The notes under the pieces are model-generated. The model searched no databases and was not told the DNA's origin. It was given only the letters and a program-made list of their open reading frames with translations. A DNA stretch of 64,000 nt from Candidatus Moraniibacteriota bacterium (GTDB taxonomy: Bacteria > Patescibacteriota > Minisyncoccia > Moranbacterales > GCA-2747515): NCBI GenBank assembly GCA_046116545.1, contig CP175956.1, positions 641,734 through 705,733 on the forward strand, read 5' to 3'. The position numbers and the translations under genes were made by a program. Shown here one piece after another: positions 1 through 64,000 of the stretch; positions within the stretch are counted from its first letter, which is position 1; the number at the start of each line of letters is the position of its first letter.

Positions 1-58
1 CATAGCATTTATATTCTGGATCAGCTTAATTATTGGAGTAGTCGTATTTTGGCCATTC

Positions 59-463
59 TTGCCGCATATGCCAATAGTTTTAAATTTTTTCTTACGAGAG
101 TATGAATTTGAGTGTAATATTTTGCGCGTGTTGGACATGGCAAGATTTGACACAAAAAGAAAGGATGGTTGGATGGCTCCACTTGAAATTTTGTATGCCG
201 TTGAAAAAATGTCTGGCAGGCAGCCAAGTGTAAGTGCTATTTATGTCACCTTGGGAAAATTGAGGAGAGAGGGTGCTGTTACAAGTAAGAAAGTTCCAGC
301 GGAATACTTAAAGAAGCCTCCAAAAAGAGCTAAAGTCAGCGGTGTCAGCTTGGCCTTCAAATTGGAAAATAATTCTAATTATAAACCTCGCAAGCCAAAG
401 TGGTTGCCAAAAGAGCAAAAGAAAGAAAGTAAGGGCGTGGTTGGCGGAGTTACAGCGCATTAA
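59..463 (+). CDS. hypothetical basic protein, possible winged-helix DNA-binding fold
   Basis: ORF of 134 aa; VTLGKLRREGAV-like segment and lysine-rich tail; start may be the internal M at 145; no family recognised. Confidence 0.3.
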   Translation: MPHMPIVLNFFLREYEFECNILRVLDMARFDTKRKDGWMAPLEILYAVEKMSGRQPSVSAIYVTLGKLRREGAVTSKKVPAEYLKKPPKRAKVSGVSLAFKLENNSNYKPRKPKWLPKEQKKESKGVVGGVTAH

Positions 464-490
464 TTTTTTTAAAGAGATTGGAAGAACTAT

Positions 491-600
491 TCCAGTCTCT
501 TTTTATTTGTCAAAATTTGTTGGCCCTATGGGATGAGGTTCGAACGGTTTTAAATTCAGTTTTGTAGTAGTATTCAAGACGTTTACTTGACAACTATACT
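491..600 (+). repeat. intergenic repeat module copy A (core 517-545 GTTGGCCCTATGGGATGAGGTTCGAAC plus conserved flanks)
   Basis: Near-identical to 1408-1515 and reverse complement of 47980-48090; 24-nt core shared with three further minus-strand copies; weak -35 TTGACA at 587-592. Confidence 0.85.
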
Positions 601-750
601 AAAATATAATAAGATTAAAAATCAAAATAGTTCCTTAAATTTAATGAAGTAGGAGTAAAAATGTAAATATTGTAATAACTCCAGATACATAATATGTAAA
701 GTCCAAATTTTAATGGATAAAAATCAATCAATATACAGGAGGAACATCTA

Positions 751-1335
751 ATGAAAAGACAGTTGACTGAGAAAGAAAAGAAGGTCATCAAAGGCTACAA
801 CCTTTCACCTCAAATTGAGCAAATAGTTTGGGATACTTGGAGCGAAGGCGAAAAACCAGCTGAAATGGGTTTTGTAAAAAAAATGGTTGGACAGCTCATC
901 GGGTTAGGTATCGTCTTTGGTAGTTCCGTGGCACTTTGGGTGAATTACCTCATGCCTGGAATTACCCAAATGCATGGCGTGTTGAATATAGTACGATTCT
1001 TTTTCTGGATAGTTCTTCCGTTAGTTGTGCTAATTTGTATTGTTCAGGTAGTCACGATCAACAAAAATGAGAAAGAGGCATTCAAAAAGTTCGCACTGGA
1101 TAGTTGGCAACAAAAAAGAACCATCATCCACAAAATTAGCAAAATAAATCAAGCTGCTTTGGTAATCGGTTTTATTCTTAATGGTTATTTTGTTTCAGCT
1201 ATGATGACTCTCGTTTGTTTTTTGGCTATATCTTTCATCAAAATTGGTATCAGATCAGATGTTCAAAAAATTATGGACAAAGTTGTCCCGCCGCAAAACG
1301 ACGATATCATCGAAGCGGAATACAGTTCAGTGTAG
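751..1335 (+). CDS. hypothetical integral membrane protein
   Basis: 194 aa, several hydrophobic helices; RBS AGGAGG 8 nt upstream; flanked on both sides by the repeat module. Confidence 0.5.
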   Translation: MKRQLTEKEKKVIKGYNLSPQIEQIVWDTWSEGEKPAEMGFVKKMVGQLIGLGIVFGSSVALWVNYLMPGITQMHGVLNIVRFFFWIVLPLVVLICIVQVVTINKNEKEAFKKFALDSWQQKRTIIHKISKINQAALVIGFILNGYFVSAMMTLVCFLAISFIKIGIRSDVQKIMDKVVPPQNDDIIEAEYSSV

Positions 1336-1407
1336 TAAAAAACTATACGCTCAAAAAGAGCAAATGCCCATTATCTTTTTTTCAGGATAATGGGCTTTTT
1401 TTAATTG

Positions 1408-1515
1408 ACAGATTGATTTTTAATTTGCAAAAATTAGTTGGCCCTATGAGATTAGGTTCGAACGCTTTTAAATTCAGTTTTGAAGTAGAATTTAAGGTTA
1501 TTAGATTGACATTTA
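1408..1515 (+). repeat. intergenic repeat module copy B with embedded promoter-like TTGACA(1506-1511)-17-TAAAGT
   Basis: Aligns along about 110 nt with copies A and C; core at 1434-1463. Confidence 0.85.
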
Positions 1516-1579
1516 GGATGAAATATGATAAAGTTACGTGTCCAAAATGTTTTTTAATTTAATGAAATAGGAGGTAACA

Positions 1580-1897
1580 ATGCAAATACTACAGTGGTTG
1601 CAAATACAAATGTCATTTTTGCAAACGGAATGGTTTTCTGTTGTATATGGATTGGTTGTATTTCTGAATCCATTTGCGATGGTGCCACAATTGATTTCTT
1701 CAGTTCGTGCAAAGCCTGAAGAATTACGGGGTGTTTCCGTAACAATGCTCATTTTGTTTTTAGTAATACAGATAGCTGTTGCACTGGGGGCGATAAAAAA
1801 TGTTGACATGGCCCTTTTTGCATCAATGTCAATAAGTACTGTAGTAACATTTACAGTTATTGTTATTACGATATTTAGACGTAATTTGAAGATGTGA
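1580..1897 (+). CDS. small 3-TM membrane protein, PQ-loop/SemiSWEET-like
   Basis: 105 aa; FAMVPQLISSVRAKPEEL PQ-motif in first helix; size and topology typical of SemiSWEET; RBS GGAGGT upstream. Confidence 0.45.
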   Translation: MQILQWLQIQMSFLQTEWFSVVYGLVVFLNPFAMVPQLISSVRAKPEELRGVSVTMLILFLVIQIAVALGAIKNVDMALFASMSISTVVTFTVIVITIFRRNLKM

Positions 1898-1957
1898 GTG
1901 TTATCTTTTATGTACATTCACAAAATATTAAAATCAGTAAAACGTTTGGAGAAAAAT

Positions 1958-2281
1958 ATGAAAAAACTCATGTTTTTAGTTTGTGCTTTTATGTTTATGG
2001 CAAGTAACTCTTTCGCAATGGAAGCGGGTACGGTACGCATAACAAAGCGAGGTGAAGTCGGTCAATCCACTCAGTTGAGAAATGAAATTGCTACACAGCA
2101 ATATAAAACTTCTCTTACTGAACAGGGTATAACAGGACAGCAACAAGATCATGTTGTGAGACAATGGCAAAAATATCACAATATTTCAACGCCACCTGCG
2201 CAACATCAGCCCAGTAGTAGTGCAGAAATCGGTCAATCTGCCTGGAATCGTTCTAGACAAATGAGAGATCAACAGAATTAA
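1958..2281 (+). CDS. small secreted Gln-rich protein (signal peptide)
   Basis: MKKLMFLVCAFMFMASNSFA signal-like N-terminus; start chosen inside ORF 1898-2281; terminator hairpin at 2316-2350. Confidence 0.4.
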   Translation: MKKLMFLVCAFMFMASNSFAMEAGTVRITKRGEVGQSTQLRNEIATQQYKTSLTEQGITGQQQDHVVRQWQKYHNISTPPAQHQPSSSAEIGQSAWNRSRQMRDQQN

Positions 2282-2315
2282 CAATGCAATAATTTTGCAT
2301 CTGCGGATTCTATAA

Positions 2316-2352
2316 GACAACGAGTGAATTTACTCGTTGTCTTTTTAAATTA
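2316..2352 (+). terminator. rho-independent terminator
   Basis: agacaacgagtgaatttactcgttgtct followed by ttttaaatt. Confidence 0.7.
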
Positions 2353-2593
2353 TCTTTTGCGCAATTACAACATTCTTGGTATTCTTTAGGTAGATAACTT
2401 AGTGTCTATACTTGATTGTAGTAGGGCTTTTCGCAACATTGTCAATACCAATGATATAGCTTATAGCTGATAAAAATAATCATTTCAGATTTTTCAACTC
2501 AGTTGTCGGAGAGTTGTTCAGGTTTAGTTTTTGGCATATCACCAGAAATCATGTCGGTAATGTTAGTCGGTTTAAATTTTAATTGAAAATAAA

Positions 2594-4030
2594 ATGGAAA
2601 TTATTATCAATAGGCAATATGGTAAATTAATTGCAAACCCAAGTACGAAAATAAAGTTCGATAATGTGGGCTATTATTCTGTTGTAGGTTTAAATAATAG
2701 TGGTAAGTCTTCTTTTTTACAATTCATATGTACTATTAAAGGCAATGTATTTTATTTGCCGGTAGAAAGATTGACTTTTGAGCAAAGTAGAAATGCACAA
2801 ATTGTAGATCTTAATCGGTGGATGCCTACTGTAAGAGCACAGATGCGAGGTGGACCAGTTAGTAGTACTCAATTTTTGCATGAAAGCGGAGAAATGGGTA
2901 CTCAGCTTAAAAATTTGATGCAGGCTATGTGGGATGAATTGGGTGATAGAGAAATGATTCGTGGTCAAGTTGCAAAAGATTGCAAAAGTTTACTGGAATC
3001 TGAGCCAGATACTCAAGGAAAAATTATTCAACTAATTGACCAAGATGAGGAGTCTCTTCCTTTTGCTCAGTTTGGATCTGGTTTTCGGGCATTATTACCA
3101 ATAATAATGGCTGTTAATTTAGATACTTATCCTGTGATATTAATTGATGAACCTGAACTTTCACTTGAGCCACGACTTCAAAAAAAAATAAAGAATTATT
3201 TGATAAGGAAGGCTCAAGAAAATAATAAATTAATTATTGTTGCTACACACTCTCATATTTTTCTTAATAAAAAAATTGTGCATATAGTTGGCCCAGAGGA
3301 GGTTAATAATGAAGATTCCTATATTGCAGAGAATATTATAGATATAGATGATAGGGGAGTAGTAACACAAGGTACACTAAAAGAAGATTTACCTGGATTA
3401 GTGTTTAATATGTTAGGTTCAAGTCCTTCAGATATTTTATTGCCAGACTCTATTATTATATGTGAAGGCTCAAGTGATCAAGTTTTTTTAGAAAAAATAC
3501 TTAATCTTAAAAACATTGATAATGTGGGAGTACATTTTGCAAGTGGTTTAGAAAAAATTCCATTAGCAGCTGAAGCAATTAAGCAAATGCTTAAGCCGGT
3601 TGGTGGGTACATGGAGATATATAAGCCAGTAATTTGTGCTTTATTTGATCGACCACAGTCAGACAAAAGAATCTTTATAGATAAAGTAGAGGAGCATATT
3701 GAATCAGATAATGATGGCAGGGTTGTGGTATTGGATAATAATGATTATACAGAACTTGAGTTTTGTTATCCTAAAGATTTAGTTATGAGATTGTGTGGTT
3801 CAGATTTTGATATCAAAAAATGGCTTGAAGATTGGAAGACGGCAAACAATAGGGAGCGGAATGAAGTATCTGTTAATGCAGGAAGTTTGGGTGAAGTAAC
3901 AAAGAGAAAATTTGCTCAAAAAGTATCAGATGAATTAACTAAAGAGCATTTGGAGAAAGCGAATGATGGTTTACAACAAATTATTTTATTGGTTGAGAAA
4001 GCAGAGTCTGTGCAAGAATTTTGGTCTTAG
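2594..4030 (+). CDS. OLD-family ATP-dependent endonuclease (ABC-type ATPase + Toprim), class 1-like
   Basis: Walker A GLNNSGKSS, signature-like FGSGFRALL, Walker B VILIDEPELSLEP, H-loop ATHSH; C-terminal Toprim-like IIICEGSSDQ and VVLDNND. Confidence 0.7.
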   Translation: MEIIINRQYGKLIANPSTKIKFDNVGYYSVVGLNNSGKSSFLQFICTIKGNVFYLPVERLTFEQSRNAQIVDLNRWMPTVRAQMRGGPVSSTQFLHESGEMGTQLKNLMQAMWDELGDREMIRGQVAKDCKSLLESEPDTQGKIIQLIDQDEESLPFAQFGSGFRALLPIIMAVNLDTYPVILIDEPELSLEPRLQKKIKNYLIRKAQENNKLIIVATHSHIFLNKKIVHIVGPEEVNNEDSYIAENIIDIDDRGVVTQGTLKEDLPGLVFNMLGSSPSDILLPDSIIICEGSSDQVFLEKILNLKNIDNVGVHFASGLEKIPLAAEAIKQMLKPVGGYMEIYKPVICALFDRPQSDKRIFIDKVEEHIESDNDGRVVVLDNNDYTELEFCYPKDLVMRLCGSDFDIKKWLEDWKTANNRERNEVSVNAGSLGEVTKRKFAQKVSDELTKEHLEKANDGLQQIILLVEKAESVQEFWS

Positions 4031-4093
4031 AGGACTTAATTATCAGATGGGATAATACAAATAGAATAATAATTAGAAAATAATTATAAAAAT

Positions 4094-4426
4094 ATGAGCG
4101 AATTACCAAAATGTATTAAATGCGGATCTGAGTTTACTTATCTTGATGTGAGTTTGTATGTTTGTCCTGAGTGTGGTCATGAGTGGTCTGGTGATGACGG
4201 GGAGATTGAAGATGAAAGTGTCAAAGATAGTAATGGCAATGTCTTGGTTGATGGTGATACGATTACTGTTATCAAAGATTTGAAAGTAAAAGGCACATCT
4301 CTGGTTGTGAAGGTTGGGACTAAGGTTAAGAATATTCGTCTGGTAGACGGTGATCATGATATTGATTGCAAGATAGATGGGATTGGTCCGATGAAACTGA
4401 AATCTGAGTTTGTGAAGAAGTTGTAA
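4094..4426 (+). CDS. phnA: PhnA/YjdC family zinc-ribbon protein
   Basis: CxxC...CxxC ribbon then [25 protein letters not shown]...[34 protein letters not shown], near-identical in pattern to E. coli YjdC. Confidence 0.85.
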
Positions 4427-4456
4427 AAGGGGGCAGGTTCTTGTTGTATTTTTTGA

Positions 4457-4485
4457 GATTGCTTCGTCGTACCTCCTCGCAAAGA
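4457..4485 (+). repeat. 29-nt exact dispersed repeat gattgcttcgtcgtacctcctcgcaaaga (second copy 62208-62236)
   Basis: Identical 29-mer at two distant intergenic sites. Confidence 0.8.
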
Positions 4486-4557
4486 TAGGTGAAAAATGTA
4501 TTTTACGGGATGACAGGCTTTTTATATTGTTGTTTTTAAAATTTTGCATAATCTTCT

Positions 4558-4584
4558 AGATTCCCGCCTACGCGGGAATGACAA
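4558..4584 (+). repeat. 5'-proximal hairpin element AGATTCCCGC-ctac-GCGGGAATGACAA (family copy 1)
   Basis: 8-bp stem, 4-nt loop, followed by GAATGACAA; 42 nt upstream of the 4626 start; related copies at 47258-47284 and 61964-61990 on the minus strand. Confidence 0.7.
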
Positions 4585-4625
4585 CAGTGTGACAATAAGT
4601 GATTTTGTAATGTTATAATGAAAAT

Positions 4626-5327
4626 ATGCATAGGTTATATGATGAGTTAAAGCAATATTCTTTAGATGATGCTATAGATTTTGAAAAGTCTGATAGGCAG
4701 TTTTTAGCTTTGGAGAAGTTGCATGATAATAAGTTATTTGATGATGTGAATTATTTATTTTTAACTATTGCTAATGCGTTGGTGTGTTACCAGTTGTCAG
4801 GGAAGGGTGAAGATTATTGGGAAGAGTTTGGTGTGGCATTGGAGGGTCAGAGGATTGATGATTTTTCTGATATAGAGATGTTTTTTGAAGATTTTTTACC
4901 AGCATCAAAAAATAATAAAAGATTTGTAAATATAAAATTAAAGAGAATCCAGAAATTAGAGAAGTTTTATAATGAGTTTTTGCAAAATGCTGAAATTTAT
5001 TATGCAGACATGAACAAATTAGTTCATGATTTGTCTAATATCATGAATCAAAAATCAGATGCAAAAACTATTGTTTTTTCTATAAAAATGTTCTCTTATT
5101 CTGCTAGAAATGTTTTTGGGTATTTAGAATATTTTCCTAAAGATATGATGATCCCAATTGATAGCAGATTAGAAAATTTATATAAAAAATATAATACTGA
5201 TATTGATCATATATCAAAAAAAGATATTCAAGAGTTCTATATGAATTTAGCTAAAAAATTAAATATCCAGCCTTTACATTTAGACTCTATCTTATGGGTG
5301 AATTATGATGAATTAATGAATGTATAA
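4626..5327 (+). CDS. putative N-glycosylase/DNA lyase (archaeal-type 8-oxoguanine glycosylase AGOG-like)
   Basis: 233 aa helical protein; resemblance to AGOG/HhH-GPD-like proteins is by overall pattern only. Confidence 0.35.
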   Translation: MHRLYDELKQYSLDDAIDFEKSDRQFLALEKLHDNKLFDDVNYLFLTIANALVCYQLSGKGEDYWEEFGVALEGQRIDDFSDIEMFFEDFLPASKNNKRFVNIKLKRIQKLEKFYNEFLQNAEIYYADMNKLVHDLSNIMNQKSDAKTIVFSIKMFSYSARNVFGYLEYFPKDMMIPIDSRLENLYKKYNTDIDHISKKDIQEFYMNLAKKLNIQPLHLDSILWVNYDELMNV

Positions 5328-5421
5328 ATCATTCTGTTTGTGTTGGACCTCTTGTAAAATACTATGGTAGTATATAGGTATAAAGATACAATTATTATGC
5401 AATAGGGTAGATAATAAATTT

Positions 5422-6216
5422 ATGAAAAAAATCATAGTTGGTATTTTGGCTTTGCTATTAGTCATATATATTGGTGGTTTTTTCTTTTCCTCTTGGGCAC
5501 AAGAATTATTGATTTATCCTAGTCCAAATCGTACCAATGAAAATTGTGAAAGAAAAATTGCAGAAAAAACAGTTGAGCATAATGAAACTACTTTATATCA
5601 TCAGTCTGTAGAGAATGCTGATGAAGTAATAGTTTTTTATCATGGTAATGGAAATATTGTTTGTGATATGGTTTTTGTGGCAGATATTTTTAATGAAAAT
5701 GATATATCATATATTTTCCCAGAGTATACTGGATATAGTGATGATGGTAATAAATCTACACATGAAGGCGTGTTAAAAAACGTACAAGATACAGCTGATT
5801 ATATTGAACAGCAAGATTATGAGCATGTTTATGTGATTGGACAGAGTATTGGGACAGGTGCAGCAGCGTATCATACAACTTTACAAGAAGTTGAGAAACT
5901 CCTTTTGATTTCTCCATTTACTACACTTACAGATGTTATTTATGAAATGGTCCCGTTGTATCCACGGATATTTATTGAAAACTTTTTTGTTGATTTATTT
6001 AATAATAAGTTGAGGTTACAAGATTATAAGGGTGATTTATTAATTATTCATGGTACAAATGATTTAGTTATAGATATTTCTCAAGGATTGGAATTGTTTG
6101 AGTCGACTTCAGCAAGACAAAAGGAATTTCTATCAGCTGAGGGCTTTGGACATGCAAATATTGTTGAGTCAGATGAGATAATAAAAGTCATTAATGATAT
6201 AAGTCAGCAAGAATAA
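5422..6216 (+). CDS. membrane-anchored alpha/beta hydrolase
   Basis: N-terminal TM; HGNGN oxyanion region; GQSIG nucleophile elbow (GxSxG); catalytic His near the C-terminus. Confidence 0.65.
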   Translation: MKKIIVGILALLLVIYIGGFFFSSWAQELLIYPSPNRTNENCERKIAEKTVEHNETTLYHQSVENADEVIVFYHGNGNIVCDMVFVADIFNENDISYIFPEYTGYSDDGNKSTHEGVLKNVQDTADYIEQQDYEHVYVIGQSIGTGAAAYHTTLQEVEKLLLISPFTTLTDVIYEMVPLYPRIFIENFFVDLFNNKLRLQDYKGDLLIIHGTNDLVIDISQGLELFESTSARQKEFLSAEGFGHANIVESDEIIKVINDISQQE

Positions 6217-6278
6217 TTAAGTTGACAATAGACGGTAGATAGCTGATATTTAATAGAGTATTAATTTATAGAATAATT

Positions 6279-7946
6279 ATGAAAAAAATATTTAATAAAG
6301 TTAGTAATTGGGTTGTTGCATATTGGAATAAATTTAATCATGTAGGATTATTTATTGCAATTATTTTTACAGCATATTCACTTACGCCGTCACTTCTCCC
6401 ACGTAGTCCTCTTTTTCAAGGACTTCTTTCTGGTGTTGTATTTGCTATTGGGTATGGCATTGGTTGTTTCATCGTGTATATGTGGCACTATTTGGAATTA
6501 CCAGCATTAAAAAAAGAATGGAGAAAAAATACACATATTGCATTTGCCGTAATTGCTATTGGTGCTATTGTGTATACAAATAGTAATTGGGTTAAATGGC
6601 AAAATTCAATTCTTGAGGTGATGAATCAAGATCTAATATCTACTAATTTTGTGCTAGTCTCAGTTATTCTCATTGGCGGCATTGTGGCAATGATTTTAAT
6701 TGCTATTGGGCGACTTATTTCAAAGGGATTTCATTTTATAATGAAGAAATTTCATCATGTGATACCAAAACGTATTTCACGGTTCATTGGTTTTGTGGTA
6801 GCACTATTTCTTTTTTGGGGAATTGTAAATGGTATATTAATTCAAAATATTTATAATGTTGTTGATACAGTTTCTGCACATATAAATAAATTAACAGATG
6901 ATGGTATAGAGCAACCTACTGACCCAAATAAAACCGGAGGAACGGAATCACTTATAGCATGGGATACTCTTGGGAAAATGGGTCGCAGTTTTGTTGCTAG
7001 TGGACCAACTGCGCAAGATATCAAAGAATTTACAGGTAAAGAAGCACTTGAGCCGATACGTATTTTTGTAGGTATGGAATCTAGAAAGACAGTACAAGAA
7101 CGTGCTGAACTTGCCTTAGAAGAATTAAAGAGAGTAAACGCATTTGATCGAGAAATCCTTGTAATTACTACACCAACTGGAACAGGCTGGATGGATCCTT
7201 ATTCTATGGATACATTGGAATATATACATAATGGAGATACGGCTAATGTTGGAATACAGTATTCATATTTATCAAGTCAGGCAACATTGGTTTTTCATCC
7301 AAAACGAGCTAGTGAAACATCAGAGGCAATGTTTAGTGCTATTTATAATCATTGGAAAACACTTCCAAAAGACAAACGTCCAAAAGTATATTTATTTGGT
7401 GTTAGTTTAGGTTCTTTTGGAGGTGAAAAATCAACAAAGTTACATAAGATTATGCAGGATCCTATCAATGGTGCTTTGTGGGCAGGACCTCCTTTTGTGA
7501 ATGATTTACATAAAGACTTAGTGATTAATAGGAATACAGGGTCGCCATCATGGTTGCCAACATATGAAGATGGTTCATTTGTACGATTTACTTCAAAAGA
7601 AAGTGCATTAGATAATTATAAAAAAGATTGGGGTGATATGCGCATAATATATTTGCAGCATGCAAGTGATCCAATGACAGCTTTTTCGCCAGATTTATTG
7701 TTCAAGAGTCCAGCATGGCTAGAGGGCGAGCGTGGACCAGATGTGTCCCCAATGCTTAATTGGCATCCAATGGTTACTTTTTTTCAAGTAGCATTTGATC
7801 TTATTGTATCAGTATCGGCAGCACCACTTGGGCATGGACATAATTTTTCACCAGAAAGCTATATAGATGGATGGATTGAGATTTCAGATCCAGCTAATTG
7901 GACTGATGACATGACAGTACGACTCAAAGAACTTTTCCTAAAATAA
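6279..7946 (+). CDS. polytopic membrane protein with C-terminal alpha/beta-hydrolase-like domain (Abhydrolase_9-like)
   Basis: Four or more N-terminal TM helices; GVSLGSFGG GxSxG motif; architecture resembles the membrane-bound alpha/beta hydrolase family. Confidence 0.5.
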   Translation: MKKIFNKVSNWVVAYWNKFNHVGLFIAIIFTAYSLTPSLLPRSPLFQGLLSGVVFAIGYGIGCFIVYMWHYLELPALKKEWRKNTHIAFAVIAIGAIVYTNSNWVKWQNSILEVMNQDLISTNFVLVSVILIGGIVAMILIAIGRLISKGFHFIMKKFHHVIPKRISRFIGFVVALFLFWGIVNGILIQNIYNVVDTVSAHINKLTDDGIEQPTDPNKTGGTESLIAWDTLGKMGRSFVASGPTAQDIKEFTGKEALEPIRIFVGMESRKTVQERAELALEELKRVNAFDREILVITTPTGTGWMDPYSMDTLEYIHNGDTANVGIQYSYLSSQATLVFHPKRASETSEAMFSAIYNHWKTLPKDKRPKVYLFGVSLGSFGGEKSTKLHKIMQDPINGALWAGPPFVNDLHKDLVINRNTGSPSWLPTYEDGSFVRFTSKESALDNYKKDWGDMRIIYLQHASDPMTAFSPDLLFKSPAWLEGERGPDVSPMLNWHPMVTFFQVAFDLIVSVSAAPLGHGHNFSPESYIDGWIEISDPANWTDDMTVRLKELFLK

Positions 7947-7953
7947 ATTTAGA

Positions 7954-8214
7954 ATGAATTATTTTGTTTATATTTTGCACTGTTCTGATGATACGTTGTA
8001 TACAGGTATTACGACTGATGTAAGTAGGCGATTGGAAGAGCATAATGGCAAAGTTAAAGGTGCAAAATATACTAAAATGCGCCAACCTGTAAAATTGGTT
8101 TACTCTGCTGAGTTTTTGAATCGGTCTACTGCTAGTATTGAAGAATGTAGGATTAAAAAATTATCTCGTAAGCAAAAAGAATTGTTAATCAATCATAGTG
8201 CATGTATAATTTAA
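7954..8214 (+). CDS. GIY-YIG nuclease domain protein (UPF0213/YhbQ-like)
   Basis: FVYILHCSDDTLYTGITTDVSRRLEEHN matches the GIY-YIG signature. Confidence 0.8.
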   Translation: MNYFVYILHCSDDTLYTGITTDVSRRLEEHNGKVKGAKYTKMRQPVKLVYSAEFLNRSTASIEECRIKKLSRKQKELLINHSACII

Positions 8215-8286
8215 AATAGAGAAATAAACAAAAACTTAAAGTATAAAACCTAGGTAATAAAATTATCATTGAAGATTAGAAATAAT

Positions 8287-8604
8287 ATGATTGAAGTATT
8301 TAGAGCAAAAATTATTGAAGATGAAAAGGAGCGTGAAGCAGCTCTTGAAGTCATTGCAGAACGTGAGAACTATTATGTAGAGCTTTTTGCTAATGATGCA
8401 AGAAAACCAAGGATAACTGTAAAATACGAAGGTGCAAGTCCACTTACAGTACGTATTTTATTTTCTCCGCCTAGTGGTAAAACGGTAGTTGTTAATGAAA
8501 GTGGCTATGGGACTGCTGATTCTGTTACAAAACATGCATTCAAAAAACTTCGTCGTCTAGCAAAAAATCATTTTGTAAAAATGAAAAAACGTCATGGTAG
8601 ATAA
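8287..8604 (+). CDS. hypothetical protein, possibly ribosome hibernation factor-like
   Basis: Start moved to MIEVFRAK; C-terminal GYGTADSVTKHAFKKLRRLAKNHFVKMKKRH loosely resembles HPF/RaiA C-terminal helix; weak. Confidence 0.3.
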   Translation: MIEVFRAKIIEDEKEREAALEVIAERENYYVELFANDARKPRITVKYEGASPLTVRILFSPPSGKTVVVNESGYGTADSVTKHAFKKLRRLAKNHFVKMKKRHGR

Positions 8605-8648
8605 GTGTGTGGTATGATTAAAGTGTAATTACATTAAACAAAAAATAT

Positions 8649-8912
8649 ATGGGATTTTTTAGCAAGGTGACTGATGATGCAGTCGATAAGGCTGCTGACG
8701 CAGCAAAAGATGTAGCAGAAGATAAGATAGATGATACAGTAGAAGCAACTGGAATGGAAGATAATGCAATGGTAGAAGGAGTTGCTGATAAAGCAACAGA
8801 AATGAGTGGTGATGGCGTGGACGCGGCTGCTGACAAAGTAAAAGATATACTTGGAGGTGGCGAAGAGGGTGATACACACACTTGTGAAGGTGACACTTGT
8901 TCTCATGAATAA
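8649..8912 (+). CDS. small acidic CsbD-like/antitoxin-like stress protein
   Basis: 87 aa; repeated KAADAAKDVAEDK motifs typical of CsbD-like proteins. Confidence 0.4.
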   Translation: MGFFSKVTDDAVDKAADAAKDVAEDKIDDTVEATGMEDNAMVEGVADKATEMSGDGVDAAADKVKDILGGGEEGDTHTCEGDTCSHE

Positions 8913-9059
8913 TTGTTGAAATACAAATGAAAAAGGATACAAAATAAATTTTTGTATCCTTTTTATTTTTTTACTCACTTAGTAAAATTTCTTAGATTAT
9001 AAATAAAGAAAGCATAAATTAATGACAAATTCTTATTTTTGTGCTTAAATAGATGAGAT

Positions 9060-9515
9060 ATGAGTACAAATTATTATGATATTTTAGGAGTTGAAAAGAC
9101 AGCATCTGAGAAGGAAATCAAGATGGCTTTTCGTAAACTCGCACACCAACATCATCCAGATAAGGGTGGGGATGAAAGAAAGTTTAAAGAAATAAATGAA
9201 GCTTATCAAACATTATCAAAAGCTGATAAACGCAAACAATACGATACGTTTGGCAGTGCTTCAACGGGTGGTTTTGGTAATGCGGGAGGTTTTGGAGGAG
9301 CCCAAGGTGGATTTAATAACGCAAGTTATACTCAGTATGCAGATATGTTTTCTCGTCGCAATGGCACAGGTGGTAAAATATTTTCTTTCAAAAGTATACC
9401 TGGATGGGCATGGATATTTTTGTTACCAATTATAATAGTTGTGGCAGCGATTGGTCTTATTTTTGTATTTATGTGGATAGTATTTTCCACTTTTAGAGTT
9501 ACAGTTAATAAATAA
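9060..9515 (+). CDS. J-domain (DnaJ-like) membrane protein
   Basis: YYDILGV...HPDK J-domain with HPD motif, Gly/Phe-rich linker, C-terminal TM helix. Confidence 0.8.
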
Positions 9516-9517
9516 AT

Positions 9518-9817
9518 ATGAATGACATTCTTTTATATATAATTATATTTTTTGTAATCATGAATGTGGTTGCTTTTTTGATGATGTGGATTGATAAAGG
9601 TAAGGCGAACAAAAAAGGTGCTAACAGAATTTCAGAGGGCATGCTATTTTTTATGGCAACTTTTTTTGGTAGCGTAGGTGTATATTTGGGAATGTTTACT
9701 TTTAGACACAAAACAAGGAAATGGTATTTTATTGTTGGAATTCCATTTATTATATTACAAAATATTATATTTTTACTTTTTATTCATCAGGTATACTTAG
9801 GCAATATTTTTTTATAA
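9518..9817 (+). CDS. DUF1294 family membrane protein
   Basis: WIDKGKANKKGANRISEGMLFFMATFFGSVGVYLGMFTFRHKT matches the DUF1294 pattern. Confidence 0.7.
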   Translation: MNDILLYIIIFFVIMNVVAFLMMWIDKGKANKKGANRISEGMLFFMATFFGSVGVYLGMFTFRHKTRKWYFIVGIPFIILQNIIFLLFIHQVYLGNIFL

Positions 9818-9821
9818 AAAG

Positions 9822-9858
9822 TAAAAACGATATCATTATTAAATAATATCGTTTTTTT
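9822..9858. terminator. bidirectional rho-independent terminator
   Basis: aaaacgatatcattattaaataatatcgttttttt between convergent genes. Confidence 0.7.
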
Positions 9859-9859
9859 G

Positions 9860-10126
9860 TTAGTCTTGTATGCAATTTATCAGTTGTTTTTTTCTGAAAT
9901 TGCTGGTTGAATTCATGTAATTGAAGAATTCGCCTCTTGCCATATAATATTCAGCAGTGTCCCCAAGCTTATCAGAAACATTCAAGGAACTAGCTGTTAT
10001 TGTTAACATATTGCTATTGAAGCAATTATGGTATTCACAGATGAAAAATAATGCTATGAGTGGTGTCATGTTTTCATCAGTGCTTACTAATATATCAATG
10101 AGTTTTTGTGTGTTTATGTCATCCAT
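9860..10126 (-). CDS. hypothetical protein
   Basis: 88 aa; RBS AGAGGT upstream; last gene of a three-gene minus-strand operon. Confidence 0.4.
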   Translation of the reverse strand: MDDINTQKLIDILVSTDENMTPLIALFFICEYHNCFNSNMLTITASSLNVSDKLGDTAEYYMARGEFFNYMNSTSNFRKKQLINCIQD

Positions 10127-10136
10127 AGATATACCT

Positions 10137-10418
10137 CTAAAATAATAATTTTATTTTTCTCTTTTGAGAAGGCGTAATGGCTGGAAGCCAGAAATCACTA
10201 ACTGCCTCTGTAGTTTGCATATAACCATTTAAATTTTCACCAAGAAGCAAAGTTTGTAATATACGACTTTTGCGTGTAATTAATGCATTTCCTTTGCAAT
10301 TTTTTAATTGTGGATGTTTATCAAAAATATATGATATAACATAAATTTCATCACCACATCTTTGTGTGATAGTTGTAATTTTATTATACAACTCAATAAT
10401 TTGTTTATCAGAAAGCAT
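10137..10418 (-). CDS. hypothetical protein
   Basis: Start at internal MLSDKQ preceded by strong AAGGAGT RBS; 4-bp spacing from upstream gene stop. Confidence 0.45.
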   Translation of the reverse strand: MLSDKQIIELYNKITTITQRCGDEIYVISYIFDKHPQLKNCKGNALITRKSRILQTLLLGENLNGYMQTTEAVSDFWLPAITPSQKRKIKLLF

Positions 10419-10422
10419 ATCA

Positions 10423-10956
10423 TTAACTCCTTCTTTTTCTGAGGTTTTTATGAAGCAGTGTTTGTAGTCCTGTCTTACGATCAATAGGTGAATAACTATG
10501 ACATTTAGAACAATATAGTGCAACAAATTGCACACATTTTTCATCCTGTCGATTCTCATACGCTTTAGGTATCCTGGGAATATGACATTTAGGACAGGTA
10601 TGTGTTTGAGTTTGCATTAACTCAAGTAAAATAGTCACACGTTCTTTTAGTCGCATACGCCATTTACCATACATTGAGATATCCTTCATCTCTATGAGAT
10701 AGGGAGGAGTATCTTTGCCAATAATATTTGATACTATTTTAATTTTTCTACTACTATCCAAATCAAATTTATCATAAGCATTAACATAAAGAGGTAAAGT
10801 GACAATGATAGAAATTCCAATAGAATCAAAATTGTTGTAATAAATAATTTTTTTGGAATGATCCGTTGGTTCAAGTCTTAGAAATTGTCCTCCAAAAAGA
10901 ATAGAAAAGAATTCTTTCATATCAGTATTAAAACTTTCTGGATAAAAAATGCACAT
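10423..10956 (-). CDS. hypothetical protein with C-terminal CxxC...CxxC zinc ribbon
   Basis: 177 aa; CPKCH...CSKCH; RBS AAGGAGT upstream. Confidence 0.45.
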   Translation of the reverse strand: MCIFYPESFNTDMKEFFSILFGGQFLRLEPTDHSKKIIYYNNFDSIGISIIVTLPLYVNAYDKFDLDSSRKIKIVSNIIGKDTPPYLIEMKDISMYGKWRMRLKERVTILLELMQTQTHTCPKCHIPRIPKAYENRQDEKCVQFVALYCSKCHSYSPIDRKTGLQTLLHKNLRKRRS

Positions 10957-11094
10957 TTTTTAATACTCCTTAGCATTGGTTTAATGTTAAATTTTGAAAT
11001 AACTATATAACGTATAAATATATAGGTAATTTTATGAATTGTCAATAATAAAAATGCTTATGATATGTTATATCATAAGCATTAAGAAATATTT

Positions 11095-11472
11095 TTATAA
11101 AGAACGTTTAATGAGGATAATGCCAAAAAGTATAAATGTAATGAGAAATAGAAAAAAATTACAAATGAATACTATTGGTACTAGTTTATCTAATAATGCA
11201 GATAGATTATTTGGTAGAATCAATAAAGATTGATCTAGTAATGCAAGACATGCTGTCATGCCAAGCGATGCTATAGCAATCGTTCCCATTGAAAGTAGTG
11301 TGTTTTTGAATTTTTGAAAGTCAGTTTTTGTGGGTGTTTCCAAAAAAAATGAATTAAAAGATTTTTTTGTTTCAAAAATATATGTATAGAGTGCCTTTGA
11401 AGAAGCAATCAAACATACAATTAATAACAAATCTAGCATAAAATCAACTCCTTTTATATTGTTAGTGAACAT
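11095..11472 (-). CDS. hypothetical membrane protein
   Basis: 125 aa, three hydrophobic segments. Confidence 0.4.
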   Translation of the reverse strand: MFTNNIKGVDFMLDLLLIVCLIASSKALYTYIFETKKSFNSFFLETPTKTDFQKFKNTLLSMGTIAIASLGMTACLALLDQSLLILPNNLSALLDKLVPIVFICNFFLFLITFILFGIILIKRSL

Positions 11473-11563
11473 GTATAAGTCAATATATAATAGATTATCC
11501 TGAGTGAAAAGTCAATATAGAAAAGATGTTTAGTTACTTTAATTTTTGTGGTATACTATATAC

Positions 11564-13639
11564 ATGAAACAAAAACAAAATTATTCACAATTATTTAATC
11601 CGCGTTCAATTGCGGTTATAGGAGCAAGTAGCACGAAGGGAAAGGTTGGAAATATGATAGCGCGTAATATTACATCTCATAAATATGATGGTGATGTGTT
11701 TTTTGTGAATCCTAAAAGAGATAAAATACTTGGTAAAAAGTGTTATAAATCATTAATTGATATAAAACAGTCTGTTGATTGTACCATTGTAGTTGTACCT
11801 GGAAAATTTGTTGAACAAGTTATACGTGAGAGTATAGATGTCTGTAAAAATTTTGTTGTTATATCAGCAGGCTTTGGGGAGACTGGAATGAAGGGTCATA
11901 ATATGGAAATGTCATTGAATGCATTAGCCATGAAAGAAAACATAAATATACTAGGACCAAATTGTTTGGGATTTCTTACGCCATCAATTGGTCTTAATGC
12001 TTCATTTGCAGAGGGGCTTCCTGCAGAGGGAAAGACTGCAGTGATATCTCAATCTGGAGCATTAGCAGTTGCAATTATGGATAAAGCCAGAGAAGAAAAT
12101 ATAGGTTTTTCATCTGTTGTATCAATTGGAAATAAAATGCAAATTGGGGCGGCTGAATTAATAGAGTATTTTAGAAAAGATAAAAATACAGATACGATAG
12201 CATTATATTTAGAAGGAGTTAATCGTGGAACATTATTTCTAGAGGCTATTTCAAATGCAGTTAACGATGGTAAGAAAGTTATAATTCTGAAAGCAGGAGT
12301 AACACAAGAAGCACAAGAAGCGATTGCTCTTCATACGGGCTCTTTAGCTGGTAGTGATGATATATTTAGCGCAGCTTTGAAAAAAGTTGGAGGTGTACGA
12401 GCTAATAGTATGAGTGAGTTTTTTGCACTCATTAGATTTGCTCAGCATTATAAGAGTGATATTGATGGAGTAGCTAATATAGGTATAGTCACAAATGCTG
12501 GTGGTCCTGGAGTTTTGGCAACTGATGTAGTTGCTAGTGTTGAAGGAGTTGAAATGAGTAAATTGGAAAAAAATACGAGGGACATTTTAAAAAAGAAGCT
12601 ACCAGAGGCTGCTTCAGTACATAATCCAGTTGATTTACTTGGAGATGCTACATTAGATAGGTATGAGATTGGTATTAAAAAAATGATTTCTGATAAGTCA
12701 GTAGATGTCATTTTAGTATTGCTGACACCACAAGATCAAACTCCAGTTAAAGAGGTGGCTAAGTTGGTGATAGAATTGCAAGCTAAGACAAAGAAATTGA
12801 TTATAACATCCTTCATAGGAGGAGAACGCGTAAGAGGTGCTATCGAAGAGATGAATGCTGGTGGTGTATTACATTTTATATCTCCACGAGTTGCGTTAAC
12901 TGCTGTATCAGCATTTGTGCGTAAGCGTGATGTTTATAATATTGTAAAAAAGCCTGTTTCCAAAGAGCGGTCTGACAAAGTCAGTAAGATTATAGAAAAT
13001 GCTTCAGGACAGGAATCACTATATTTTCAGGAGTGTGCTGATATTGCAAAAATGTATAATATTCCAATGAGTAAATTTTGGGATGTAACAAATGGTTTGG
13101 ATGCTGAAATGAAAATAAAATATCCATGTGTTGTGAAAGTTGATAATCCAAATGTATTACACAAGACTGATAGAGGTGGAGTGCTATTGCCTATAAATAA
13201 CTTAAAAGAATTAATTGAGGCTAGAGAAATCTTATTAAATAGATTTGAAGAAGATGGTACTAGAGTTATTGCACAGCCAATGCTTAAGATAAAGACAGAA
13301 TTGATCATAGGGTTAAAAAGAGATTCAGTTTTTGGAGTTGTGATTGTAGCTGGATTTGGAGGTATATACACGGAGGTGTTTAATAAAGTAAATTTTTACA
13401 TATCACCATTGACCACGTCAGAAATAAAAAATACTTTACGAAGTGGTGCATTAAGTTTTTTATTTGATGGAACTCGTGGAGAGGAAAGTTATAATTTGAA
13501 TTCTATAGCAGATATCATATACAATATGGCACTTATGGGGAGTGAAAATTCAAAAATCGTAGCGATAGATATAAATCCACTCCTTGTGTATAACGATGAT
13601 AAACCAGACGTAGCGGTTGATTTTAAAATTGTATTGTAA
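11564..13639 (+). CDS. acetate--CoA ligase (ADP-forming), fused alpha/beta domains
   Basis: CoA-binding/succinyl-CoA-synthetase-like N-terminal domains plus C-terminal ATP-grasp; ATG at 11564 preferred over upstream TTG; extended -10 TGgTATACT ends 7 nt before the ATG (possible leaderless). Confidence 0.8.
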   Translation: MKQKQNYSQLFNPRSIAVIGASSTKGKVGNMIARNITSHKYDGDVFFVNPKRDKILGKKCYKSLIDIKQSVDCTIVVVPGKFVEQVIRESIDVCKNFVVISAGFGETGMKGHNMEMSLNALAMKENINILGPNCLGFLTPSIGLNASFAEGLPAEGKTAVISQSGALAVAIMDKAREENIGFSSVVSIGNKMQIGAAELIEYFRKDKNTDTIALYLEGVNRGTLFLEAISNAVNDGKKVIILKAGVTQEAQEAIALHTGSLAGSDDIFSAALKKVGGVRANSMSEFFALIRFAQHYKSDIDGVANIGIVTNAGGPGVLATDVVASVEGVEMSKLEKNTRDILKKKLPEAASVHNPVDLLGDATLDRYEIGIKKMISDKSVDVILVLLTPQDQTPVKEVAKLVIELQAKTKKLIITSFIGGERVRGAIEEMNAGGVLHFISPRVALTAVSAFVRKRDVYNIVKKPVSKERSDKVSKIIENASGQESLYFQECADIAKMYNIPMSKFWDVTNGLDAEMKIKYPCVVKVDNPNVLHKTDRGGVLLPINNLKELIEAREILLNRFEEDGTRVIAQPMLKIKTELIIGLKRDSVFGVVIVAGFGGIYTEVFNKVNFYISPLTTSEIKNTLRSGALSFLFDGTRGEESYNLNSIADIIYNMALMGSENSKIVAIDINPLLVYNDDKPDVAVDFKIVL

Positions 13640-13646
13640 AAAATAT

Positions 13647-14711
13647 ATGACATTACAAAATAAAAGAAACGATTTATTAAACACTGAAGATGCATACGAC
13701 GATAATGCATTAGATTTATTTGATAAATACAGTGTAACAATTGATGAAGATAATCCAGTTGAAATTAATGCTGATTTAAGTATTGAAAATGAATTAGAAG
13801 AGCAAAAGGAGCCGCTAGTACAAGAAGAAGTTATAGTTAAATCGGAAGAATCAATAAACTCTACAAAAAGTGAGATTAATGAAAAAAATGATGACACCGA
13901 ATCAATAAATAATATTTCTGTATCTGAGACTAATGAAGATGAAGCACCTATTCATGCAATAGCGCCCGTTAGAGATAATTATAATTCGGTTTCAAAACAG
14001 TTGGATACACATAATGTAATAGTTACTCAACAAGAAGAATCTGTCTATGAGGCTTCTGCTTCAACTAATGGCGTAAAAACTGAAAAAGAAAAAACTATAA
14101 AAAGGAGTTATACGGGGGATGTTGAGAAGTTTTTGGATAATAATATTCATGTAGATCCTAGTAAAAAAACAATACTTATTGTTGATGATGATATTGATAC
14201 ATTGGAGATGTATGCAGATGTATTTACAAATGCTAATTATAATGTTTTGAGAGCAGCTGATGGATTAGAGGCTATACATGTTCTATCAAATAATATTCCA
14301 CATATTATATTTACTGGAATTGTTATGCCTAGGATGGATGGTTTTGAAATGATGCAAGCATTGAAACAGGATAAACGTACGGAAGGAATTCCTGTTATTA
14401 TTAATTCTCATTTAGGGAGAGATACCGATAAAAAACAAGCTCAGGAGTTGGGTGCAAAAGATTTTATAATAAGAGGATTTACGCAGCCAAAAGAAGTATT
14501 GGAGAGAGTGGGAGCATTACTACTACATAGTGAATATGTAATACATTTTGATTCACAAGATGAAGATATTGTAAGGTTGGCAAATGATTTGGGAACATCA
14601 GACTTTTTACACTGTCCACAAGGTCAGCGAATGGTTTTAAAAATTCATATTGATGATGAGCAAAACTTAACTTTTTCAGCTAGATTTAGTTGTGTGGATG
14701 ATAAAAAATAG
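13647..14711 (+). CDS. response-regulator receiver-domain protein with acidic N-terminal region and unknown C-terminal domain
   Basis: KKTILIVDDDIDTLEMY...VMPRMDGFEMMQALKQ CheY-like receiver with conserved D/D/K positions. Confidence 0.7.
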   Translation: MTLQNKRNDLLNTEDAYDDNALDLFDKYSVTIDEDNPVEINADLSIENELEEQKEPLVQEEVIVKSEESINSTKSEINEKNDDTESINNISVSETNEDEAPIHAIAPVRDNYNSVSKQLDTHNVIVTQQEESVYEASASTNGVKTEKEKTIKRSYTGDVEKFLDNNIHVDPSKKTILIVDDDIDTLEMYADVFTNANYNVLRAADGLEAIHVLSNNIPHIIFTGIVMPRMDGFEMMQALKQDKRTEGIPVIINSHLGRDTDKKQAQELGAKDFIIRGFTQPKEVLERVGALLLHSEYVIHFDSQDEDIVRLANDLGTSDFLHCPQGQRMVLKIHIDDEQNLTFSARFSCVDDKK

Positions 14712-14774
14712 TTGTTTTTTGTAGATGATTGAGTTATTATATATTCAATAATTATTTTTATAGGAGGAGGGTTA

Positions 14775-14996
14775 ATGGAATCAAATAATGTATCATTTGA
14801 AAAGTTTGTTGAGACCGTTGTAAGTATTTTAGATTCGGTTTCTAAGAAAAGAAAAGAACTTAAGGGTGAGAGTGATGAAGAGTTTTTAAAAAGCACATTT
14901 GAAACAATAAAAAAACGTAAGGGCTACGTTGAAATGTCAGATGCTACATTAACAGGTGAAACAATGCGAGCACAGTTGAAGGTGTATGAATGGTAA
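14775..14996 (+). CDS. small hypothetical protein
   Basis: 73 aa; strong RBS AGGAGGAGGG upstream. Confidence 0.4.
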   Translation: MESNNVSFEKFVETVVSILDSVSKKRKELKGESDEEFLKSTFETIKKRKGYVEMSDATLTGETMRAQLKVYEW

Positions 14997-15054
14997 TTAA
15001 CTGGATGGAATATATAAATATCCCATCTTTTTATTTTATGTTACAATAATCAGT

Positions 15055-16752
15055 ATGCAAAAAAAATGGAATGTAAAAAAATACATTAATGATTCTATAG
15101 ATGGAATTGATAATGAAATCATAGAACAATTGTTGTTACAAAAAGACATTACATCAAAAGAAGATGCAATGAATTTTTTTACACCAAATTATGATGAACT
15201 TCATGATGCTTTTTTATTTGAGGATATGGATAAGGTTGTTGAGCGTGTAGAAAAGGCAATTAAAAATCAAGAAATAATAGGAATATTTGGTGACCATGAT
15301 GCTGATGGAGTAAGTAGTGCTACTGTACTTGTTGAGGGATTAGAAAAATTAGGTTTGAATGTAGATGTTTATATACCTAATAAAATTACAGAAGGTCACG
15401 GTATAAATAAAAAGGCTATTGATGAGTTTGTTGCCATTGGAGTCACTTTAATGTTCAGTGTTGATTGCGGAACTTCAAATGTTGATGAAGTTGATTATAC
15501 AAATGAGCAGGGGTTAGATGTTATAATAACGGACCATCATCATGCTCCTGACACTCTACCAAATGCTTATGCAATTATAAATCCACAATTACCTAAATGT
15601 AAGTATCCATTTAAAAATTTATCAGGAACAGCAGTCGCATTTAAAGTTGTGGAAGCACTATTTGATAGGATTGCACCAGAGAAATCTGAACAGTTAAAAT
15701 GGTTACTTGATGTCGTATGTGTAGGAACAATAGCTGATTGCATGCCATTAGTTGGTGAAAATAGGACACTTGTTAAATATGGACTTATAGTTTTATCAAA
15801 AACTCAGAGATTGGGTTATCAGGAGATGTGCAATGTGGGTAATATAGCTATAAATAATGGAAGTATTCCATCAGCAACTACAGTAGCCTTTCAAATTGCT
15901 CCTAGGATTAATGCAGCAGGTAGAATGAGTCATGCAAAGTATGCATTTGAGCTTATGCGTGAAACTGATAAGTCACTAGCAATCAAACAAGCTCAAGAAC
16001 TAGAAAAGCAAAATTTACAAAGACGAGAAATAACAGAATTACTAACAGCCGAGGTAGAACAAATAATAGAAAAGGATCATAAGGATAAGTCTTTTATAGT
16101 AATAGCAGATAGAAATTACCCAGTTGGGATAGTGGGGATAATAGCAGGGAGAGTTGCTCAGAAATATGGTAAACCAACAGGTATTTTTACAAAGTATGAC
16201 AATGAAAGTAGAGGGTCTTTTCGAAGTGTAGAAGGTGTACATATATTAGATGTATTAAATGCATGTAGTGAGCATCTGGGTAAGTTTGGAGGACATGAAC
16301 AAGCAGCTGGAGCAACTATCCAAAATGATAATTTTGATAATTTTAGCATTGCAGCAAATGAGTTTATAGATGAAAATATAGATTTGAAGAAAAATAAGCA
16401 ATGCCTAACTGCAAATTGTGAGATAACATTTAAGGATATTAGTAGAAAATTATCGACAGAATTACAGAAATTTGAACCATTTGGAGAAAGTAATGAGGAG
16501 CCTGTTTTCATGTTACAAAATCTTGTTATAGATGACATAAGAACTGTGGGTAGCGACAAAAAACATCTTAAATTAAAGTTAGCACAAGAAGGCTTTGCAC
16601 AATCTTATGATGCAATAGGTTTTGGAATTGGTAATTTAATCAATGAACTGAATAGGGGTGATTTAGTTGACGTTGTGGTTAATATTCAAGAGAATGAATG
16701 GATGGGTAATGTAAGTGTGCAGTTTAATATTGTAGACATTATGAAAAAGTAG
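15055..16752 (+). CDS. recJ: single-stranded-DNA-specific exonuclease RecJ
   Basis: DHH motifs (GDHDADG, DHHH) and DHHA1 region. Confidence 0.85.
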   Translation: MQKKWNVKKYINDSIDGIDNEIIEQLLLQKDITSKEDAMNFFTPNYDELHDAFLFEDMDKVVERVEKAIKNQEIIGIFGDHDADGVSSATVLVEGLEKLGLNVDVYIPNKITEGHGINKKAIDEFVAIGVTLMFSVDCGTSNVDEVDYTNEQGLDVIITDHHHAPDTLPNAYAIINPQLPKCKYPFKNLSGTAVAFKVVEALFDRIAPEKSEQLKWLLDVVCVGTIADCMPLVGENRTLVKYGLIVLSKTQRLGYQEMCNVGNIAINNGSIPSATTVAFQIAPRINAAGRMSHAKYAFELMRETDKSLAIKQAQELEKQNLQRREITELLTAEVEQIIEKDHKDKSFIVIADRNYPVGIVGIIAGRVAQKYGKPTGIFTKYDNESRGSFRSVEGVHILDVLNACSEHLGKFGGHEQAAGATIQNDNFDNFSIAANEFIDENIDLKKNKQCLTANCEITFKDISRKLSTELQKFEPFGESNEEPVFMLQNLVIDDIRTVGSDKKHLKLKLAQEGFAQSYDAIGFGIGNLINELNRGDLVDVVVNIQENEWMGNVSVQFNIVDIMKK

Positions 16753-16867
16753 AGTTTTAATATTACATACTTTTCAAAAAATATTTGAAAAAGTTTATAT
16801 TTGTGGTACGGTTTAGTATAGTTTTTTAACAATAACAAATTTATAAATTACAAATAGGAGGAATTAA

Positions 16868-17668
16868 TTGATGAAAAAGGTGACAATGGTTGTTTTGGCG
16901 TTGGTGGTTGGATTAATTAATTCAACTGTTGTGCAAGCAAATGCAAAGGATCAATATCATTTTTGGGATGTGGGAGTTGAATTATCAAATATTGTATATA
17001 AAGAGCCTGGTCGCATGAAAGAGAGTGGAGATATGATAGGAATAACTGGTTCTTATGCATATCATAATAATGTGATGATTAAATTTGAAGGCGTTTTCAA
17101 ATATGGACAAGTAGATTATGATGGAAAATTACAAAATGGAACACCAATTACGCTAAATAATATTGATGATTATATTACAGAAATTCGGGGACTAAGTGGT
17201 TACGATTTTCAAGTGGCTACGACGACGATTACTCCATATATAGGATTAGGCTATAGGTATTTAATTGATACTATGGGATCAGTTTTTATGCATGGATATG
17301 ATAGAGAATCAAATTATTTGTATAGTCCTATAGGGTTAACAACTCTTACCAATTTACAAAATGGATGGTCCGTTGGAGTAATATTGGAATATGATGTTTT
17401 TTGGAGAGGAACTCAAAAAAGTTATATGAGTAATCTACAACATGGTTATAATGATATAAAGAAAGATCAACATAGTGGTTATGGACTCAGAGGATCCATT
17501 AAAATTCAAAAATCTCATTTTTTAATTGAACCCTTTATACGTTATTGGAATATTGGAGATTCTGATATATCCATGCTGACTTCTTATGGAAGTCCAATAG
17601 GAAAATGGTTCTTTGAGCCTAATAATAACTCTACAGAAATTGGATTGAGAGTTATTTGGAGGTTTTAG
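16868..17668 (+). CDS. secreted beta-rich protein, MipA/OmpV-like outer-membrane beta-barrel candidate
   Basis: Signal peptide; aromatic/Gly-rich alternating pattern; C-terminal ...GLRVIWRF ending in Phe as in OM beta-barrels. Confidence 0.45.
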   Translation: MMKKVTMVVLALVVGLINSTVVQANAKDQYHFWDVGVELSNIVYKEPGRMKESGDMIGITGSYAYHNNVMIKFEGVFKYGQVDYDGKLQNGTPITLNNIDDYITEIRGLSGYDFQVATTTITPYIGLGYRYLIDTMGSVFMHGYDRESNYLYSPIGLTTLTNLQNGWSVGVILEYDVFWRGTQKSYMSNLQHGYNDIKKDQHSGYGLRGSIKIQKSHFLIEPFIRYWNIGDSDISMLTSYGSPIGKWFFEPNNNSTEIGLRVIWRF

Positions 17669-17815
17669 TTAACAGTTATGCACGCAAGCTCTAACTACAT
17701 ATTATGTAGTTAGAGTTTTATATTTCTTGACTAAAATTTAAATTTAAGGTATTATATAATATTATAGTTTTTTGACAACAACATATTTATCAATTAAAAA
17801 CGTGAGGAGAAAAAA

Positions 17816-18952
17816 GTGAATAAAAGTATACACAAGATCGTGTTAACTGGTCCGCCATGTTCTGGAAAAAGTACAGCTATAAGCAGGGTTGTTGAATTTG
17901 TAAATAGTCTTGGTGTTAGGGCTGTTTCTGCTCCAGAAGCTGCTACAGAATTAAAGATAAATGGAATTACTCCAGAAAATTACAAAGATCCTGCCATGTT
18001 TCAAACTTTTCTTATAGAAAAGCTTTTGTTTAATGAGAGTTTTTTTACGAGAGCTTTACGACATAGTAAGGGTGTTATGGAAAATGGAGGTATTGTAGTT
18101 TGTGACAGAGGTCTTCATGATTGTTTGGCATATTCAGATAAAGAGTCAGTAGAAAGAACTTTGTTCGTACATCATGAGCTGAGTCTTGAAAAAGAAATAA
18201 GTTCAAGATATGCGATGGCTATATTTATGGATGTGGCACCTAAGAAATATTATACGAACCAAAATAATAGTGCTCGAGAAGAAACTTACACGGAGGCACT
18301 TTTACTAGGTTCAAAAACTGCTACTGCCTGGGTTGGACATCCTAACTTAATACTTGTTGGTAATAATTATGATGACTTTGATGGCAAGGTAAATGCTGTT
18401 ATCCAAAATGTTGCTCAGCTGGTAGGTGTGCCAGAGCCGTTAGCTATTGAACGCAAGTATCTTGTTCGCGATAGGCAAAGTATTGTGTTGGAAAAATTTC
18501 TTGAGCGTAAACAAGCGGTGTGTGTTAATATAGTACAGCATTATCTTATCGGCGATGGGGAAGAACGTGTGCGTGCTTGGACTCGTGATAGTGTGACAAC
18601 TTATTTTCATACCAAAAAAAGTAACGAGCCATCTGTCCAGAGAATAAAAACTGAAAAAATTATTTCTCGTGCGAAGTATGAGGAGCTTCTTAGAAGTGCT
18701 GATCCAGAGTGTGCTCCAATTGAAAAAGTTCGACATTACTTTATTGATAATAATCAATATTTTAGGTTAGATACTTTTCCACATAACTCAGGAGCACATT
18801 TGCTAGAAGTACAACCAACAACTGAGCAAGAGCATATAACTTTACCAGATTGTCTAAGTTGCTGTGCTATTGAGGTAACGGATGAGGCTATGTATTACAA
18901 CTATAATATTGCTAGAGAACTAGAAAAACAAAGGAGGTTAGTAAATGAATGA
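17816..18952 (+). CDS. P-loop nucleoside/NMN-kinase-like ATPase fused to CYTH (triphosphate tunnel) domain
   Basis: N-terminal GPPCSGKST Walker A (AAA_28/NadR-kinase-like); C-terminal begins AIERKYLVRD, the CYTH EIERKFLV signature, with downstream acidic/basic tunnel residues. Confidence 0.6.
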   Translation: MNKSIHKIVLTGPPCSGKSTAISRVVEFVNSLGVRAVSAPEAATELKINGITPENYKDPAMFQTFLIEKLLFNESFFTRALRHSKGVMENGGIVVCDRGLHDCLAYSDKESVERTLFVHHELSLEKEISSRYAMAIFMDVAPKKYYTNQNNSAREETYTEALLLGSKTATAWVGHPNLILVGNNYDDFDGKVNAVIQNVAQLVGVPEPLAIERKYLVRDRQSIVLEKFLERKQAVCVNIVQHYLIGDGEERVRAWTRDSVTTYFHTKKSNEPSVQRIKTEKIISRAKYEELLRSADPECAPIEKVRHYFIDNNQYFRLDTFPHNSGAHLLEVQPTTEQEHITLPDCLSCCAIEVTDEAMYYNYNIARELEKQRRLVNE

Positions 18953-19427
18953 GAATGTAACTGTGGGCACAAGACATGCTTTAGATTTATTGGATGTCAG
19001 GTTTATAACAGATGATTTTTCTCCAAATAGCATCAAGACAGATAATGCTATTATGTTTGAAACTGTTATGCCATTTTTTGATGCATTGATAGATCAATAT
19101 TTTATCGAATGTGTAGATGAGGAAGCGCAATTGTACAAAGTGACAAATAGAGGTCGCTTTATAATTTCTATGGATGATGCTGATATTGTTGAAGATGTAA
19201 TTTTGACAGATAATCAGAAAAAAACATTGATCATAATGTCATTGATGGATGGAAAAGTATCTTCTGCAGATAATTCGTTCAATCCTCATCAATTTTGTGA
19301 TTTTGAAGATTTAATTACTAAGAAATTTGTCATGACAGACAGGGATTCTGATAACTGGTATCCATTTGTCTTCTGGCTTTCGAAAAAAGGTGAACAGTTT
19401 GCAAAGAAACATTGTATTATTTTGTGA
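18945..19427 (+). CDS. hypothetical protein translationally coupled to the kinase-CYTH gene
   Basis: ATGAATGAG start overlaps upstream stop by 8 nt; 160 aa; followed by strong terminator. Confidence 0.45.
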   Translation: MNENVTVGTRHALDLLDVRFITDDFSPNSIKTDNAIMFETVMPFFDALIDQYFIECVDEEAQLYKVTNRGRFIISMDDADIVEDVILTDNQKKTLIIMSLMDGKVSSADNSFNPHQFCDFEDLITKKFVMTDRDSDNWYPFVFWLSKKGEQFAKKHCIIL

Positions 19428-19435
19428 AATAATAC

Positions 19436-19480
19436 AAAAACCCCGATCACATAACATGTGGTCGGGGTTTTAAATTTTTT
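19436..19480 (+). terminator. rho-independent terminator
   Basis: aaaaaccccgatcacataacatgtggtcggggttttaaatttttt. Confidence 0.85.
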
Positions 19481-19610
19481 GTATGTTAAGTATAGAAAGG
19501 TACAATATTAATGTGCTTGAGTTTTTAAGTAGATAACGAAAAGTTAATATTGTAGATATAAATTTTTAGTGTTAATATATAAGATATAAATAATAAAATA
19601 AATATAAAAT

Positions 19611-20906
19611 ATGAAGTATAAAAAAAATACAATACTAGTACTTAGTGCAATATTTTGTTTTGCACTTGTTCAAAATGTTAAGGCAGCGACTACAACTTTT
19701 ACAGTAGAACAATTAGAAGCTGCAAACAGCATTGAAAATGCAATTTTATTAGAAGATGGTGATGAGTACAGATATGATGGTGTGCTTACAACAAAGCAAA
19801 ATCCAAAAAGTGAAACATTTTTCAAAATTCCTGTAGCATCTGGAGAAAGATTGGGTTTGCATGGTATTTTTGGTAAAGAAAACTATACACGTCCAGGATT
19901 AACCTTTTTTAGAGTAAATGGTGATCAATTTGCCAAAACAATAAACATGGAAAATGAAGAAAATACAAGTGTTTATTATACAGTTGGTAATGATGTGCAG
20001 GAGAGAGCTTTCTCTGATGATATGATTTATATCAATCTGCATTTTGATAATTTTGCAGGACATAGTGAAAAGGGCTATCAATTTACAGTAGGAATAGATA
20101 ATAAGGGTGACGCAAGAACACAGCTAGATGCAGCTGATGTAGTGGAGGAGGCACTTGTTATCAAAGAAGGTGTATATGAGCAGAACTTTTTGACAGAAGC
20201 TGGAGATACTGCAAACGGAGGTACAAAAATGTATCTTGCAGATGATGATACAGATTGTTACGCAATTGACTTTGATGCTGACAAGATGGTTAAATTTAAA
20301 ATTACGCCAGACAGTGATCTCGGTAACGGTGCAGCTGCATTGAGTTTAATCGTGCGAGATAGCGATAATATAGTAAGGGGAAAAAGTACTTCACGTTCAG
20401 GTGGAGCATTTTTTGTTGATGCAGAGGTGAGTGCTGGAGATACTCTTTATTTTTGTATTACTGATAAGACATACTCATCTTTTTTTGGAACGTATAAGAT
20501 GGATATTAGCAGTACACCAATTGAGAAACAAGATGATAAGGATAATAAAGACGCTATAGTGATGGGTGTTACTAATGATGGTATTAATAAGGAATCTAAT
20601 GAGTTTGTTGATAATACTGTTGATTTAGGAGAGAAAGTTACAAATGGAGTCGAAACTGCTAAAAAAACAGTAAAAATTATTGTTATAGGTATAGTAGGTA
20701 TAGGACTTTTGTTTGTAATTAGCATAATTGCAATCATTGTATATATTGTGAAAAAATCAAAAAAAAGAAAACTTGAGGCAACAACTTCTGTGGCAAATAC
20801 AAGCACACAAGATACCTCTATACAACAAAATGCACCTCAATCAACTCAACAATCAATGGCACAACCTTCACAAAATGATGATCAGAATAATAACATCACA
20901 AATTAG
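19611..20906 (+). CDS. surface/secreted protein with signal peptide, PPC-like beta domains, C-terminal TM anchor and Q/S/T-rich tail
   Basis: N-terminal signal peptide, hydrophobic helix near residue 350, low-complexity polar tail. Confidence 0.5.
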   Translation: MKYKKNTILVLSAIFCFALVQNVKAATTTFTVEQLEAANSIENAILLEDGDEYRYDGVLTTKQNPKSETFFKIPVASGERLGLHGIFGKENYTRPGLTFFRVNGDQFAKTINMENEENTSVYYTVGNDVQERAFSDDMIYINLHFDNFAGHSEKGYQFTVGIDNKGDARTQLDAADVVEEALVIKEGVYEQNFLTEAGDTANGGTKMYLADDDTDCYAIDFDADKMVKFKITPDSDLGNGAAALSLIVRDSDNIVRGKSTSRSGGAFFVDAEVSAGDTLYFCITDKTYSSFFGTYKMDISSTPIEKQDDKDNKDAIVMGVTNDGINKESNEFVDNTVDLGEKVTNGVETAKKTVKIIVIGIVGIGLLFVISIIAIIVYIVKKSKKRKLEATTSVANTSTQDTSIQQNAPQSTQQSMAQPSQNDDQNNNITN

Positions 20907-21009
20907 TACTGCTTTAAGAAACCTCATTGTCTTATTGATGATGAGGTTTTATTGTCTTTAATAATAAAAAAGTATAAAATAGAGTTAATAACATAATTTA
21001 TATATAGAT

Positions 21010-21438
21010 ATGGAAAAAATAATAATTTATACAGATGGTGGTTCACGTGGAAATCCTGGTCCGGCAGGTATTGGTATTTGGATTGAATCACTAAATAAAA
21101 AATATGGGGAGACAATTGGAGATGCTACCAATAATGATGCCGAATATCAAGCTCTCATTTTTGCTTTGAAAAAAACTAAAGCATTATTAGGTAAACAAAA
21201 AGCAAAGCAAGTATCTCTTGAGTGCAGACTAGATAGCGAACTAATTGTGAAGCAATTAAATCATGAATATAAGATATCAAAAGAAAACATGCAAGGTTAT
21301 TTCATAGAAGTATGGAATACAATGCTAGATTTCAATGAAGTTACATTTTTACATGTGCCTAGAGAGCAAAATAAAATTGCTGATGCAATGGTAAACCAAG
21401 CGCTTGATGGGGAATTGGGAGAAGGTGGTTTATTTTAA
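21010..21438 (+). CDS. rnhA: ribonuclease HI
   Basis: IYTDGGSRGNPGPAGIG...NNDAEYQALIFAL...D RNase H catalytic motif pattern. Confidence 0.85.
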   Translation: MEKIIIYTDGGSRGNPGPAGIGIWIESLNKKYGETIGDATNNDAEYQALIFALKKTKALLGKQKAKQVSLECRLDSELIVKQLNHEYKISKENMQGYFIEVWNTMLDFNEVTFLHVPREQNKIADAMVNQALDGELGEGGLF

Positions 21439-21439
21439 T

Positions 21440-21490
21440 AAAAAAATGACTCACTCTCTATTGTAGAAAGTGAGTCAGTGGGTTTTTCAG
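21440..21490. terminator. tandem and bidirectional terminator hairpins
   Basis: tgactcactctctattgtagaaagtgagtca and tttcaggttaattaacctgaaaa between convergent genes. Confidence 0.7.
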
Positions 21491-21491
21491 G

Positions 21492-22244
21492 TTAATTAAC
21501 CTGAAAACGTTCAGTCAATATTTTAAATGACTGTACGTTTTGTTGTTTCTTAGGCAATGCATCAAAAGCAATTGACGCAAAGTATGTTGCTTTGAGTTGC
21601 ATTGTATCCCAAGGTAATCTGTCAAAGTCGACAGTATCACCAATTTTTTGGTAATAAAATTCTGTTAAATCGAATTTTTTTACAACACTTGCTACGGCAG
21701 GGTTTCCACTGTGTAAGCATTTCTCAATAAGACATCTGTTGTTTCGAAGGACAGCTCCAGACAAATAATCTTCTGCAAGAACTTGCGCAAAAATCCTGCG
21801 CACCTTTTCAGACGGTTCAGCCTTGTGGGCCAAGTCATATTCATCAAAAGTATATCCGCAAAACGATACTCTTGGAACTGTTCGCATAAAATATAGATTA
21901 TGATTATATGCCGTTATGTCATCGATGACACAACAGAGAATATCATGCAAAAACCAAAAAGGACGCTCACGAAAGATCATTCTGATAATCTGATAATCCG
22001 AAGAAACTTCCAGTGCTCCATGTTCACCGCATACTTGATCGGTGAATGAATCATAAGGCACATGATTATACTCAAGTGCTTCCTGGATAGTAAACCATAC
22101 ACAACCCCATTCTTTTTTGCAAGATCTGGGAATATGTACTTTATGGCATTTGATTTGGAGATACGTACCACCTCTATTACTGTCATTCAATCGTTGAATT
22201 TCTGTTGTAGGGCTTTGTAGAACCTCTTTTAATGTCATGGACAT
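21492..22244 (-). CDS. hypothetical protein encoded by locally GC-enriched DNA
   Basis: 250 aa; visibly higher GC than its flanks; no family recognised. Confidence 0.45.
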   Translation of the reverse strand: MSMTLKEVLQSPTTEIQRLNDSNRGGTYLQIKCHKVHIPRSCKKEWGCVWFTIQEALEYNHVPYDSFTDQVCGEHGALEVSSDYQIIRMIFRERPFWFLHDILCCVIDDITAYNHNLYFMRTVPRVSFCGYTFDEYDLAHKAEPSEKVRRIFAQVLAEDYLSGAVLRNNRCLIEKCLHSGNPAVASVVKKFDLTEFYYQKIGDTVDFDRLPWDTMQLKATYFASIAFDALPKKQQNVQSFKILTERFQVN

Positions 22245-22427
22245 AATAGTTCCTCCAAGGAGTAATATTTAAGGTGATTTACCTAAATTAATTTTTCAAG
22301 AACAACACAAAAGTATATCACATAATAAGTCATTTGTCAAGATTGCTCATTTATGCGAGATATGCTAAATTTAACTAAATAATCATTTGGTAGAAAGTGA
22401 TTATTTTTATATATAAACGTAATAAAC

Positions 22428-22670
22428 ATGAGTAAAAACAAACGATTTTCTCGGGGAAACCTCATTTTTCTTTTTGTTGCAGCTTTTTTAGCTGGTGCAA
22501 TTGCAAAAAAAGCAATTGGGAATAATATACGTATAGGATTTGATGATCCAAATACTATTATTATGCAGGGAGAACTGTATGATATCGATGAACTTGAGCA
22601 GAAATTGTTAAAAAATGGAATTCCAAAAGAAATGCCAATAGAAGAAGTTATTGAGATAGATATTAAATAA
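22428..22670 (+). CDS. small membrane-anchored protein
   Basis: 80 aa with N-terminal TM helix. Confidence 0.35.
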   Translation: MSKNKRFSRGNLIFLFVAAFLAGAIAKKAIGNNIRIGFDDPNTIIMQGELYDIDELEQKLLKNGIPKEMPIEEVIEIDIK

Positions 22671-22704
22671 TGAAGATAGATTGATTTAATTTTGTAAAAA
22701 GCTT

Positions 22705-23904
22705 ATGTCAAAAAAAAGTAATAAGAAATCGGAGAAGAAGGTGAACAAAGAATCAAAAAAAGATGCCGATGTTAAGAAAAAAGTTAGTAAAAAAGATAAT
22801 AAGAAAAAAACTACTACTATTGAAAAGAAAAAAAAGATTTTAAAAAAGGATGACGAAAAACAATCAAGATGTGACAAGTTGCAAAAGAATAATAAAACAC
22901 TTCTTGCAATAGTTATTCTATTGGCTGGAATTGCAGCTGGTTCATTTTTTGTGGATATCGCACAATTATTTAGCGGTAAAGGATTTTCAGCTCGTGCTTT
23001 GAAAGATGCACAAGTTGTTGAATATGATGGTAATACTTGGGTACGATATGATGATCCAAAAGTTGTTGTTGATGTATTTGATGCTACGGATTGTGAAGAT
23101 TGTGTTACTGATGAGGTATTGGTAAGACTTCGTTCACTTATTCCAACACTAGAAGCTCATAGAATAGATGTGCGAACTGAGGAGGGTAGTCAATATGCGA
23201 GGGAAAATGATATTAAACATATTCCAGCATTTCTTTTTACTGATGACATTATTGATTCTGATTTTTATCAAGGTGCTGCAATTTTATTTAAAGATGCGCC
23301 AAATGATAAATATTACTTTGAGGCAGCAAATGTAGGTGTGCCAATTGGAGAATATCTAGAAACTCCATCAGCTGACAATGGAATAGTTATCGGAAATGAT
23401 GATGCGAAAGTTGATGTTGTGGTATTTACAGATTTTACTTGTGCTATGTGTAAAACCGTAGATCCTATAATTAGTAAAATTCAAGAAGAATTTAAGGATG
23501 ATGTTAAAATTATTGTAAAAACTGTTCCAGATGCGGAACAAAAAAATGCGATGAAATTGGCTAATGCAGCTGTATGTGCAGATGAACAAGATGCTTTTGA
23601 TAAATATGGTGCTATTATATTTAAAAATCAAAAAATCCTGAAGGAGTCAGATGATGTAAATATTACATTGATCAAATATGCAACAAGCTTAAAGTTAGAT
23701 GCAGAAAAATTTGAAGAATGTCTGAACAGCAAAGAAATTGAAGAAAAAGTAAAGGATAATATAACAGAAGCATCAAGATTTGGAATAACAGGAACTCCAA
23801 CATTATTCATAAATGGACAACCACATGTAGGAGTAATAACTTATGAAAACTTAAAAGAACAAATTGAAGCAATTGTGAATCCTGAAGAATCTGTGCAAGA
23901 ATAA
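22705..23904 (+). CDS. membrane-anchored DsbA/BdbD-like thiol:disulfide oxidoreductase with Lys-rich N-terminal tail
   Basis: K-rich disordered N-terminus, TM helix, two thioredoxin-like regions with CEDC and CAMC motifs. Confidence 0.65.
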   Translation: MSKKSNKKSEKKVNKESKKDADVKKKVSKKDNKKKTTTIEKKKKILKKDDEKQSRCDKLQKNNKTLLAIVILLAGIAAGSFFVDIAQLFSGKGFSARALKDAQVVEYDGNTWVRYDDPKVVVDVFDATDCEDCVTDEVLVRLRSLIPTLEAHRIDVRTEEGSQYARENDIKHIPAFLFTDDIIDSDFYQGAAILFKDAPNDKYYFEAANVGVPIGEYLETPSADNGIVIGNDDAKVDVVVFTDFTCAMCKTVDPIISKIQEEFKDDVKIIVKTVPDAEQKNAMKLANAAVCADEQDAFDKYGAIIFKNQKILKESDDVNITLIKYATSLKLDAEKFEECLNSKEIEEKVKDNITEASRFGITGTPTLFINGQPHVGVITYENLKEQIEAIVNPEESVQE

Positions 23905-23928
23905 TAATATTCTGAAATGAAATAATTG

Positions 23929-23966
23929 TAGTGGACGGGCATGCCCGTCCACTACTTTTTTAATTG
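23929..23966 (+). terminator. rho-independent terminator
   Basis: gtagtggacgggcatgcccgtccactac followed by tttttt. Confidence 0.85.
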
Positions 23967-24090
23967 ACTGTCTTTAAAAATGAATGTTATACTACTTTCA
24001 AGTTTTAAATTGGTTGTTTAAAAGTAAAATATATTGTAAAGGGGATAAAATCATGACAGTAGAAACAAAATTTTTTGGAGGAATAATTAA

Positions 24091-24579
24091 ATGAAGAAAA
24101 AGCAGATATCCAATATTATTTATGTAATTGGAGCATTGCTTATTTTGGAATTATTTTTTGATTTCATATTGGGCGTGCAAGTATTTAATATAAAACTGGT
24201 AGATCCCGCAGCTCATGCATTGAACACGATTTTAAGGGGCTTTATTTTTTATTTAGTAGTTCCAATAATAATAGTGTGGAGAATTGCTGTTAATTGGAAG
24301 TATATACATCCATTTTTAATTTGGATACAAATCGGGATGGGTACTACTATTGGCATGGGTATGGCTGGGATAGCATTAGTAATAGGTATGTACGAAGGGA
24401 CTCCAAGCAAATTGAGAGCTATCGCAATATTTTCATTTTTTTTAGTGAATGCTATATTTCTTTTGTCTAATCTTTTATATAGACATGTGAAAAAAGATTA
24501 TGATAATATGCCATCATTCAAAGAGTTGAAAGACTGTCAGGATGCTGGAAAAATAGAGCAGTATCAAGTGAATAATTAA
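24091..24579 (+). CDS. hypothetical polytopic membrane protein
   Basis: 162 aa, 4 hydrophobic helices. Confidence 0.4.
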   Translation: MKKKQISNIIYVIGALLILELFFDFILGVQVFNIKLVDPAAHALNTILRGFIFYLVVPIIIVWRIAVNWKYIHPFLIWIQIGMGTTIGMGMAGIALVIGMYEGTPSKLRAIAIFSFFLVNAIFLLSNLLYRHVKKDYDNMPSFKELKDCQDAGKIEQYQVNN

Positions 24580-24599
24580 TTCAAGGAGAAACAAAAAAA

Positions 24600-24989
24600 A
24601 TGTTACCACCAAAAGAAGGTACTGAAACTCGTACTAAATGTCCTGTAATAGGATGTGAGTCTTTCCTGCTAACAGCTTATAAAACAAAGGTTTTCTACAA
24701 ACAACTTATTCTCAAATGTGATAATTGTGGACATGAAAAAGATGACGATGACTCATTACTACCATTGATTAGCAAGAGTTATGGTAAGTGTCCAATTGAA
24801 ACTGTTGATGTAGATAGATTAGCTGATGAACTCCGTTGCAAGATCTGTAACGATGAAACTACATCTTTTGTTTTCCCTGAAAAAATTGGAAAACAAGAAA
24901 GTATGCATAAATATACTTGTTGTGAGACAATTTCTTGTTATTTTGAATTAGTTAAAAGACTTGAAAATGGCAAATTTAACACAAAATAA
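24600..24989 (+). CDS. Cys-rich protein with multiple zinc-ribbon motifs
   Basis: CPVIGC...CDNCGH...CKIC... pattern. Confidence 0.4.
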   Translation: MLPPKEGTETRTKCPVIGCESFLLTAYKTKVFYKQLILKCDNCGHEKDDDDSLLPLISKSYGKCPIETVDVDRLADELRCKICNDETTSFVFPEKIGKQESMHKYTCCETISCYFELVKRLENGKFNTK

Positions 24990-25017
24990 ATTAAGTACAA
25001 AAGTAGGAGGAGTTATA

Positions 25018-25449
25018 ATGAGTTATACTTTCAAGCGGCTTTCTATCATGCTAGGTTCTATTTGTATCAGTTTGGGTATTGTTTTTTATTTGACGCATAG
25101 TGATGAACCACCCAGAATCATGGAGAGTGGCAAATACACATCTGAACGTTGGTTAAGCTGGTCAGAACATGCTTACTATACGCGAGATGCTGATGGAGAA
25201 ATGTGTGATATTTTGTTATTCAACTATACATTTACTCATAAGCTTTACCATTATTATGATGAAGATTGTGATGGCACTGCAGATTTTGTGGATGATACAA
25301 GACAAGTTACGTTAGAAGATGGCAGTGTAGCTTTGATTGATATAAAAGTGCCACATTATACAGCGGGGCGCACAATCGAGTTTCACAGGATGAACAATGC
25401 ATTTATATCCTTTCGCAGAGAATACGATGCGGTTTTAAAAGGTATATAA
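25018..25449 (+). CDS. membrane-anchored hypothetical protein
   Basis: Start at MSYTFK preceded by AGGAGG RBS; single N-terminal TM; terminator hairpin at 25460-25495. Confidence 0.4.
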   Translation: MSYTFKRLSIMLGSICISLGIVFYLTHSDEPPRIMESGKYTSERWLSWSEHAYYTRDADGEMCDILLFNYTFTHKLYHYYDEDCDGTADFVDDTRQVTLEDGSVALIDIKVPHYTAGRTIEFHRMNNAFISFRREYDAVLKGI

Positions 25450-25529
25450 AAGATAAGGATGAAATTATTATACAATAATTTCATCCTTTTTTATTTGCAT
25501 TTTATTTTTTAGTATGTATAATTGTATTT

Positions 25530-25750
25530 ACAAGTGTCTATGAAGCCGCAACACGGTGGAGATTGAGGAAGAAATCTGTGATTATTTACAGAAATTAGAA
25601 CCTCTCGGTCATTAGTGTCCGTTATCACTCATTAATAAAGTGAATAACTTGGGTTAAGTTATTAATTGCGGTGGTACCGCGGTTTTGTTTAAGAAATCGT
25701 CCGTTAGAAACAAATTAATTTTTGTTTTTGATGAACGATTTTTTTAATTT
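25530..25750 (+). promoter_or_regulatory. T-box riboswitch leader upstream of aspS
   Basis: AATTGCGGTGGTACCGCGG at 25664-25682 matches the T-box consensus AAUUAGGGUGGNACCGCG, including the UGGU bulge; downstream hairpin plus T-run (25694-25748) ends immediately before the aspS start; promoter TTTGCA-17-TATAAT at about 25494-25522. Confidence 0.65.
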
Positions 25751-25768
25751 ATAGTTAAATATAAAATT

Positions 25769-27547
25769 ATGCTTAGAACTCATACGTGTGGGCAATTGTC
25801 CAAAGAAGATGTTGGTAAAAAAGTGACGTTAACTGGTTGGGTAAACCGGCGGCGTGATCATGGTGGCGTGATATTTATTGATTTACGCGATAAATATGGA
25901 CTTACTCAAATTACATTTAATCCTGAACAAAATATTGATGTACATACTTTGGCAGATAAGTTGCGTAGTGAGTGGGTTATACAAGTCATTGGTGAAGTTA
26001 TTGCTCGTCCAAGTGATATGGTGAACAAGAAATTAGATACTGGTGAAATTGAAATAATTGCTAGTGAGCTTGTGATTTTGAACGAATCAGAGACTCCGCC
26101 ATTTGAAATTGCTGATGATGAAAAAACTGCTGAAGCAGGAGAAGGAATTAGATTGAAGTATCGTTACTTGGATTTACGAAGAAAAAAAATTCAAAAACTG
26201 CTTGCTGATAAGGATTTGTTTATACAAGACATGAGAAGTTTCTTCCAAAAAAGAGATTTTCAAGAAGTACAAACTCCAATTCTTGCTAATTCAAGTCCAG
26301 AAGGCGCTCGTGATTGGTTGATTCCATCAAGATTGTATCCAGGCAAATTTTATGCATTACCACAAGCACCACAACAATTTAAACAGCTTTTGATGATAGG
26401 TGGTGTAGATAAGTATTTTCAAATAGCTCCTTGTTTCCGTGATGAAGATCCTCGTATGGATAGACATTTTGGAGAATTTTATCAACTTGATATGGAGATG
26501 AGTTTTGTTGAACAAGAAGATATTTTTGAAATCTTAGAAGAGTTGTGGATTGAGTTAACTGCTGCTCATAGTAATAAAGAGATTATTACTAAAGATTTTC
26601 CAAAGATTCCTTGGAAAGAATCTATGAATAAATATGGTTCTGATAAGCCAGATTTGAGATTTGACTTGGAGATTAAGGATGTTTCAGAGATCGTTGAGAG
26701 TTCTGATTTTGGTGTATTTGCTGGAGCTGTTAAAGATGGAGGCGTTGTGCATGCGCTTAAAATTGATGGAGGTGCAGAATTTTCTAGGAAAAATATTGAT
26801 GACCTAACAGAATTAGCTAAAACAAAAGGAGCTAAAGGACTTGCTTATATTGTAATGAAAGAAGATGGCTCATTGAAATCTCCGATTGTTAAATTTTTGG
26901 GCGATGAAGTATGTGCACAAATTATAAAAACTGTTGATGCTAGTGCTGGTGATATAATATTCTTTGGAGCTGACAAGTGGCGAACTGTATGTGAAAGCTT
27001 GGGAGTAGTAAGAAATGAGTGTGCAACTATGTTAAATCTAAAAGATAATACAAAAGCTTCATATGCTTGGATTGTGGATTTCCCAATGTATGATTATTCT
27101 GAAATTGAAGAAGGTAAAATTGACTTTTCCCATAATCCATTTTCTATGCCACAAGGTGGAATGGAAGCACTTGAAAATGAAGATCCTTTGGATATAGTTG
27201 CGTATCAGTTTGATTTAGTTTTGAATGGATTTGAAATTTCTAGTGGAGCAATAAGAAATCATTCTCCGGAACTTATGTACAAGGCCTTTGAAATAGCTGG
27301 ATATACAAGAGATGATGTAGATAGAGAATTTGGACATATGGTACAAGCATTTAAGTATGGAGCTCCACCACATGGAGGAAGTGCACCTGGAATTGATAGG
27401 GCATTCATGGTTTTGAAAGATTGTAACTCTATTCGTGATATCTACGCATTTCCAAAAGATGGACAGGGACGAGACGCAATGCTCGATTCACCTTCAGAGG
27501 TATCTGACAAACAGTTAGAGGAGTTAAGTATCAAAATAGTTGATTAA
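25769..27547 (+). CDS. aspS: aspartyl-tRNA synthetase
   Basis: 592 aa; class II motifs (FRDE, GGSAPGIDR), OB-fold anticodon-binding N-terminus. Confidence 0.95.
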   Translation: MLRTHTCGQLSKEDVGKKVTLTGWVNRRRDHGGVIFIDLRDKYGLTQITFNPEQNIDVHTLADKLRSEWVIQVIGEVIARPSDMVNKKLDTGEIEIIASELVILNESETPPFEIADDEKTAEAGEGIRLKYRYLDLRRKKIQKLLADKDLFIQDMRSFFQKRDFQEVQTPILANSSPEGARDWLIPSRLYPGKFYALPQAPQQFKQLLMIGGVDKYFQIAPCFRDEDPRMDRHFGEFYQLDMEMSFVEQEDIFEILEELWIELTAAHSNKEIITKDFPKIPWKESMNKYGSDKPDLRFDLEIKDVSEIVESSDFGVFAGAVKDGGVVHALKIDGGAEFSRKNIDDLTELAKTKGAKGLAYIVMKEDGSLKSPIVKFLGDEVCAQIIKTVDASAGDIIFFGADKWRTVCESLGVVRNECATMLNLKDNTKASYAWIVDFPMYDYSEIEEGKIDFSHNPFSMPQGGMEALENEDPLDIVAYQFDLVLNGFEISSGAIRNHSPELMYKAFEIAGYTRDDVDREFGHMVQAFKYGAPPHGGSAPGIDRAFMVLKDCNSIRDIYAFPKDGQGRDAMLDSPSEVSDKQLEELSIKIVD

Positions 27548-27565
27548 ATACGACTAAACACATAA

Positions 27566-27596
27566 TATCATAGATCTTTCAGAAAGATCTATGATA
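27566..27596 (+). terminator. rho-independent terminator
   Basis: catagatctttcagaaagatctatg followed by atattt. Confidence 0.7.
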
Positions 27597-27713
27597 TTTC
27601 TTACTATTGCAAAAATAGAAAAACCGTGATACTATTAAATCTACTGGAGTAATACAGGTTATTGTTGTGTTAAATTACAGTATTTATTTTATTTTCAAAT
27701 TAATTATAAAACT

Positions 27714-27911
27714 ATGGCAGTACCAAAGCAAAGACAGAATTCCTCAAGGCGTGATCGTCGTCGTTCACATAATATTGGGAAAATTAAAGTAGCTACTACA
27801 CAAAAATGTTCTTCTTGTGGAGAGCCAAAATTAGCACATCGTGTATGTGATGAATGTGGAATGTACCGTGGAGTACAATATAAAAAAGTTGTTAAAACAG
27901 TGAATGCGTAA
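27714..27911 (+). CDS. rpmF: 50S ribosomal protein L32
   Basis: MAVPKQRQNSSRRDRRRSH N-terminal signature plus CxxC...C zinc motif. Confidence 0.9.
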   Translation: MAVPKQRQNSSRRDRRRSHNIGKIKVATTQKCSSCGEPKLAHRVCDECGMYRGVQYKKVVKTVNA

Positions 27912-27961
27912 TCATTTTTTGCGTATTTTTGATTTTTTAAAATAAAATTCTATTAAAAATT

Positions 27962-28462
27962 ATGGCTAATCGACATCTACAACGCTCAATTGCAATGCAA
28001 AGTTTATTTGAATGGGATTTTCGTGGTCAAGAAGAAGATAAATTAAATGCAATAATTGTGCATAACTGTGAAGAGTTCGCACCTGGAGCAGATAATTTTT
28101 CTTTTGTAAATAGTCTTGTTTCTGGAACTGTATCAAAGTTAGAAGATGTTGATCCATTGATATCTAAATGTGCTCCAGAATGGCCACTTGATCAGATAGC
28201 TATTGTGGATAGAAATATTTTGAGACTTGGTACATATGAGTTGTTGTTTGGTAATTATGAAGAAACTCCTCCAAAAGTAGCTATAAATGAAGCAATTGAA
28301 TTAGCAAAAACTTATGGTGGTGATAGTAGTGCCAGATTTATTAATGGCGTACTGGGAACTATTTATAAGGAAATGGGAGAACCTATGAAAGATGATGATG
28401 CTGATAAAGCGCGTGAACGTCGTAGTGATGATGTAAAAAAAGAAACAGTTAAAGAAAAATAA
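27962..28462 (+). CDS. nusB: transcription antitermination factor NusB
   Basis: 166 aa all-helical; NusB-like RERALQ..LF pattern; conserved position before rnc. Confidence 0.65.
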
Positions 28463-28543
28463 TCACATAATCAAAGTATATTCAATGTGTTTTTGTATCA
28501 GTTTATGATTTAAACACATTGGCTATCCTTTCTTAAATTTGAG

Positions 28544-29230
28544 ATGGATATAGAAAACTTTTCAAAAGTCTGTGGAGTAACAATAAAAAATAAAGACTAT
28601 TTTATAGAGGCGATGACACATCGTTCTTATTTGAATGAAAATAAAAATCATGGTTTTCCTCATAATGAGCGATTAGAATTCCTGGGAGATGCTGTATTAG
28701 AACTATCTGTTACTAGATATTTATTTGAGAATTTTAATAATCCTGAGGGAGAAATGACTGCATGGAGAGCAGCGCTTGTAAATGGTGAGATGCTTGCTAG
28801 AGTAGCTCGTGAAATAGGTGTTGAGCAGTTTTTGATGATGAGTAAAGGTGAAGCAAAAGATACTGGAAAGGCTAGAAGTTATTTACTGGCTAATTCAATA
28901 GAATCTATCATAGGAGCAGTTTATTTGGATAGTGGCTATGATGCAGCTGACAAATTTATCACAGAAAAAATAATATCACATATAGATGAGATTCTTGAAA
29001 AAAAGTTATACCTTGACGCAAAAAGTTATTTTCAAGAAAAATCACAAGAACATGTAGGAATTACTCCACATTATAAACTTATATCAGAATCTGGACCAGA
29101 TCATGATAGAACTTTCATTGTTGGAGTATATTTAAATAGTGAAAAGATTGCACAGGGAAGTGGCAGAAGTAAACAAGATGCACAGAGAGAGGCTGCAAAA
29201 GCTGGACTTGAGATTAAAAAGTGGGTGTAG
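28544..29230 (+). CDS. rnc: ribonuclease III
   Basis: ERLEFLGDAVLELSVTRYLF RNase III signature plus C-terminal dsRBD. Confidence 0.9.
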   Translation: MDIENFSKVCGVTIKNKDYFIEAMTHRSYLNENKNHGFPHNERLEFLGDAVLELSVTRYLFENFNNPEGEMTAWRAALVNGEMLARVAREIGVEQFLMMSKGEAKDTGKARSYLLANSIESIIGAVYLDSGYDAADKFITEKIISHIDEILEKKLYLDAKSYFQEKSQEHVGITPHYKLISESGPDHDRTFIVGVYLNSEKIAQGSGRSKQDAQREAAKAGLEIKKWV

Positions 29231-29359
29231 AGATTTTTTGCATTTTGACATTTAACTTGAAAAAGCTTATTATAAGAAGGTTGATTAATAATAATCAACT
29301 TTTTGTTTTTTTACATATGTTTTATTAATTATAAATCTTTGATAAAGGAGAAATGACTA

Positions 29360-30289
29360 ATGGACAATTGTTTAGTTGATACCAGCGAAGTAATCGGATT
29401 ACCATGTCTCAGTAAAGGAAAAGTTCGAGATAGCTATGGAATTCCTGGACACCCTGACAAGTTATTACTTGTAGCCTCTGACAGGATATCTGCATATGAT
29501 GTTGTTATGAATGAAGGTGTGCCTGGGAAAGGAGCAGTTTTGACACAGATGTCACTGTTGTGGTTTAATGTTCTGAATGACATCCCAAATCATTTAATTA
29601 CAGCTGATGTTGCTGAATATCCAGAAGCATGTAAGCCTTTTGCTAAATATCTTGAAGGCAGGAGCATGCTTGTTAAAAAACTTGAAATGCTTCCCATCGA
29701 ATGCATTGTGCGAGGTAGAATGACAGGGTCTTATTGGAAAGCATATAAAGAGGCCCCAGTAAAACGCACAGAATCAGAATATGCTTCATCAAAAGAAGTA
29801 TGTGGTTTCTCTTTTGAAACAAATATGCGTGAAAATGCTGTTATAAATCCAGCATTATTTACTCCTAGTACAAAGGCTGAACAGGGATTACACGATGAAA
29901 ACATCTCCCTCGAGAAGATGCGTGAATTACTGGATGAGGGCTTGGCTGATAAGGTAGCGCAAGTGAGTTTGCAACTGTACACAAGGGCAGTTGATTATGC
30001 GAATGAGCGTGGGATTGTTATCGCTGATACAAAATTTGAGCTTGGTATTGATCCTGAGGGTAATTTGTGTCTTGGCGATGAAGTCTTAACTCCTGATTCA
30101 TCAAGATTCTGGCCAAAAGATAAAGTTGAGTTGGACAAAACACCTCCCAGTTTAGATAAGCAGTTCTTACGTGATTATCTCACAGAAACTGATTGGGATA
30201 AGAAATCAAAACCACCGACTATTCCTACGCATATAATTGAACAAACTAGTGCAAAATATCAAGAAGCAATGTTAATGCTTGCACTGTAA
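29360..30289 (+). CDS. purC: phosphoribosylaminoimidazole-succinocarboxamide synthase (SAICAR synthetase), long form
   Basis: GKVRDSY...LLLVASDRISAYD motif typical of PurC. Confidence 0.85.
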   Translation: MDNCLVDTSEVIGLPCLSKGKVRDSYGIPGHPDKLLLVASDRISAYDVVMNEGVPGKGAVLTQMSLLWFNVLNDIPNHLITADVAEYPEACKPFAKYLEGRSMLVKKLEMLPIECIVRGRMTGSYWKAYKEAPVKRTESEYASSKEVCGFSFETNMRENAVINPALFTPSTKAEQGLHDENISLEKMRELLDEGLADKVAQVSLQLYTRAVDYANERGIVIADTKFELGIDPEGNLCLGDEVLTPDSSRFWPKDKVELDKTPPSLDKQFLRDYLTETDWDKKSKPPTIPTHIIEQTSAKYQEAMLMLAL

Positions 30290-30356
30290 TTAATAACATA
30301 TACTAAAATCAAAAAAGACATCTTACAAAATTGTAAGATGTCTTTTAATTCAAATT

Positions 30357-31199
30357 TTATTTTTCTGTAGAATATCCATATTCTTTCCATGCTTTAAAAC
30401 CACCATTAATGGTTTTTGCTCCTGAAATTCCTAAATCATATAATAAGACACTTGATTCAAAACTAGTATCCTCATCAGCTCCATAAATATAAACTTTCTT
30501 TGTACTAGGTATATCGTTACTTAACATTTCTAAATCATCAAAAGGTATATTTATCGAATTTGGTACATGTTCTTTTTCATAATTACCTGATCTACGCGTA
30601 TCAATAATAAATATATTTTTTAATTCTTCTTCATTTTCAAGTAAGGCATTTAAATCTCGGGGTTCTACTAAAGATATTTTACTTTGATTTTCAAAACTTT
30701 TTTCAATAGTAGATTTAATTAGATTAAAATGTTCTTTTTCCCATGCTAATATACCTCCAGATAAATTATAAATAATACTTGAACTGGGTAAATCTCGATA
30801 TAAATCAATCATTGAACTTTCATCGCCAGAGTTACTAATTAGCACAATTGTTTTTGCAATATCTTGATTATCTATAGCAGTAATATGGATGCTTCCTTTT
30901 ATATGTCCTTTAGTAAAGTCATCTTTTGACCTAGTATCTATTACTAACAAATCATCTGAAGAAAATATTTTTTGTTGTAAGTTAAGTGGAGTGATTGTTT
31001 TTATTGTAGCTTCTTTTATATCCTCTAATTCTTGAAATGTTTCTGAAGTCTTTTGGGAGTCTTTTTCTAATTGTTCTATTTCTTGCTTGATAACATCCGA
31101 TTCTTTCTTTATTGAAGTATATTTAGTTACAGTCCATATCAATATAAATATTATTACAAATATGATTGCTATCAATATATTTTTATCTTTTTGTTTCAT
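30357..31199 (-). CDS. membrane-anchored tandem rhodanese-domain protein
   Basis: N-terminal TM and coiled coil, two rhodanese-like segments (LLVIDTRSKDDFTKGHIKGSIHI; IFIIDTRRSGNYEKEHVPNSINIPF). Confidence 0.65.
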   Translation of the reverse strand: MKQKDKNILIAIIFVIIFILIWTVTKYTSIKKESDVIKQEIEQLEKDSQKTSETFQELEDIKEATIKTITPLNLQQKIFSSDDLLVIDTRSKDDFTKGHIKGSIHITAIDNQDIAKTIVLISNSGDESSMIDLYRDLPSSSIIYNLSGGILAWEKEHFNLIKSTIEKSFENQSKISLVEPRDLNALLENEEELKNIFIIDTRRSGNYEKEHVPNSINIPFDDLEMLSNDIPSTKKVYIYGADEDTSFESSVLLYDLGISGAKTINGGFKAWKEYGYSTEK

Positions 31200-31214
31200 T
31201 TATGTAATAGTTAT

Positions 31215-32399
31215 TTATTTTAAAATAGCTCCTTCAAAGGTTTTATGTCCATTTAAGAAGTCATATACTGGCATAACTGTCTTACATTCAGGCTGTACAG
31301 CTTCTACTATAATAGCTCCATCAAATGTTTTTATGCACAGTTGATCATGACCTATAAACACTGTTCCAGCGGTCATTTGTTGTTGTTCTGGAGTCAGTTC
31401 AGTAGAAACTGGATAAATTGCACGTAACTTTATTCGCATCAATTGATTTTCAGTTTCTTCCCAATAACTAAAGATTCCAGGCCAAGGATACATCGCTCTA
31501 TATCTATTATAAATTTCTTCCGTTGTTAAAGTCCATTGAATATGTCCATCTTCTCTATCTATCAATTGACACATGGTTGCCTTTGAATTGTCTTGTGGTG
31601 TTGCGGTTATAGAACCATCTATCAATTTTGGAGCTGTTTTCACAATCAAATCAGCTGCAATTTTTGATAGCCTTGCTAATAATTCATCTGCTTTTTCATG
31701 TTCTTTTATATCAGTTTTTTCTTGTATAATTATATCTCCAGTATCCATTCCTTCATCCATTTTCATTATAGTAACTCCAGTTTCTTTTAATCCAAGCAGT
31801 AAAGCATTCTGAACCGGAGATGCTCCTCGTAATTTTGGAAGAAGGGAAGTGTGCGCATTAAAAACTCCTATTTTTGGAATATCTAAAATTTCTTTTGGCA
31901 AAATTTTGCCATAAGATGCAACCATTATTGCATCAGGGTTTAATTTCTTAATTCTAGTAATGGCAGTAGTATCTAGTTTATTTGGTTGAAATAGGTTTAT
32001 CTCATGCTTTACGGCAATATCTCGAACTGGATTGTCTGCAAGAGTTCTATGTATGCTTGATTTTTTACGTCCGATTTTTTTATCAGGTTGTGTCATTACT
32101 TCAACAATGTTGGCTTCACCATGTTTAAGGATTTCATCTAAGATATGTCCAGCGAATTTACCTGTTCCCATAAATAGTACCTTAGTTGATTCTACATCAT
32201 TGGGATTAACCGTATCTTCGTTAGCATTAATTTGTGTTTGTGCTTCCTCTGATTTTGCAGATGTTACTGTAGCAGTATTTTTTTTAGATTCTGGGTTATC
32301 TTTTTTTTGTGCAACATCTATATGAGACTCCTTTGTTTGGTCGTCTACATCAATATGTTTTGTTTTTGATACTATTTTTATTCCTTCTATTTTATTCAT
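31215..32399 (-). CDS. fmt: methionyl-tRNA formyltransferase, with low-complexity N-terminal extension or mis-set start
   Basis: VLFMGTGKFAGHIL formyltransferase N-domain, HxSLLPxxRG, C-terminal Fmt domain; first 70 aa are polar and low-complexity, so the true start may be a non-ATG codon near 32190. Confidence 0.85.
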   Translation of the reverse strand: MNKIEGIKIVSKTKHIDVDDQTKESHIDVAQKKDNPESKKNTATVTSAKSEEAQTQINANEDTVNPNDVESTKVLFMGTGKFAGHILDEILKHGEANIVEVMTQPDKKIGRKKSSIHRTLADNPVRDIAVKHEINLFQPNKLDTTAITRIKKLNPDAIMVASYGKILPKEILDIPKIGVFNAHTSLLPKLRGASPVQNALLLGLKETGVTIMKMDEGMDTGDIIIQEKTDIKEHEKADELLARLSKIAADLIVKTAPKLIDGSITATPQDNSKATMCQLIDREDGHIQWTLTTEEIYNRYRAMYPWPGIFSYWEETENQLMRIKLRAIYPVSTELTPEQQQMTAGTVFIGHDQLCIKTFDGAIIVEAVQPECKTVMPVYDFLNGHKTFEGAILK

Positions 32400-32403
32400 A
32401 TTA

Positions 32404-32904
32404 TTACGTAATATTTAATGATTCCCTTAATTCTTTTTGTTGCTCAAATCTATCTGTCATAAGTAAACCATTGATGTGATCAATTTCATGCTGACAAACA
32501 ATTGATAAAAAATCACGAGCTTTTAATATACATGGATTTCCATCTCTATCAGTATACTGCACTGTTACTTTTTTATGTCGTATAATTTGTAATTCTTTAC
32601 CAGGCACACTCAGGCAACCTTCTGGAAATATAACCATATCGTCAGATTGATTTGTTATTTTTGGATTTATAAAAACAAATTTATCACCCTCCGCATCAAT
32701 TGTTACTATTTGTTTTGATTCATTTACTTGTGGAGCAGCAAGTCCAACACCTTTTTCTGCGTACATTGTTTCAAACATTTTATCAATTAATGTTTGTGTT
32801 TCTTCACAAACAACATTAGAAATAGCCTCAGCCTGTTGGTTGAGGATAGCGTCTCCAATATGGGTAATATTCAAATTATCACTTTTTTTCTTATGTCTTA
32901 ACAT
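32404..32904 (-). CDS. def: peptide deformylase
   Basis: EGCLSVPG and HEIDHLNG-like QHEIDHINGLL motifs. Confidence 0.9.
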   Translation of the reverse strand: MLRHKKKSDNLNITHIGDAILNQQAEAISNVVCEETQTLIDKMFETMYAEKGVGLAAPQVNESKQIVTIDAEGDKFVFINPKITNQSDDMVIFPEGCLSVPGKELQIIRHKKVTVQYTDRDGNPCILKARDFLSIVCQHEIDHINGLLMTDRFEQQKELRESLNIT

Positions 32905-32982
32905 AAGTATATTATGCTTGATTTATGATAAAAGGTCAAAAAAATATGATATACTATAAATTGTAATTTTAAAGATATATTT

Positions 32983-33408
32983 ATGAGAAATATAAGTAAG
33001 ACTAGACGAAGTAAAAAGGTTAGATTAACAGTTATTATAATACTTCTTATTATTGCTGGCATCATGTTTGTTATGTGGGAAAAAGCCCGTATCGGAGCAC
33101 TGATTGCAATTGTCGCTCTTTTAGCAGCATTGGGCATGGAAGCAACAGAAAATGATTATGATTTGGGCAAGATGATTGAAACAGGCTCATTCAGTGAAGC
33201 AAAGATACAGCGAGATGAAAGTGGAAATCTCATAATAGGCGCTATGTGTAACTCTGGAGATACCCATAATTATAATTGTGCTGATTTTACTACACAAGAA
33301 GAAGCACAATCAGTTTATGAAAAATGTTTAGAAAATGGAAATGATGTACATGGACTTGATGGCAATAATGATGGAGTAGCATGTCAGAGTTTGCCACAAC
33401 GAAAGTGA
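32983..33408 (+). CDS. membrane-anchored Excalibur calcium-binding domain protein
   Basis: C-terminal [17 protein letters not shown]...[12 protein letters not shown] matches the Excalibur motif. Confidence 0.7.
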
Positions 33409-33463
33409 TTGCAAAAAACATAATTGTAAGGTAACGTAAAAGTATTATTAGTAAAGTGAATTT

Positions 33464-34123
33464 ATGCAACAATCATTATCGCAATTTTTTGCAAAAGTAT
33501 ATGGATGGACATTTTTAGGGTTAGTTGTTTCTGGAGTAGCTGCTTTGTGGATTAATTCAATGCCAGGAGTACAGTTAAAGCTATATACAAATGGATGGAT
33601 TATGTTTGGACTAATTATTTTTGAACTGTTTCTTGTAGTATGGCTTGTTGCTAGACTTGATAAAATGTCAGCAGGTATGGCTAATGGATTTTATTTTTTC
33701 TTTGCAGCATTGAATGGTGTCACATTATCTGTAATATTTGTAGCTTATGATATAGGCACTATTGCAATAGCATTTTTTACAGCAGCGGTAATGTTCATTG
33801 TAATGAGTATAATTGGGATGTTTACAAAAGTAGATTTGTCAAAAATGGGTGGAATATTATTAATGGGACTTATTGGTGTAATATTAGCCTCAATTATTAA
33901 TATGTTCATGCAAAGTTCAATATTTGATTTCGTAATATCCATTATTACCGTAATTATATTTACTCTGCTAACAGCTTATGATACACAAAAACTCAAGAAA
34001 TATCATGCACAAGCTGGAGATAATAAAGAGGCAAATAGCAAAGCAGCTCTAATGGGGGCACTTGCACTTTATCTTGATTTTATAAATATGTTCCTAGCCT
34101 TGCTTCGCATTTTCGGACGTTAA
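33464..34123 (+). CDS. Bax inhibitor-1/YccA (TMBIM) family membrane protein
   Basis: 7-TM pattern and typical length with characteristic C-terminal region. Confidence 0.8.
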   Translation: MQQSLSQFFAKVYGWTFLGLVVSGVAALWINSMPGVQLKLYTNGWIMFGLIIFELFLVVWLVARLDKMSAGMANGFYFFFAALNGVTLSVIFVAYDIGTIAIAFFTAAVMFIVMSIIGMFTKVDLSKMGGILLMGLIGVILASIINMFMQSSIFDFVISIITVIIFTLLTAYDTQKLKKYHAQAGDNKEANSKAALMGALALYLDFINMFLALLRIFGR

Positions 34124-34158
34124 AAAATGTGATTTTATAAATAGCATTATTATCATCA

Positions 34159-34192
34159 TAAGAACAGGCCTCGAGCCTGTTCTTATTTTTAT
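34159..34192. terminator. bidirectional terminator
   Basis: ataagaacaggcctcgagcctgttcttat followed by ttttat. Confidence 0.8.
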
Positions 34193-36153
34193 ACAGTATT
34201 TACTGGATCAATATCTATTGTCCATTTTGTATTTTGAGTTACTAAAAAATTAGTTAAAGTTACAGATAATACATCTCCTTTTATTTTTATAATGATTTGT
34301 TTGCGATACTTATTCCTAACTTTATTTACAAGAGGCTGATATGGTTCTGATAAGATTATATTTTTGTCATCTTTACACAACTCAGTTAATTCTACATGTT
34401 TGTCATCAACTATTTTTTCAACTTCTTTTTTTGTAATATCTTGATACATTAATTTTACGAGTTTTATGTATGGAGGGTATTTTAATATTTTGCGCAATCC
34501 TAGTTCATCATCATAAAATTCTTCAAAATTGTATTTACTAGCATATTGTACAGTTGGATCTTCAGGTTGAAATGTTTGAACTATCAATTTACCCTTACCA
34601 ACTCTCATAGCCATTTGAACAATAAATGAAAAAGCTTTTTCATTCACGTCATAACTAGGCATACTCAAAAGATGATCCATATCAATAATGGCACTTACTG
34701 CTATATTGCTACTACTCCATCCTTTTGTGATCATTTGTGAGCCTATAACTATATCAATTTTTCCGTCACTGAAATCTTTGTATAATTTGTTGTGTGCTCC
34801 AGATTTTTTCATTGTTGAGCTATCTGCTATTACAACATTTGCTTTAGGAAAAAGTTTTTTTAATTCTCTTTGAATACGCTGGGTTCCTATGCCTATATGT
34901 TCAATAGGTGCTTTGCAGGATGAACATTTTGCACTAGTTTTTTGAGTATAGTTACAATGTAAACATTTATACTCTCGTGCATCAGTATTTACTAAGGCAC
35001 GAGTACAAGTTGGACATTTTGAAACAGTTCTACATTTTGAACAAACAGAAAAAGCACTTACTCCCTGTCTATTCACAAAAAGGAGGGATTGCTTTTTATC
35101 TTTCAATGCAAATCGCAATCGTGACATCAACTCTCTGGAAAGTGGGGATTTATTTTTATCCCATCTTTCTTTTTTCATATCAATTACTTCGATAGTAGGC
35201 TTATTAGATTTAACAAAAGATATAAATTCCGTGTCAGTTTTTGGATTGTCTTTGTGATAGTAATCCACTGTACGTGGTGTGGCTGATGTAAGTATATGAG
35301 GACAAGTAAATTCTTTTGCTAGAGCTTTCGAAGTGGTCCTAGCATCAAAGAGAGGATTGTGTTCCCATTGTTTGTGACTCATATCATGTGCTTCATCTAC
35401 AACAACTAGTTTTAAATCTTTGAACGGTGCAAAAAGTGCGATTCGAGTTCCTATTATGAGTTTGATTTTGCCTGATTTAATATCACGCCATTTTTTATAA
35501 AATTCACCTTTACCAAGTTTACTATGCATAACAGCAATTTCTTCAGATTTAAAAAAATGATAAATGAAAGCAGTGAAGTAAGGTGTCTGCATAAGTTCAG
35601 GCAGTAAATATAATATCTGACCATCTGTATTTTGAATTATTTTTTGTATAAGTGAAAAAAGAATTGAAAATTTATCAGTTGGATTAGTAATATGTAAAAA
35701 ATATTGTGTGGACTTCTTTGTAGAACACTCTAAAATCTGTGTTATGATTTCTTCTTGTTCAGGAGATGTTACGATTTTCTTTTGTTTTATTTTTTTGTGC
35801 ACAATTGAACCACGCATCTGCACTCGCTTAGGTAAAAAATGTTTCAAAACTACACCGATAGGGGATAGATAATAAGAAGAAATAAATTCAGCAAGCCCTA
35901 GTTGTTCTTCTGTGAGAAAATCCTTTTCAATAACTTTTGAAATTCTCCTTAATTGAAAGTTACTTTCTCTAGGAAAGTCCATAGAACACTTTGTAACAAC
36001 ACCTTCAACTCTACGCCTACCAATAGGCACTTCAACTAAAGTTCCCACAGACAACTCACTTTCATAAATATAAAAAAACGACTGATCTTTAGCCAGTGAT
36101 ATACGAGTGAGCGGAGCAACTGAAATTAAATATTTAGTATCATTTTTTTGCAT
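34189..36153 (-). CDS. priA: primosomal protein N' (replication restart helicase PriA)
   Basis: Walker motifs, DEAH box (VVDEAHD), Cys-rich zinc-binding insertion (CSKC...CPTC...CLHC...CSSC); start set at MQKNDTKYL. Confidence 0.85.
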   Translation of the reverse strand: MQKNDTKYLISVAPLTRISLAKDQSFFYIYESELSVGTLVEVPIGRRRVEGVVTKCSMDFPRESNFQLRRISKVIEKDFLTEEQLGLAEFISSYYLSPIGVVLKHFLPKRVQMRGSIVHKKIKQKKIVTSPEQEEIITQILECSTKKSTQYFLHITNPTDKFSILFSLIQKIIQNTDGQILYLLPELMQTPYFTAFIYHFFKSEEIAVMHSKLGKGEFYKKWRDIKSGKIKLIIGTRIALFAPFKDLKLVVVDEAHDMSHKQWEHNPLFDARTTSKALAKEFTCPHILTSATPRTVDYYHKDNPKTDTEFISFVKSNKPTIEVIDMKKERWDKNKSPLSRELMSRLRFALKDKKQSLLFVNRQGVSAFSVCSKCRTVSKCPTCTRALVNTDAREYKCLHCNYTQKTSAKCSSCKAPIEHIGIGTQRIQRELKKLFPKANVVIADSSTMKKSGAHNKLYKDFSDGKIDIVIGSQMITKGWSSSNIAVSAIIDMDHLLSMPSYDVNEKAFSFIVQMAMRVGKGKLIVQTFQPEDPTVQYASKYNFEEFYDDELGLRKILKYPPYIKLVKLMYQDITKKEVEKIVDDKHVELTELCKDDKNIILSEPYQPLVNKVRNKYRKQIIIKIKGDVLSVTLTNFLVTQNTKWTIDIDPVNTV

Positions 36154-36534
36154 GCATGTATTGTAACATAATAAAAACGCCAGTATCAAATTAATGATCC
36201 TGGCGTGGTACTGGAAGATTTCACCCACATGTCAATGTTTCATTGAGCATTCTTTCTAAATAGAAAGTCTTCTGAACATGTCCGAATATTTATGTCAGTG
36301 TCATCGGATCACCGAGTCTCACTTGAAGCGAAGACTAAACTTACTCTATATCACAGCATGAGCATACCTCCGTTGTCGTAAAGTTTTTTTCATTATAATA
36401 CACTACTATTTCTTAGATATGTTTATTAAACTTTAACATATAATAATAGCATGAAATATTACTATTGTCAAGCGTTGTTTTTTACTTAAAAATAGCGTAG
36501 TATAGTAGTTAATTGATTAGTTTTACTAAAATTT

Positions 36535-37092
36535 ATGCAAAGAAAAGTATTTATCGGAATTGATTTGGATCCACATGTAAAAACCATGCTTGTTAAAGCT
36601 GTTAGTAAATGGCACAACATGCCTATTAAATGGCACAAAGAGGAGAGTCTTCATATTTCACTTATTCCTATTGGATGGGTGAATGAAGATGATGTATTTG
36701 AGATATCAGATGCTATAGAGGCAGTCACAACTGATATGAGTAATTTTGATATAGTATTTAATGAGATAGTTACTATTTCAAAAGATGACTCTAGTAATGC
36801 AAAAGATGCTCAATTAGTTCGTTTAGAAGGAGATGATAGTGATAATATGCGAATGCTGTTTGAAAAACTTGAAGATGAATTAGGTATGCCAGTTATAAAA
36901 AAGAAGCATTTTAAACCATTAGTTACACTTGGGAGAATGCGAGCAAAGAAGTGGCAAGAGCTTGAAGAGTTTCCAAATATTAATGTAGACTTTCCGATGA
37001 CGATGGATGTATTTAACATTACGCTTTTTGAAACTGTTCAAGTTGATGGGAAATGGGTAGTTGAACCAGTTAATGTATTTGAGTTGAAATAA
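36535..37092 (+). CDS. 2H phosphoesterase (LigT-like) family protein, second H-x-T/S motif degenerate
   Basis: LHISLIP first HxS motif; second motif region PLVTLGRM lacks His. Confidence 0.45.
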   Translation: MQRKVFIGIDLDPHVKTMLVKAVSKWHNMPIKWHKEESLHISLIPIGWVNEDDVFEISDAIEAVTTDMSNFDIVFNEIVTISKDDSSNAKDAQLVRLEGDDSDNMRMLFEKLEDELGMPVIKKKHFKPLVTLGRMRAKKWQELEEFPNINVDFPMTMDVFNITLFETVQVDGKWVVEPVNVFELK

Positions 37093-37133
37093 TTTTTTTT
37101 TGATATAATATAAGAGTATACCTTCATGGGCAA

Positions 37134-37165
37134 GGTCCAACCTAGGGTCGACCCTAGGTTGGACC
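37134..37165. promoter_or_regulatory. perfect 32-bp palindrome GGTCCAACCTAGGGTC|GACCCTAGGTTGGACC
   Basis: Exact 16+16 inverted repeat, GC-rich, between TTGATATAATAT promoter-like sequence and the start codon at 37175. Confidence 0.8.
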
Positions 37166-37174
37166 TTTAGTAAA

Positions 37175-37975
37175 ATGACTACAAATTTGCAAACTTACAT
37201 TTTTGGCACACGTATTGACAATCTTTCAAAGAATGAAATTCTGAGTGAAATGAGAGTTTTTTTAAGTAATAAAAAATTACAACACGTTACAACCTTAAAT
37301 CCTGAAATTTTACTTAAAGCACATAAAGATAAGAATTTTCGAGCAGTTCTAAATAAAGCTGAATTAAATGTTGCAGATGGTATTGGTATAAAATTTGCAT
37401 TTTGGCGTTATGGAGAACATCTTAAAGCTAGGTATTCGGGCATTGATTTAATGTGGGATATTTTAGATATTTCAAATGAGCAAAATTTAGGCATTTATCT
37501 AATAGCCAATGAAGATGGCTTAAGTACATGGCAAGAAACAAGAAAAGCTATTCAAAAAAAATATCCAGATTTAAAAATTAATGGAATTGATGTGTGTTGT
37601 CATCCTGAACTTGATTCAGGATCTAATGCAACAAAAAATAATTATACAATAGAAATATTGAATCAAATTCAGGATGACATATGTCAGAATGATATTCTAT
37701 TTGTGAACTTAGGAGCTCCACATCAAGAACTATTAATAAATAGACTAAGGAACTCCAAAAGTACATCTTTGCGGTTAGGTATCGGAGTTGGAGGGTCCTT
37801 TGATTACATTACAGGCAAGGTGCCTAGAGCACCTAAAATAATGCGCTATATTGGCTTTGAGTGGTTATATAGATTATTTAAACAGCCTAATAGATTCAAA
37901 CGCATAATGGATGCTGTTATAGTTTTCCCAATAGTTGTTTTATTTACCAGCGAGGATGGACAAGTGCCTAAATAA
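37175..37975 (+). CDS. WecB/TagA/CpsF family glycosyltransferase
   Basis: IFGTRIDNLSKNEIL...VTTLNPEILLKA...VADGIGI pattern of the WecB/TagA family. Confidence 0.75.
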   Translation: MTTNLQTYIFGTRIDNLSKNEILSEMRVFLSNKKLQHVTTLNPEILLKAHKDKNFRAVLNKAELNVADGIGIKFAFWRYGEHLKARYSGIDLMWDILDISNEQNLGIYLIANEDGLSTWQETRKAIQKKYPDLKINGIDVCCHPELDSGSNATKNNYTIEILNQIQDDICQNDILFVNLGAPHQELLINRLRNSKSTSLRLGIGVGGSFDYITGKVPRAPKIMRYIGFEWLYRLFKQPNRFKRIMDAVIVFPIVVLFTSEDGQVPK

Positions 37976-38054
37976 ATGTTATATTTTGGTGTATTGGTTT
38001 AAATTAAATAAGCAACCTTTGCTTCAATGAAACATTGGTGAAACGAGTAATAAT

Positions 38055-38480
38055 ATGGAGCATTTGAAGAAAAAAAATTATATAAATAATATCATTTCAA
38101 TACCTTTTATTGTACTTTTGATTATACCTTTTGTGTTTTTGGATTTATGTGTAGAAATTTATCATAGAATTTGTTTTCCACTGTACGGAATTAAAATTGT
38201 AAATCGTTCAAAATATATTATATTAGATAGATATAAATTAGATTATTTAACTGGAGTTCAAAAAAGCAACTGCGCTTATTGTGAATACATCAATGGTCTT
38301 TTGAAATATGTAACAGAAATTGGAGCACGTACAGAAAAATATTGGTGTGCTATAAAACATAGTAAAAAAGATGGTGTTTACCCAGATCATCATAAAGATT
38401 TTTTAGAATATGGTGATGTTACTACATTTAGCAAAGAATATAAGCAAGAATTAACAAATTTAGAAAATAAACATGAATAA
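38055..38480 (+). CDS. hypothetical membrane protein
   Basis: 141 aa, one or two TM helices, Cys/His-containing C-terminal region. Confidence 0.4.
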   Translation: MEHLKKKNYINNIISIPFIVLLIIPFVFLDLCVEIYHRICFPLYGIKIVNRSKYIILDRYKLDYLTGVQKSNCAYCEYINGLLKYVTEIGARTEKYWCAIKHSKKDGVYPDHHKDFLEYGDVTTFSKEYKQELTNLENKHE

Positions 38481-39963
38481 TAAAGATGTAAGAGTACGAT
38501 TTGCACCATCACCTACAGGAGAATTGCATATTGGTGCACTAAAAACTGCACTAATGGATTATTTATTTGCTCGCAAAAATGGTGGTGTTTTTGTATTACG
38601 TATTGAAGACACTGATCGTAAACGTCTTGTGGAAGGTGCTGTGGGTCGTTTTATCGAGATGCTTAATTGGTCTGGCATTGAAATTGACGAAGGTGTAACT
38701 GTAGCTGATTCTGGCATTGAAACAGAAATTGGTGATGCGGGTCCATATACGCAATCTAAACGAAAAGAAATTTATAAAACATATATAAACCAACTTCTTG
38801 AAGAAGAAAAAGCATATCATTGTTTTTGTAGTTCGCAAAGGTTACAAGAAATGCGTGAGATGCAGCAAGCACAAAAACTACCTCCAAAATATGACAGAAA
38901 ATGTATGTATTTGTCAGCAAAAGAAGTAACAGAAAGAATTGAATTAGGTGATGAGTATGTGGTAAGGTTTAAAATTCCAGAAGGAAAAACAACTTTTACT
39001 GATGCAGTTTACGGCAAAATTGAGGTAGAGAACGAAACATTGGATGATCAAGTAATTATGAAATCAGATGGATTACCAACATATCATTTGGCAGTTGTTG
39101 TGGATGATTATCTTATGAAAATCTCTCATATTTTCAGAGGTGCAGAGTGGCTTCCAAGTACGCCAAAACATGTTTTGCTTTATCAAGCACTTGGATGGGA
39201 AGAGAATATGCCAGAATTCTGTCATATGACAAACATCCTCAATAAGGACAAAAAGAAACTTTCTAAACGGGAAGGCAGTGTTTCTGTAGCTGATTTCCGC
39301 AGAGAAGGTTATCCTAAAGAAGCGATTATAAACTTTATTGCATTACTTGGATGGAATCCAAAAACTGAACAAGAAATCTTCACAATGGACGAATTAATTG
39401 AACAATTTGATATTGCAAAAATGAACAAGTCTGGTGGTGTGTTTGACTTGGATAGACTTGCATGGATAAGCAAAGAACATATAAAAAAGATGGATGTTGA
39501 TTATATTTATGATAATTCCATAGACTTTTTACAAGAAAAAAACTATTTCAAAGATGCTACTGATGATAAACAATCGGAAGCATATCTTAAAAAACTTATA
39601 ACAGTCGAGCAAGATAGACTTGAGAAATTTACTCAAATTGGACAAGAAAACCAATTCTTTTTTACGGACATTGTAACTAATAAAGAGTTGTTAAAATGGA
39701 AAGATAATTCTTTTGAAGACACAAAGGAAGTTTTAGAAAGAGCACAAGAAGTTTTAACTAAGATTGATGATAGTGATTGGACTCGTGAAAATTTAGAAAA
39801 ATTACTTATGGATGCAGCAGGGGATAAACGTGGAGATTTTCTTTGGCCACTTCGCAGTGCGTTAACAGGAGAAAAAAGATCTCCAAGTCCATTTGATTGC
39901 GCTTGGATATTTGGTAAGGATGAAACAATTAAACGAATTGAAATAGCATTGAAATTATTGTAA
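38473..39963 (+). CDS. gltX: glutamyl-tRNA synthetase
   Basis: RFAPSPTGELHIGALKTAL (HIGH motif) and KLSKR (KMSKS-like). Confidence 0.9.
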   Translation: MNNKDVRVRFAPSPTGELHIGALKTALMDYLFARKNGGVFVLRIEDTDRKRLVEGAVGRFIEMLNWSGIEIDEGVTVADSGIETEIGDAGPYTQSKRKEIYKTYINQLLEEEKAYHCFCSSQRLQEMREMQQAQKLPPKYDRKCMYLSAKEVTERIELGDEYVVRFKIPEGKTTFTDAVYGKIEVENETLDDQVIMKSDGLPTYHLAVVVDDYLMKISHIFRGAEWLPSTPKHVLLYQALGWEENMPEFCHMTNILNKDKKKLSKREGSVSVADFRREGYPKEAIINFIALLGWNPKTEQEIFTMDELIEQFDIAKMNKSGGVFDLDRLAWISKEHIKKMDVDYIYDNSIDFLQEKNYFKDATDDKQSEAYLKKLITVEQDRLEKFTQIGQENQFFFTDIVTNKELLKWKDNSFEDTKEVLERAQEVLTKIDDSDWTRENLEKLLMDAAGDKRGDFLWPLRSALTGEKRSPSPFDCAWIFGKDETIKRIEIALKLL

Positions 39964-39997
39964 TAGTATTTTAATATTTGCAGGGAGGTGAATATAC

Positions 39998-40393
39998 ATG
40001 ATTAAAACAAAATGTATTTTAACAAAACCATGTGTTACTGATGGTACACGTATTTCTGTTATGTCTAGGCATACATTAGTTGATGGTGTCACACCGGACA
40101 TCCGTATTACACAGACATTATATGATATTCATTGTAAGAATCTTGCACCACCAGATATTTTAGTAGGTGCCTTTTATAGAGGTGAGCTATCATTTAAACA
40201 ATATAGCTACGCATATAGAATGTATTTACAGCAAAAAGATTACCGAAAAACTCTGCGTAGTATTGCTAAATATGGACTGGTAGAAGATATTACATTTTTA
40301 TGTATTGAAGACTTACCAGAATATTGTCATCGATTGATTTTGTTGCAGGAATGTTTATGGCAGGAACCTGCTTTACATTACATAATTTCTTGA
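39998..40393 (+). CDS. DUF488 family protein
   Basis: 131 aa; ...DITFLCIEDLPEYCHRLILLQECL C-terminal motif characteristic of DUF488. Confidence 0.5.
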   Translation: MIKTKCILTKPCVTDGTRISVMSRHTLVDGVTPDIRITQTLYDIHCKNLAPPDILVGAFYRGELSFKQYSYAYRMYLQQKDYRKTLRSIAKYGLVEDITFLCIEDLPEYCHRLILLQECLWQEPALHYIIS

Positions 40394-40395
40394 AA

Positions 40396-40432
40396 CTAAA
40401 CTGAGGTTTTTTTAATATAAAATCCTCAGTTT
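40396..40432 (+). terminator. rho-independent terminator
   Basis: aaactgaggttttttt...aaaatcctcagttttt hairpin. Confidence 0.7.
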
Positions 40433-40457
40433 TTATTTGATAAAAAATTACTTCGTT

Positions 40458-40684
40458 TGACAAGGGTATTGCATTATGTTATAAAGTAATTAATATAATT
40501 TTTATAAAGAAGTTATGAAATTTAAAGATTTCAAAAATTATTCAAATAGTAATCTTGGATGTGCGACAGATGTCGTAAAGCCTACTTTTTCTATGCGCTC
40601 AAATATTATTGAGCAAATGGATACTTGTAGCCAAGGTTGTTTTTGTCTAACTTACTTCTATAGAAAATACTTTCTTATTTCATA
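40458..40684 (+). CDS. consensus-promoter-driven small ORF (56 aa, Cys-containing peptide)
   Basis: TTGACA(40458)-17-TATAAA promoter; ORF 40514-40684 MKFKDFKNYSNSNLGCATDVV...CSQGCFCLTYFYRKYFLIS; terminator hairpin at 40717-40745. Confidence 0.35.
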
Positions 40685-40872
40685 GTTCAAAAAGTTAACT
40701 TAATATCAAAAACTATCTCGGCTAGATTACAAGCCGATTTTTTTGTCTTGCAATCTATTGAAAAATATTAGTTTTTTGAAAATTTAATAGAAAAGGAGGA
40801 AATTATATCATGATACGTAGATAGTATTAGATGTCCTTATATTTATTTTAATTTTCCAATGGAGGAAAAAAC

Positions 40873-41412
40873 ATGTTAAAACGTCATAAGATTAATTTAC
40901 GAGCAGTGTCCGTAGAAGATGCCATGGTATTTATTCTTTGGATGAATGATCCTGAAGTAACTAAGTTTCTCGTGCGCTCAAAACCGATAACACTAACAAT
41001 GGAAAAAGAATGGATTGAGAGTGTTGGAAAGTCTGATTCTGAAATAGTTTTTACTATTGAGGCCATTGATGGTAGAAAACCAGTTGTAATTGGTAGCATC
41101 GGACTTCATAAAATCGATTGGCTTAACCGTAGTGCAACATTTGGTATTGTTATTGGTGATAAAAAATACTGGAGCAATGGATATGGCACGGAGGCTGCCG
41201 AGTTACTTATTAAATATGGGTTTAATTCATTGAATTTACATAGAATTGAATCAGCTGCTTATGCATTTAACAAGCGAAGTGTCGCATTACATAAAAAACT
41301 TGGATTTATGGAGGAGGGAATTAGTAGAAAAGCTATTTATAAAAATGGCAAGTATCATGATGTCGCTAATTTTGGCTTTTTACGTAAAGAATATAAAAAG
41401 CTGAACAAATAA
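40873..41412 (+). CDS. GNAT family N-acetyltransferase (RimJ/RimL-like)
   Basis: GNAT motif A region ...WSNGYGTEAAELLIKYGF...; strong RBS GGAGGAAAAAAC. Confidence 0.8.
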   Translation: MLKRHKINLRAVSVEDAMVFILWMNDPEVTKFLVRSKPITLTMEKEWIESVGKSDSEIVFTIEAIDGRKPVVIGSIGLHKIDWLNRSATFGIVIGDKKYWSNGYGTEAAELLIKYGFNSLNLHRIESAAYAFNKRSVALHKKLGFMEEGISRKAIYKNGKYHDVANFGFLRKEYKKLNK

Positions 41413-41528
41413 TTTGTAAGGACAGACCTGTGTGTCTGTCCTTTAAATTTGTATAAACAAAAAGGCGGGTATAAAACCCGCCACTACCATGTTTGTCATC
41501 CTGAACTTAATTTAGTAAATCAGATGTT

Positions 41529-41882
41529 TTAGTTAACCTTCTTGAAGTTTACATTATACATTGGTTCGTATAAGTTATCATATGCATCACGAACCTCAAC
41601 TGTCTCACCATCCATCATAGTTGATAGGGAAATATCAGACATCATTTCTTGTAATGATTTTGATTCTCCTTTAAGTTCATCAAGTTTTTCCCAACGCATT
41701 CCTAGATCTCTTTGTGCGCTTAATTCATGTTGTTTTTTTGTTTCTCTCATAACATTCATCTTTTCAATCAATTCTTGGTATTCAGCATCTTGAGCTAAAA
41801 CATCTTTATATTCTTTGCGAATTTCTTTCATTTCTTTTTTAGTGATTTGAAATTCACTAAAGACTTCTTGTACATCTTTCAT
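41529..41882 (-). CDS. hypothetical coiled-coil protein
   Basis: 117 aa, charged helical. Confidence 0.4.
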   Translation of the reverse strand: MKDVQEVFSEFQITKKEMKEIRKEYKDVLAQDAEYQELIEKMNVMRETKKQHELSAQRDLGMRWEKLDELKGESKSLQEMMSDISLSTMMDGETVEVRDAYDNLYEPMYNVNFKKVN

Positions 41883-43275
41883 ATGTTTTTTTGTTTAATT
41901 ATTTTACGAACACAAAATCTATTATACCATACAATATCACTAAATAATAAACTTCAATTATAAAAACATTAAAGCGTGGGGAAGAGGTCTATAAGATAGT
42001 AGGTGTTGAGTATGTCCTAAATATAAAATAGTTAAAAACATAACTTTGAATCATTTTAGAATACAATGGATACTAGTCTAATACTATAGATATTAAATAT
42101 ATGTGGTATTTTTTTATCAAAATTAAAAGTGTAATAGATAAATATTTTTATGTCGCACAATATTTTAGTATATAAAGTTCATTGGGGAAGAGTTGTATTT
42201 GTAAGTATGCCTTTTATCAATCATTTTTCACTACTAATGCAGTATAAATTTATACTCATATATCATAGGATTCTAAACCATTATTAGTTAACTTTACATA
42301 AACTATAAATCATTTTTATTTTTAAAAAATATTTTATTATTAAGTTTGAATAAAAAATTATAATAAATATTAGCTAAATTAAAATCTAATTCAAAAAGAA
42401 ATGAATATGTATGTACATATGTATTATTTTATAATGTATCTATTTAGTGCTTAATTTGATAATTAGTAGCACTAAATACGCAAGTGACAGATTGACTGGT
42501 GTGTTTGTAAGAAAAAAGTAATACCTATATACCACTAATTTTTTACAAAACGTCTAAGGAGATTTCATGTATACGTTTTGAATAAAAAAGTAATACGTAA
42601 GTACCACTGAAATTGTATATTTTGCAGAGTTAAAAACTAACTAAGTTGTATAAACTCAAATTAACTATTTATAAAACTTCCATAGCATATCTGGGATTAA
42701 AAATTTTATAAATAATTGGATAAAAAACATTTTTAAAATACAAAATAATTTATAAATTATTTAAAATTTAATTTATTAAAATATAGATTTTAAGCTAAAA
42801 TTCATTATTTATCATAAGTAAGATAGTATATAGATCTCCAAAAACTAGAAATATTATATATTTTTGTTTAAAAGGTACTTTTTTGGCTTAAATAAAGGGT
42901 TTTTAATGATGGTATGTCGCATAAGATACATTGTGCGACATAGAATATATCATGAATTCATACCATTTAACCTAGTTCCTTGAATAAATTAGCTTGCTAC
43001 TGATACCTCTAAAAATCGCATTTGACTAACTTTTTAACTTAAAACCATCCATTATACTATTATATACTGGATGGTTTATGTATTTTTATTCTGATTGTTT
43101 ATGCAATCTCTGGGACATTCTTTTTGCTAATCCCATAATTGCAGGACTTAAGGTTCTAATCGAACCATCCGGCATCAGTACTTCAGGTTTTTTAATGCCT
43201 ACAAGTTTACGATTTAATAATCTGCGATGACCTAAGTTTTTTTCGTTATGAAATGCATAACCTCTCCCCTACTTT
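41883..43275. other. 1.4-kb ORF-free AT-rich region with internal direct and inverted repeats
   Basis: No ORF of 60 aa or more on any frame. Direct repeat AAAAAGTAATACSTAWRTACCACT at 42510 and 42587. TGGGGAAGAGKT repeat at 41979 and 42184. ATGTCGCAYAA motif at 42150, 42914 and 42928. Perfect 10-bp inverted repeat at 43043-43079. Confidence 0.6.
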
Positions 43276-43698
43276 TTACAGCATCATTTTAAATACATTA
43301 GTGTCATTTTTTTCGAAACCTTTTTGTTGGTAAAGTTGTATAGCTGCTTTCCTGGCACTATTACTAGTTAATTCTAAGCGACATAACTTCAACTTTTTAG
43401 CTTCTGATATCAAATAATCAATCATTGCACTACCTATCCCCTGTCGCAGATAAGATTTGTCAACAATAACGTCTTCAATAGTACCGACACTGCCTTGACT
43501 GGGAACCAATCGCACAGTAAGTGCACAAAAAGATATGATTTTACCAGAATCTTTTACTACAAAACAAATACAATGATCATCATAAACACATTGCCTCAGA
43601 TAATCTTTGGTAACGCAGTTACGTGTTAATTGCAAAAATAGTTTTTGAACATCTAAAAGGTTATCTTTTACAGCTAACCTTTTAACAATAATATCCAT
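43276..43698 (-). CDS. GNAT family N-acetyltransferase
   Basis: RQGIGSAMIDYLISEAKKLKL...ELTSNSARKAAIQLYQQKGF motif A/B pattern. Confidence 0.75.
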   Translation of the reverse strand: MDIIVKRLAVKDNLLDVQKLFLQLTRNCVTKDYLRQCVYDDHCICFVVKDSGKIISFCALTVRLVPSQGSVGTIEDVIVDKSYLRQGIGSAMIDYLISEAKKLKLCRLELTSNSARKAAIQLYQQKGFEKNDTNVFKMML

Positions 43699-43715
43699 AA
43701 TTCTCCTCCTTAACT

Positions 43716-44417
43716 CTAGTCATTTTTTATAAGAGTTCCTTCAAATTTTCTATTGTATAAGTACGCATCTAAATTTTCCAAATTTGCACCGTTTAATGTA
43801 ACTGCCTCCAAATTCTCTCGTTTGGCATATTCGGCTGCAATAGGATCAAATGGAGCATTCATACCAGGGCTCCATTCAGCTGTATTGATTTCTTGAAATC
43901 TTTCCCAAGACATCTCCTCTATTTTTATAGCATCAGGAAACTTTGCAGGATCCTTATCATAAACATAGTCTATATTTGATAAATTTACAATCTTTTTGAT
44001 ATTTAGGTATCTTGCAAGTAGCACAGTATCATAATCAGTAGAAAAACCAGGACGCCATCCAGCAGCAATCATAATAGGCTGTTCACATTGGAAAAAATCT
44101 TCTAAATCATGTGGATTTGTATTTATACGAGGATGCGCATAGTCACGAAATATTGTACGTATTAAATGTGCATTTAAACGAGTAGCATGTATACCTAACC
44201 AGTCTTTATCTTCATCATTTACATCCGGAGAGATTGCCTCGGCTGCATTTGCATATTGTCGTGCTGTTTTACCTCCACCAGTTATAAAAACAAATCTTTT
44301 ATCATTTTCTTTTACATGTTTTATTATTAATGCACGAAACTCCTTTAAAAAATCTACATTAATATCTTTTGGAGCTATTAAGGATCCACCTAGATTGATA
44401 ATACATGTTTTTTCCAT
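43716..44417 (-). CDS. amino-acid-kinase family protein, UMP kinase-like (archaeal type)
   Basis: IINLGGSLI...FITGGGKTARQY...DWLGIHATRLNAHLI matches the PyrH/AAK motif pattern. Confidence 0.6.
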   Translation of the reverse strand: MEKTCIINLGGSLIAPKDINVDFLKEFRALIIKHVKENDKRFVFITGGGKTARQYANAAEAISPDVNDEDKDWLGIHATRLNAHLIRTIFRDYAHPRINTNPHDLEDFFQCEQPIMIAAGWRPGFSTDYDTVLLARYLNIKKIVNLSNIDYVYDKDPAKFPDAIKIEEMSWERFQEINTAEWSPGMNAPFDPIAAEYAKRENLEAVTLNGANLENLDAYLYNRKFEGTLIKND

Positions 44418-44440
44418 ATGTCTTTTTATTTAATTATTTA

Positions 44441-44845
44441 TTATTTACATGAAGTTGATCTTTTGTAACCTTTTTCAATTGCTTCTGCATCCGATTTGAA
44501 GCATCTTAAATTTTCTTTTGATATCTTTTTTGCATATGAACAGTCTGGTGGATAGTATTTAGCTCCTTTTACACTTCCTACATAAATACAATCTTTTTGC
44601 GTTAGTACAGAGTTCTCACAGATTTCCTTTATTATAACAGGTGCATTAATTGGTTTTTCTACAATAATAGGAGATTGTGTAATTCCAGCTCCTTTTAAGG
44701 TTCCAAATACAAAACTAAGCACAGCTACTACCACAAAACCAATAATTAACAAGATTTGTCTTTCATTCTCTGAAAACCAGTTAACTAGAGATTTTCGTAA
44801 TTTATTTATTTTCAATTGCATTTCTTTCCAACTTAGCATGTTCAT
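44441..44845 (-). CDS. membrane-anchored protein with Ada-type Zn-binding-like domain
   Basis: C-terminal CIYVGSVKGAKYYPPDCSYAKKISKENLRCFKSDAEAIEKGYKRSTSC resembles the Ada metal-binding domain. Confidence 0.45.
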   Translation of the reverse strand: MNMLSWKEMQLKINKLRKSLVNWFSENERQILLIIGFVVVAVLSFVFGTLKGAGITQSPIIVEKPINAPVIIKEICENSVLTQKDCIYVGSVKGAKYYPPDCSYAKKISKENLRCFKSDAEAIEKGYKRSTSCK

Positions 44846-44972
44846 ATAACATAATTAATTATTTATAACACACGTCCATTGACAATATCAAATTCTTTAG
44901 CTATAATATCATAGTATAAAAATTTATGGAAGACTTTGCGGTCTTTCCCTTTAATATATTAACTTTTAAACT

Positions 44973-45251
44973 ATGGCACATCGAAAAGCCGGTGGATCCA
45001 CCAGTCTGGGCCGTGATTCAATATCTAAGCGATTAGGAGTAAAAATCTACGGTTCTCAAAAAGCTCAAATTGGTAGCATCATAGTTCGTCAAAGAGGTAC
45101 AAAAATTCACCCAGGTGAAAATGTAACTCGAGGTGAAGATGATACACTTTTTTCAACAGCAGTTGGAACAGTGAAATTCATGGACAAAAAAGTAAGAGAT
45201 TTCACAGGGAAGTTGAAAACAAGAAAATTTGTTAGCGTAGTAACTGAATAA
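44973..45251 (+). CDS. rpmA: 50S ribosomal protein L27
   Basis: [24 protein letters not shown]...[13 protein letters not shown] signature. Confidence 0.9.
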
Positions 45252-45267
45252 TATAAGTCAGTTCCCT

Positions 45268-45300
45268 TCTAAATTATAAAAAACACTCATTTTATATGAG
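45268..45300 (+). terminator. rho-independent terminator
   Basis: aaaaacactcattttatatgagtgtttttt. Confidence 0.75.
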
Positions 45301-45406
45301 TGTTTTTTATTATAAACAAATTGACATGCTTTATAAATTTGGTATATATTACAATCAATGAAATAGTATTTTAATAATATAATATATTTATAGGAGACTT
45401 ATATAA

Positions 45407-45913
45407 ATGACTGATTACATACCAAAAGAAGCTTTTGTCTTGAAAAGTGGTAAATACGTTGGAACTAGCCTAGACCAATTAATGTTTGTTGATTGTACAC
45501 ATATACTTTATTTACTCAATGTATACAAAGATGATTCTTCACAAAAAAGTCAATTATACAAACATCTAATTTGGCTATCAGAACAAGCAACAACTAGACA
45601 AATCACGGCTATCTGTCCTCATTGCAATGAAAATACAATGAAGTATTTTGCATTAATTTCTGATAGAAAATCTAATTACAAAACAGGATTGAGGCAAACA
45701 TGTTGTGCAAATGACACTTGTCAGAATAAGCTAAAAAAATCTTTATATTTATCTAATGAATATTATTTTAGAATTCTTGCTATGGAATTTGATTCCATGT
45801 TAAATGTTAGACATAAAAAAGCACGAGATGAAATATCCAAATTACTAAAAAGAATATTTGGATTACCAAAAAAATTAACAAGAGAGCTTGCCTTTAATTT
45901 TTTTGCACAATAA
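45407..45913 (+). CDS. Cys-rich hypothetical protein
   Basis: 168 aa; CPHCNEN and CCANDTCQN motifs. Confidence 0.4.
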   Translation: MTDYIPKEAFVLKSGKYVGTSLDQLMFVDCTHILYLLNVYKDDSSQKSQLYKHLIWLSEQATTRQITAICPHCNENTMKYFALISDRKSNYKTGLRQTCCANDTCQNKLKKSLYLSNEYYFRILAMEFDSMLNVRHKKARDEISKLLKRIFGLPKKLTRELAFNFFAQ

Positions 45914-45937
45914 CCGTTGTAAGAACCTCCCATAATA

Positions 45938-45972
45938 AAAGACGCTAGATAATTTTAGCGTCTTTTTAAATT
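45938..45972. terminator. bidirectional terminator
   Basis: aaaagacgctagataattttagcgtcttttt. Confidence 0.8.
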
Positions 45973-45976
45973 GTAA

Positions 45977-47230
45977 TTATTTTTCAATTTGTTTAGATAA
46001 CTTTTGAAATTCTTTATCTTTTTTGCAAATATCAGGATGTACTTGTAATGCCATATCATTAATTCCCAATAATTTCATGTTACTTAAAGTTTTCACTCGT
46101 GATAGAGCAACATAGCCCATACCATATTCAAATGCTTTGCTAAGGTCCATTTCTGCACTATCAAGAGTCATTCCTTGACTCTTATGTACTGTAATGGCCC
46201 ATGCTAGCCTGAGAGGTAACTGAGTAAGTTCTGCAAGTGTCTCACCCTCTTCTTCAATTGACCATTTCTCAGGGAATACTACTATCTCTTCCCCATTAGC
46301 AATTTCTACAATAGGAAATTTATCTTCACTAAAATCAATGACTCTGCCAACAGTACCATTCACATAACCTTCTTCAAAATTATTTCGCACAAACATTACC
46401 AATGCACCTTCCTTTAGAATGAGCTTCTCTGGAGCAAGACAACCCTTCTGTAATGCAGTTATAATCATTTCATTACCATCTGTTGCCATTTGATATGCAA
46501 GTGATGGCGTTTCTAATTTGCTCAATTCACGATTATTTATATTATCTACATCCACGTTATGTGTGAATAATTTTGTAGACTCAGCATTATCATCTTTAAA
46601 CGGATCATCAATTAAATCTTGTAGTAGATTACGAGTTTCATCACCAACTTTTCCATTTCTGATGTCTGATAAAATTTGTACAATATCATCTTCCTCCTGA
46701 CGAAATTGTTCTGTAAGATAACAAGATTTTATTTTTAATTCCTTCCAACTCTGAGATTCAAAAGCAAATTTAACTTTGTCTTCAGTATTTCTAGATATTG
46801 GAGGAAGTTGAAAAAAGTCACCTGAAAGAACCACCTGCATACCACCAAAAGGCTCCCAGCTACCACGAGCAAGTCTAAGAATTTTATTTATCAAATCCAA
46901 CTGATGTGCATGTACCATGGAAACTTCATCAATTATAAGTACATCCGTTTTAGTAAGTCTTTCACGAATAATTGGCTTCTTGAGCATTTGAGTAATATCC
47001 TTATTATCCAAATCATCCTTAATACCCATACCACTCCAAGAATGAATAGTACGTCCACCAATATGAGTTGCTGCAATACCAGTTGAAGCCGTAATAGCAA
47101 CTTTACTTTTATTTTCTTTTAAATAATCAATATATTCATTAAGTAGATAGGTTTTACCACTACCAGCAGCACCAGTAAGAAAAACATTATGACCATCTTT
47201 CAAAATTTCTAAAGCAGTTTTTTGTTTCAT
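45977..47230 (-). CDS. PIF1/RecD-like superfamily-1 DNA helicase
   Basis: LTGAAGSGKT Walker A, ITASTGIAATHIGGRTIHS, VLIIDEVSMV Walker B, TVHKSQGMTLD motif. Confidence 0.8.
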   Translation of the reverse strand: MKQKTALEILKDGHNVFLTGAAGSGKTYLLNEYIDYLKENKSKVAITASTGIAATHIGGRTIHSWSGMGIKDDLDNKDITQMLKKPIIRERLTKTDVLIIDEVSMVHAHQLDLINKILRLARGSWEPFGGMQVVLSGDFFQLPPISRNTEDKVKFAFESQSWKELKIKSCYLTEQFRQEEDDIVQILSDIRNGKVGDETRNLLQDLIDDPFKDDNAESTKLFTHNVDVDNINNRELSKLETPSLAYQMATDGNEMIITALQKGCLAPEKLILKEGALVMFVRNNFEEGYVNGTVGRVIDFSEDKFPIVEIANGEEIVVFPEKWSIEEEGETLAELTQLPLRLAWAITVHKSQGMTLDSAEMDLSKAFEYGMGYVALSRVKTLSNMKLLGINDMALQVHPDICKKDKEFQKLSKQIEK

Positions 47231-47257
47231 TTGATATAACTTATATGTAATTGTATA

Positions 47258-47284
47258 TTGTCATTCCTGCGCAGGCAGGAATCT
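47258..47284 (-). repeat. 5'-proximal hairpin element (family copy 2): AGATTCCTGC-ctgc-GCAGGAATGACAA on the minus strand
   Basis: Same architecture as 4558-4584 with a compensatory C/T:G/A stem change; 27-53 nt upstream of the helicase start codon. Confidence 0.7.
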
Positions 47285-47464
47285 TATACAACAACATCTT
47301 CAATAATTAACCATATAACTATACCACGAATCCAAATCAAAGGTCCATCTCTTCAGTAATTACTATCACGTTCGAATCCTATTGCCCCAACTTTTTTTAA
47401 ACAAACAAAAAACCCACCGAAGCAGATTTTCTGCTGGCAGGTTAATATGAATTGACTACATATC

Positions 47465-47920
47465 CTACAGATTTCCGCAACCAGGACATTTTCCATTGGC
47501 TGACTGCATATGTTCAATCGATCCATGAATTTCACATTCAGGTTCTGATACTTTATTATTTGGTGGTGTATACCGACAAGAGTAATATTCCACAGAAAAT
47601 GGTGGACTTAGTGCCTCAATTTCTTTAATTGCTTGTGCCTCATCATAGAAATCTCCAGCTCTTTGCTTCAACAAAACATCAGCCACTTCTCCATCCTTGG
47701 CAAGATTTCTTGCCTCTTCAGTAAGCTCAACAATAACCTCAGCAGTTGGGTCAACATATTCATCAACTGTTCCATCTTTCTTTTTTTCATAGACAGTAAT
47801 AACAGCATCCGATGACTCAATGGCAATCCCAAAATTAAGGATTGGTAAAATTTTACTCATAAAAAATTTTTCAATTTTACCATTCATCTCAGAACTTCCG
47901 CCCTTCAAAATAACTTTCAT
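47465..47920 (-). CDS. hypothetical protein with C-terminal CPGC zinc-ribbon
   Basis: 151 aa; AGGAGG RBS; transcribed from the promoter embedded in repeat copy C. Confidence 0.4.
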   Translation of the reverse strand: MKVILKGGSSEMNGKIEKFFMSKILPILNFGIAIESSDAVITVYEKKKDGTVDEYVDPTAEVIVELTEEARNLAKDGEVADVLLKQRAGDFYDEAQAIKEIEALSPPFSVEYYSCRYTPPNNKVSEPECEIHGSIEHMQSANGKCPGCGNL

Positions 47921-47979
47921 CAGTTTTTCCTCCTATACTTATTTATTTGACTCGAAATGAGTGTTTGTTAATGTAACTA

Positions 47980-48090
47980 ACAATTATACCTTAAATTCAC
48001 TAATATGTCAATCTCTTCTCAAGACCTTAAATTCTAATTCAAAGCTGAATTCAATACCGTTCGAACTTCGTCCCATAGGGCCAACAAATA
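47980..48090 (-). repeat. intergenic repeat module copy C with embedded consensus promoter (TTGACA 48006-48011, 17-nt spacer, TATAAT 47983-47988, minus strand)
   Basis: Reverse complement aligns along about 110 nt with copies A and B; core at 48040-48087. Confidence 0.85.
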
Positions 48091-48110
48091 AAACATGTCT
48101 TTTGTCAAGG

Positions 48111-48845
48111 TCATTTATAATTTTTTTCAGTAACTAGCAGGCCTGTATCATACATATGATTTTTATCATTTGCCCCATAAACAGATTCTTCTATTAATTC
48201 AAAAGTATCATAATCGACATCAGTCATAATACTATTTCCATAGATAATATTTGTATTGTCTTTATAATAACCATGGCCAATTTTTTCAAATGAATTTGGG
48301 TCTACATTCTCAACAATCTTTTGATAATAAAAAACCTTATCTTTATCTCTTGCGTATCCACAACAAAAAGACACCATCTCGAAAGAAGCATAATCTGCAT
48401 CAACTTCAAGACCTTTATAAAATATCTTTGAAGCATCTTTAGCATAATATCCTTTTAATGCTCTGAATGTCAAAGGATTAGCATTTATCAATATATTATT
48501 GTAATAAACCGTGTCTTTGTCTGCAAAATATCCATAACTACCAATTTCTCGAAATGTTTTTGGATCCAATCCTTCAAATGTTTTCATTGTAAACTTACTT
48601 CCACTCGAATTTACATTGCCTACACAAATTCGATCTTTTAAAATTTTAAATTGAGGGCCTTTTGCTGCTGCCTGAACAGAATAGCAGCGATCAAATATTT
48701 TACCAATAAAATCTCGAGTGCTGTATAAATCGTTTATTGCTTTATGAGGAAGATATTTTAAATTAATAAAAAACAATGTTATTAATAAAAAAATAGCCAA
48801 AAATAAAACAAATAGAACCCAAAATAAATATCTAACTTTTCTCAT
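48111..48845 (-). CDS. DKNYY-repeat family protein with N-terminal TM anchor
   Basis: Repeated DKD(K/T)VYY...NVDP(N/K)SF modules (DKNYY domain). Confidence 0.7.
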   Translation of the reverse strand: MRKVRYLFWVLFVLFLAIFLLITLFFINLKYLPHKAINDLYSTRDFIGKIFDRCYSVQAAAKGPQFKILKDRICVGNVNSSGSKFTMKTFEGLDPKTFREIGSYGYFADKDTVYYNNILINANPLTFRALKGYYAKDASKIFYKGLEVDADYASFEMVSFCCGYARDKDKVFYYQKIVENVDPNSFEKIGHGYYKDNTNIIYGNSIMTDVDYDTFELIEESVYGANDKNHMYDTGLLVTEKNYK

Positions 48846-48877
48846 AAAATAATTATACCAAAAATTGCCAGAATGAA

Positions 48878-49390
48878 CTATTTATTGCAATAAAAGTGTT
48901 CGAACTTCATCCCATAGGGCCAACAATTTTTATTAAAAATCTCTATAGCGGCATAAACAAATATCCGATCTTTTTCCTTTGCAGCTTCCGAGAGAAATTT
49001 GTAAGGCAACTGATGTTGTTGTTCTGCTCTACTCATATTCCTACTTAACCAATCTTCATGTACCAAGTGTGAAACTATTTCTACAAATTTATCATTGAAT
49101 GAACCACTATTATGACTTACTCTCAAAACCTCATCAAAAGCCACCTTGCTTCCATGCCATCTCTCATTTTTCCAATCTAAAGGTAAGTCACTATAACAAA
49201 GATTAGCAAGATCTACCTGATTGGTACCATTTTTTTTAATCCAATTAGAATCAAGTGTTGCCTTTATTCTTGTTCCGTTATTTTTTTCTTTGTATATCAC
49301 CTTAAATTTTTCGTGTACATTATCAGCAACAGTTATAATCAATCTTTCATAATCAGAGTCTTTGTGTTTATTCAAGACTTCCTTACTCAT
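48878..49390 (-). CDS. hypothetical protein (C-terminus encoded by repeat core copy D)
   Basis: 170 aa; last 12 codons ...WPYGMKFEHFYCNK are read through the repeat core. Confidence 0.4.
   Translation of the reverse strand: MSKEVLNKHKDSDYERLIITVADNVHEKFKVIYKEKNNGTRIKATLDSNWIKKNGTNQVDLANLCYSDLPLDWKNERWHGSKVAFDEVLRVSHNSGSFNDKFVEIVSHLVHEDWLSRNMSRAEQQHQLPYKFLSEAAKEKDRIFVYAAIEIFNKNCWPYGMKFEHFYCNK
48898..48926 (-). repeat. repeat core copy D (truncated module), followed by extended -10 TGgTATAAT 6 nt before the ATG of the downstream gene
   Basis: GTTGGCCCTATGGGATGAAGTTCGAAC on the minus strand; TATAAT at 48852-48857 (minus). Confidence 0.8.
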
Positions 49391-49463
49391 GCAACAAAAA
49401 AATAATTTTTACCTATTTAGTATATCAAAACTTGCCCAAAAACACTATCTATTCTAATAAAAC

Positions 49464-49489
49464 CGTTCGAACCTCGTCCCACAGGGCCA
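49464..49489 (-). repeat. repeat core copy E
   Basis: GTGGCCCTGTGGGACGAGGTTCGAAC on the minus strand, 3' of gene 49583-50122. Confidence 0.8.
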
Positions 49490-49582
49490 CTAGTTTTTTG
49501 AAAAATAAAGGGGTTAGAAAATATATTTTTCTAACCCCTGCTATTCTATTGTTCCTATGTTATTTTACAACAATTCTCTATT

Positions 49583-50122
49583 CTATATTTTTCCTGTTAG
49601 GAGGTAGAAGAGTCTTGAGATAAGTTCTCTTGGAATAAATATCCACGCATTTCTCGTCCATATTTGATCTGACAAATGATCATATGGAACTTTTTTAGTG
49701 GCTACAACCAAGGTATCAAGTCCTAACTTTTTAGCTGTCATTACACAACGCCAGCAATGCTGTGGGTGTGCAAGAATAATTGATCTACGCCACCCATTTT
49801 TTTCACAAATATCTTTTGATTGAGCAATCACTTCATAAGTATCAAGATATTTACCTTTTTCCTGATGTTTCCTGACAACTCCCGCCTTTGAAACATCATT
49901 GATACAATCAGCAATTTCCCATTGTAAAATTAATGGTACACAGTATTTTTTATGCACCTCTTTGGCAATATCTGCCAATTCTTCGTTACTTTTACCAGGA
50001 TCATCATTTGGTCGGTTACCAAAAGACTGTCCAATCAATACATCAGCTTTTTTCAAACAATCTTCAGAATCACTGGGCATATGCCACACAAAGAAACATT
50101 CAATCATTTTTTTAATAAACAT
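49583..50122 (-). CDS. DUF218 (YdcF/SanA-like) family protein
   Basis: ...VLIGQSFG... and ILAHPQHCWRC resembling the DUF218 conserved SxYHxxR region; strong RBS AGGAGG. Confidence 0.45.
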   Translation of the reverse strand: MFIKKMIECFFVWHMPSDSEDCLKKADVLIGQSFGNRPNDDPGKSNEELADIAKEVHKKYCVPLILQWEIADCINDVSKAGVVRKHQEKGKYLDTYEVIAQSKDICEKNGWRRSIILAHPQHCWRCVMTAKKLGLDTLVVATKKVPYDHLSDQIWTRNAWIFIPRELISRLFYLLTGKI

Positions 50123-50245
50123 AGCAAGCCTCCTTGATTGTTTATGAAGTTTTTTCTTATGCTATTAAATCAATAATAACTTGAAATATTAACATATTTT
50201 CATGATTTTGTAAAGACTACATGACTTTATTTCCTACATAAAATC

Positions 50246-50272
50246 GTTCGAACCTCCTCCCATAGGACCCAC
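50246..50272 (-). repeat. repeat core copy F
   Basis: GTGGGTCCTATGGGAGGAGGTTCGAAC on the minus strand; preceded by terminator hairpin 50283-50312 of gene 50328-50573. Confidence 0.8.
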
Positions 50273-50327
50273 AAATTTAAAACTGTCTATCTTAATTTTA
50301 AGATAGACAGTTTTTTACATTATTTAC

Positions 50328-50573
50328 TTAAGTATCACTAGTAGATGACTTAGTGCTTCCTATAGCTTTGCTAATTTTAGGATCCTCACCTTTTTTTGAC
50401 GTATAGGCTATATTTATAGTTGCCGTCCATTTCAGAGATTTTTTTCTATCAGTATCTTTTAATAAAATGTTGTGCCATTTTTCTTTTTCATCTTCTTTTC
50501 CATACAAAAAACCTAAATAAAGCATTATGCCAGTAACTATCAGAAAAAAGATTATGCCAATACCTATATACAT
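50328..50573 (-). CDS. small membrane protein
   Basis: 81 aa, N-terminal TM helix. Confidence 0.4.
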   Translation of the reverse strand: MYIGIGIIFFLIVTGIMLYLGFLYGKEDEKEKWHNILLKDTDRKKSLKWTATINIAYTSKKGEDPKISKAIGSTKSSTSDT

Positions 50574-50721
50574 TTATCGCCCCCTACATTAGCTAAAATA
50601 AATTATGGACATGTTAACTAAACAGGATTAAATAATATCAAACATCATATATCTTTGCAACAAAAAATAAATGGTCACATTATTAATGTGACCATTTATT
50701 TAAAGAATAATTCTTTAAAGT

Positions 50722-52359
50722 TTATTTTTTAGCAACTTTTATAAACTCATTGAAAAGTGGATGTGGATTTAATGGTGTTGATTGAAATTCTGGATGAAAT
50801 TGCGTTGCTAGATAGAATGGATGCTTCTCTTTTGGTAATTCTACTATTTCCATTAATATACCATCAGGTGATTTTCCTGAGAATACTAGTCCGGCATCTT
50901 CAATTTGTTGTATGTATTCTGGGTTTACTTCATATCTATGACGATGCCTTTCTAATACTTCTGCTTTTTTATAAGCTTTTCTTGCTATTGTTTTTGGTGC
51001 AATTTTTGCTGTATATGAACCCAACCTCATTGATCCACCAAAATCTTTTTTCTTTAATTTTTCTTTTTGCTCGGGCATTATATCTATCACTAAGTTTTTT
51101 GCTTTACTATCAATTTCTGGTGAAGTTGCCCCCTTTATACCTGCTACATTTCTCGCAAAATCGATAACAGCTATTTGCATACCATAACAAAGTCCAAAAT
51201 ATGGAATCTTATTTTCACGACAATAACCTGCAACATTAATTTTGCCTTCAATCCCACGTGAACCAAATCCACCTGGTACAACTATTCCATCATACTCCTT
51301 TAAATCTTTTAATTTATTTTTGTCATTTTCATACACAGAGCTATCTAACCAAGCTAACTCTGGCTTGCAACCATTTTGATATGAAGCATGTTTTATAGCC
51401 TCTATGACGCTTATATACGCATCTGAGAGTACAAAATCACCTGTTTCAAAGTACTTTCCTACAATTCCAATTTTTACAGTCTTTTTTGCATTATCTATCT
51501 TTTGAGTAAATGTTTCCCAATCTGACATATCTCTCTTGCGAGCTTTAAGTCCTAATTTTTTCAGCACAATATTGCTTAAATTATCCCTTTCAAAATTAAG
51601 GGGTACATGATAGATGCTGTCTACATCAGGAGCACTTATCACACTATTTTTATCAACAGCACAACTCATAGCAATCTTTTCTTTTCTTTTTTCATCCATA
51701 GGAACCTCTGAACGAGCTACGATTATATCTGCTTGTATTCCAGCACTATTAAGTGTACGAGATGCATATTGAGTTGGCTTTGTTTTCATTTCACCAACTT
51801 TACTTGGGAGTGGCACATAACTTACCAATACAAACAAAACATCATTTGGTCGTTTAGTCTTAAGCATTCTAGCAGCTTCCAAGAACAATAGACTTTGATA
51901 TTCCCCAATTGTTCCACCAATCTCTGTAATAATTACTTCAGCATCTTCTTTTTTCCCAGCTTTTTCAATTCTGCTTATAATTTCAAGTGGAATATGAGGT
52001 ACTACCTCTACACATTTGCCGTTGTATCCACCTGCACGTTCTCGCTCGATAACTGACTGATATACACGACCTGTAGTCATATAATTTGAACTTGGTAGAG
52101 TTATATCAAGAAATCTTTCATAATTTCCCATATCCTGATCTGTTTCATCTCCATCAGCAAGTACAAAAACCTCACCATGTTCAGTAGGATTCATAGTCCC
52201 AGCATCTACATTGATATAAGGATCAACCTTTAATGCCGTTACAGAAAAACCTCGCGACTGCATAAGTTTAGCAATAGAAGATGTTGTAATACCTTTTCCA
52301 ACTCCGCTCATAACTCCCCCAACTACAAATATGTACTTCTTATTCTTCTTTTTTGCCAT
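50722..52359 (-). CDS. pyrG: CTP synthase
   Basis: N-terminal synthetase domain (GGVMSGVGKG) and C-terminal glutamine amidotransferase (GLCYGMQ, H...E). Confidence 0.95.
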   Translation of the reverse strand: MAKKKNKKYIFVVGGVMSGVGKGITTSSIAKLMQSRGFSVTALKVDPYINVDAGTMNPTEHGEVFVLADGDETDQDMGNYERFLDITLPSSNYMTTGRVYQSVIERERAGGYNGKCVEVVPHIPLEIISRIEKAGKKEDAEVIITEIGGTIGEYQSLLFLEAARMLKTKRPNDVLFVLVSYVPLPSKVGEMKTKPTQYASRTLNSAGIQADIIVARSEVPMDEKRKEKIAMSCAVDKNSVISAPDVDSIYHVPLNFERDNLSNIVLKKLGLKARKRDMSDWETFTQKIDNAKKTVKIGIVGKYFETGDFVLSDAYISVIEAIKHASYQNGCKPELAWLDSSVYENDKNKLKDLKEYDGIVVPGGFGSRGIEGKINVAGYCRENKIPYFGLCYGMQIAVIDFARNVAGIKGATSPEIDSKAKNLVIDIMPEQKEKLKKKDFGGSMRLGSYTAKIAPKTIARKAYKKAEVLERHRHRYEVNPEYIQQIEDAGLVFSGKSPDGILMEIVELPKEKHPFYLATQFHPEFQSTPLNPHPLFNEFIKVAKK

Positions 52360-52458
52360 AGTTTTTTGATTAATTATATTTATAAAGATAAAGAGCCACC
52401 TCCCCTTAGAAGAAGCAACTCTTTGCCATATTTGTTGCTAATTTAAATGTAAACTTTC

Positions 52459-52902
52459 TTAGCCAGCTACTACCGTAACTATTACACCAGCTTTCACACC
52501 ACTATCATAATCTATTTTTATCTCTACTGTAGTTAATTCTTTTATTGGAGCATCGAGTAACACATTTTTTTCATCAATTTCAACTCCATGTTCAGATGTT
52601 ATTGCATCTGCAATATCCTTTTTTGTAACAGAACCAAATAATTTATCTCCTTTTGCCTTTGATATAATTGTTACTTTTTTCTTATCAATTTTTGCTGCGT
52701 CTTTTTTTATTTGCTCAATTTTTTCAGCATCTTCTTTTTCATCTTGAGCATTCTTTCTATCTAACTCAGCAATTGATTCTTTTGTTGCTGGTTTTGCTAT
52801 TCCACGAGGAATCAGACTATTAAACGCAAAACCATCCGATGCATTTACTATAGCACCCTTCTTCCCCAACTTCTTATCATCTTGTAGTAATATTACTTTC
52901 AT
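52459..52902 (-). CDS. rplI: 50S ribosomal protein L9
   Basis: MKVILLQDDKKLGKKGAIVNASDGFAFNSLIPRGIA signature; start set at MKVILL. Confidence 0.85.
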   Translation of the reverse strand: MKVILLQDDKKLGKKGAIVNASDGFAFNSLIPRGIAKPATKESIAELDRKNAQDEKEDAEKIEQIKKDAAKIDKKKVTIISKAKGDKLFGSVTKKDIADAITSEHGVEIDEKNVLLDAPIKELTTVEIKIDYDSGVKAGVIVTVVAG

Positions 52903-52912
52903 ACTTTTGAAA

Positions 52913-53590
52913 TTATACATTAGTTAAATTGTTGACGCAAGATTCTTTATGAAATGAATGAACCATTGTAAAATACGCAGTCAATGCCTTGAAAAAATCA
53001 ATATCATTTTCTGCTTCTTCACTATACGGCAAAACAACACAAGTACGCAAGTTTTTGTCTTCAACCTCAGAATAAACAAAGAGTAAATCCTTGTGCCTAT
53101 ATGTATGTGAATTTACTTCTTTACAAAATAATTTATCTGGTAAATGCTTAAATCTCGCATCTGCTCCAACTTTATGATACGATTCTTGTCGTTTAATATC
53201 AATGAATCTCATACAAAAATGGTCCGTATACGGTAATAAATTCATGGCACTTCTTACAGCCTCTTTGCAATCAGCATTTTCATCCAAATGAGATAAATCA
53301 GAAAAAATTTCATACATTATATCGGTTCTGCGATTTGCTTGACCTATATACGAATATGATTCCGATAAATCTTTTTGCGATCGAACCACAGATCTCTGCA
53401 ACTTTATCTTATCTTTTATTGTCTCAAATACTTGATAATCTCTAAGTCGATACAAACCGAAGCTAATGATTCCCGCAAATAATAAAATTACGGCTTCTGT
53501 TTCATCTTCTGTAAAGATCCACCAAGAATCATTTATGATAAAAGGTGTTGCTACCATCACTATAAATACCGTCAGATAAATAAAAAACAT
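52913..53590 (-). CDS. hypothetical membrane protein
   Basis: 225 aa, two N-terminal TM helices; no family recognised. Confidence 0.4.
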   Translation of the reverse strand: MFFIYLTVFIVMVATPFIINDSWWIFTEDETEAVILLFAGIISFGLYRLRDYQVFETIKDKIKLQRSVVRSQKDLSESYSYIGQANRRTDIMYEIFSDLSHLDENADCKEAVRSAMNLLPYTDHFCMRFIDIKRQESYHKVGADARFKHLPDKLFCKEVNSHTYRHKDLLFVYSEVEDKNLRTCVVLPYSEEAENDIDFFKALTAYFTMVHSFHKESCVNNLTNV

Positions 53591-53596
53591 ATAAAT

Positions 53597-54460
53597 TTAT
53601 TTAATAGTTGCAATATACTCTCTTAACTTATCTTTTACTTCTGGATGTTTTAATCCCATTTGGATAGTTGCTTGCAAAAACCCAAATTTATCACCACAAT
53701 CATATCTTTGTCCTTCTACTTCATGACCATACATTTTTTTATTATCCTCTAGCATTCTTACAAATGCATTTGCCAATCTAATTTCTCCTTTATCGTTCAC
53801 AGATTCTTCCAACTTTTCAAATACTTCTGGTGTAATAATATATTTACCCACAGCTACAAGATTTGATGGAGCATCTTCTGTTTTGGGTTTTTCTACAAAT
53901 TCTTTTATTTCACAAGTACGTCCATCTATATTTATAGGATCCACAACACCAAAGCGATGTACATCCTCTTTTTCTACCTGACAAAGTGCAACAACCGGAT
54001 CACCTTTTTCTTCATGAACATCCATCAACTGTTTAATAGCAGGAATTTCCCCATCTATCAAATCATCACCAAACAAAACTGCTACAGATTCCCCTGGATG
54101 CACTAAATGCCTTGCACACAATATCGCATGACCATCCCCTAACGGCTCAGGTTGCCTTACATAAGAAAACTTTGCTAATTTTGCAACTTTTCTTACTTCT
54201 TCTAAAGCTTCTTTTTTATCTTTCTCAACAAGAGTTTTCTCAAGTTCAAAAGATACATCAAAATGATCTTCAATAGCTCGTTTACCACGACCTGTTACGA
54301 ATATAATTTCTTCAATACCAGATGCTACTGCCTCCTCAACTAAATACTGAATGACTGGTTTATCAACAACAGGAAGCATCTCCTTTGGCTGTGCTTTTGT
54401 TGCAGGTAAAAAACGGGTTCCAAACCCAGCTACTGGTAAAATTGCTTTTTTTATTTTCAT
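53597..54460 (-). CDS. galU: UTP--glucose-1-phosphate uridylyltransferase
   Basis: KKAILPVAGFGTRFLPATKAQPKEMLPVVDKPVIQY signature. Confidence 0.85.
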   Translation of the reverse strand: MKIKKAILPVAGFGTRFLPATKAQPKEMLPVVDKPVIQYLVEEAVASGIEEIIFVTGRGKRAIEDHFDVSFELEKTLVEKDKKEALEEVRKVAKLAKFSYVRQPEPLGDGHAILCARHLVHPGESVAVLFGDDLIDGEIPAIKQLMDVHEEKGDPVVALCQVEKEDVHRFGVVDPINIDGRTCEIKEFVEKPKTEDAPSNLVAVGKYIITPEVFEKLEESVNDKGEIRLANAFVRMLEDNKKMYGHEVEGQRYDCGDKFGFLQATIQMGLKHPEVKDKLREYIATIK

Positions 54461-54558
54461 ACGTTATATACTCATTTAATTTAACTACATCCTTATTGTA
54501 TAAGAAAAAAGACGGTTTTGTAAAGCACAAAACCGTCTTGTATAAAGTTACTTAGAAA

Positions 54559-55374
54559 TTAATAACAAAGCACTTTATGGAAATCAAAGTTCTCATATGG
54601 AGCAAATTGATTTATAGCATCTACTAAAGGAGTATGAAAATTCTGCAATAAAGTATTATCCCTAACAATATCAGTTGCTCTTGCATATGATTTGTGTGTT
54701 CCTGCATCCATCCACACACTATCCTCAGCTAATTGCGTAACACTTAGTTGATTATCCCTAAGATACGCGTTATGTACTTCTGTAATCTCAAGTTCTCCAC
54801 GCTTAGATGCTGTAAGAGTCATTGCAATTTCTGTTACATTAGCATCAAATGTGTATAAACCCGGTATGACAAAATCACTGATCCATTGCAAAGGTTTTTC
54901 AATAATGTCTAGCACATCACCATTATTGTCAAGAATCACAACTCCAAACCTATTTGGATGTAATGATTTTTTCGCAAGAATATGACCACCTCCTTTAAAA
55001 TTCTTTATCACTTTTGTAATTGTAGGAATATCACCAAAAATATTATCTCCTAAAATTAAAGTCACATCATCAGTGCCTATAAATCCTCTGCAAATAATAA
55101 AAGCTTCTGGAATACCTAAAGGCTCTTCTTGAACCTGCCAAGAGATATCAACATCTATGAATCGTAACATTGGATCAAGCAATGTCATGAATTCACCTGC
55201 ATGTGCCGAAGAAACAACTATTGCTATTTCTTTAATCCCAGCACTTAGTAAAGTGTTTAGTGGGTAAAATATCATAGGCAAACCCGCAATTGGCAGCATT
55301 TGCTTAGATTTCTTCCTTGTAAGTGGATATAATCTTTTTCCACTTCCTCCTGCTAAAATAATTCCTTTCATCAA
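54559..55374 (-). CDS. sugar-phosphate nucleotidyltransferase, RmlA/RfbA-like short form (paralog 1)
   Basis: GIILAGGSGKRLYPLT motif; about 50% identical in pattern to the neighbouring gene. Confidence 0.7.
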   Translation of the reverse strand: MMKGIILAGGSGKRLYPLTRKKSKQMLPIAGLPMIFYPLNTLLSAGIKEIAIVVSSAHAGEFMTLLDPMLRFIDVDISWQVQEEPLGIPEAFIICRGFIGTDDVTLILGDNIFGDIPTITKVIKNFKGGGHILAKKSLHPNRFGVVILDNNGDVLDIIEKPLQWISDFVIPGLYTFDANVTEIAMTLTASKRGELEITEVHNAYLRDNQLSVTQLAEDSVWMDAGTHKSYARATDIVRDNTLLQNFHTPLVDAINQFAPYENFDFHKVLCY

Positions 55375-55466
55375 TTAGTCTCCTTGTATATTTTTAAAAT
55401 ACATCTTACCTCAAAGAACAGTATTATACACTTTAGTATAAAAAAAATTTTATAGCAAGAAACTAA

Positions 55467-56300
55467 TTAGGCTATATCTTTACATGCAAGAAGTTGTGCC
55501 TTCCCTATTGCTTTATTACGAGTAAAACCTTTTTCTAACGCATCTACTACTATTGGATCAAAGTCATCCATGAACTTATTGTCAGCAGCAAAATTATCCA
55601 CTTCGCGCAAAGATTCTTTTGTACCAGCATCAAACCATGCTCCATTTAACTTACTTAACTGTAAGTTTCCTTTTTCTAAATAATGATTATGCAAATCAAC
55701 AATTTCAAGCTCACCTCGTTCAGAAGCTTTTAAATCTCTAGAAATTTCTACAACCTCATTGTCATAGATATACGCACCTGTAACTGCCAAATTACTATCA
55801 GGATTCTCTGGCTTTTCAACTATATTAGTTACAACATTATTATCATCAACTGTCGCTACACCAAATCGTTCAGGATCTTGAACTTCCTTTGCAAATACAT
55901 GACCGCCATCCTCAAAACCTTTTATAGCAGTAACTATTGTATCTGTATCTTGAAAAATATTATCTCCAAGAATTAAAGTTACATTATCATTTCCTATAAA
56001 TGGAGCCCCGATTGTAAATGCTTCCGGAAGCCCTGCTGGAACTTCTTGAATTCCAGATAAAATGTTTATTCCATGTGGTCTAAACAACGGCTCCAACATA
56101 TTCATAAACTTTCCACTATGTTCTGGAGATACAATCACTAAAATATCAGTAATTCCAGCCTTAATAAGAACATTTAATGGATGAAATACCATAGGAACTC
56201 CACCAACTGGCAACATCTGTTTGGATGTTTGTGCAGTAAGTGGCCACAAGCGTGATCCAGTTCCTCCTGCTAATATTATTCCTTTCATTTTTTTCTTCAT
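55467..56300 (-). CDS. sugar-phosphate nucleotidyltransferase, RmlA/RfbA-like short form (paralog 2)
   Basis: GIILAGGTGSRLWPLT motif; tandem paralog. Confidence 0.7.
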   Translation of the reverse strand: MKKKMKGIILAGGTGSRLWPLTAQTSKQMLPVGGVPMVFHPLNVLIKAGITDILVIVSPEHSGKFMNMLEPLFRPHGINILSGIQEVPAGLPEAFTIGAPFIGNDNVTLILGDNIFQDTDTIVTAIKGFEDGGHVFAKEVQDPERFGVATVDDNNVVTNIVEKPENPDSNLAVTGAYIYDNEVVEISRDLKASERGELEIVDLHNHYLEKGNLQLSKLNGAWFDAGTKESLREVDNFAADNKFMDDFDPIVVDALEKGFTRNKAIGKAQLLACKDIA

Positions 56301-56319
56301 ATATTTTGATTTTTACGAC

Positions 56320-57555
56320 TTATTTATACAATGGAAATTTTTTACAAAGTGTTAATACTTCTTTTCGTATTTTCTTTAATTCCTTTGCATTATCAATATT
56401 ATCACAAACATCATTCATCCAACCAGCAATAAGTAACATTTCTTCTTCCTCCATTCCACGGGTTGTTACAGCAGGGACACCTAATCTTACGCCGGATGGA
56501 TCAAATGGACTTCTTTCATCATCTGGTATCATATTTTTATTAAGTGTCATCCCAGCAATATCCAAAGCCGTTTCAACTTGTTTTCCTGTGAGATTTTTAT
56601 TCTTAATAGTATCAATAAGCATCATATGATTTTCAGTCTTACCAAAGCAAATATGAAATCCATAACCTTGCAATGCCTCCTGTAAAACTTTTGCATTTTC
56701 CACAACTTGCTTAGCATATATTTTGAAAGATGGCTTCAATGCTTCTCCAAAAGAAACGGCTTTTGCTGCAATATTATTCATGTGAGGACCTCCTTGGAAT
56801 CCTGGAAATGTCGCCTTATCAATTGCGGCTGCATATTTTTTCTTACAAAGAATCATACCTCCCCTAGGACCTCTCAAAGTTTTGTGAGTTGTTGTAGTTA
56901 CAACATCACAATACTTAACAGGATTTGCTAATACTCCACCAGCTACAAGTCCAGCAATATGCGCCATATCCATCATCAAAATTGCATCAACTTCATTTGC
57001 AATTTTTCTAAACTTCGCATAAGAAAGATTTCTAGAATAAGAACTAAATCCAGCAAGTATCATTTTTGGTTTATGCTTTTTTGCCATCTTCAACAATTCA
57101 TCATAATCTATTGTTCCATCTTCTTTTGTTTTATATCTAACAAAATTATATATTTGAGCAGAAAGAGTCACAGGATGACCATGAGTAAGATGTCCACCAT
57201 GACCAAGATCCATGCCAAGTACAGTATCTCCTGGTTCAAGCAAAGCACTATAAACTATCATATTTGCAGGAGCACCAGAGTGAGGTTGAACATTTACATG
57301 AGCAGCACCAAAAAGCTTCTTTGCTCTATCGATTGCTAATTGCTCTACTTCATCTGTAAATTCTTGTCCACCATAATATCTCTTTCCTGGATAGCCTTCT
57401 GAGTATTTATTTGTCATCACGCTTCCAAGTGCTTCCAAAACAGCCTCCGAAACATAGTTTTCAGATGCAATTAATTCCAATCCTTCTTCTTGTCTTTTTA
57501 ATTCTCCTTTGATAGTTTTATAAACCTGTTTATCAGCTTTTTGTAAATTTTTCAT
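56320..57555 (-). CDS. glyA: serine hydroxymethyltransferase
   Basis: SHMT PLP-site region ([14 protein letters not shown]); start at [13 protein letters not shown]. Confidence 0.95.
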
Positions 57556-57718
57556 TTCAAAAATCATTAATATCATTACGACAATATTGTAACATAAATA
57601 CTAGATTACCACACTCAAACACTTGATTTTTTAGAAAATATAATGTAATATTTCCAGTTAATGCAGTGATTTATAAAATAGCATTATTATATAGCAATTT
57701 AACAACACGAGGTGAATT

Positions 57719-58366
57719 ATGAAGATCAGCAAACAACGAATGGTGTTTTTAGAATTTATATGTAAAGTAGTTGGAATAAAAGCACCTACTACTACTAGCT
57801 ACATAGGTAGCTTTTGTATAACGTTTAATTCAACACCCGAAGAATTACAAGAATTTAGTTCGTCTATTGAATATTGTGTACCTGTACCATGGTTAGATGT
57901 ATTATTTCCCAAAATGAACTCAGATCAATTTGAAAAATATGATATATTAACTTCAGCAATTTGCTCACCGTTAAGAGATCCTATTTTTTACACGGGAATT
58001 GACCAAACTACTGCAAGTAGACCTGACTATGGAGGTCCTCGCAGTGATCCTAACTACAGAGCTCCTTATAAAAGGAAAATCTCTCCTATTGAGACAGTCT
58101 CAAAGAAAGTACTTAAAGTTGTGGGCAAACCGCCAAAATCAGAAGTAAATCTTACACAGAAAAGACTGGATGATCTCATACAAATGGCTATTAATCTATC
58201 TGAAAAAGATGGAATGGTTAATAGATATTTATTCAAAAAAGTTTTAGGTAATATGATTCCAAATACTTACGCTATACGTACATCTCCATTAAAAACAACA
58301 CTCGTAAATAAAAGCGACTCTACAAAAACAGAATTTCCCTTTAAAGAAAGAGTGAAATTCACATAA
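57719..58366 (+). CDS. hypothetical protein
   Basis: 215 aa; RBS GAGGTG; bidirectional terminator at 58370-58420. Confidence 0.4.
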   Translation: MKISKQRMVFLEFICKVVGIKAPTTTSYIGSFCITFNSTPEELQEFSSSIEYCVPVPWLDVLFPKMNSDQFEKYDILTSAICSPLRDPIFYTGIDQTTASRPDYGGPRSDPNYRAPYKRKISPIETVSKKVLKVVGKPPKSEVNLTQKRLDDLIQMAINLSEKDGMVNRYLFKKVLGNMIPNTYAIRTSPLKTTLVNKSDSTKTEFPFKERVKFT

Positions 58367-58423
58367 CCAAAAAACCACAATTATCAAAATTGATAAATGT
58401 GGTTTTATTTTTTGTCACCAAAT

Positions 58424-60883
58424 TTACTTTCTCACCTCAACATCAATTTCTTTTTCAAGAGAACCTATTATGTTTTCTATTTTCTCATCAACATTTTTGG
58501 ATTTCAAAGTTTTCTCATTATCTCCAAAAATTATATGAAATGCCATGGAACGCTCACCAGTTTCTTTATTTGTGTATAGATCAAACAAATCAACATCTTT
58601 TACGAGTTCACCTCCAGCATCATATATGATTCTCTCTACATCACCAACACAAACTCTATCCCCTACCATCATAGATAAATCTCTAGATACAAAAGGGAAC
58701 TTGGCAAGTGGTTCAAAGAAGTTTTCTGATTTCGTTTCAGCTAGCATCACATCAACATTCAACTCACAAACAACTGCACGAGTTTTCTTAAGTCCAAAAT
58801 ATTTACTTGCTTTTTTATCAGTCTCACCCATCCAACCTATCACTTTACCACTTTGCATTTTTATCATCGCTCGTCTTGAAGGATGCAAATTTGGCAAATG
58901 TTCTTTATTTTCATCAAACTCACTATCAAAATAATAATCACCGATATTAATTCTATCAAATAATGTTTCCAACATACCCTTCATTTCAAAGAATTGTGTT
59001 CCGTCATTATCTTTAGAAGCAACGACAGCACCTAAAACAAGTTTTTCATCAGGCAACACAGCGTCAACTGGATCATAAATACGACCAATTTCAAATATTT
59101 GCACTCTATCAAAATAACTAAAGTTCTTTTTTGTAAAATTTAACAAATTTGGCATAAGTGACCTACGCATGATAGCTTGCTCTGGATTCATAGGATTCAT
59201 AAGCGTTATATGATTTTCATCATTCAGTCCTACAGCACGAGCATCATCAAATCCATAAAATGAATAGCTCTTCACTTCATCAAATCCTCCATATACAAAA
59301 ACATCTTTCAATGTTCTTTCAAAGAATCTCTGCTCATTTCTAACAGGTGTCTGTACAGATTCTTTAAGTGGTTTTGATTCTATTTTATCATAACCATACA
59401 TTCTTCCAATTTCTTCTATCAAGTCCTCCTGAGTTTGCAAATCAATCCTTATTGTTGGAATTGTACATATCAATACTTCCCCCTCTCCCTCTGGGAGAGG
59501 GTTGGGGTGAGGGCCATCACATTCAACATTAAGTCTTTCTAAAATACTTTTCATCTCATCAGCTGCTATATCAACACCCAACATTTTAATGACTTTTTTT
59601 GTGTCTAAATTCACACTCCATTTCTCAACTGGCTCAGGATATACATCTGTTACACCTGCCACTGTACCACCTGCCAATTCAATAAATAATTCCACTGCCT
59701 TAGTAGCTGCGATACTTGCTAAATTTGGATCAATGTTTCGTTCAAACCTATAAGCCGCATCTGTTTGCAAGTTATACTTACGTTGAGTTAATCGTACAGA
59801 ACTAGAATCAAAGGAAGCAGCTTCAAGTATGATGTCTTTTGTATCACATGAAATTGCACTACTAAGTCCACCCATAACACCCGCTAACGCAATAGCATCG
59901 CCTTCTCCTGTATTTTCGCCATCAGTTATAACTATATCAGCACTATTTAATTCCACTTCCTGATTATCTAATAACATTATCTTTTCTCCATCACGAGCCT
60001 GTCGTACTTCTATTTTTTTAATATTAGCTGCATCGAAAGCATGTAATGGTTGACCGGTCTCAAGCATTACATAATTTGTAATATCAACAATATTGTTTTT
60101 GGGAGTAATGTCAGAAGACTGCAATCGAGCTTTCATCCAATCAGGCGACTCTTTGATTTCAATATCATCAATCTTTACACCAATATATCTATTACATTTA
60201 GGAGTATCTATAGACACATTCAAAACCCCCTCTCCCTCTGGGAGAGGGCTGGGGTGAGGGCTTTGTTCAGCAGTGTCTTCAAGTGCTTGCATTTCATTAG
60301 CAACACCTGTATAACTCAAACAATCATGTCCACGATTTGGTAAGATATCCAAATCAATTATACTGTCATTCAACTTTACGTACTTAGCAAATTCTTCTCC
60401 AACAGGAGCATCAATAGGCAAAACTATAATGCCATCATGCTCATTACCAATTCCCAATTCATCCTCCGCACAAATCATCCCATTTGATTCTACTCCACGA
60501 ATCTCATTTTTTTTAATTTCAAAAACTTCTGGATCATGTGTAGGAGTTTTTATTATTGGTCGTATTCTTGCACCCACAAGTGCAACAGGAACCTTCTGTC
60601 CAACTTCCAAATTTGGCGCACCACAAACAATCTGTAAACTTCCTCTCCCTTTGGGAGAGGATTGAGGTGAGGGGTCCACATTCACAGTAGCAACGCTAAG
60701 CCTATCAGCATCAGGATGTTTTTCCTTTGTCATCACCTCACCAATAACAACATTATCCAAACCATCAGATAAATCCTCAACACCTTCAACCTCAAAACTA
60801 TGAGCCATAAATAACTCAGCCATTTCATCAACATTCTTTTTTGTCCCACTCAATTCCTTGAGCCAATTGTAACTAAATTTCAT
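58424..60883 (-). CDS. pheT: phenylalanyl-tRNA synthetase beta subunit carrying three in-frame GC-rich palindromic insertions
   Basis: 819 aa; tRNA-binding, B3/B4, B5 and FDX-ACB domains recognisable; insertions at 59478-59515, 60225-60262 and 60641-60678. Confidence 0.9.
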   Translation of the reverse strand: MKFSYNWLKELSGTKKNVDEMAELFMAHSFEVEGVEDLSDGLDNVVIGEVMTKEKHPDADRLSVATVNVDPSPQSSPKGRGSLQIVCGAPNLEVGQKVPVALVGARIRPIIKTPTHDPEVFEIKKNEIRGVESNGMICAEDELGIGNEHDGIIVLPIDAPVGEEFAKYVKLNDSIIDLDILPNRGHDCLSYTGVANEMQALEDTAEQSPHPSPLPEGEGVLNVSIDTPKCNRYIGVKIDDIEIKESPDWMKARLQSSDITPKNNIVDITNYVMLETGQPLHAFDAANIKKIEVRQARDGEKIMLLDNQEVELNSADIVITDGENTGEGDAIALAGVMGGLSSAISCDTKDIILEAASFDSSSVRLTQRKYNLQTDAAYRFERNIDPNLASIAATKAVELFIELAGGTVAGVTDVYPEPVEKWSVNLDTKKVIKMLGVDIAADEMKSILERLNVECDGPHPNPLPEGEGEVLICTIPTIRIDLQTQEDLIEEIGRMYGYDKIESKPLKESVQTPVRNEQRFFERTLKDVFVYGGFDEVKSYSFYGFDDARAVGLNDENHITLMNPMNPEQAIMRRSLMPNLLNFTKKNFSYFDRVQIFEIGRIYDPVDAVLPDEKLVLGAVVASKDNDGTQFFEMKGMLETLFDRINIGDYYFDSEFDENKEHLPNLHPSRRAMIKMQSGKVIGWMGETDKKASKYFGLKKTRAVVCELNVDVMLAETKSENFFEPLAKFPFVSRDLSMMVGDRVCVGDVERIIYDAGGELVKDVDLFDLYTNKETGERSMAFHIIFGDNEKTLKSKNVDEKIENIIGSLEKEIDVEVRK
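59478..59515. repeat. GC-rich palindromic element copy (CCCCCTCTCCCTCTGGGAGAGGGTTGGGGTGAGGGCC) inside pheT
   Basis: Encodes ...GPHPNPLPEGEGEVL... in frame. Confidence 0.8.
60225..60262. repeat. GC-rich palindromic element copy inside pheT
   Basis: AAAACCCCCTCTCCCTCTGGGAGAGGGCTGGGGTGAGGGC; encodes ...SPHPSPLPEGEGVL... Confidence 0.8.
60641..60678. repeat. GC-rich palindromic element copy (diverged) inside pheT
   Basis: CTTCCTCTCCCTTTGGGAGAGGATTGAGGTGAGGGGTCC; encodes ...DPSPQSSPKGRGSLQ... Confidence 0.7.
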
Positions 60884-60901
60884 ATATATTTTTAAAAAAG
60901 A

Positions 60902-61936
60902 TTAAAACTGTTTCGTAAACCGTACATCACCTCCATGAAACAATCGTATATCATTAATCTTGTATTTCATCATTGCAAGTCGCTCCAATCCAAATCCCCA
61001 AGCAAATCCTTGATATTCACCTCTATCATAACCAGCTGCTTCAAATACATTTTGATGTACCATTCCTGCTCCACCCACTTCTATCCATCCTGTGCGTGAA
61101 CATGTAGAGCATCCAGCACCTCCACAGTTTGTACATGATATATCAAATTCAAATCCTGGTTCTACAAATGGGAAATAACTTGGTCGCAGTCTTGCCTTAA
61201 TTTCTTGTCCAAAAAACTCTGAGAAAAATGTCTCTGCAATATATAGAAAATTTGATACACTCACATCTTCACCAACAACCAATGCTTCAAATTGATGAAA
61301 AGTGTGTTCATGTGACGCGTCTGTTGCCTCATTACGGAAAACTCTCCCAGGTACAATCATTCTAAAGGGTGGTTTATGTTTTTCCATGTACCTTACCTGT
61401 ACACCTGAAGTCTGAGTACGCATTACTGTACCAGTTCCTTTCTTACGACCTTCCTCACGTGAAATCCAAAAAGTATCCTGCATATCTCGTCCAGGATGAT
61501 CATCTGGCATATTTATAGCATCAAAGTTATATGACTCACTCTCCAAGTCAGGTCCGTCAGCAATATCAAATCCCATTGATGTAAAAATATTTTCAATATC
61601 TCTTTGTACAATACTCAAAGGATGTAAATGCCCATGAGCATGTTTCGATCCAGGAGCAGATACATCTATCCACTCTTTTTTCTCATCAATAACACTCTCT
61701 AGTGTCATTTTTTTGTCATCTATCAAATGTTGTATTTCTTTTTTAGTTTCATTTGCCAATGGTCCGATTTCCTTTTTTTCTTCTACAGATAAGTCTTTCA
61801 ATCCTTTTAAAATCTCGTTAAAAGCACTCTTCTTACCTAGATAAGAAATTCTAATATCCTCGATAGCATCTAAAGTATCAGCACTTGAAATCTGCTCCAC
61901 AGCATTGTCTTTAATTTGTTGAATTTGTTCTTTCAT
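60902..61936 (-). CDS. pheS: phenylalanyl-tRNA synthetase alpha subunit
   Basis: Class II motifs (FRNE, GFAWGFGLERL), HPxRDMQD region. Confidence 0.95.
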   Translation of the reverse strand: MKEQIQQIKDNAVEQISSADTLDAIEDIRISYLGKKSAFNEILKGLKDLSVEEKKEIGPLANETKKEIQHLIDDKKMTLESVIDEKKEWIDVSAPGSKHAHGHLHPLSIVQRDIENIFTSMGFDIADGPDLESESYNFDAINMPDDHPGRDMQDTFWISREEGRKKGTGTVMRTQTSGVQVRYMEKHKPPFRMIVPGRVFRNEATDASHEHTFHQFEALVVGEDVSVSNFLYIAETFFSEFFGQEIKARLRPSYFPFVEPGFEFDISCTNCGGAGCSTCSRTGWIEVGGAGMVHQNVFEAAGYDRGEYQGFAWGFGLERLAMMKYKINDIRLFHGGDVRFTKQF

Positions 61937-61963
61937 AAAAAAATATTACCTATTGTCATTCTG

Positions 61964-62036
61964 AATTTATTTCAGAATCTAGGTTTAAGTTAATCTCATA
62001 GTAAATTTGAGATCCTGAGATAAATTCAGGATGACA
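61964..62036. repeat. inverted repeat upstream of pheS containing hairpin-GAATGACAA family copy 3 (61964-61990) and partner TTCAGGATGACA (62025-62036)
   Basis: TGTCATTCTGAATTTATTTCAGAATCT ... TAAATTCAGGATGACA nested inverted repeats immediately 5' of the pheS start. Confidence 0.7.
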
Positions 62037-62136
62037 TTTACTATATTAGCATACCACAAGAAAAAATAAAGGTTCTACTATTTATTTTTACAAAGCCATT
62101 TAACCGATCACACACTTCAAATAAGTTTCCAATGGT

Positions 62137-62236
62137 CTTTGCGAGCAGACGTGATATTTTGTGTATTTTGCGAAGCAATCTCTACAAATTTATTAGCACA
62201 CTTTCAAGATTGCTTCGTCGTACCTCCTCGCAAAGA
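62137..62236. repeat. nested inverted-repeat structure (outer TCTTTGCGAG/CTCGCAAAGA, inner GCGAAGCAATC/GATTGCTTCG) containing the 29-nt dispersed repeat
   Basis: Two concentric 10-bp stems; 3' arm identical to 4457-4485. Confidence 0.7.
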
Positions 62237-62359
62237 CGTTACTTTTGAATATTTTCTTACAACCACTCTTTAAGGTGTGAGAAATTACAAAGTTTTTATT
62301 GATTTCGCTAACATTTCGTGCTATTCTAGTTCAATCAAATAAAGTTCATTTAAAATGAG

Positions 62360-62536
62360 GTACTCGTAAATGAAAAGATTTACACCATACAGGAATAAAC
62401 TCAGATTCCCACAATTATGGGCAAATTATAAAGATGACTTTAATTCTTTCTTTGACCATACGGGACATATGAATACAAATGGCCATCGTGCATACGATAG
62501 ACTGAAACAAAAACGACGTATGAGAATGTGTTATAA
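62360..62536 (+). CDS. tiny basic ORF (58 aa)
   Basis: MKRFTPYRNKLRFPQLWANYKDDF...KRRMRMCYKKS; GAGG RBS; below the ORF-track threshold. Confidence 0.3.
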
Positions 62537-62560
62537 AAAATCATAAGGAGGTATCATTAT

Positions 62561-62740
62561 ATGTTTTCATTCTTAGAAGATGTAGCTGGTATATTTATTT
62601 TTTTAATAATGTGCATAGCATTTGGACTTGCAACAATTATAGAGACACTACATTTCTTTTGGAAAAGTTTTTTCACTAATCTTAGAATTATTAGAGAAAA
62701 TGCACGCACTGACAGCAATATACATCCTACATTATAAGGA
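62561..62740 (+). CDS. tiny membrane ORF (59 aa)
   Basis: Strong RBS AAGGAGGT 8 nt upstream; one TM helix. Confidence 0.4.
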
Positions 62741-62748
62741 GTTTAAAA

Positions 62749-62877
62749 ATGACACTACCTGTTGAAGTTTTTGTTTTACTTGGAATTGTAGCTGGAACAC
62801 TTCTCGTGAAGTCTTTCAAAACTTTTTGCAAAATTGCAAAAAAAAATAGATGCAAAAAAAAAGTACAAGGCACATAA
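62749..62877 (+). CDS. tiny membrane ORF (42 aa)
   Basis: RBS AAGGAG upstream; TM helix then Lys-rich tail. Confidence 0.3.
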   Translation: MTLPVEVFVLLGIVAGTLLVKSFKTFCKIAKKNRCKKKVQGT

Positions 62878-63211
62878 CCTAAGTACAAGCATTGTTTTTT
62901 CTTACATTTGCTTTTCACTTGGATTATTCTACATTTCTGTATTTATCTGCAATCAGTTTTTTACACTAATGTTTATATTGACATTCGCGTGTTTACACTT
63001 CAACCATTTTGTTGATGATTGTACAGCAAGTGCTCAAAAATCCATAACAAATTAACCTCTCCCCATTTTAAGGGGGAGATGTCCATAGGACAGAGGGGGT
63101 TTTTGTAAAATAAAGTTTATTGTTATAGTTCTAACCCCTCCGCCTTACAGACACCTACTCTTCAAAAGGGATGAGGTTTGAAACAATGACATAATTAGCA
63201 ATTCAATTATT

Positions 63212-63250
63212 GAAACTCAAAAGCTCCACGGAAATCCGCGGAGCTTTTAA
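63212..63250. terminator. bidirectional terminator
   Basis: aaaagctccacggaaatccgcggagctttt flanked by T-runs on both strands. Confidence 0.8.
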
Positions 63251-63283
63251 ATTTGTCATAACTTATTTTCGATTAAATTATCA

Positions 63284-64000
63284 CTATAGTGATAATTTAA
63301 TGAAAAACTTTTTACCAACTTTCAAAACTTTCCCATCGTCCTTAGCTTGAAGTAAATATTTTACATCTGTAATTTTTTCTTTATTTATAGAGACACCCCC
63401 TTGTTCAACTTTCCTTCGAGCATCTCCTTTGCTAGTCGCACCCTCAACCGTAACAAGTAATTCCAGTATATTAATCCCCTCTTGTGAGTTAAAAATTTTA
63501 ACATCATCTGGGATTTCTTTTTTTGAGAAAGTATTTATAAAATAATCTTGTGCTTCTTGCGCTTTTTCTTCACCATGGAAAAGTTTTGTGATCTCAAAAG
63601 CTAATTTTATTTTTGCATCACGAGGATTTTCCATTTGTGTCATTTCTTCAATTTCTCCCAAAGTCAGTCTGGTACATCCCAATGCTAATGGCTTTATCAT
63701 ACCATCTGATTGAGACATGACCGCACCAAATAAATCACTTGATTCTAAATTTAAAAATATACCTGTACCATTTGATTTGGACATTAATTGTCCAGTAATT
63801 TCATCAGCAATTAAATTATTAGCAATAACAAACTTCTCTTTCCCTGTTGTTTTTTGTAATAATGTCCTTCCTGCTAATGCATTAAAGATCTGATCAGTAC
63901 CACACATTTCAACATCAACATCTAATGCAACACTATCGTATCCCTGCATCAGTGGATATAGAAACTCATGTAAATAAATTGGCTTACCGTCTTTCAACCT
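63284..64000 (-). CDS. tyrS: tyrosyl-tRNA synthetase, C-terminal portion (gene continues beyond window end)
   Basis: [16 protein letters not shown]-like LMSKSNG, C-terminal S4 domain [18 protein letters not shown]. Confidence 0.8.

Follow-up and report, generated by a model that had tools for sequence, protein, structure and literature searches.

A repeat related to the 3' end of tRNA-Gln at gene-unit junctions in a Moraniibacteriota genome and its possible part in an integron-like cassette array

Organization of the two arrays

The window analyzed here is a 64,000-nt stretch of the genome of a Candidatus Moraniibacteriota bacterium (contig CP175956.1, positions 641,734 to 705,733 of the forward strand), and carries copies of a short core repeat between small genes in a left-hand and a right-hand array. 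The repeat module had been reported at 491-1560 in an earlier note on this DNA; that observation is confirmed, while the interpretation placed upon it is partly supported. The left-hand array has six cores, bounding five units. An upstream cassette gene for a membrane-anchored wHTH protein ends at 463 and is followed on the + strand by its intrinsic terminator (471-502; a 13-bp stem, then a T run), a flank motif, TTATTTGTCAAAATTT (503-518), also seen 3' of tRNA-Gln genes in other genomes, and core copy A, GTTGGCCCTATGGGATGAGGTTCGAACGGTTTTA (519-552), the reverse complement of which resembles the tRNA-Gln 3' end from T-loop to acceptor. A class-1 extension with a degenerate inverted repeat (553-586) and a promoter-like TTGACA-17-TAAGAT site (587-615) lead into mem194 (751-1335), a cassette gene for a 194-aa membrane protein assigned to no Pfam family. 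The intrinsic terminator of mem194 (1366-1395) precedes core copy B (1437-1470), its class-1 extension, again with an inverted repeat (1471-1505), and a promoter-like TTGACA-17-TAAAGT site with TG (1506-1534). The unit downstream of it (1580-2281, + strand) encodes two proteins, a membrane protein of 105 aa (1580-1897) and a secreted one of 107 aa (1958-2281), and closes with a terminator (2314-2343) that is not followed by a core.

Gene 751-1335 is thus bracketed by copies A and B, as had been proposed, and the standard-code ORFs 342-536 and 1215-1562 are indeed artefacts that cross the repeat in a frame other than that of the real genes. The genes around the repeat copies are, as claimed, unrelated to one another, and segmental duplication is therefore ruled out. 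The description of the gene at 1580 as PQ-loop-like finds no Pfam support, even at E<=5. A PadR-like wHTH gene beside copy A was considered as a linked protein and rejected, its Pfam match being weak (E=0.007-0.014) and the gene not being found in the other loci examined. A retron-type RT upstream of the left-hand array was likewise set aside, as it has no evident link with the repeat.

The right-hand array lies on the - strand and consists of four cores and one tRNA fragment, bounding four units. Core copy F (50239-50272), with a class-3 extension, stands upstream of the cassette gene at 49583-50122, and a terminator (49539-49509) precedes core copy E (49458-49491), which has a class-2 extension. 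Core copy D (48891-48924) likewise has a class-2 extension; an extended -10 promoter lies downstream of it, and the 3' end of ORF 48878-49390 overlaps the core. Core copy C (48052-48085) is followed by a class-1 extension (48012-48051), a TTGACA-17-TATAAT promoter (47983-48011) and gene C151 (47465-47920) for a 151-aa protein, whose orthologue at the related loci L013 and L001 adjoins an intact tRNA-Gln gene. In the window, a canonical tRNA-Gln 3' fragment, GTTGGGGCAATAGGATTCGAAC (47370-47391, - strand), takes the place of a core in the interval that separates the C151 terminator from the pif1 promoter. The fragment, which closes the array, consists of T-loop, T-stem and acceptor 3' strand and lacks the tRNA body. 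The suggestion that full-length copies might always stand upstream of membrane-protein genes does not hold, since the gene after copy C encodes a soluble protein of Zn-ribbon type and that after the copy L019:7963 a lipoprotein; the genes downstream of cores share no common functional theme.

The core repeat

The only part present in every copy is a universal core of 33 nt, GTTGGCCCTATGGGAyGArGTTCGAACnnTTTT. Ten copies lie around the window, six on the + strand and four on the - strand, and more than 45 were found on Moraniibacteriota contigs. In a profile built from 35 non-redundant copies, to which L033 and L039 add 10-11 further copies, high information content is confined to positions -2 to +30. 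The sequence TTGGCCCTATGGGATGAGGTTCGAACGG matches copy A without mismatch (520-547, +), copy C with two mismatches (48057-48084, -) and copies B (1438-1465, +), D (48896-48923, -) and E (49463-49490, -) with three each, against 0.00 matches in shuffled sequence; copy F (50239-50279, -) is the sixth in the window.

Similarity between copies reaches past a 24-nt core, as had been noted, with alignments of 64-79 nt at 82-87% identity: A and B align over 79 nt at 87% (500-578 and 1418-1496), B and the reverse complement of C over 73 nt at 82% (1433-1505 and 48017-48089), and A and the reverse complement of C over 64 nt at 86% (515-578 and 48026-48089). Across the ranges first given for A and B (491-600 and 1408-1515) identity is 84/112, or 75%, as compared with 47 +/- 3% for random 110-mers from the window; the phrase "near-identical over about 110 nt" is therefore an overstatement of identities of 75-87%. 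The range first given for copy C, 47980-48090, is offset: relative to the core it extends from -8 to +79. Nor is the supposed 110-nt module a single unit, being rather a mosaic in which the 33-nt core is joined to a promoter by an extension block drawn from at least three kinds.

Extension blocks and promoters

The classes of extension that follow the core are interchangeable. Orthologues of C151 have the same gene and promoter and differ in extension, which is of class 1 in the window and class 3 in L013 and L033. The class-1 extensions of A and B hold the inverted repeats TTAAATTC-N12-GTATTCAA and TTAAATTC-N12-GAATTTAA, respectively, of 8 bp and 89% paired; this pairing shows no excess over shuffled controls (166/500).

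Copies A, B and C each end in a promoter-like TTGACA-17-TAnnnT site. The downstream TTGACA hexamers reported previously are present, with 17-nt spacers to TAAGAT at 587-615, to TAAAGT with TG at 1506-1534 and to TATAAT at 48011-47983, and the fit to consensus is 10/12 at 587-615 and 12/12 at 48011-47983. In their hexamers, in spacers that fall within 16-18 nt and in the RBS and ORF that follow, these sites match the consensus of sigma-70-type promoters and are predicted to act as such. The proposal that the promoter inside copy B drives its 3' neighbour is plausible in the same terms, for the site at 1506-1534 is followed by an RBS and an ATG at 1580. Terminators are private to each unit, as are the promoter sites, which are of TTGACA-17-TAnnnT or extended -10 type; the distance from core to -35 hexamer ranges from 8 to about 95 nt. 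Three promoter readings of the core itself, made by eye (sigma-54, ECF and shifted sigma-70), were rejected, as its spacings are unsuitable and no -10 element is conserved between extension classes.

Relationship to tRNA-Gln

The arrays of L001, L003, L005 and L013 end at a convergent, intact tRNA-Gln(CTG) gene, the 3' end of which occupies the slot of a core, with the same flank and the same break point (...GAAC|). On the array strand, the tRNA-Gln end reads terminator-AATTTGTCAAAAATTGTT|GGGCTGGTAGGATTCGAAC and the context of the core reads terminator-ATTTGTCAAAATTTGTT|GGCCCTATGGGA[TGAGG]TTCGAAC; within the window, the flank motif occurs at cores only. Canonical tRNA-Gln fragments are also present in L002, L007 and L031. 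Those of L002 and L031 are orthologous to the fragment at 47370-47391, L008 has an intermediate form of it, and all of these break at GAAC|. Compared with the canonical tRNA 3' end, the core is homologous, with five extra nucleotides and a diverged acceptor part. To judge from this homology, the core is probably what remains of a glutamine-tRNA gene's 3' end, a relationship that the earlier note had missed. The five extra nucleotides leave the core unable to rebuild a tRNA, and all cores therefore stem from one variant and not from independent integrations into tRNA-Gln. A tRNA covariance model gave no match on the core, and no tRNA gene was found in the window, which holds the fragment at 47370-47391 only. 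A split or intron-containing tRNA-Gln was rejected because no tRNA-Gln 5' part occurs anywhere in the window.

Variation among related genomes and polarity of the arrays

The segment of the window from core A to core B (513-1474) aligns with L033 8986-9896, where the neighbours are different. Between the window and L033, coding identity is 93% for this cassette but 79% for C151, and the mem194 orthologue in L033/L039, again beside other neighbours, has 92% protein identity. Similarly, the F179 cassette (window 50275-49503) is found at a different locus in L005 at 89-91% identity, housekeeping genes having 77-80%. The earlier note took the element itself to have been duplicated or transposed; what moves is instead the whole gene cassette, core to core (513-1474 corresponding to L033 8986-9896). 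The interval between pyrG and pif1 contains five genes in the window and three different ones in L008; it has no genes in L029/L030 and just one ORF, of 54 aa, in L032. The empty site of L029/L032 has neither tRNA nor core. Differing gene sets also occupy the ftsX...tRNA-Gln locus in L003, L005 and L039. These are, in short, co-oriented arrays of unrelated and mostly single-gene units with one site each, whose content varies among relatives. Presence/absence polymorphism was not found within the species, as all contigs with exact proteins share gene order, and no excised cassette circle was seen.

Core integrity increases toward the downstream end of the arrays. In 11 of 13 arrays (p=0.011) it is the last core, not the first, that has the higher score, and within L039 core score correlates with array position (Spearman rho 0.71). 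Orthologous genes have kept promoter and ORF where the core has decayed (L005) or been split by an insertion (L003). The core is GC-rich in a genome of 32% GC, and without renewal would decay fast.

Cassette-array junctions and alternative explanations

On balance, we think that the module probably, if by no means securely, represents an att-site-like junction of an integron-like gene-cassette array that grows at one end. Such a junction would begin, in gene direction, with the terminator of the gene before it and continue through a short flank and the 33-nt core to an extension block with the promoter of the next gene, the core being probably a diverged copy of the tRNA-Gln 3' end (in reverse complement, T-loop, T-stem 3' strand and acceptor 3' strand, with 5 nt added). 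Integrases that target tRNA genes use the segment from the T-loop to the 3' end. Cassettes may enter by recombination at an att-like site derived from this segment, joining singly at the downstream, tRNA-Gln-proximal end of the array through a recombinase that would be encoded elsewhere and act in trans. Each cassette would supply its own promoter and terminator, the promoter of copy A serving gene 751-1335 and that of copy B gene 1580-1897, and older junctions would decay neutrally. Several observations count against this reading: the five-nucleotide excess in the core; the extension, which does not always travel with the gene (C151); the core-less pyrG-pif1 site of L029/L032, which leaves the arrival of the array at that locus unexplained; the lack of any excised circle or within-species polymorphism among the contigs compared; and the failure to find a recombinase gene in the loci examined. 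Phage_integrase and other recombinase domains were absent from the ORFs tested in the window, L019, L022, L025 and L039, and no integrase or recombinase gene was found in 9-kb and 10-kb extensions of the window or beside the arrays examined elsewhere; large serine recombinases were present in L035 only, which has no cores. The core was also absent from viral contigs, and a megablast search with window 1-20000 gave no phage match and, among plasmid records, a short yjdM match only.

Homologous recombination between repeats could give much of the same picture. There may be no dedicated machinery, the repeats acting as portable homology through which RecA-dependent recombination or gene conversion (e.g., after DNA uptake) shuffles genes and homogenizes cores. 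Terminator class, core, extension class and promoter are freely recombined in the mosaic junctions, units of 40-110 nt with 80-95% identity can serve as substrates, and the lack of a nearby recombinase gene would be accounted for. We nevertheless regard this as rather unlikely, given that conservation has a sharp 33-nt edge beyond which flanks are free to vary, that the exact GAAC| break point recurs even in unrelated tRNA-Gln fragments, that decay is polar, which implies growth from one end, and that a GC-rich core in a 32% GC genome would quickly be lost unless renewed. We would place on a par with it the possibility that the core is a cis-regulatory protein-binding site, an operator or activator site co-regulating accessory genes and copied with promoter blocks. 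Nearly all copies lie upstream of a co-oriented sigma-70-like promoter and gene, what is conserved is sequence and not RNA structure, the 8-bp inverted repeat of the class-1 extension (89% paired) is of the type bound by dimeric regulators, and one array gene encodes a wHTH protein and another, in L007, an ECF sigma factor. Such a site is difficult to reconcile, however, with a core to -35 spacing that varies from 8 to about 95 nt, a convergent gene after L019:6460, downstream genes without a functional theme and the absence of the site from syntenic relatives. Promoter and ORF of orthologues also persist where the core has decayed or been interrupted, and core integrity tracks array position, which selection in situ would not yield.

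That the element itself is a small MITE- or REP-like mobile element with an outward promoter, inserting between genes as the earlier note had it, now seems very improbable. It is multi-copy, intergenic, promoter-bearing and present in several genomes, but it has no terminal inverted repeats, inverted partner core or target-site duplication, its extension is inconstant, and its copies are clustered in arrays in a single orientation; homology between genomes spans the whole gene from core to core and not the element alone, and no orthologous intergenic region was seen to differ by presence of the module alone. Still less credible is a structured RNA (leader, sRNA or tRNA-like element), to which the likeness to a tRNA 3' end and the inverted repeat of the class-1 extension had pointed. 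Rfam gave no matches at gathering thresholds and none that was credible at E<=10, ARAGORN called no tRNA, folding z-scores of the core lay between about 0 and +1.1 for the gene strand and between -0.9 and +0.9 for its complement, and the RNAalifold consensus of -2.6 kcal/mol had zero compensatory pairs; the core thus shows no stable fold or covariation, the inverted repeat does not exceed its shuffled controls, and the element lies upstream of the predicted promoters. Equally remote is the idea of polar, Ter-like replication-fork barriers in two opposed clusters about the terminus, which was suggested by a sign change of the GC skew at about 41 kb, with six copies on the + strand to the left, four on the - strand to the right and none between or in the 8 kb past the right end of the window (L022), every copy being co-oriented with local skew. 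Orientation is confounded with gene direction, other arrays (L001, L007 and L039) lie in regions of uniform skew, copies decay along arrays, and no Tus- or RTP-like protein or domain was found. Ter sites were rejected once the syntenic terminus-proximal regions of L029-L032 (11-21 kb each) proved to be core-less.

Comparison with known systems

The cassette-array reading invites comparison with integrons, including the integrase-less CALIN clusters. In both, small, unrelated units, most of them a single gene, lie in one orientation, each with one conserved site of recombination type; content varies between relatives, and arrays can exist without an adjacent integrase. The arrays here would also share with integrons their growth at one end, with older units more distant. 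The site described here is a 33-nt asymmetric, sequence-conserved and tRNA-derived one, whereas integron attC sites are hairpins with R''/L''-L'/R' boxes; the cassettes have their own promoter and terminator, whereas integron cassettes are promoterless and expressed from Pc; and the IntI, attI and Pc of integrons were not found here. The host, moreover, is a CPR bacterium. When examined as an attC site, the core folded no better than shuffled sequence on either strand and no pair of inverse core and core was present. Read from the sequence, GTTGGCC agrees with attC GTTRRRY at only 6/7 positions.

Genomic islands at tRNA genes have direct repeats of the tRNA 3' end at their borders and may accrete in tandem at one tRNA. 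The likeness to such islands is partial: an intact tRNA-Gln gene lies at one end of the arrays of L001, L003, L005 and L013, whereas the window has the fragment only, and what is repeated, always with the same break point, is a diverged form of the segment from T-loop to 3' end. Fragments are displaced to the far side, and the loci are hypervariable. The units here differ in being single genes of 0.4-1 kb without an integrase of their own, none having been found inside the arrays beside the tRNA; the repeat has a 5-nt insertion that makes the tRNA not restorable, and some arrays lie at loci that have no tRNA gene. The pdif modules and IMEX elements exploit Xer recombinases and, like the arrays, have modules of 1-2 genes bounded by a conserved site of ~28-33 bp, with the recombinase, for the arrays a presumed one, encoded elsewhere. 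Unlike theirs, the core lacks XerC/XerD-type inverted arms around a 6-bp spacer, and all sites are in direct orientation. A dif/Xer site was rejected on the lack of inverted arms in the core and a dif-like pattern no commoner than in shuffled sequences. The arrays in the window lie near the replication terminus, a likeness to pdif/IMEX. REP, MITE and RPE repeats resemble the core in being short, multi-copy, intergenic and lineage-conserved, but the core has no palindrome or TIR and is strictly oriented, clustered and tied to cassette boundaries.

Implications for gene exchange in CPR bacteria

Little is understood of how CPR bacteria, with their tiny genomes and dependence on hosts, acquire and trade accessory genes. 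A more ambitious reading, which we put forward tentatively and hold to be rather less probable than its opposite, is that Moraniibacteriota may possess a dedicated integron-like system of gene capture, in which an att site mimics the T-loop and acceptor end of tRNA-Gln and a recombinase elsewhere in the ~1.2-1.3 Mb genome inserts promoter-bearing single-gene cassettes tRNA-proximally, leaving an ordered record of acquisition with decaying older joints. Literature searches by sequence and by topic returned nothing relevant, and no description of an integron-like layout in Moraniibacteriota was found in them. So compact a cassette system, in which a recognizable 33-nt joint linked to tRNA-Gln separates genes that each have a promoter and a terminator and the array grows from one end, would provide a concrete mechanism for strain-level variation in the surface, membrane and defence-type genes of CPR bacteria. 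The joint sequence is a practical handle with which metagenomes can be searched for the cassette pool and the recombinase sought by co-occurrence. For annotation, the joint would explain spurious read-through ORFs and may mark real promoters.

The core repeat and its junctions

Five matches to the 28-nt core TTGGCCCTATGGGATGAGGTTCGAACGG with no more than three mismatches occur in the window, at 520, 1438, 48057(-), 48896(-), and 49463(-), where none are expected by chance; a sixth copy, somewhat more diverged, is located at 50239-50279(-). As an earlier note on this sequence had claimed, the similarity extends beyond the core, with copies A (core at 519-552, +), B (1437-1470, +), and C (48052-48085, -) sharing 64-79 nt at 82-87% identity (A vs. 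B, 87% over 79 nt; B vs. C, 82% over 73 nt; A vs. C, 86% over 64 nt). The description of these copies as near-identical over 110 nt was too strong, A and B being 75% identical across the ranges concerned vs. 47 ± 3% for random window 110-mers. The presence of a promoter-like sequence within the repeat was confirmed: A, B, and C each terminate in TTGACA, followed after a 17-nt spacer by TAAGAT, TAAAGT (with TG), and TATAAT, respectively. The same note rightly recognized that copies A and B bracket the gene at 751-1335 (mem194), the adjoining genes being unrelated, and that ORFs reading through the repeat are artifacts. The proposed association of full-length copies with membrane-protein genes does not hold, the "PQ-loop-like" label for the gene at 1580 is unsupported, and the tRNA origin of the repeat was overlooked.

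A degenerate 24-mer scanned against genome and metagenome collections identified 18 stretches, the nine genome-collection matches being almost all from Moraniibacteriota MAGs, and an nhmmer profile located further diverged cores adjoining these stretches. Among 35 non-redundant copies, GTTGGCCCTATGGGAyGArGTTCGAACnnTTTT is the sole region of high information content. It is usually preceded by a terminator hairpin belonging to one of a few recurring classes and then by an A-rich flank, ATTTGTCAAAAnnT. On the 3' side the core is followed by one of three or more mutually unrelated extension blocks or, in some copies, directly by the promoter: class 1 reads GGTTTTrAATTCAGTTTTGGAGTAGAATTyAAG and then TTGACA, class 2 reads TTTTATTGCAATAAATAGTG..TGnTATAAT, and class 3 is a third such block. 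The core and the -35 hexamer are separated by as little as 8 nt or as much as about 95 nt. The "110-nt module" of the earlier note thus represents the class-1 form of a mosaic junction.

A structured RNA is very unlikely. Rfam returned zero matches at gathering thresholds and none that was credible at E<=10, ARAGORN called no tRNA, and the core region folded no better than shuffled sequence. The RNAalifold consensus of 13 class-1 modules had an energy of -2.6 kcal/mol and zero compensatory pairs, and the class 1 inverted repeat TTGAATTC-N12-GAATTCAA was 89% paired, which is not above column shuffles (166/500).

Two individual matches deserve mention. The ORF at 48878-49390(-) has no stop before core D (48891-48924, -) and runs through it, ending ...CWPYGMKFEHFYCNK; in contrast to the other junctions, no terminator separates this ORF from the core. 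In L011, a contig of 54% GC, an exact match to the core pattern (GGTCCTGTGGGACGAGGTTCGAAC, 1327-1359) adjoins a gene for a PEP-CTERM protein and lies 180 nt from a tRNA-Trp in convergent orientation; this could be an independent tRNA-derived fragment or a chance match, about one of which is roughly estimated per scan of that size.

Cassette mobility and variable sites

An ortholog of mem194 is present in L033/L039, from another metagenome (protein 92%, coding DNA 93%, and third codon positions 85% identical). Homology with the window starts at core A (513) and ends about 10 nt past core B (1474), and the neighboring genes differ on both sides; it is the cassette that moves and not, as had been proposed, the element itself. 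In L039, the mem194 cassette shares an array with an ortholog (79%) of C151, the gene for a 151-aa protein at 47465-47920(-); in the window the two are 46 kb apart and on opposite strands. Similarly, the F179 cassette (50275-49503) recurs at another locus in L005 with 89-91% identity, vs. 77-80% for the housekeeping genes of that MAG.

The pyrG-pif1 interval contains five small genes in the window, three others in L008, and one 54-aa ORF in L032, and is empty in L029/L030 (a 146-nt spacer). The ftsX...tRNA-Gln locus carries wholly different gene sets in L003, L005, and L039, the last packing 17 small genes and 13 or more junctions into 13 kb. The source contig was traced leftward for 9 kb (L019) and rightward for 10 kb from the last complete gene (L022; about 8 kb past the window end). 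Four more + strand cores lie just upstream of the window (L019 5972, 6460, 7963, and 9034) and no core was found to its right in L022, giving totals of six cores on the + strand (recQ to gene 1580) and four on the - strand (pyrG to pif1). The left array thus comprises five units between six cores and the right array four units between four cores and a tRNA fragment, site counts of n+1 that match the pattern produced by serial integration at a site.

Relationship to tRNA-Gln

Arrays in L001, L003, L005, and L013 close at a convergent tRNA-Gln(CTG) gene which, on the array strand, starts exactly at the core slot, after the same terminator classes and flank as the cores. Aligned on this strand, the tRNA reads ...TTTTTAATTTGTCAAAAATTGTT, then GGGCTGGTAGGA, five gap positions and TTCGAAC, then CTACGC..., and the core reads ...TTTTTATTTGTCAAAATTTGTT, then GGCCCTATGGGATGAGGTTCGAAC, then GGTTTT.... 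In the window, this flank motif does not follow terminators in general. At 47370-47391(-), the sequence GTTGGGGCAATAGGATTCGAAC is a fragment of canonical tRNA-Gln 3' sequence that spans the acceptor 3' strand, the T-stem, and the T-loop and has no tRNA body after it. It fills the core slot, with the C151 terminator on one side and the pif1 promoter on the other. Orthologous fragments lie upstream of pif1 in L002 and L031, the L031 copy matching the real tRNA-Gln 3' end without a difference; L008 carries an intermediate form, GTTGGTCCTATAGGATTTAAGC, and L007 another tRNA-Gln fragment.

All cores and all tRNA-Gln fragments share a break point immediately after GAAC, which is the boundary of the T-loop and the T-stem 5' strand, a sublocation used by tRNA-targeting integrases. 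Compared with the tRNA-Gln fragment at 47370-47391, the core has 5 additional nt (yGArG) and a diverged acceptor portion; the extra nucleotides and diverged acceptor indicate that all cores derive from one variant unable to rebuild the tRNA. In L035 (1-11052), from a more distant Parcubacteria genome without cores, the C151 ortholog has prophage-like genes and two large serine recombinases on its flanks, so that the C151/tRNA-Gln neighborhood seems to act as a hotspot of integration outside the clade as well.

Polarity of core decay

Followed in the sense of transcription, core profile scores increase in 11 of the 13 arrays (binomial p=0.011) and in 24 of 35 adjacent core pairs (p=0.02); for the L039 cores, leaving out two fully decayed ftsX-proximal joints, Spearman rho is 0.71 (p=0.015). 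Promoter and gene stay intact beside decayed or interrupted cores, and a decayed core in L005 retains 71% identity vs. about 91% in its surroundings, with mostly GC-to-AT changes, which argues that cores are not maintained in situ. On this view, cores are intact because they were acquired recently, and new units join the array at its downstream, tRNA-Gln-proximal end. The best-preserved cores of the left array are A and B, which fits the high identity of the cassette between them to its L039 counterpart.

Mechanism and alternatives

The best-supported reading is that the repeat is an att-like junction, originating from a tRNA-Gln integration site, in an integron-like cassette array in which each cassette comes with a predicted promoter and a terminator. 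The comparisons show cassette mobility, the common break point, tRNA homology, empty sites, and polarity; from these we infer the recombination mechanism. The chief weak points of this reading are the 5-nt insertion in the core, extension blocks that are not always linked to their gene, and arrays at loci whose empty form lacks a tRNA. In addition, about 94 kb of the source contig and the surroundings of other arrays yielded no recombinase gene, and neither cassette circles nor polymorphism were seen. Exchange between repeats driven by RecA and a regulatory function of the core are the remaining alternatives.

The setting of the arrays raises a further one. The window is ordinary chromosomal DNA of a Candidatus Moraniibacteriota bacterium, with aspS, gltX, pheST, pyrG, glyA, priA, recJ, fmt, and def; GC skew changes from positive (up to about 40 kb) to negative (from about 42 kb) where genes converge, so that the window probably spans the replication terminus. 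Opposed core clusters around the skew switch would suit Ter-like sites, but this role is disfavored because the sites are missing from syntenic relatives and because other arrays occur where the skew is uniform. A search of a literature library turned up no account of comparable arrays in Patescibacteria.

Neighboring genes and other repeats

Exactly at the skew sign change, a 1.4-kb AT-rich stretch (41883-43275; 27% GC) without any ORF of at least 60 aa includes two direct copies of a 43-nt repeat, at 42503 and 42575; no site resembling dif was recognized. The syntenic interval of L002 carries other small genes and one + strand core.

Within L019 2748-5973, a region some 3.3-6.5 kb before the first base of the window, a retron-type reverse transcriptase (PADLOC RT_II-A/III-A, E=1e-43) overlaps the beginning of the gene for a RecQ-like helicase, directly after whose stop codon lies the first core of the left array. 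Directly downstream of that array is a gene for a 478-aa AAA_21/AAA_15 ATPase (2594-4030, +) resembling the defense ATPases AriA, PtuA, Old, and GajA (PADLOC E=1e-16); past the terminator at 2314-2343, the junction resembles a class-2 promoter block that lacks a core.

The pheT gene (58424-60883, -), encoding the phenylalanyl-tRNA synthetase beta chain, contains in-frame insertions of a 36-nt GC-rich palindromic element (coding strand, GCCCTCACCCCAACCCTCTCCCAGAGGGAGAGGGGG) at 59479-59514, 60226-60261, and 60639-60674, which encode PHPNPLPEGEG-like peptides and resemble Rickettsia palindromic elements. The GC-rich hairpin that splits a core at L003:6252-6290 differs from this element. Finally, a 35-nt repeat, TTTyrAGATTGCTTCGTCGTACCTCCTCGCAAAGA, occurs at 4451-4485 and 62202-62236 (both +) with 94% identity and represents another small repeat family; its hairpin-like relatives (GATTGCTTCATCGTACCTCCTCGCAATGAC or TTCCTGCCTGCGCAGGAATGACA) are found in the pif1 leader of L031, L002, and the window (47262-47285, -).

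Follow-up and report, generated by a model that had tools for sequence, protein, structure and literature searches.

In a genome of Candidatus Moraniibacteriota (candidate phyla radiation), two genes make up a bicistronic operon that is self-contained. Gene A encodes a P-loop kinase-like domain joined to a true CYTH/triphosphate-tunnel (TTM) domain, and gene B, which follows it, encodes a small acidic protein. Four of the eight acidic residues that line the tunnel have been replaced, in a pattern that is kept across the gene A clade. We put at roughly one in two (about 0.5) the probability that this tunnel, in which metal site 2 has lost two of its three ligands, binds triphosphate or polyphosphate and gates the kinase, with the gene B protein acting as an accessory modulator or adaptor. 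The locus departs only modestly from a known architecture and is not a new system. Positions below refer to the window, the whole 64,000-nucleotide stretch of DNA that was analysed.

The operon and its downstream gene

The unit is composed of the following features.

17686..17718, + strand: intrinsic terminator of the upstream gene, a 15-bp stem and then a T-run, which forms the 5' boundary of the unit
17727..17755, + strand: promoter, TTGACT, 17-nt spacer, TATTAT (10 of 12 consensus matches)
17804..17809, + strand: Shine-Dalgarno GAGGAG of gene A, 6 nt before the GTG (read off the sequence)
17816..18952, + strand: gene A, AAA_28 P-loop kinase-like domain plus CYTH domain, TTD14-like, 378 aa, GTG start
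18932..18937, + strand: Shine-Dalgarno AGGAGG of gene B, within the 3' end of gene A (read off the sequence)
18945..18952, + strand: 8-nt overlap ATGAATGA, with the gene B ATG at 18945 and the gene A TGA at 18950-18952
18945..19427, + strand: gene B, acidic lineage-restricted protein, 160 aa
19437..19481, + strand: intrinsic terminator of the operon, a 16-bp stem with 7 GC pairs and a T-rich tail

The gene pair is thus bounded by a promoter that is kept in orthologous loci and by a strong terminator. Both elements had been predicted by the sequence-only reading, as had the two open reading frames and their coupled stop and start at ATGAATGA, and all of them were found here. Promoter-like matches show no excess in this AT-rich region (23 found versus 24.4 expected from shuffles). 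The match at 17727-17755 is kept, in both position and sequence, upstream of the gene A orthologue in six other loci, and the -35 TTGACT, the -10, and the downstream leader (TATATTAT..AGTTTTTTAACAA) are all kept in L001, L004, L006, L007, and L090. Because this leader is only about 54 nt long, there is no room for a riboswitch upstream of gene A; an Rfam scan of 16700-21100 returned sub-threshold matches only, one of which is the terminator hairpin itself. The junctions in L001 suggest that the ATGAATGA overlap probably arose when a 93-aa gene that once separated the two was deleted between Shine-Dalgarno-like repeats. Conserved housekeeping synteny surrounds the locus (RecJ ... RNase H ... 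DsbA ... AspRS).

Gene B is a real gene under purifying selection, with dN/dS values of 0.15 to 0.17 relative to its orthologues. It always lies directly downstream of gene A, to which it is translationally coupled, and its product carries a net charge of -12 (pI 4.5). Only three homologues (P0079, P0080, and P0081) were present among 5.8e9 clusters and 1.84e9 representatives, and an exhaustive HMMER search with the gene B family added just one further relative and one spurious LRR match. One part of the protein is shared with the small proteins encoded after gene A in relatives:

19197..19424, + strand: C-terminal domain of gene B, aa 85-160

BLAST ties this domain to proteins of 62 to 107 aa encoded at L004 and L007 (alignment A3), and the A3 small-protein-domain profile recovers 11 proteins, all from the gene A/B lineage. 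Gene B itself gave sub-threshold profile matches to DUF4364 (E = 0.009), Sso10a (0.07), and HTH_45 (0.11), and the A3 profile matched PDB entries weakly (E of 0.02 to 1), including eS10 (0.022), AspA (0.056), and AdcR (0.063). From these profile comparisons, the C-terminal domain and the related small proteins are possibly winged-helix folds. The AF2 model of gene B was unusable (pLDDT 33). An internal duplication within gene B was considered and found no support, as an hhalign comparison between its N-terminal half and the small-protein domain returned a probability of 2%.

More broadly, gene B belongs to a fast-turning-over cassette of 0 to 3 small proteins that is sited only between gene A and RNase H. 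This cassette location is restricted to the gene A/B lineage, in which some orthologous loci have no small proteins. Three loci (L005, L006, and L089) carry the same degenerate tunnel and no small partner, the small gene of L006 having decayed; the partner is therefore not required for gene A function. The expectation that the two genes would co-occur consequently holds for a few close relatives but not for some of the orthologous loci, and the neighbourhood shows no association with defence. The gene B partner is of narrow, lineage-specific interest.

The two domains of gene A and their distribution

The domains and kinase motifs of gene A map as follows.

17828..18424, + strand: N-terminal P-loop kinase-like domain, aa 5-203
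17849..17875, + strand: Walker A GPPCSGKST, aa 12-20, invariant in the family
18089..18112, + strand: Walker B / DR motif IVVCDRGL, aa 92-99
18437..18931, + strand: C-terminal CYTH / triphosphate-tunnel domain, aa 208-372

Gene A is a real gene with 77 homologue clusters, and its AF2 model (pLDDT 92.6, pTM 0.89) presents it as an integrated two-domain unit. The N-terminal domain matches the Pfam family AAA_28 (PF13521) over aa 7-177 (E = 7.4e-15; 56 bits versus a cutoff of 27), and the same match was obtained for all 44 gene A relatives. The AAA_28 family includes the kinase domain of NadR, and there were no NadR structures among the top fold or sequence matches of gene A. By Foldseek, the fold is thymidylate-kinase-like (E about 1e-5, at an identity of only 12 to 17%). 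These results bear out the small P-loop kinase-like N terminus that had been proposed from the Walker A sequence, and they contradict the further suggestion that this domain is of the uridine kinase type seen in plant TTM1/2, since the match is to AAA_28 instead and no PRK/UCK match was found. The kinase motifs are intact, namely, Walker A, the CDRG of Walker B (the DR motif), and the lid-region arginine R154. Residues C96-D97-R98-G99 are invariant in the 44 relatives, and the IVVCDRGL segment in which they lie resembles the DR(Y/H) motif found in nucleoside and thymidylate kinases. All of the family-invariant residues (G12, P14, G17, K18, E41, C96, D97, R98, G99, Y132, R154, W172, and G174) are kept in gene A.

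The C-terminal domain is a true CYTH/TTM domain, as the sequence-only reading had supposed, and this identity was established through the family profile, PHROGs, and structure. Direct Pfam and NCBIfam searches with the gene A protein gave no match to CYTH (PF01928), and a direct PDB sequence search with either the gene A or the gene B protein gave nothing useful. Of the two domain searches that had been proposed as a check, the one for PF13521 thus succeeded with gene A directly, but PF01928 was missed by the gene A protein alone and was found in 10 of 44 relatives (best E = 3.8e-6). The family profile matches NeuTTM (2fbl/3typ) over the whole domain (profile positions 207-365; E = 7e-15), phrog_6660 is matched over aa 210-372 (E = 1.3e-11), and pairwise BLASTP of NeuTTM against gene A gives 29% identity (E = 1e-5). 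The best Foldseek matches were NeuTTM (top), SaTTM, PH1819, AtTTM3, the kinase plus TTM entry for AtTTM1, and class IV cyclases. In the AF2 model, the tunnel strands are formed by residues 209-332 and the C-terminal helix by residues 362-377, which together give an eight-stranded β-tunnel closed by a C-terminal plug helix. Stand-alone CYTH proteins are also present in phages (phrog_6660).

The kinase plus CYTH fusion had been thought unusual in bacteria. We found at least 550 tblastn-confirmed relatives in species-representative genomes, and in all of the best 80 of these, both domains were covered (query residues about 1 to 370). The best 80 span Clostridia, Bacilli, Saccharibacteria, Paceibacterota, Prevotellaceae, and Chloroflexota, and bacterial relatives match gene A collinearly at 95 to 100% coverage. 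An N-terminal XRE HTH is fused to the protein in about 32 of these 80 genome homologues (about 40%) and in many metagenomic ones, and a near-identical protein is named "CYTH domain-containing protein/thymidylate kinase" by JGI. The AAA_28-CYTH fusion is common in gut Firmicutes, Saccharibacteria, other CPR bacteria, and invertebrates (as TTD14). Neighbour-ORF clustering across 80 canonical loci revealed no general conserved partner, the best clusters being an ECF S-component (8/80) and an XRE-CYTH protein (5/80). Downstream sequence was available for 76 of the loci; a small ORF follows closely in 9 of them, and none of these ORFs is related to gene B. Literature searches pairing CYTH with AAA_28 or with NadR turned up no work on bacterial members; insect TTD14 is the only studied relative of the family.

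Derived tunnel residues and their possible consequences

Two motifs of the tunnel that contribute metal ligands are altered.

18443..18457, + strand: degenerate ExExK, A210-I-E212-R-K214 (EIERK in canonical relatives)
18806..18814, + strand: C-terminal E-x-E, reduced to E331-V-Q333 (from the alignment)

In characterized TTM enzymes, site 1 consists of an invariant Glu (AtTTM3 E169, ygiF E160), and site 2, which activates the attacking water, is formed by both ExExK glutamates and the second Glu of the C-terminal ExE (PMC4641920). By mapping to AtTTM3 and ygiF (PMC4641920), E331 of gene A aligns with the invariant site-1 Glu and Q333 takes the place of the site-2 Glu. The string AIERKYLVRD, which had been read as a CYTH signature, is present in gene A, but its ExExK is not intact because the first Glu is missing; this position is A, T, I, or N throughout the gene A clade. 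Four glutamates have been replaced, by A/T at position 210, by K at 278, by R at 317, and by Q at 333, so that site 2 loses two of its three ligand glutamates (A210 and Q333). K278 and R317 are placed in the acidic patch by sequence alignment and strand periodicity rather than by coordinates. The phosphate-binding basic residues K214, R251, R253, K268, K304, and R306 are all kept (invariant or nearly so), as are E331 of site 1 (the substrate-metal site), the Tyr-Lys pair Y243/K268, and the acidic residues E212, E280, and D319.

The gene A clade (P0002-P0010 and P0014, down to 37% identity) has the pattern A/T/I/N-E-K ... K-E ... R-D ... E-Q, whereas 63 of the 80 genome homologues and nearly all other relatives have E-E-K ... 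E-E ... E-D ... E-E. Because the canonical relatives keep a complete active site, the ancestral function of the family is likely enzymatic. The replacement residues K278, R317, and Q333 are themselves conserved within the gene A clade, and this conservation favours a new functional state over decay.

Since two of the three site-2 ligands are lost while the site-1 Glu, the basic residues, and the Tyr-Lys pair are kept, we favour a regulatory phosphate-binding tunnel. The gene A tunnel would no longer be an efficient two-metal triphosphatase and would instead bind triphosphate or a longer polyphosphate-type anion. Occupancy of the tunnel may then gate the attached P-loop kinase domain, as has been proposed for Arabidopsis TTM1. 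Gene B would be an accessory subunit, a modulator or adaptor acting on the gene A protein. Gene B is acidic, and some relatives do without it; for these reasons, the gene A protein is a more likely binding partner for it than DNA.

It is possible, though we consider it doubtful, that the CYTH domain has remained a working phosphohydrolase, for instance a tripolyphosphatase or an NTPase resembling NeuTTM, which would make gene A a bifunctional kinase/phosphatase. Such an enzyme would use the site-1 metal and the Tyr-Lys pair, and the substitutions would retune its preference toward a longer or more charged substrate. Some residual or altered hydrolase activity may indeed persist because Y243, K268, E212, E280, D319, and E331 are kept; these residues and the basic ones are invariant, Y243 and K268 correspond to the proposed catalytic pair Tyr28-Lys52 of NeuTTM (PMC3440374), and the canonical relatives have a complete active site. 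However, mutation of the site-2 glutamates in ExExK and ExE abolishes or strongly reduces activity in AtTTM3, ygiF, Cet1-type, and CthTTM enzymes (PMC4641920), and the AtTTM1 tunnel, which has similar losses, is catalytically incompetent (PMC9582702). In addition, two acidic positions of gene A are now Lys and Arg, which is incompatible with binding of metal 2. The dismantling of site 2 also bears on another idea, since cyclase chemistry needs this site (PMC4641920). In this view gene A is a nucleotide second-messenger synthase or hydrolase that resembles CYTH cyclases, gene B is its effector, as the sequence-only reading had suggested, and the pair serves as a module for defence or conflict. 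Class IV adenylate cyclases are found among CYTH proteins (PMC4641920, PMC3440374), the small-protein cassette turns over rapidly, and phages carry stand-alone CYTH proteins, all of which would fit a module of this kind. Nevertheless, we judge it highly improbable: the locus sits in conserved housekeeping synteny and not in a variable island, there is no conserved partner across the 80 canonical loci, and gene B has no recognizable effector domain. The defence interpretation was dropped because a search of PADLOC-DB with both proteins gave no family match at E ≤ 1.

A different role for the downstream gene would be DNA binding, with gene B and the small proteins related to it serving as winged-helix regulators. 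They would be the in-trans counterpart of the fused XRE HTH, and the system would be a transcription switch of the NadR kind, controlled by a ligand and regulating its own operon. The XRE HTH fused in cis in about 32 of 80 genome homologues points this way, and the weak matches (DUF4364, HTH_45, Sso10a, eS10, AspA, AdcR, HxlR, and TubR) are all winged-helix and arise independently, from each half of gene B as well as from the profile of the small proteins. An inverted repeat, GATAAT-N4-ATTATC, also covers the promoter -10 in L006 and L007; this repeat is AT-rich and overlaps the -10 box, however, and could have arisen by chance. All of the fold matches are below significance (E of 0.009 to 1), the acidity of gene B is atypical of DNA binders, as is the acidic or neutral character of several of the small proteins, and L006 retains the promoter element despite its decayed small gene. 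We therefore regard a regulatory role in transcription as unlikely and retain the accessory-subunit role for gene B.

Comparison with known systems

The closest solved structure to the C-terminal domain of gene A is NeuTTM (NE1496). NeuTTM and CthTTM have the basic residues of gene A as well as its Tyr-Lys pair and its plug-helix motif EVTDD..Y.N..A; unlike gene A, both are stand-alone bacterial tripolyphosphatases. Their acidic sets are complete (E4, E6, E61, E63, E99, D101, E114, and E116 in NeuTTM numbering), whereas the corresponding residues in gene A are A, E, K, E, R, D, E, and Q. NadR (an HTH, an NMN adenylyltransferase, and a ribosylnicotinamide kinase) has an HTH-enzyme-enzyme layout like that of the many gene A relatives that bear an HTH, but its NMNAT domain is absent from gene A, which itself also has no HTH.

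Yeast Vtc4p provides a precedent for a rebuilt tunnel. Its TTM tunnel keeps site 1 and has no site 2, its acidic patch being replaced by basic residues, and K458 of its plug helix is the catalytic Lys (PMC4641920). The basic patch of Vtc4p resembles the E-to-K and E-to-R changes of gene A, which raises the idea, far-fetched in our estimation, that a Vtc4p-like tunnel could hold or extend polyphosphate while the fused kinase feeds or uses the chain and the small proteins serve as adaptors. If true, these metabolically minimal organisms would possess a bacterial pathway, not recognized before, that makes or uses polyphosphate or some other long phospho-anhydride. However, there is no detectable specific sequence relationship between Vtc4p and gene A, and gene A has neither SPX nor membrane domains. 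Its plug helix (MYYNYNIA) also has no Lys at the positions aligned with K458, whereas that of NeuTTM reads RYKNKALA.

TTM1 and TTM2 of plants resemble gene A in that a P-loop kinase precedes the TTM domain, the ExExK glutamates are lost, and the basic lining is kept. In AtTTM1, the ExExK is changed to QxQ and the tunnel, although catalytically incompetent, still binds anions via its basic residues; it packs against the P-loop kinase, for which it has been proposed to act as a regulator that binds a phosphate metabolite (PMC9582702). Foldseek matches AtTTM1 (7z67) to gene A over both domains (E = 5e-7), with an identity of only 12% and a global RMSD of 21 Å. TTM1/TTM2 and gene A have lost different subsets of the acidic residues, and the tail anchor of the plant proteins is absent from gene A, whose C terminus is a charged helix (...NIARELEKQRRLVNE) that lacks any hydrophobic segment. 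Because the kinases differ (uridine/cytidine-kinase type versus AAA_28), the plant proteins and gene A represent independent fusions.

TTD14 of Drosophila and other invertebrates has an AAA_28-like P-loop domain followed by a CYTH domain, the same order as in gene A, and TTD14 of Lycorma (P0073) matches gene A at 28% identity over 96% coverage (E = 9e-24). The P-loop of TTD14 is functionally required and binds GTP, and the protein also binds acidic phospholipids (PMC4624897). TTD14 differs from gene A in being eukaryotic, in having long insertions and a C-terminal tail, and in having no coupled partner gene, and nothing in bacteria corresponds to its role in ion-channel membrane trafficking and in binding PA and PI3P. 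The TTD14 clade has also lost acidic tunnel residues, independently and as a different set from that of gene A (RxKxK at the first strand). Thus, in at least two independent lineages (Moraniibacteria and insects), the acidic patch has been replaced and the phosphate-binding lining kept, in parallel with plant TTM1/2. This points to a recurring path from triphosphatase to a phosphate-ligand sensor coupled to a P-loop kinase, for which the canonical and degenerate members of the family provide a natural pair for working out family function.

An isolated two-gene operon and its surroundings

Gene A (an AAA_28 P-loop kinase-like domain fused to a CYTH domain) and gene B (a small coupled reading frame just downstream) are laid out in the window as follows.

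17686-17718: terminator of the gene preceding gene A
17727-17755: promoter TTGACT-17-TATTAT, upstream of gene A
17816-18952 (+): gene A, 378 aa, GTG start, Shine-Dalgarno GAGGAG 6 nt upstream
18945-19427 (+): gene B, 160 aa, Shine-Dalgarno AGGAGG within the gene A 3' end
19437-19471: strong intrinsic terminator after gene B

The gene A TGA and the gene B ATG overlap in ATGAATGA. Promoter-like matches are not in excess in this AT-rich DNA (23 found versus 24.4 expected from shuffled sequence). The gene A promoter and the leader that follows it are kept upstream of the orthologue in six other contigs, although coding-region synonymous sites are saturated. Based on the reading frames, the flanking terminators, and this cross-contig conservation, we conclude that gene A and gene B are a real, isolated bicistronic operon; the two reading frames, stop/start overlap, standalone promoter, and strong terminator described in the sequence-only reading were all located. 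In alignment A5, an inverted repeat (GATAAT-N4-ATTATC) covers the -10 element of the conserved promoter in two related contigs (L006 and L007), and the equivalent region of the window (17750-17766) contains the palindrome TATAATATTATA. These could be an operator or could reflect chance in AT-rich DNA.

Several neighboring genes vary among the related contigs that carry a gene A orthologue (L001, L003 to L007, and L089 to L091). Upstream, a 266-aa protein (window 16868-17668, +) has a signal peptide, an above-threshold Pfam match to OMP_b-brl (E 4e-7; 30.8 versus 28.7 bits), and a C terminus (...VIWRF) resembling the beta-signal of outer-membrane proteins. Members of the CPR, including Moraniibacteriota, are presumed monoderm, and such a protein is unexpected there. 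Its gene is missing from the same syntenic slot in L004 to L006, and Big_13 and histidine-kinase genes occupy the slot in L001 and L007. A further inserted gene (19611-20906, +), with a terminator of its own (20918-20950), separates gene B from RNase H. Its 431-aa product has a signal peptide, a membrane anchor at the C terminus, and a tail rich in Q and N; it gives no informative Pfam match and was found in none of the related contigs. Between RNase H and an 80-aa gene lies a 250-aa Cys/His-rich reading frame (21492-22244, -) with no Pfam match; the corresponding position in L006 is occupied by an unannotated minus-strand gene of 230 aa. L004 has an insertion separating RecJ from its gene A orthologue (about 5690-5950): two long GC-rich inverted repeats of about 45 nt, CGTCATTCCCGCGAAGCCTGCCTGTCCGGTAGGCAGGGCGGGAATC paired with its reverse complement. 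The pair is reminiscent of a miniature inverted-repeat element, and the genome is otherwise AT-rich. When RecJ and gene A were compared across the window, L001, L004, L006, and L007, the window RecJ (15055-16752) was nearest to that of L001 (72% identity), whereas gene A was 50% identical to L001 (42% in the N-terminal domain) and 65% identical to L004. The disagreement between the two phylogenies reflects either fast evolution of the L001 kinase domain or gene recombination.

Domains and distribution of the kinase-CYTH fusion

Residues 7-177 of gene A match AAA_28 in Pfam (E 7.4e-15; 56 bits versus a cutoff of 27), in agreement with the P-loop kinase-like domain named in the sequence-only reading, and this part also has weaker thymidylate-kinase and NTPase matches. 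The kinase-like domain is intact, with Walker A, the CDRG motif, R154, and other family-invariant residues all present. For the C-terminal domain, the window protein searched by itself gave no Pfam match to CYTH. The assignment is nevertheless secure because PF01928 is matched by 10/44 aligned relatives, the family profile matches the Nitrosomonas triphosphatase NeuTTM (2fbl and 3typ), a triphosphate tunnel metalloenzyme (TTM), over the entire C-terminal domain (E 7e-15), and the window protein itself matches NeuTTM by pairwise BLAST (29% identity, E 1e-5) and, over residues 210-372, phage family phrog_6660 (E 1.3e-11). The fold agrees: in Foldseek searches with a high-confidence AlphaFold model (pLDDT 92.6, pTM 0.89), the top matches were thymidylate kinases for the N-terminal half and NeuTTM, SaTTM, AtTTM3, and class IV cyclases for the C-terminal half, and the Arabidopsis TTM1 kinase-TTM crystal structure matched both halves. 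The earlier proposal of a CYTH domain was thus borne out.

The proposal that this fusion is unusual in bacteria was not. The two-domain layout is shared by 77 protein clusters, many from Saccharibacteria, and at least 550 relatives were confirmed by tblastn when one genome per species was scanned. Among the best 80 of these at least 550, all span both domains, about 40% have an extra N-terminal XRE helix-turn-helix, and the hosts include Clostridia, Bacilli, Saccharibacteria, Paceibacterota, Lloydbacteria, Prevotellaceae, Bacteroidales, and Chloroflexota. JGI labels the 77-cluster family "CYTH domain-containing protein/predicted ATPase" and a near-identical copy of gene A "CYTH domain-containing protein/thymidylate kinase," and a 100% identical protein is present in a Candidatus Moraniibacteriota MAG. 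The architecture is therefore already known and widespread, with both domains named in this protein's database annotation. A literature search found no paper on bacterial AAA_28-CYTH members; the sole family member with any experimental work is insect TTD14, a full-length homologue of gene A (E 9e-24), which requires its P-loop and binds GTP, phosphatidic acid, and PI3P (PMC4624897).

In the loci of the best 80 of at least 550 relatives, an ECF-transporter S-component adjoins the AAA_28-CYTH gene in 8/80 (6 immediately upstream in the same orientation, 2 immediately downstream), an XRE-HTH-CYTH protein (PF01928, E 1e-13) neighbors it in 5/80, and a coupled downstream protein with the motif EAEWH(F/Y)(W/H)xSHE and no Pfam match follows it in 4/80. 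These neighbors are possible hints of a vitamin- or nucleoside-type substrate.

Gene B and a variable cassette of small genes

An exhaustive search (5.8 billion clusters and 1.84 billion representatives) detected only three relatives of gene B. A dN/dS of 0.15-0.17 indicates purifying selection on the gene. Proteins of 62-107 aa related to its C-terminal half (residues 85-160) are always encoded between a gene A orthologue and RNase H, in contigs with the Moraniibacteria gene order (ADP-forming acetyl-CoA synthetase, response regulator, RecJ, gene A, small genes, RNase H, 83-aa gene, DsbA-like, AspRS).

Table. Small genes between gene A and RNase H
Window: one small gene
L001 and L003: 93-94 aa plus 157-159 aa
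L004, L090, and L091: 97 aa plus 106-107 aa
L007: 89, 62, and 86 aa
L005 and L089: none
L006: none; 13-codon remnant left

The L006 remnant of the 93-aa gene (MNKFEITQGHLSL, then a stop; 6160-6200) overlaps the stop codon of the gene A orthologue, so the cassette decayed recently in that lineage. Window positions 18930-18952 resemble both the gene A 3' end (5700-5722) and the 93-aa-gene 3' end (5985-6010) of L001. Read from these sequences, the 8-nt overlap in the window seems to mark where the 93-aa gene was deleted between AAGGAGG-like (Shine-Dalgarno-like) repeats, which would account for its difference from the 4-nt ATGA of relatives.

Weak matches of the gene B N-terminal half (DUF4364, HTH_45, and Sso10a) and of the shared-domain profile (eS10, AspA, AdcR, HxlR, and TubR) consistently suggest winged-helix folds. 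None reaches significance, and AlphaFold gave an unusable model for gene B. A DNA-binding repressor would fit the helix-turn-helix fused to many gene A relatives, but we consider this role improbable. Given the strongly acidic character of gene B (net -12, pI 4.5) and its nonsignificant winged-helix matches, we favor a protein that binds the gene A product as an adaptor or modulator. Co-occurrence of the two genes, raised by the sequence-only reading, holds in part: small genes adjoin gene A in the window's lineage, but none accompany gene A at some loci whose tunnel is degenerate in the same way, and the loci of the best 80 relatives share no conserved neighbor. A gene B-type partner is thus not a family-wide feature, and what is new is a lineage-restricted, fast-changing cassette of small coupled proteins.

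Loss of metal site 2 ligands from the gene A tunnel

Tunnel-lining positions were read from the gene A family alignment.

Table. Tunnel residues of gene A (NeuTTM numbering in brackets)
ExExK strand: A210 (E4), E212 (E6), K214 (K8)
Tyr: Y243 (Y28)
Basic pair: R251 (R39), R253 (R41)
Lys: K268 (K52)
Altered acidic pair: K278 (E61), E280 (E63)
Basic pair: K304 (K85), R306 (R87)
Altered acidic pair: R317 (E99), D319 (D101)
C-terminal ExE: E331 (E114), Q333 (E116)

Gene A retains every basic residue, the Tyr, and half of the eight acidic residues; the other four acidic residues are replaced. Within the window's clade, 11/11 members show this pattern at identities as low as 37%, and K278, R317, and Q333, the residues that took the place of Glu, are conserved too. 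The full canonical acidic set is found in 63/80 genome homologues (the best 80 of at least 550), other CPR lineages included. In characterized TTMs, metal site 1 positions the triphosphate and is completed by the invariant first Glu of the C-terminal ExE, whereas the attacking water is activated at metal site 2; the ligands there are the two glutamates of ExExK plus the second Glu of ExE, and activity is abolished when they are mutated (Martinez et al., PMC4641920). The site 1 Glu is present in gene A as E331. Since A210 and Q333 replace Glu at site 2, two of its three ligands are gone, and the new state is conserved across the clade.

The gene A tunnel is best read as a phosphate-ligand binding site that would control the P-loop domain. 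It would bind triphosphate or, because the E-to-K and E-to-R changes add positive charge, a longer, more negatively charged phospho-anhydride; two-metal hydrolysis would be slight or absent, and occupancy would control the fused domain. The main alternative, that the CYTH domain is still an active hydrolase using site 1, draws on the retained Tyr-Lys pair, the proposed catalytic dyad of NeuTTM (PMC3440374); we regard it as possible but unlikely. Far less probable is the earlier idea of a signal synthase or hydrolase with an effector, possibly linked to defense, since PADLOC returned no match, the locus lies within stable housekeeping synteny, and cyclase chemistry would require the missing metal site. 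Polyphosphate handling like that of the polymerase Vtc4p, where basic residues stand in for an absent site 2 (PMC4641920), is similarly remote, as gene A has no plug-helix Lys.

For the binding-site reading, the parallel is Arabidopsis TTM1, which has lost the ExExK glutamates. Its tunnel, although catalytically incompetent, uses its basic lining to bind an anion and packs on the P-loop kinase domain, which it probably regulates (Pesquera et al., PMC9582702). By this likeness, we infer that gene A may couple ligand sensing to kinase gating. The equivalent acidic residues were lost independently in the insect TTD14 clade, as seen in the family alignment. What is new at gene A is a clade-conserved remodeling of the TTM acidic patch that parallels those of plant TTM1/2 and insect TTD14.

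Follow-up and report, generated by a model that had tools for sequence, protein, structure and literature searches.

An aspS leader with T-box features, an ultrashort Stem I and an intrinsic terminator in a Moraniibacteriota genome

The leader of aspS in the 64-kb window (the whole stretch of Candidatus Moraniibacteriota DNA analysed here, G+C ~32%) is almost certainly a genuine T-box riboswitch. The best reading of its parts, which we consider likely, is a transcription-attenuating T-box in which a minimal decoding module would sense uncharged tRNA-Asn(GUU). The preliminary description of this region had proposed a T-box leader that regulates aspS by antitermination, and a full-length alignment to the Rfam model RF00230 supports that proposal. 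A K-turn, an S-turn, an F-box with a IIA/B pseudoknot, Stem III, an antiterminator with a UGGN bulge and an overlapping terminator are all present, and covariation in eleven orthologous leaders is strong.

Results

Gene context and promoter

The leader lies in a 320-nt intergenic region (window 25490-25770) between a small ORF and an ORF of 592 aa on the plus strand. The larger ORF had been called aspS on first inspection, and its matches to NF001750 (799.5 bits) and TIGR00459 (663 bits) agree with that call, identifying a bacterial-type aspartyl-tRNA synthetase (AspRS). Downstream of the small ORF stands a terminator (25455-25488) made of a perfect 15-bp hairpin and a U-run, and it abuts the -35 element of the aspS promoter. 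The promoter had also been noted before, and the orthologous leaders described below have it at the same place.

25494..25522, plus strand: promoter TTTGCA-17-TATAAT, sigma-70-type (10/12 consensus matches)
25769..27547, plus strand: regulated gene aspS (NF001750, TIGR00459; Shine-Dalgarno survey)

The -10 element ends 13 nt upstream of the base of Stem I, and the predicted transcript start (~25529) lies about 6-7 nt before the K-turn. Both the -35/-10 spacing and the distance to Stem I are constant in at least nine orthologous leaders. Because the promoter is placed so close to the K-turn, a longer Stem I cannot hide upstream, and because the terminator of the upstream gene abuts the -35 element there is no space for one. 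The 25 nt that precede aspS contain no Shine-Dalgarno (SD) motif; of the 32 window genes surveyed, only about 4 have one.

Detection of the leader

At the gathering score, which is 93 bits for RF00230, Rfam gave no matches in the whole window. In E-value mode RF00230 aligned end to end (model positions 1-219) over 25531-25707 with 56.8 bits (E = 6e-12 when a 401-nt region was searched, 1e-9 when the window was searched as a whole), and this was the sole Rfam match below E 0.01 in the window. The model matched the K-turn, Stem II, the F-box region, Stem III and the antiterminator of the leader; the score is low because 74 distal Stem I positions of the model are replaced by 3 nt. A sub-threshold score had been named beforehand as a result that would speak against a T-box. 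The score obtained is indeed below threshold (56.8 against 93 bits), yet the missing distal Stem I accounts fully for the shortfall, and the low score therefore does not refute the assignment.

The leaders of relatives scored 32-49 bits against RF00230, none of six further loci reaching the threshold, and E-values across the window and these leaders ranged from 6e-12 to 6e-4. The whole leader folded better than 200 of 200 dinucleotide shuffles (z = -4.55). Other T-boxes were sought upstream of pheST, gltX, hisS and ileS; none was found in the window by Rfam at E < 0.01, and none in the relatives by the lineage-specific covariance model R1 (see below) over 475 kb.

Comparison with related loci

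Eleven further aspS leaders of the same design were obtained from contigs encoding related AspRS and from a metagenome scan. All eleven come from MAGs or metagenome contigs, and with the leader of the window they make up a comparison set of 12. L161, L162 and L164 belong to assemblies GCA_029940505.1, GCA_054028275.1 and GCA_002747515.1, respectively, and L168 to the 1.18-Mb JGI contig Ga0645781_00011. Eight belong to the AspRS clade of the window (75-89% identity) and three (L001, L082 and L087) come from more distant Patescibacteria; the short-Stem-I design is kept where AspRS is 64-89% identical to that of the window. The nearest relatives of the AspRS are Patescibacterial (Moraniibacteriota, Parcubacteria, Paceibacterota). 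Relatives in the protein database share 75-89% identity, one of them being named Candidatus Moraniibacteriota, and the best matches in species-representative genomes share 63-68% identity and are all Patescibacteria/CPR MAGs.

The gene order dsbA-like, leader, aspS, rpmF, nusB, rnc, purC is common to the window and most of the eight-leader clade. L166 is in a different gene neighbourhood, and L162 and L175 differ in the downstream genes. Most other Patescibacterial aspS loci have no T-box (L002-L006, L010, L081, L083-L086, L088-L094, L169, L170, L176 and L177); in L170, which is a contig from Falkowbacteria, aspS is embedded in a pheST-aspS-ileS operon.

In a MAFFT alignment of seven leaders with a hand-drawn structure, 93.9% of cells were paired, compared to 33-57% in slid controls in which the 3' partners were moved by 1-3 columns, and 14 pairs were compensatory. 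None of 500 shuffles was as good on four of five measures, and 27 of 500 were as good on further pair types. The covariance model R1, built from this alignment, recovered all 12 leaders (56-170 bits) and made no other credible match in 475 kb. The 12-leader alignment, which was fitted to R1 and therefore leans towards the model, was 96.1% paired (controls, 32-50%); 20 of its 31 pairs were compensatory, and none of 500 shuffles reached any of the five measures. RNAalifold, run on the 12-leader alignment without a supplied structure, returned the same helices plus a distal helix in Stem II (27 of 36 pairs compensatory).

Stem I and the specifier

Stem I has the sequence GUC-[UAU]-GAAGCCG-CAACA-CGGUGGA-GAU and is built from a K-turn, a helix of 4 bp and an apical loop of 5 nt.

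25536..25563, plus strand: ultrashort Stem I, 28 nt (RF00230 alignment and covariation of both helices)
25536-38 / 25561-63, plus strand: Stem I C-helix GUC/GAU (covariation)
25539-41, plus strand: K-turn bulge UAU (matches RF00230 K-turn positions)
25542-44 / 25558-60, plus strand: K-turn tandem G.A / A.G (matches RF00230 K-turn positions)
25545-48 / 25554-57, plus strand: Stem I upper helix GCCG/CGGU (covariation)
25549-53, plus strand: apical loop CAACA (12-leader comparison)
25550-52, plus strand: proposed specifier codon AAC, Asn (homologous triplet in 12 leaders)
25553, plus strand: purine 3' of the specifier, A25553 (invariant in 12 leaders)

The K-turn (GA motif) is present at the base of Stem I and the helices that flank it covary. 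The Stem I helices are 94-100% paired in the comparison set, with compensatory changes from GUC/GAY to GCC/GGY and from GCCG/CGGU to GCUG/CAGY. Three pairs of the 4-bp upper helix covary, and the G-C pair that closes the loop is kept in 12 of 12 leaders. In the RF00230 alignment, Stem I lacks the internal specifier loop as well as the AG bulge and distal loop that make up the double T-loop elbow platform.

We are highly confident that the specifier is the AAC in the apical loop of this ultrashort stem. The homologous triplet is AAC (Asn) in seven of the 12 leaders and GAC (Asp) in the other five, and the next base is A in all 12, followed by the closing C. The bases 5' of the triplet drift (C, CA, CU, UU, AA or A), and the loop is 5 nt long in the window leader compared to 6 nt in 10 of the 12. 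The loops are as follows.

C-AAC-A: window leader
CA-AAC-A: L161, L162, L174, L082
AA-AAC-A: L168
A-AAC-A: L001
CU-GAC-A: L163, L166, L175, L087
UU-GAC-A: L164

The preliminary description had suggested that the specifier might be an Asn codon. The amino acid stands and the triplet does not, since the codon is AAC at 25550-25552 and not the one near 25597. Folding Stem I, which had been proposed as the way to locate the specifier, gave a drastically shortened stem with an AAC-A apical loop that had not been recognised. Both of the original candidates were set aside. GAU (25580-82) falls in the distal loop of Stem II, which is not conserved and varies in the comparative alignment. AAC at 25599-25601 lies within the conserved Stem II S-turn strand UAGAAC, for which some relatives have UAGAUC or UAGAAU.

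AAC and GAC leaders interleave on a neighbour-joining tree of AspRS, where L168 (AAC) is sister to L164 (GAC), so that the specifier must have switched at least twice.

Stem II to Stem III

The elements between Stem I and the antiterminator were assigned as follows.

25565..25604, plus strand: Stem II (RF00230 alignment, 12-leader conservation)
25565-68 / 25601-04, plus strand: Stem II base GAGG/CCUC (covariation)
25569-75, plus strand: Stem II S-turn strand AAGAAAU (RF00230 alignment)
25576-91, plus strand: Stem II distal hairpin CUGU-GAUUAUUU-ACAG (distal helix predicted independently by RNAalifold)
25592-25600, plus strand: Stem II S-turn strand AAAUUAGAA, with conserved UAGA at 25596-99 (RF00230 alignment)
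25606..25629, plus strand: Stem IIA, F-box and IIB pseudoknot (RF00230 alignment)
25606-08 / 25619-21, plus strand: Stem IIA CGG/CCG (93% paired)
25614-17 / 25626-29, plus strand: pseudoknot Stem IIB, AGUG with CACU (covariation by inspection)
25619-24, plus strand: F-box CCGUUA (RF00230 alignment)
25637..25665, plus strand: discriminator part 1, comprising purine string, Stem III and flanking AA (covariation)
25637-42, plus strand: purine string AAAGUG (conserved)
25643-50 / 25656-63, plus strand: Stem III AAUAACUU/AAGUUAUU (8/8 pairs compensatory)
25664-65, plus strand: flanking AA 3' of Stem III (invariant)

The base helix of Stem II is 96% paired with compensatory changes in three of its four pairs, and GGAAGAA...UAGA is conserved in 12 of 12 leaders; the AGA of the S-turn stands at 25597-99 in the window. 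Stem IIB covaries by inspection, the AGUG/CACU of the window being replaced in relatives by AACG/CGUU, UUUUGC/GCAAAA, UUUGC/GCAAA or ACUUGC/GCAAGU. The MAFFT column count puts it at only 64% paired, since the loop is misaligned there by shifts of register. Two relatives (L162 and L174) lack Stem IIA/B. In Stem III, where compensatory changes affect every pair, 93% of cells are paired; the stem, the purine string before it and the AA after it fit the RRRNG-Stem III-AA motif quoted in PMC7778990.

A different helix, GTTATCACT/AGTGAATAAC (25621-29 / 25639-48), had been described earlier as Stem III-like. Although the window sequence allows it to pair, this helix is not conserved. On the left it is made up of the F-box and the 3' half of pseudoknot Stem IIB, on the right of the purine string AAAGUG and the 5' half of the true Stem III. 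It was dropped for the covarying helix at 25643-50 / 25656-63.

Expression platform

The T-box core had been recognised in the preliminary description as AATTGCGGTGGTACCGCGG at 25664-25682, and we confirmed it there with its UGGU bulge (25672-25675). The T-box sequence AGGGUGGNACCGCG is represented by UGCGGUGGUACCGCG at 25667-25681, with a 7-nt bulge between helices A1 and A2. The T-box core is self-complementary, and a U-rich stretch (25683-25690) comes after it.

25668..25704, plus strand: antiterminator (RF00230 alignment and covariation)
25668-71 / 25701-04, plus strand: antiterminator helix A1 GCGG/CCGU (A1+A2 98% paired, 12 leaders)
25672-78, plus strand: 7-nt T-box bulge UGGUACC, in which UGGU is the predicted partner of the tRNA 3' NCCA (RF00230 alignment)
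25679-83 / 25696-25700, plus strand: antiterminator helix A2 GCGGU/AUCGU (A1+A2 98% paired, 12 leaders)
25691..25744, plus strand: intrinsic terminator hairpin, -22.2 kcal/mol (5' arm contains AUCGUCCG)
25739-25745, plus strand: U7 tract after the terminator hairpin (sequence)

The segment AUCGUCCG comprises the 3' strands of A2 and A1 and lies within the 5' arm of the terminator, so that antiterminator and terminator are mutually exclusive. A hairpin plus U-run terminator had already been reported before the ATG; we found it at 25691-25745, and the distance from the end of the U7 tract to the aspS ATG (25769) is 23 nt rather than the 20 nt first given. When the 3' regions were folded, a hairpin plus U5-8 tract overlapping the antiterminator was present in 11 of 11 complete leaders, the folds having energies of -24 to -37 kcal/mol. 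The antiterminator adds about -4.4 kcal/mol beyond Stem III alone. Since this is weak relative to the -22.2 kcal/mol of the terminator, termination would be the default and read-through would need an external stabiliser, the tRNA, as is usual for T-boxes.

In four relatives, palindromic, MITE-like insertions of 90-125 nt lie between the terminator and the ATG, so that the hairpin stands 110-150 nt before the ATG and is uncoupled from the start codon. No copy of these insertions was found in the window. Sequestration of an SD sequence was rejected as the read-out: there is no SD at aspS, a U-run follows the hairpin and the gap to the ATG is 23-150 nt. We think it very probable from this arrangement that the leader acts by transcription termination. 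A genome that rarely uses SD sequences leaves little for a sequestrator to act on, which might plausibly explain why the decoding module is combined with a terminator.

tRNA specificity

Most likely, and here our confidence is moderate, the leader would respond to uncharged tRNA-Asn because the AspRS is non-discriminating. AAC and GAC are the codons of the two tRNAs that a non-discriminating AspRS charges, and the specifier may toggle between them in relatives, as both tRNAs would report on one enzyme. It is from tRNA-Asn as the predicted ligand that we infer a non-discriminating AspRS. All AspRS of the window's clade have His at position 31 (RRRDHGG), reportedly a signature of the non-discriminating type (Bernard et al. 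2006).

The variable base of the UGGN bulge is either C or U within one specifier class (UGGU in the window and L161, UGGC in L174 and L162), suggesting that G73 would be the only compatible discriminator base. G73 is the usual discriminator base of bacterial tRNA-Asn and tRNA-Asp. Genes for these two tRNAs were found neither in the window nor in 30 scanned loci. There was no asnS or gatCAB among the suitably sized ORFs of the window, and no Pfam matches suggesting gatCAB or asnS were recorded among the called genes of the fetched contigs.

Discussion

In the mechanism that we propose, RNA polymerase would initiate at about 25529 and the nascent Stem I K-turn hairpin (28 nt) would display AAC and the following purine in its apical loop, adjoined by Stem II with its S-turn and by the IIA/B pseudoknot. 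The GUU anticodon of tRNA-Asn would pair with AAC, and Stem II, docked on the codon-anticodon duplex, would replace the missing elbow-binding platform. If the tRNA is uncharged, its 3' NCCA would bind the UGGU bulge and stabilise the weak antiterminator (25668-25704), giving read-through into aspS in vivo. An aminoacylated tRNA (Asp or Asn) could not cap the antiterminator; the -22 kcal/mol terminator (25691-25745) would then form and transcription would stop. A non-discriminating AspRS would charge both tRNA-Asp and tRNA-Asn, and GatCAB would complete Asn-tRNA-Asn by an indirect route that is well established (PMC2330236).

We consider it very unlikely that the T-box senses tRNA-Asp, be it by a different triplet, for example GAU at 25580-82, or because the specifier is something other than the AAC loop. 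The regulated gene is indeed aspS, GAC (Asp) occupies the homologous loop position in 5 of 12 leaders and a GAU exists in the distal loop of Stem II; however, that loop is conserved in neither sequence nor length, and its GAU has no conserved purine 3' of it and is absent from relatives. No codon-like element other than AAC/GAC has a fixed position beside an invariant A, and an A at the first position of the codon would mismatch C36 of tRNA-Asp. Still less do we favour a translational T-box like the ultrashort class of Actinobacterial ileS, in which the 3' hairpin would be a sequestrator of the ribosome-binding site. Although the K-turn hairpin with its apical specifier, Stem II and IIA/B match the translational class (PMC7583486), U5-8 comes directly after the hairpin in all 11 leaders, and the distance from hairpin to ATG is 23 nt in the window and 110-150 nt in the four relatives with insertions. 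Moreover, aspS has no upstream SD, in a window where about 4 of 32 genes have one, and hairpin plus U-run terminators are used elsewhere in the same genome, for example at 25455-25488.

We give least credence to the view that the leader is a decaying canonical T-box, in which the distal part of Stem I has been deleted and tRNA sensing lost, leaving a leaky constitutive attenuator or an inert element. Decay would fit the Rfam score under threshold, the loss of a platform considered essential for transcriptional T-boxes and the patchy distribution among Patescibacteria. It sits poorly with a short design that is kept across AspRS only 64-89% identical to that of the window, with compensatory changes in every helix, including the 4-bp helix of Stem I, and with a specifier, purine, S-turn and T-box bulge that either do not vary or vary in a meaningful way. 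In addition, a strong terminator without regulation would be deleterious before an essential single-copy aaRS gene.

Read as a transcription-attenuating T-box, the aspS leader invites comparison with the ultrashort-Stem-I T-boxes of Actinobacterial ileS, known from Mycobacterium tuberculosis, M. smegmatis and Nocardia farcinica and represented by structures 6UFG and 6UFM (PMC7583486). In these RNAs the short Stem I carries the specifier in its apical loop, and the K-turn and Stem II are required (PMC7583486). In M. tuberculosis ileS, C14 belongs to the apical loop and A19 is the purine that follows the specifier (PMC10651847), the A-G-A trinucleotide of the Stem II S-turn guides the specifier (PMC10651847, PMC7583486) and Stem IIA/B was reported to be essential (PMC10651847). 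The aspS leaders resemble this class in the K-turn at the base of a very short Stem I, the apical-loop specifier followed by a purine, the absence of the elbow-binding double T-loop platform, the AGA of the Stem II S-turn, the IIA/B pseudoknot with its F-box and a standard discriminator with a UGGN bulge. Numbered from the base of Stem I, leaders with 6-nt loops have C14, the codon at 16-18 and A19, as in M. tuberculosis ileS. The aspS leaders differ from the Actinobacterial class in their output, which is a hairpin plus U-run intrinsic terminator and not an SD sequestrator, in their Patescibacterial host and in their gene and specifier (aspS with Asn/Asp, not ileS with AUC); the window loop has 5 nt, and two relatives have no Stem IIA/B.

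The leader also resembles canonical RF00230 T-boxes of the Bacillus subtilis tyrS and glyQS type. Like these, it is a promoter-proximal aaRS leader with a K-turn, a T-box sequence, alternative antiterminator and terminator structures, a Stem III with flanking purines and a preference for a specifier ending in C. Unlike these, it lacks ~74 nt of Stem I, which in the canonical type hold the AG bulge, the distal loop and an internal specifier loop that has an S-turn. The decoding module is thus of the Actinobacterial kind and the expression platform of the Firmicute kind.

An Asn-responsive T-box upstream of a non-discriminating aspS-gatCAB-asnB operon in Clostridium acetobutylicum was reportedly described by Saad et al. 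in JBC in 2012 (cited in PMC4206432); that element is said to have a long canonical Stem I and belongs to the Firmicutes. It shares with the present leader an AspRS gene under a T-box that reads tRNA-Asn, tied to the indirect Asn-tRNA pathway, whereas the leader described here has an ultrashort Stem I and Asn/Asp switching among orthologues. Sherwood, Grundy and Henkin are said to have called 'many', not all, Actinobacterial leaders translational in 2015. Short-Stem-I transcriptional examples may already be on record, and this is the main risk to novelty.

The class II model of TBDB was searched only in Actinobacteria and in class I matches with a truncated Stem I (PMC7778990). A search of a library of full-text papers found no report of a T-box in the Candidate Phyla Radiation/Patescibacteria. 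We see about an even chance that these leaders form a previously undescribed Patescibacterial T-box class, in which a platform-less module with an apical specifier is joined to a kinetically controlled terminator in genomes that are largely without SD sequences, and in which the specifier toggles between Asn and Asp since the enzyme charges both tRNAs.

Transcriptional T-boxes have been held to need the elbow-binding platform for fast tRNA capture, while translational ones may dispense with it (PMC7583486). The aspS leader, as we read it, runs counter to the working rule by which a co-transcriptional T-box needs that platform; if this is true, the tRNA-elbow platform would be no general requirement for co-transcriptional tRNA sensing. 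A family with a conserved, covarying ultrashort Stem I and a terminator makes the kinetic argument for the platform testable on natural RNA, and the repeated AAC/GAC exchanges amount to natural specifier-swap experiments. With its ~215 nt the element ranks among the smallest T-box switches that are complete, and Stem IIA/B is missing as well from two of its relatives.

The leaders would extend the T-box family into the CPR, below curated detection thresholds; with members at 32-57 bits against a gathering score of 93, curated Rfam-based pipelines will not report the class. An Asn specifier on aspS would be indirect evidence for the ND-AspRS/GatCAB route in an uncultured lineage, and the reduced genomes of Patescibacteria would appear to keep at least one tRNA-charging feedback loop.

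Leaders lacking Stem IIA/B

The entire Stem IIA/B pseudoknot, together with the F-box, was missing from two of the orthologous aspS leaders, both from loci of the window's own AspRS clade.

L162:9758-9929, leader without Stem IIA/B and F-box (AspRS 84% identical to that of the window)
L174:1-157, leader without Stem IIA/B and F-box (AspRS 88% identical to that of the window)

Both leaders retain the ultrashort Stem I, the Stem II S-turn, Stem III, the antiterminator and the terminator. Stem IIA/B has been reported to be essential for tRNA binding by T-boxes with a short Stem I (Mtb ileS, PMC10651847) and, because it is absent here, the L162 and L174 leaders would be still more minimal switches.

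In the window, the T-box core, AAUUGCGGU-GGU-ACCGCGGUU, is self-complementary and runs into UUUGUUU; the consensus scan picked out this stretch (25664-25690) as resembling a terminator. Of the 12 leaders (window plus 11 relatives), 9 have GGUUUU after the core. It is pure speculation that the core and the U-rich stretch might form a hairpin-dependent pause that buys the platform-less RNA time for tRNA capture.

Insertions in the terminator-aspS spacer

In four relatives, the last two listed being more distant Patescibacteria, palindromic insertions of 90-125 nt separate the U-run of the T-box terminator from the start codon of aspS; none was found in the window or in the remaining leaders.

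L161:9886-9995, palindromic insertion
L174:215-340, palindromic insertion
L082:1400-1495, palindromic insertion
L087:1405-1495, palindromic insertion

With terminal inverted repeats of the form (A)ATGTCAT...ATGACA(AT), these insertions look like MITE-type mobile repeats that have landed repeatedly in this spacer. The L087 insertion gave a weak, sub-threshold match to Rfam WsnRNA46 (42.7 bits vs 65.3).

Genomic surroundings

The stretch from the dsbA-like gene to the aspS promoter holds three small ORFs of 162, 129 and 162 aa (window 24091-25449). None of them matched an NCBIfam model, and in L162-L164 and L168, which are syntenic relatives, they are missing or differ. At window 40000-44000, where G+C reaches its minimum for the window (0.289), the GC skew reverses, from about +0.2 ahead of 40 kb to about -0.2 past 44 kb, and the dominant coding strand turns from plus to minus; such a convergence of leading strands suggests a replication terminus region.

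In a survey of the 25 nt upstream of 32 start codons in the window, GGAG, GAGG, AGGA or AAGG preceded only about 4, and the leaders were A/U-rich, which suggests that initiation in this organism is largely Shine-Dalgarno-independent.

T-boxes on other genes

Two other aminoacyl-tRNA synthetase loci of the window had no T-box detectable with Rfam (E < 0.01) or the lineage-specific model; the riboswitch is confined to aspS within the sampled DNA.

38473-39963, gltX, no T-box detected
58424-61936, pheS-pheT, no T-box detected

Two further loci (AspRS about 50% identical) have a T-box ahead of aspS whose Stem I is of the canonical long type; these T-boxes score 70-72 bits, still under the gathering score of 93.

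L131:1015-1193, T-box with canonical long Stem I, without Stem II or IIA/B, 5' of aspS
L138:946-1123, T-box with canonical long Stem I, without Stem II or IIA/B, 5' of aspS

The occurrence of an Asn codon on aspS may therefore not be limited to Patescibacteria, since the 3' strands of the specifier loops in these two T-boxes read GA-AAC-A and GA-AAC-G.
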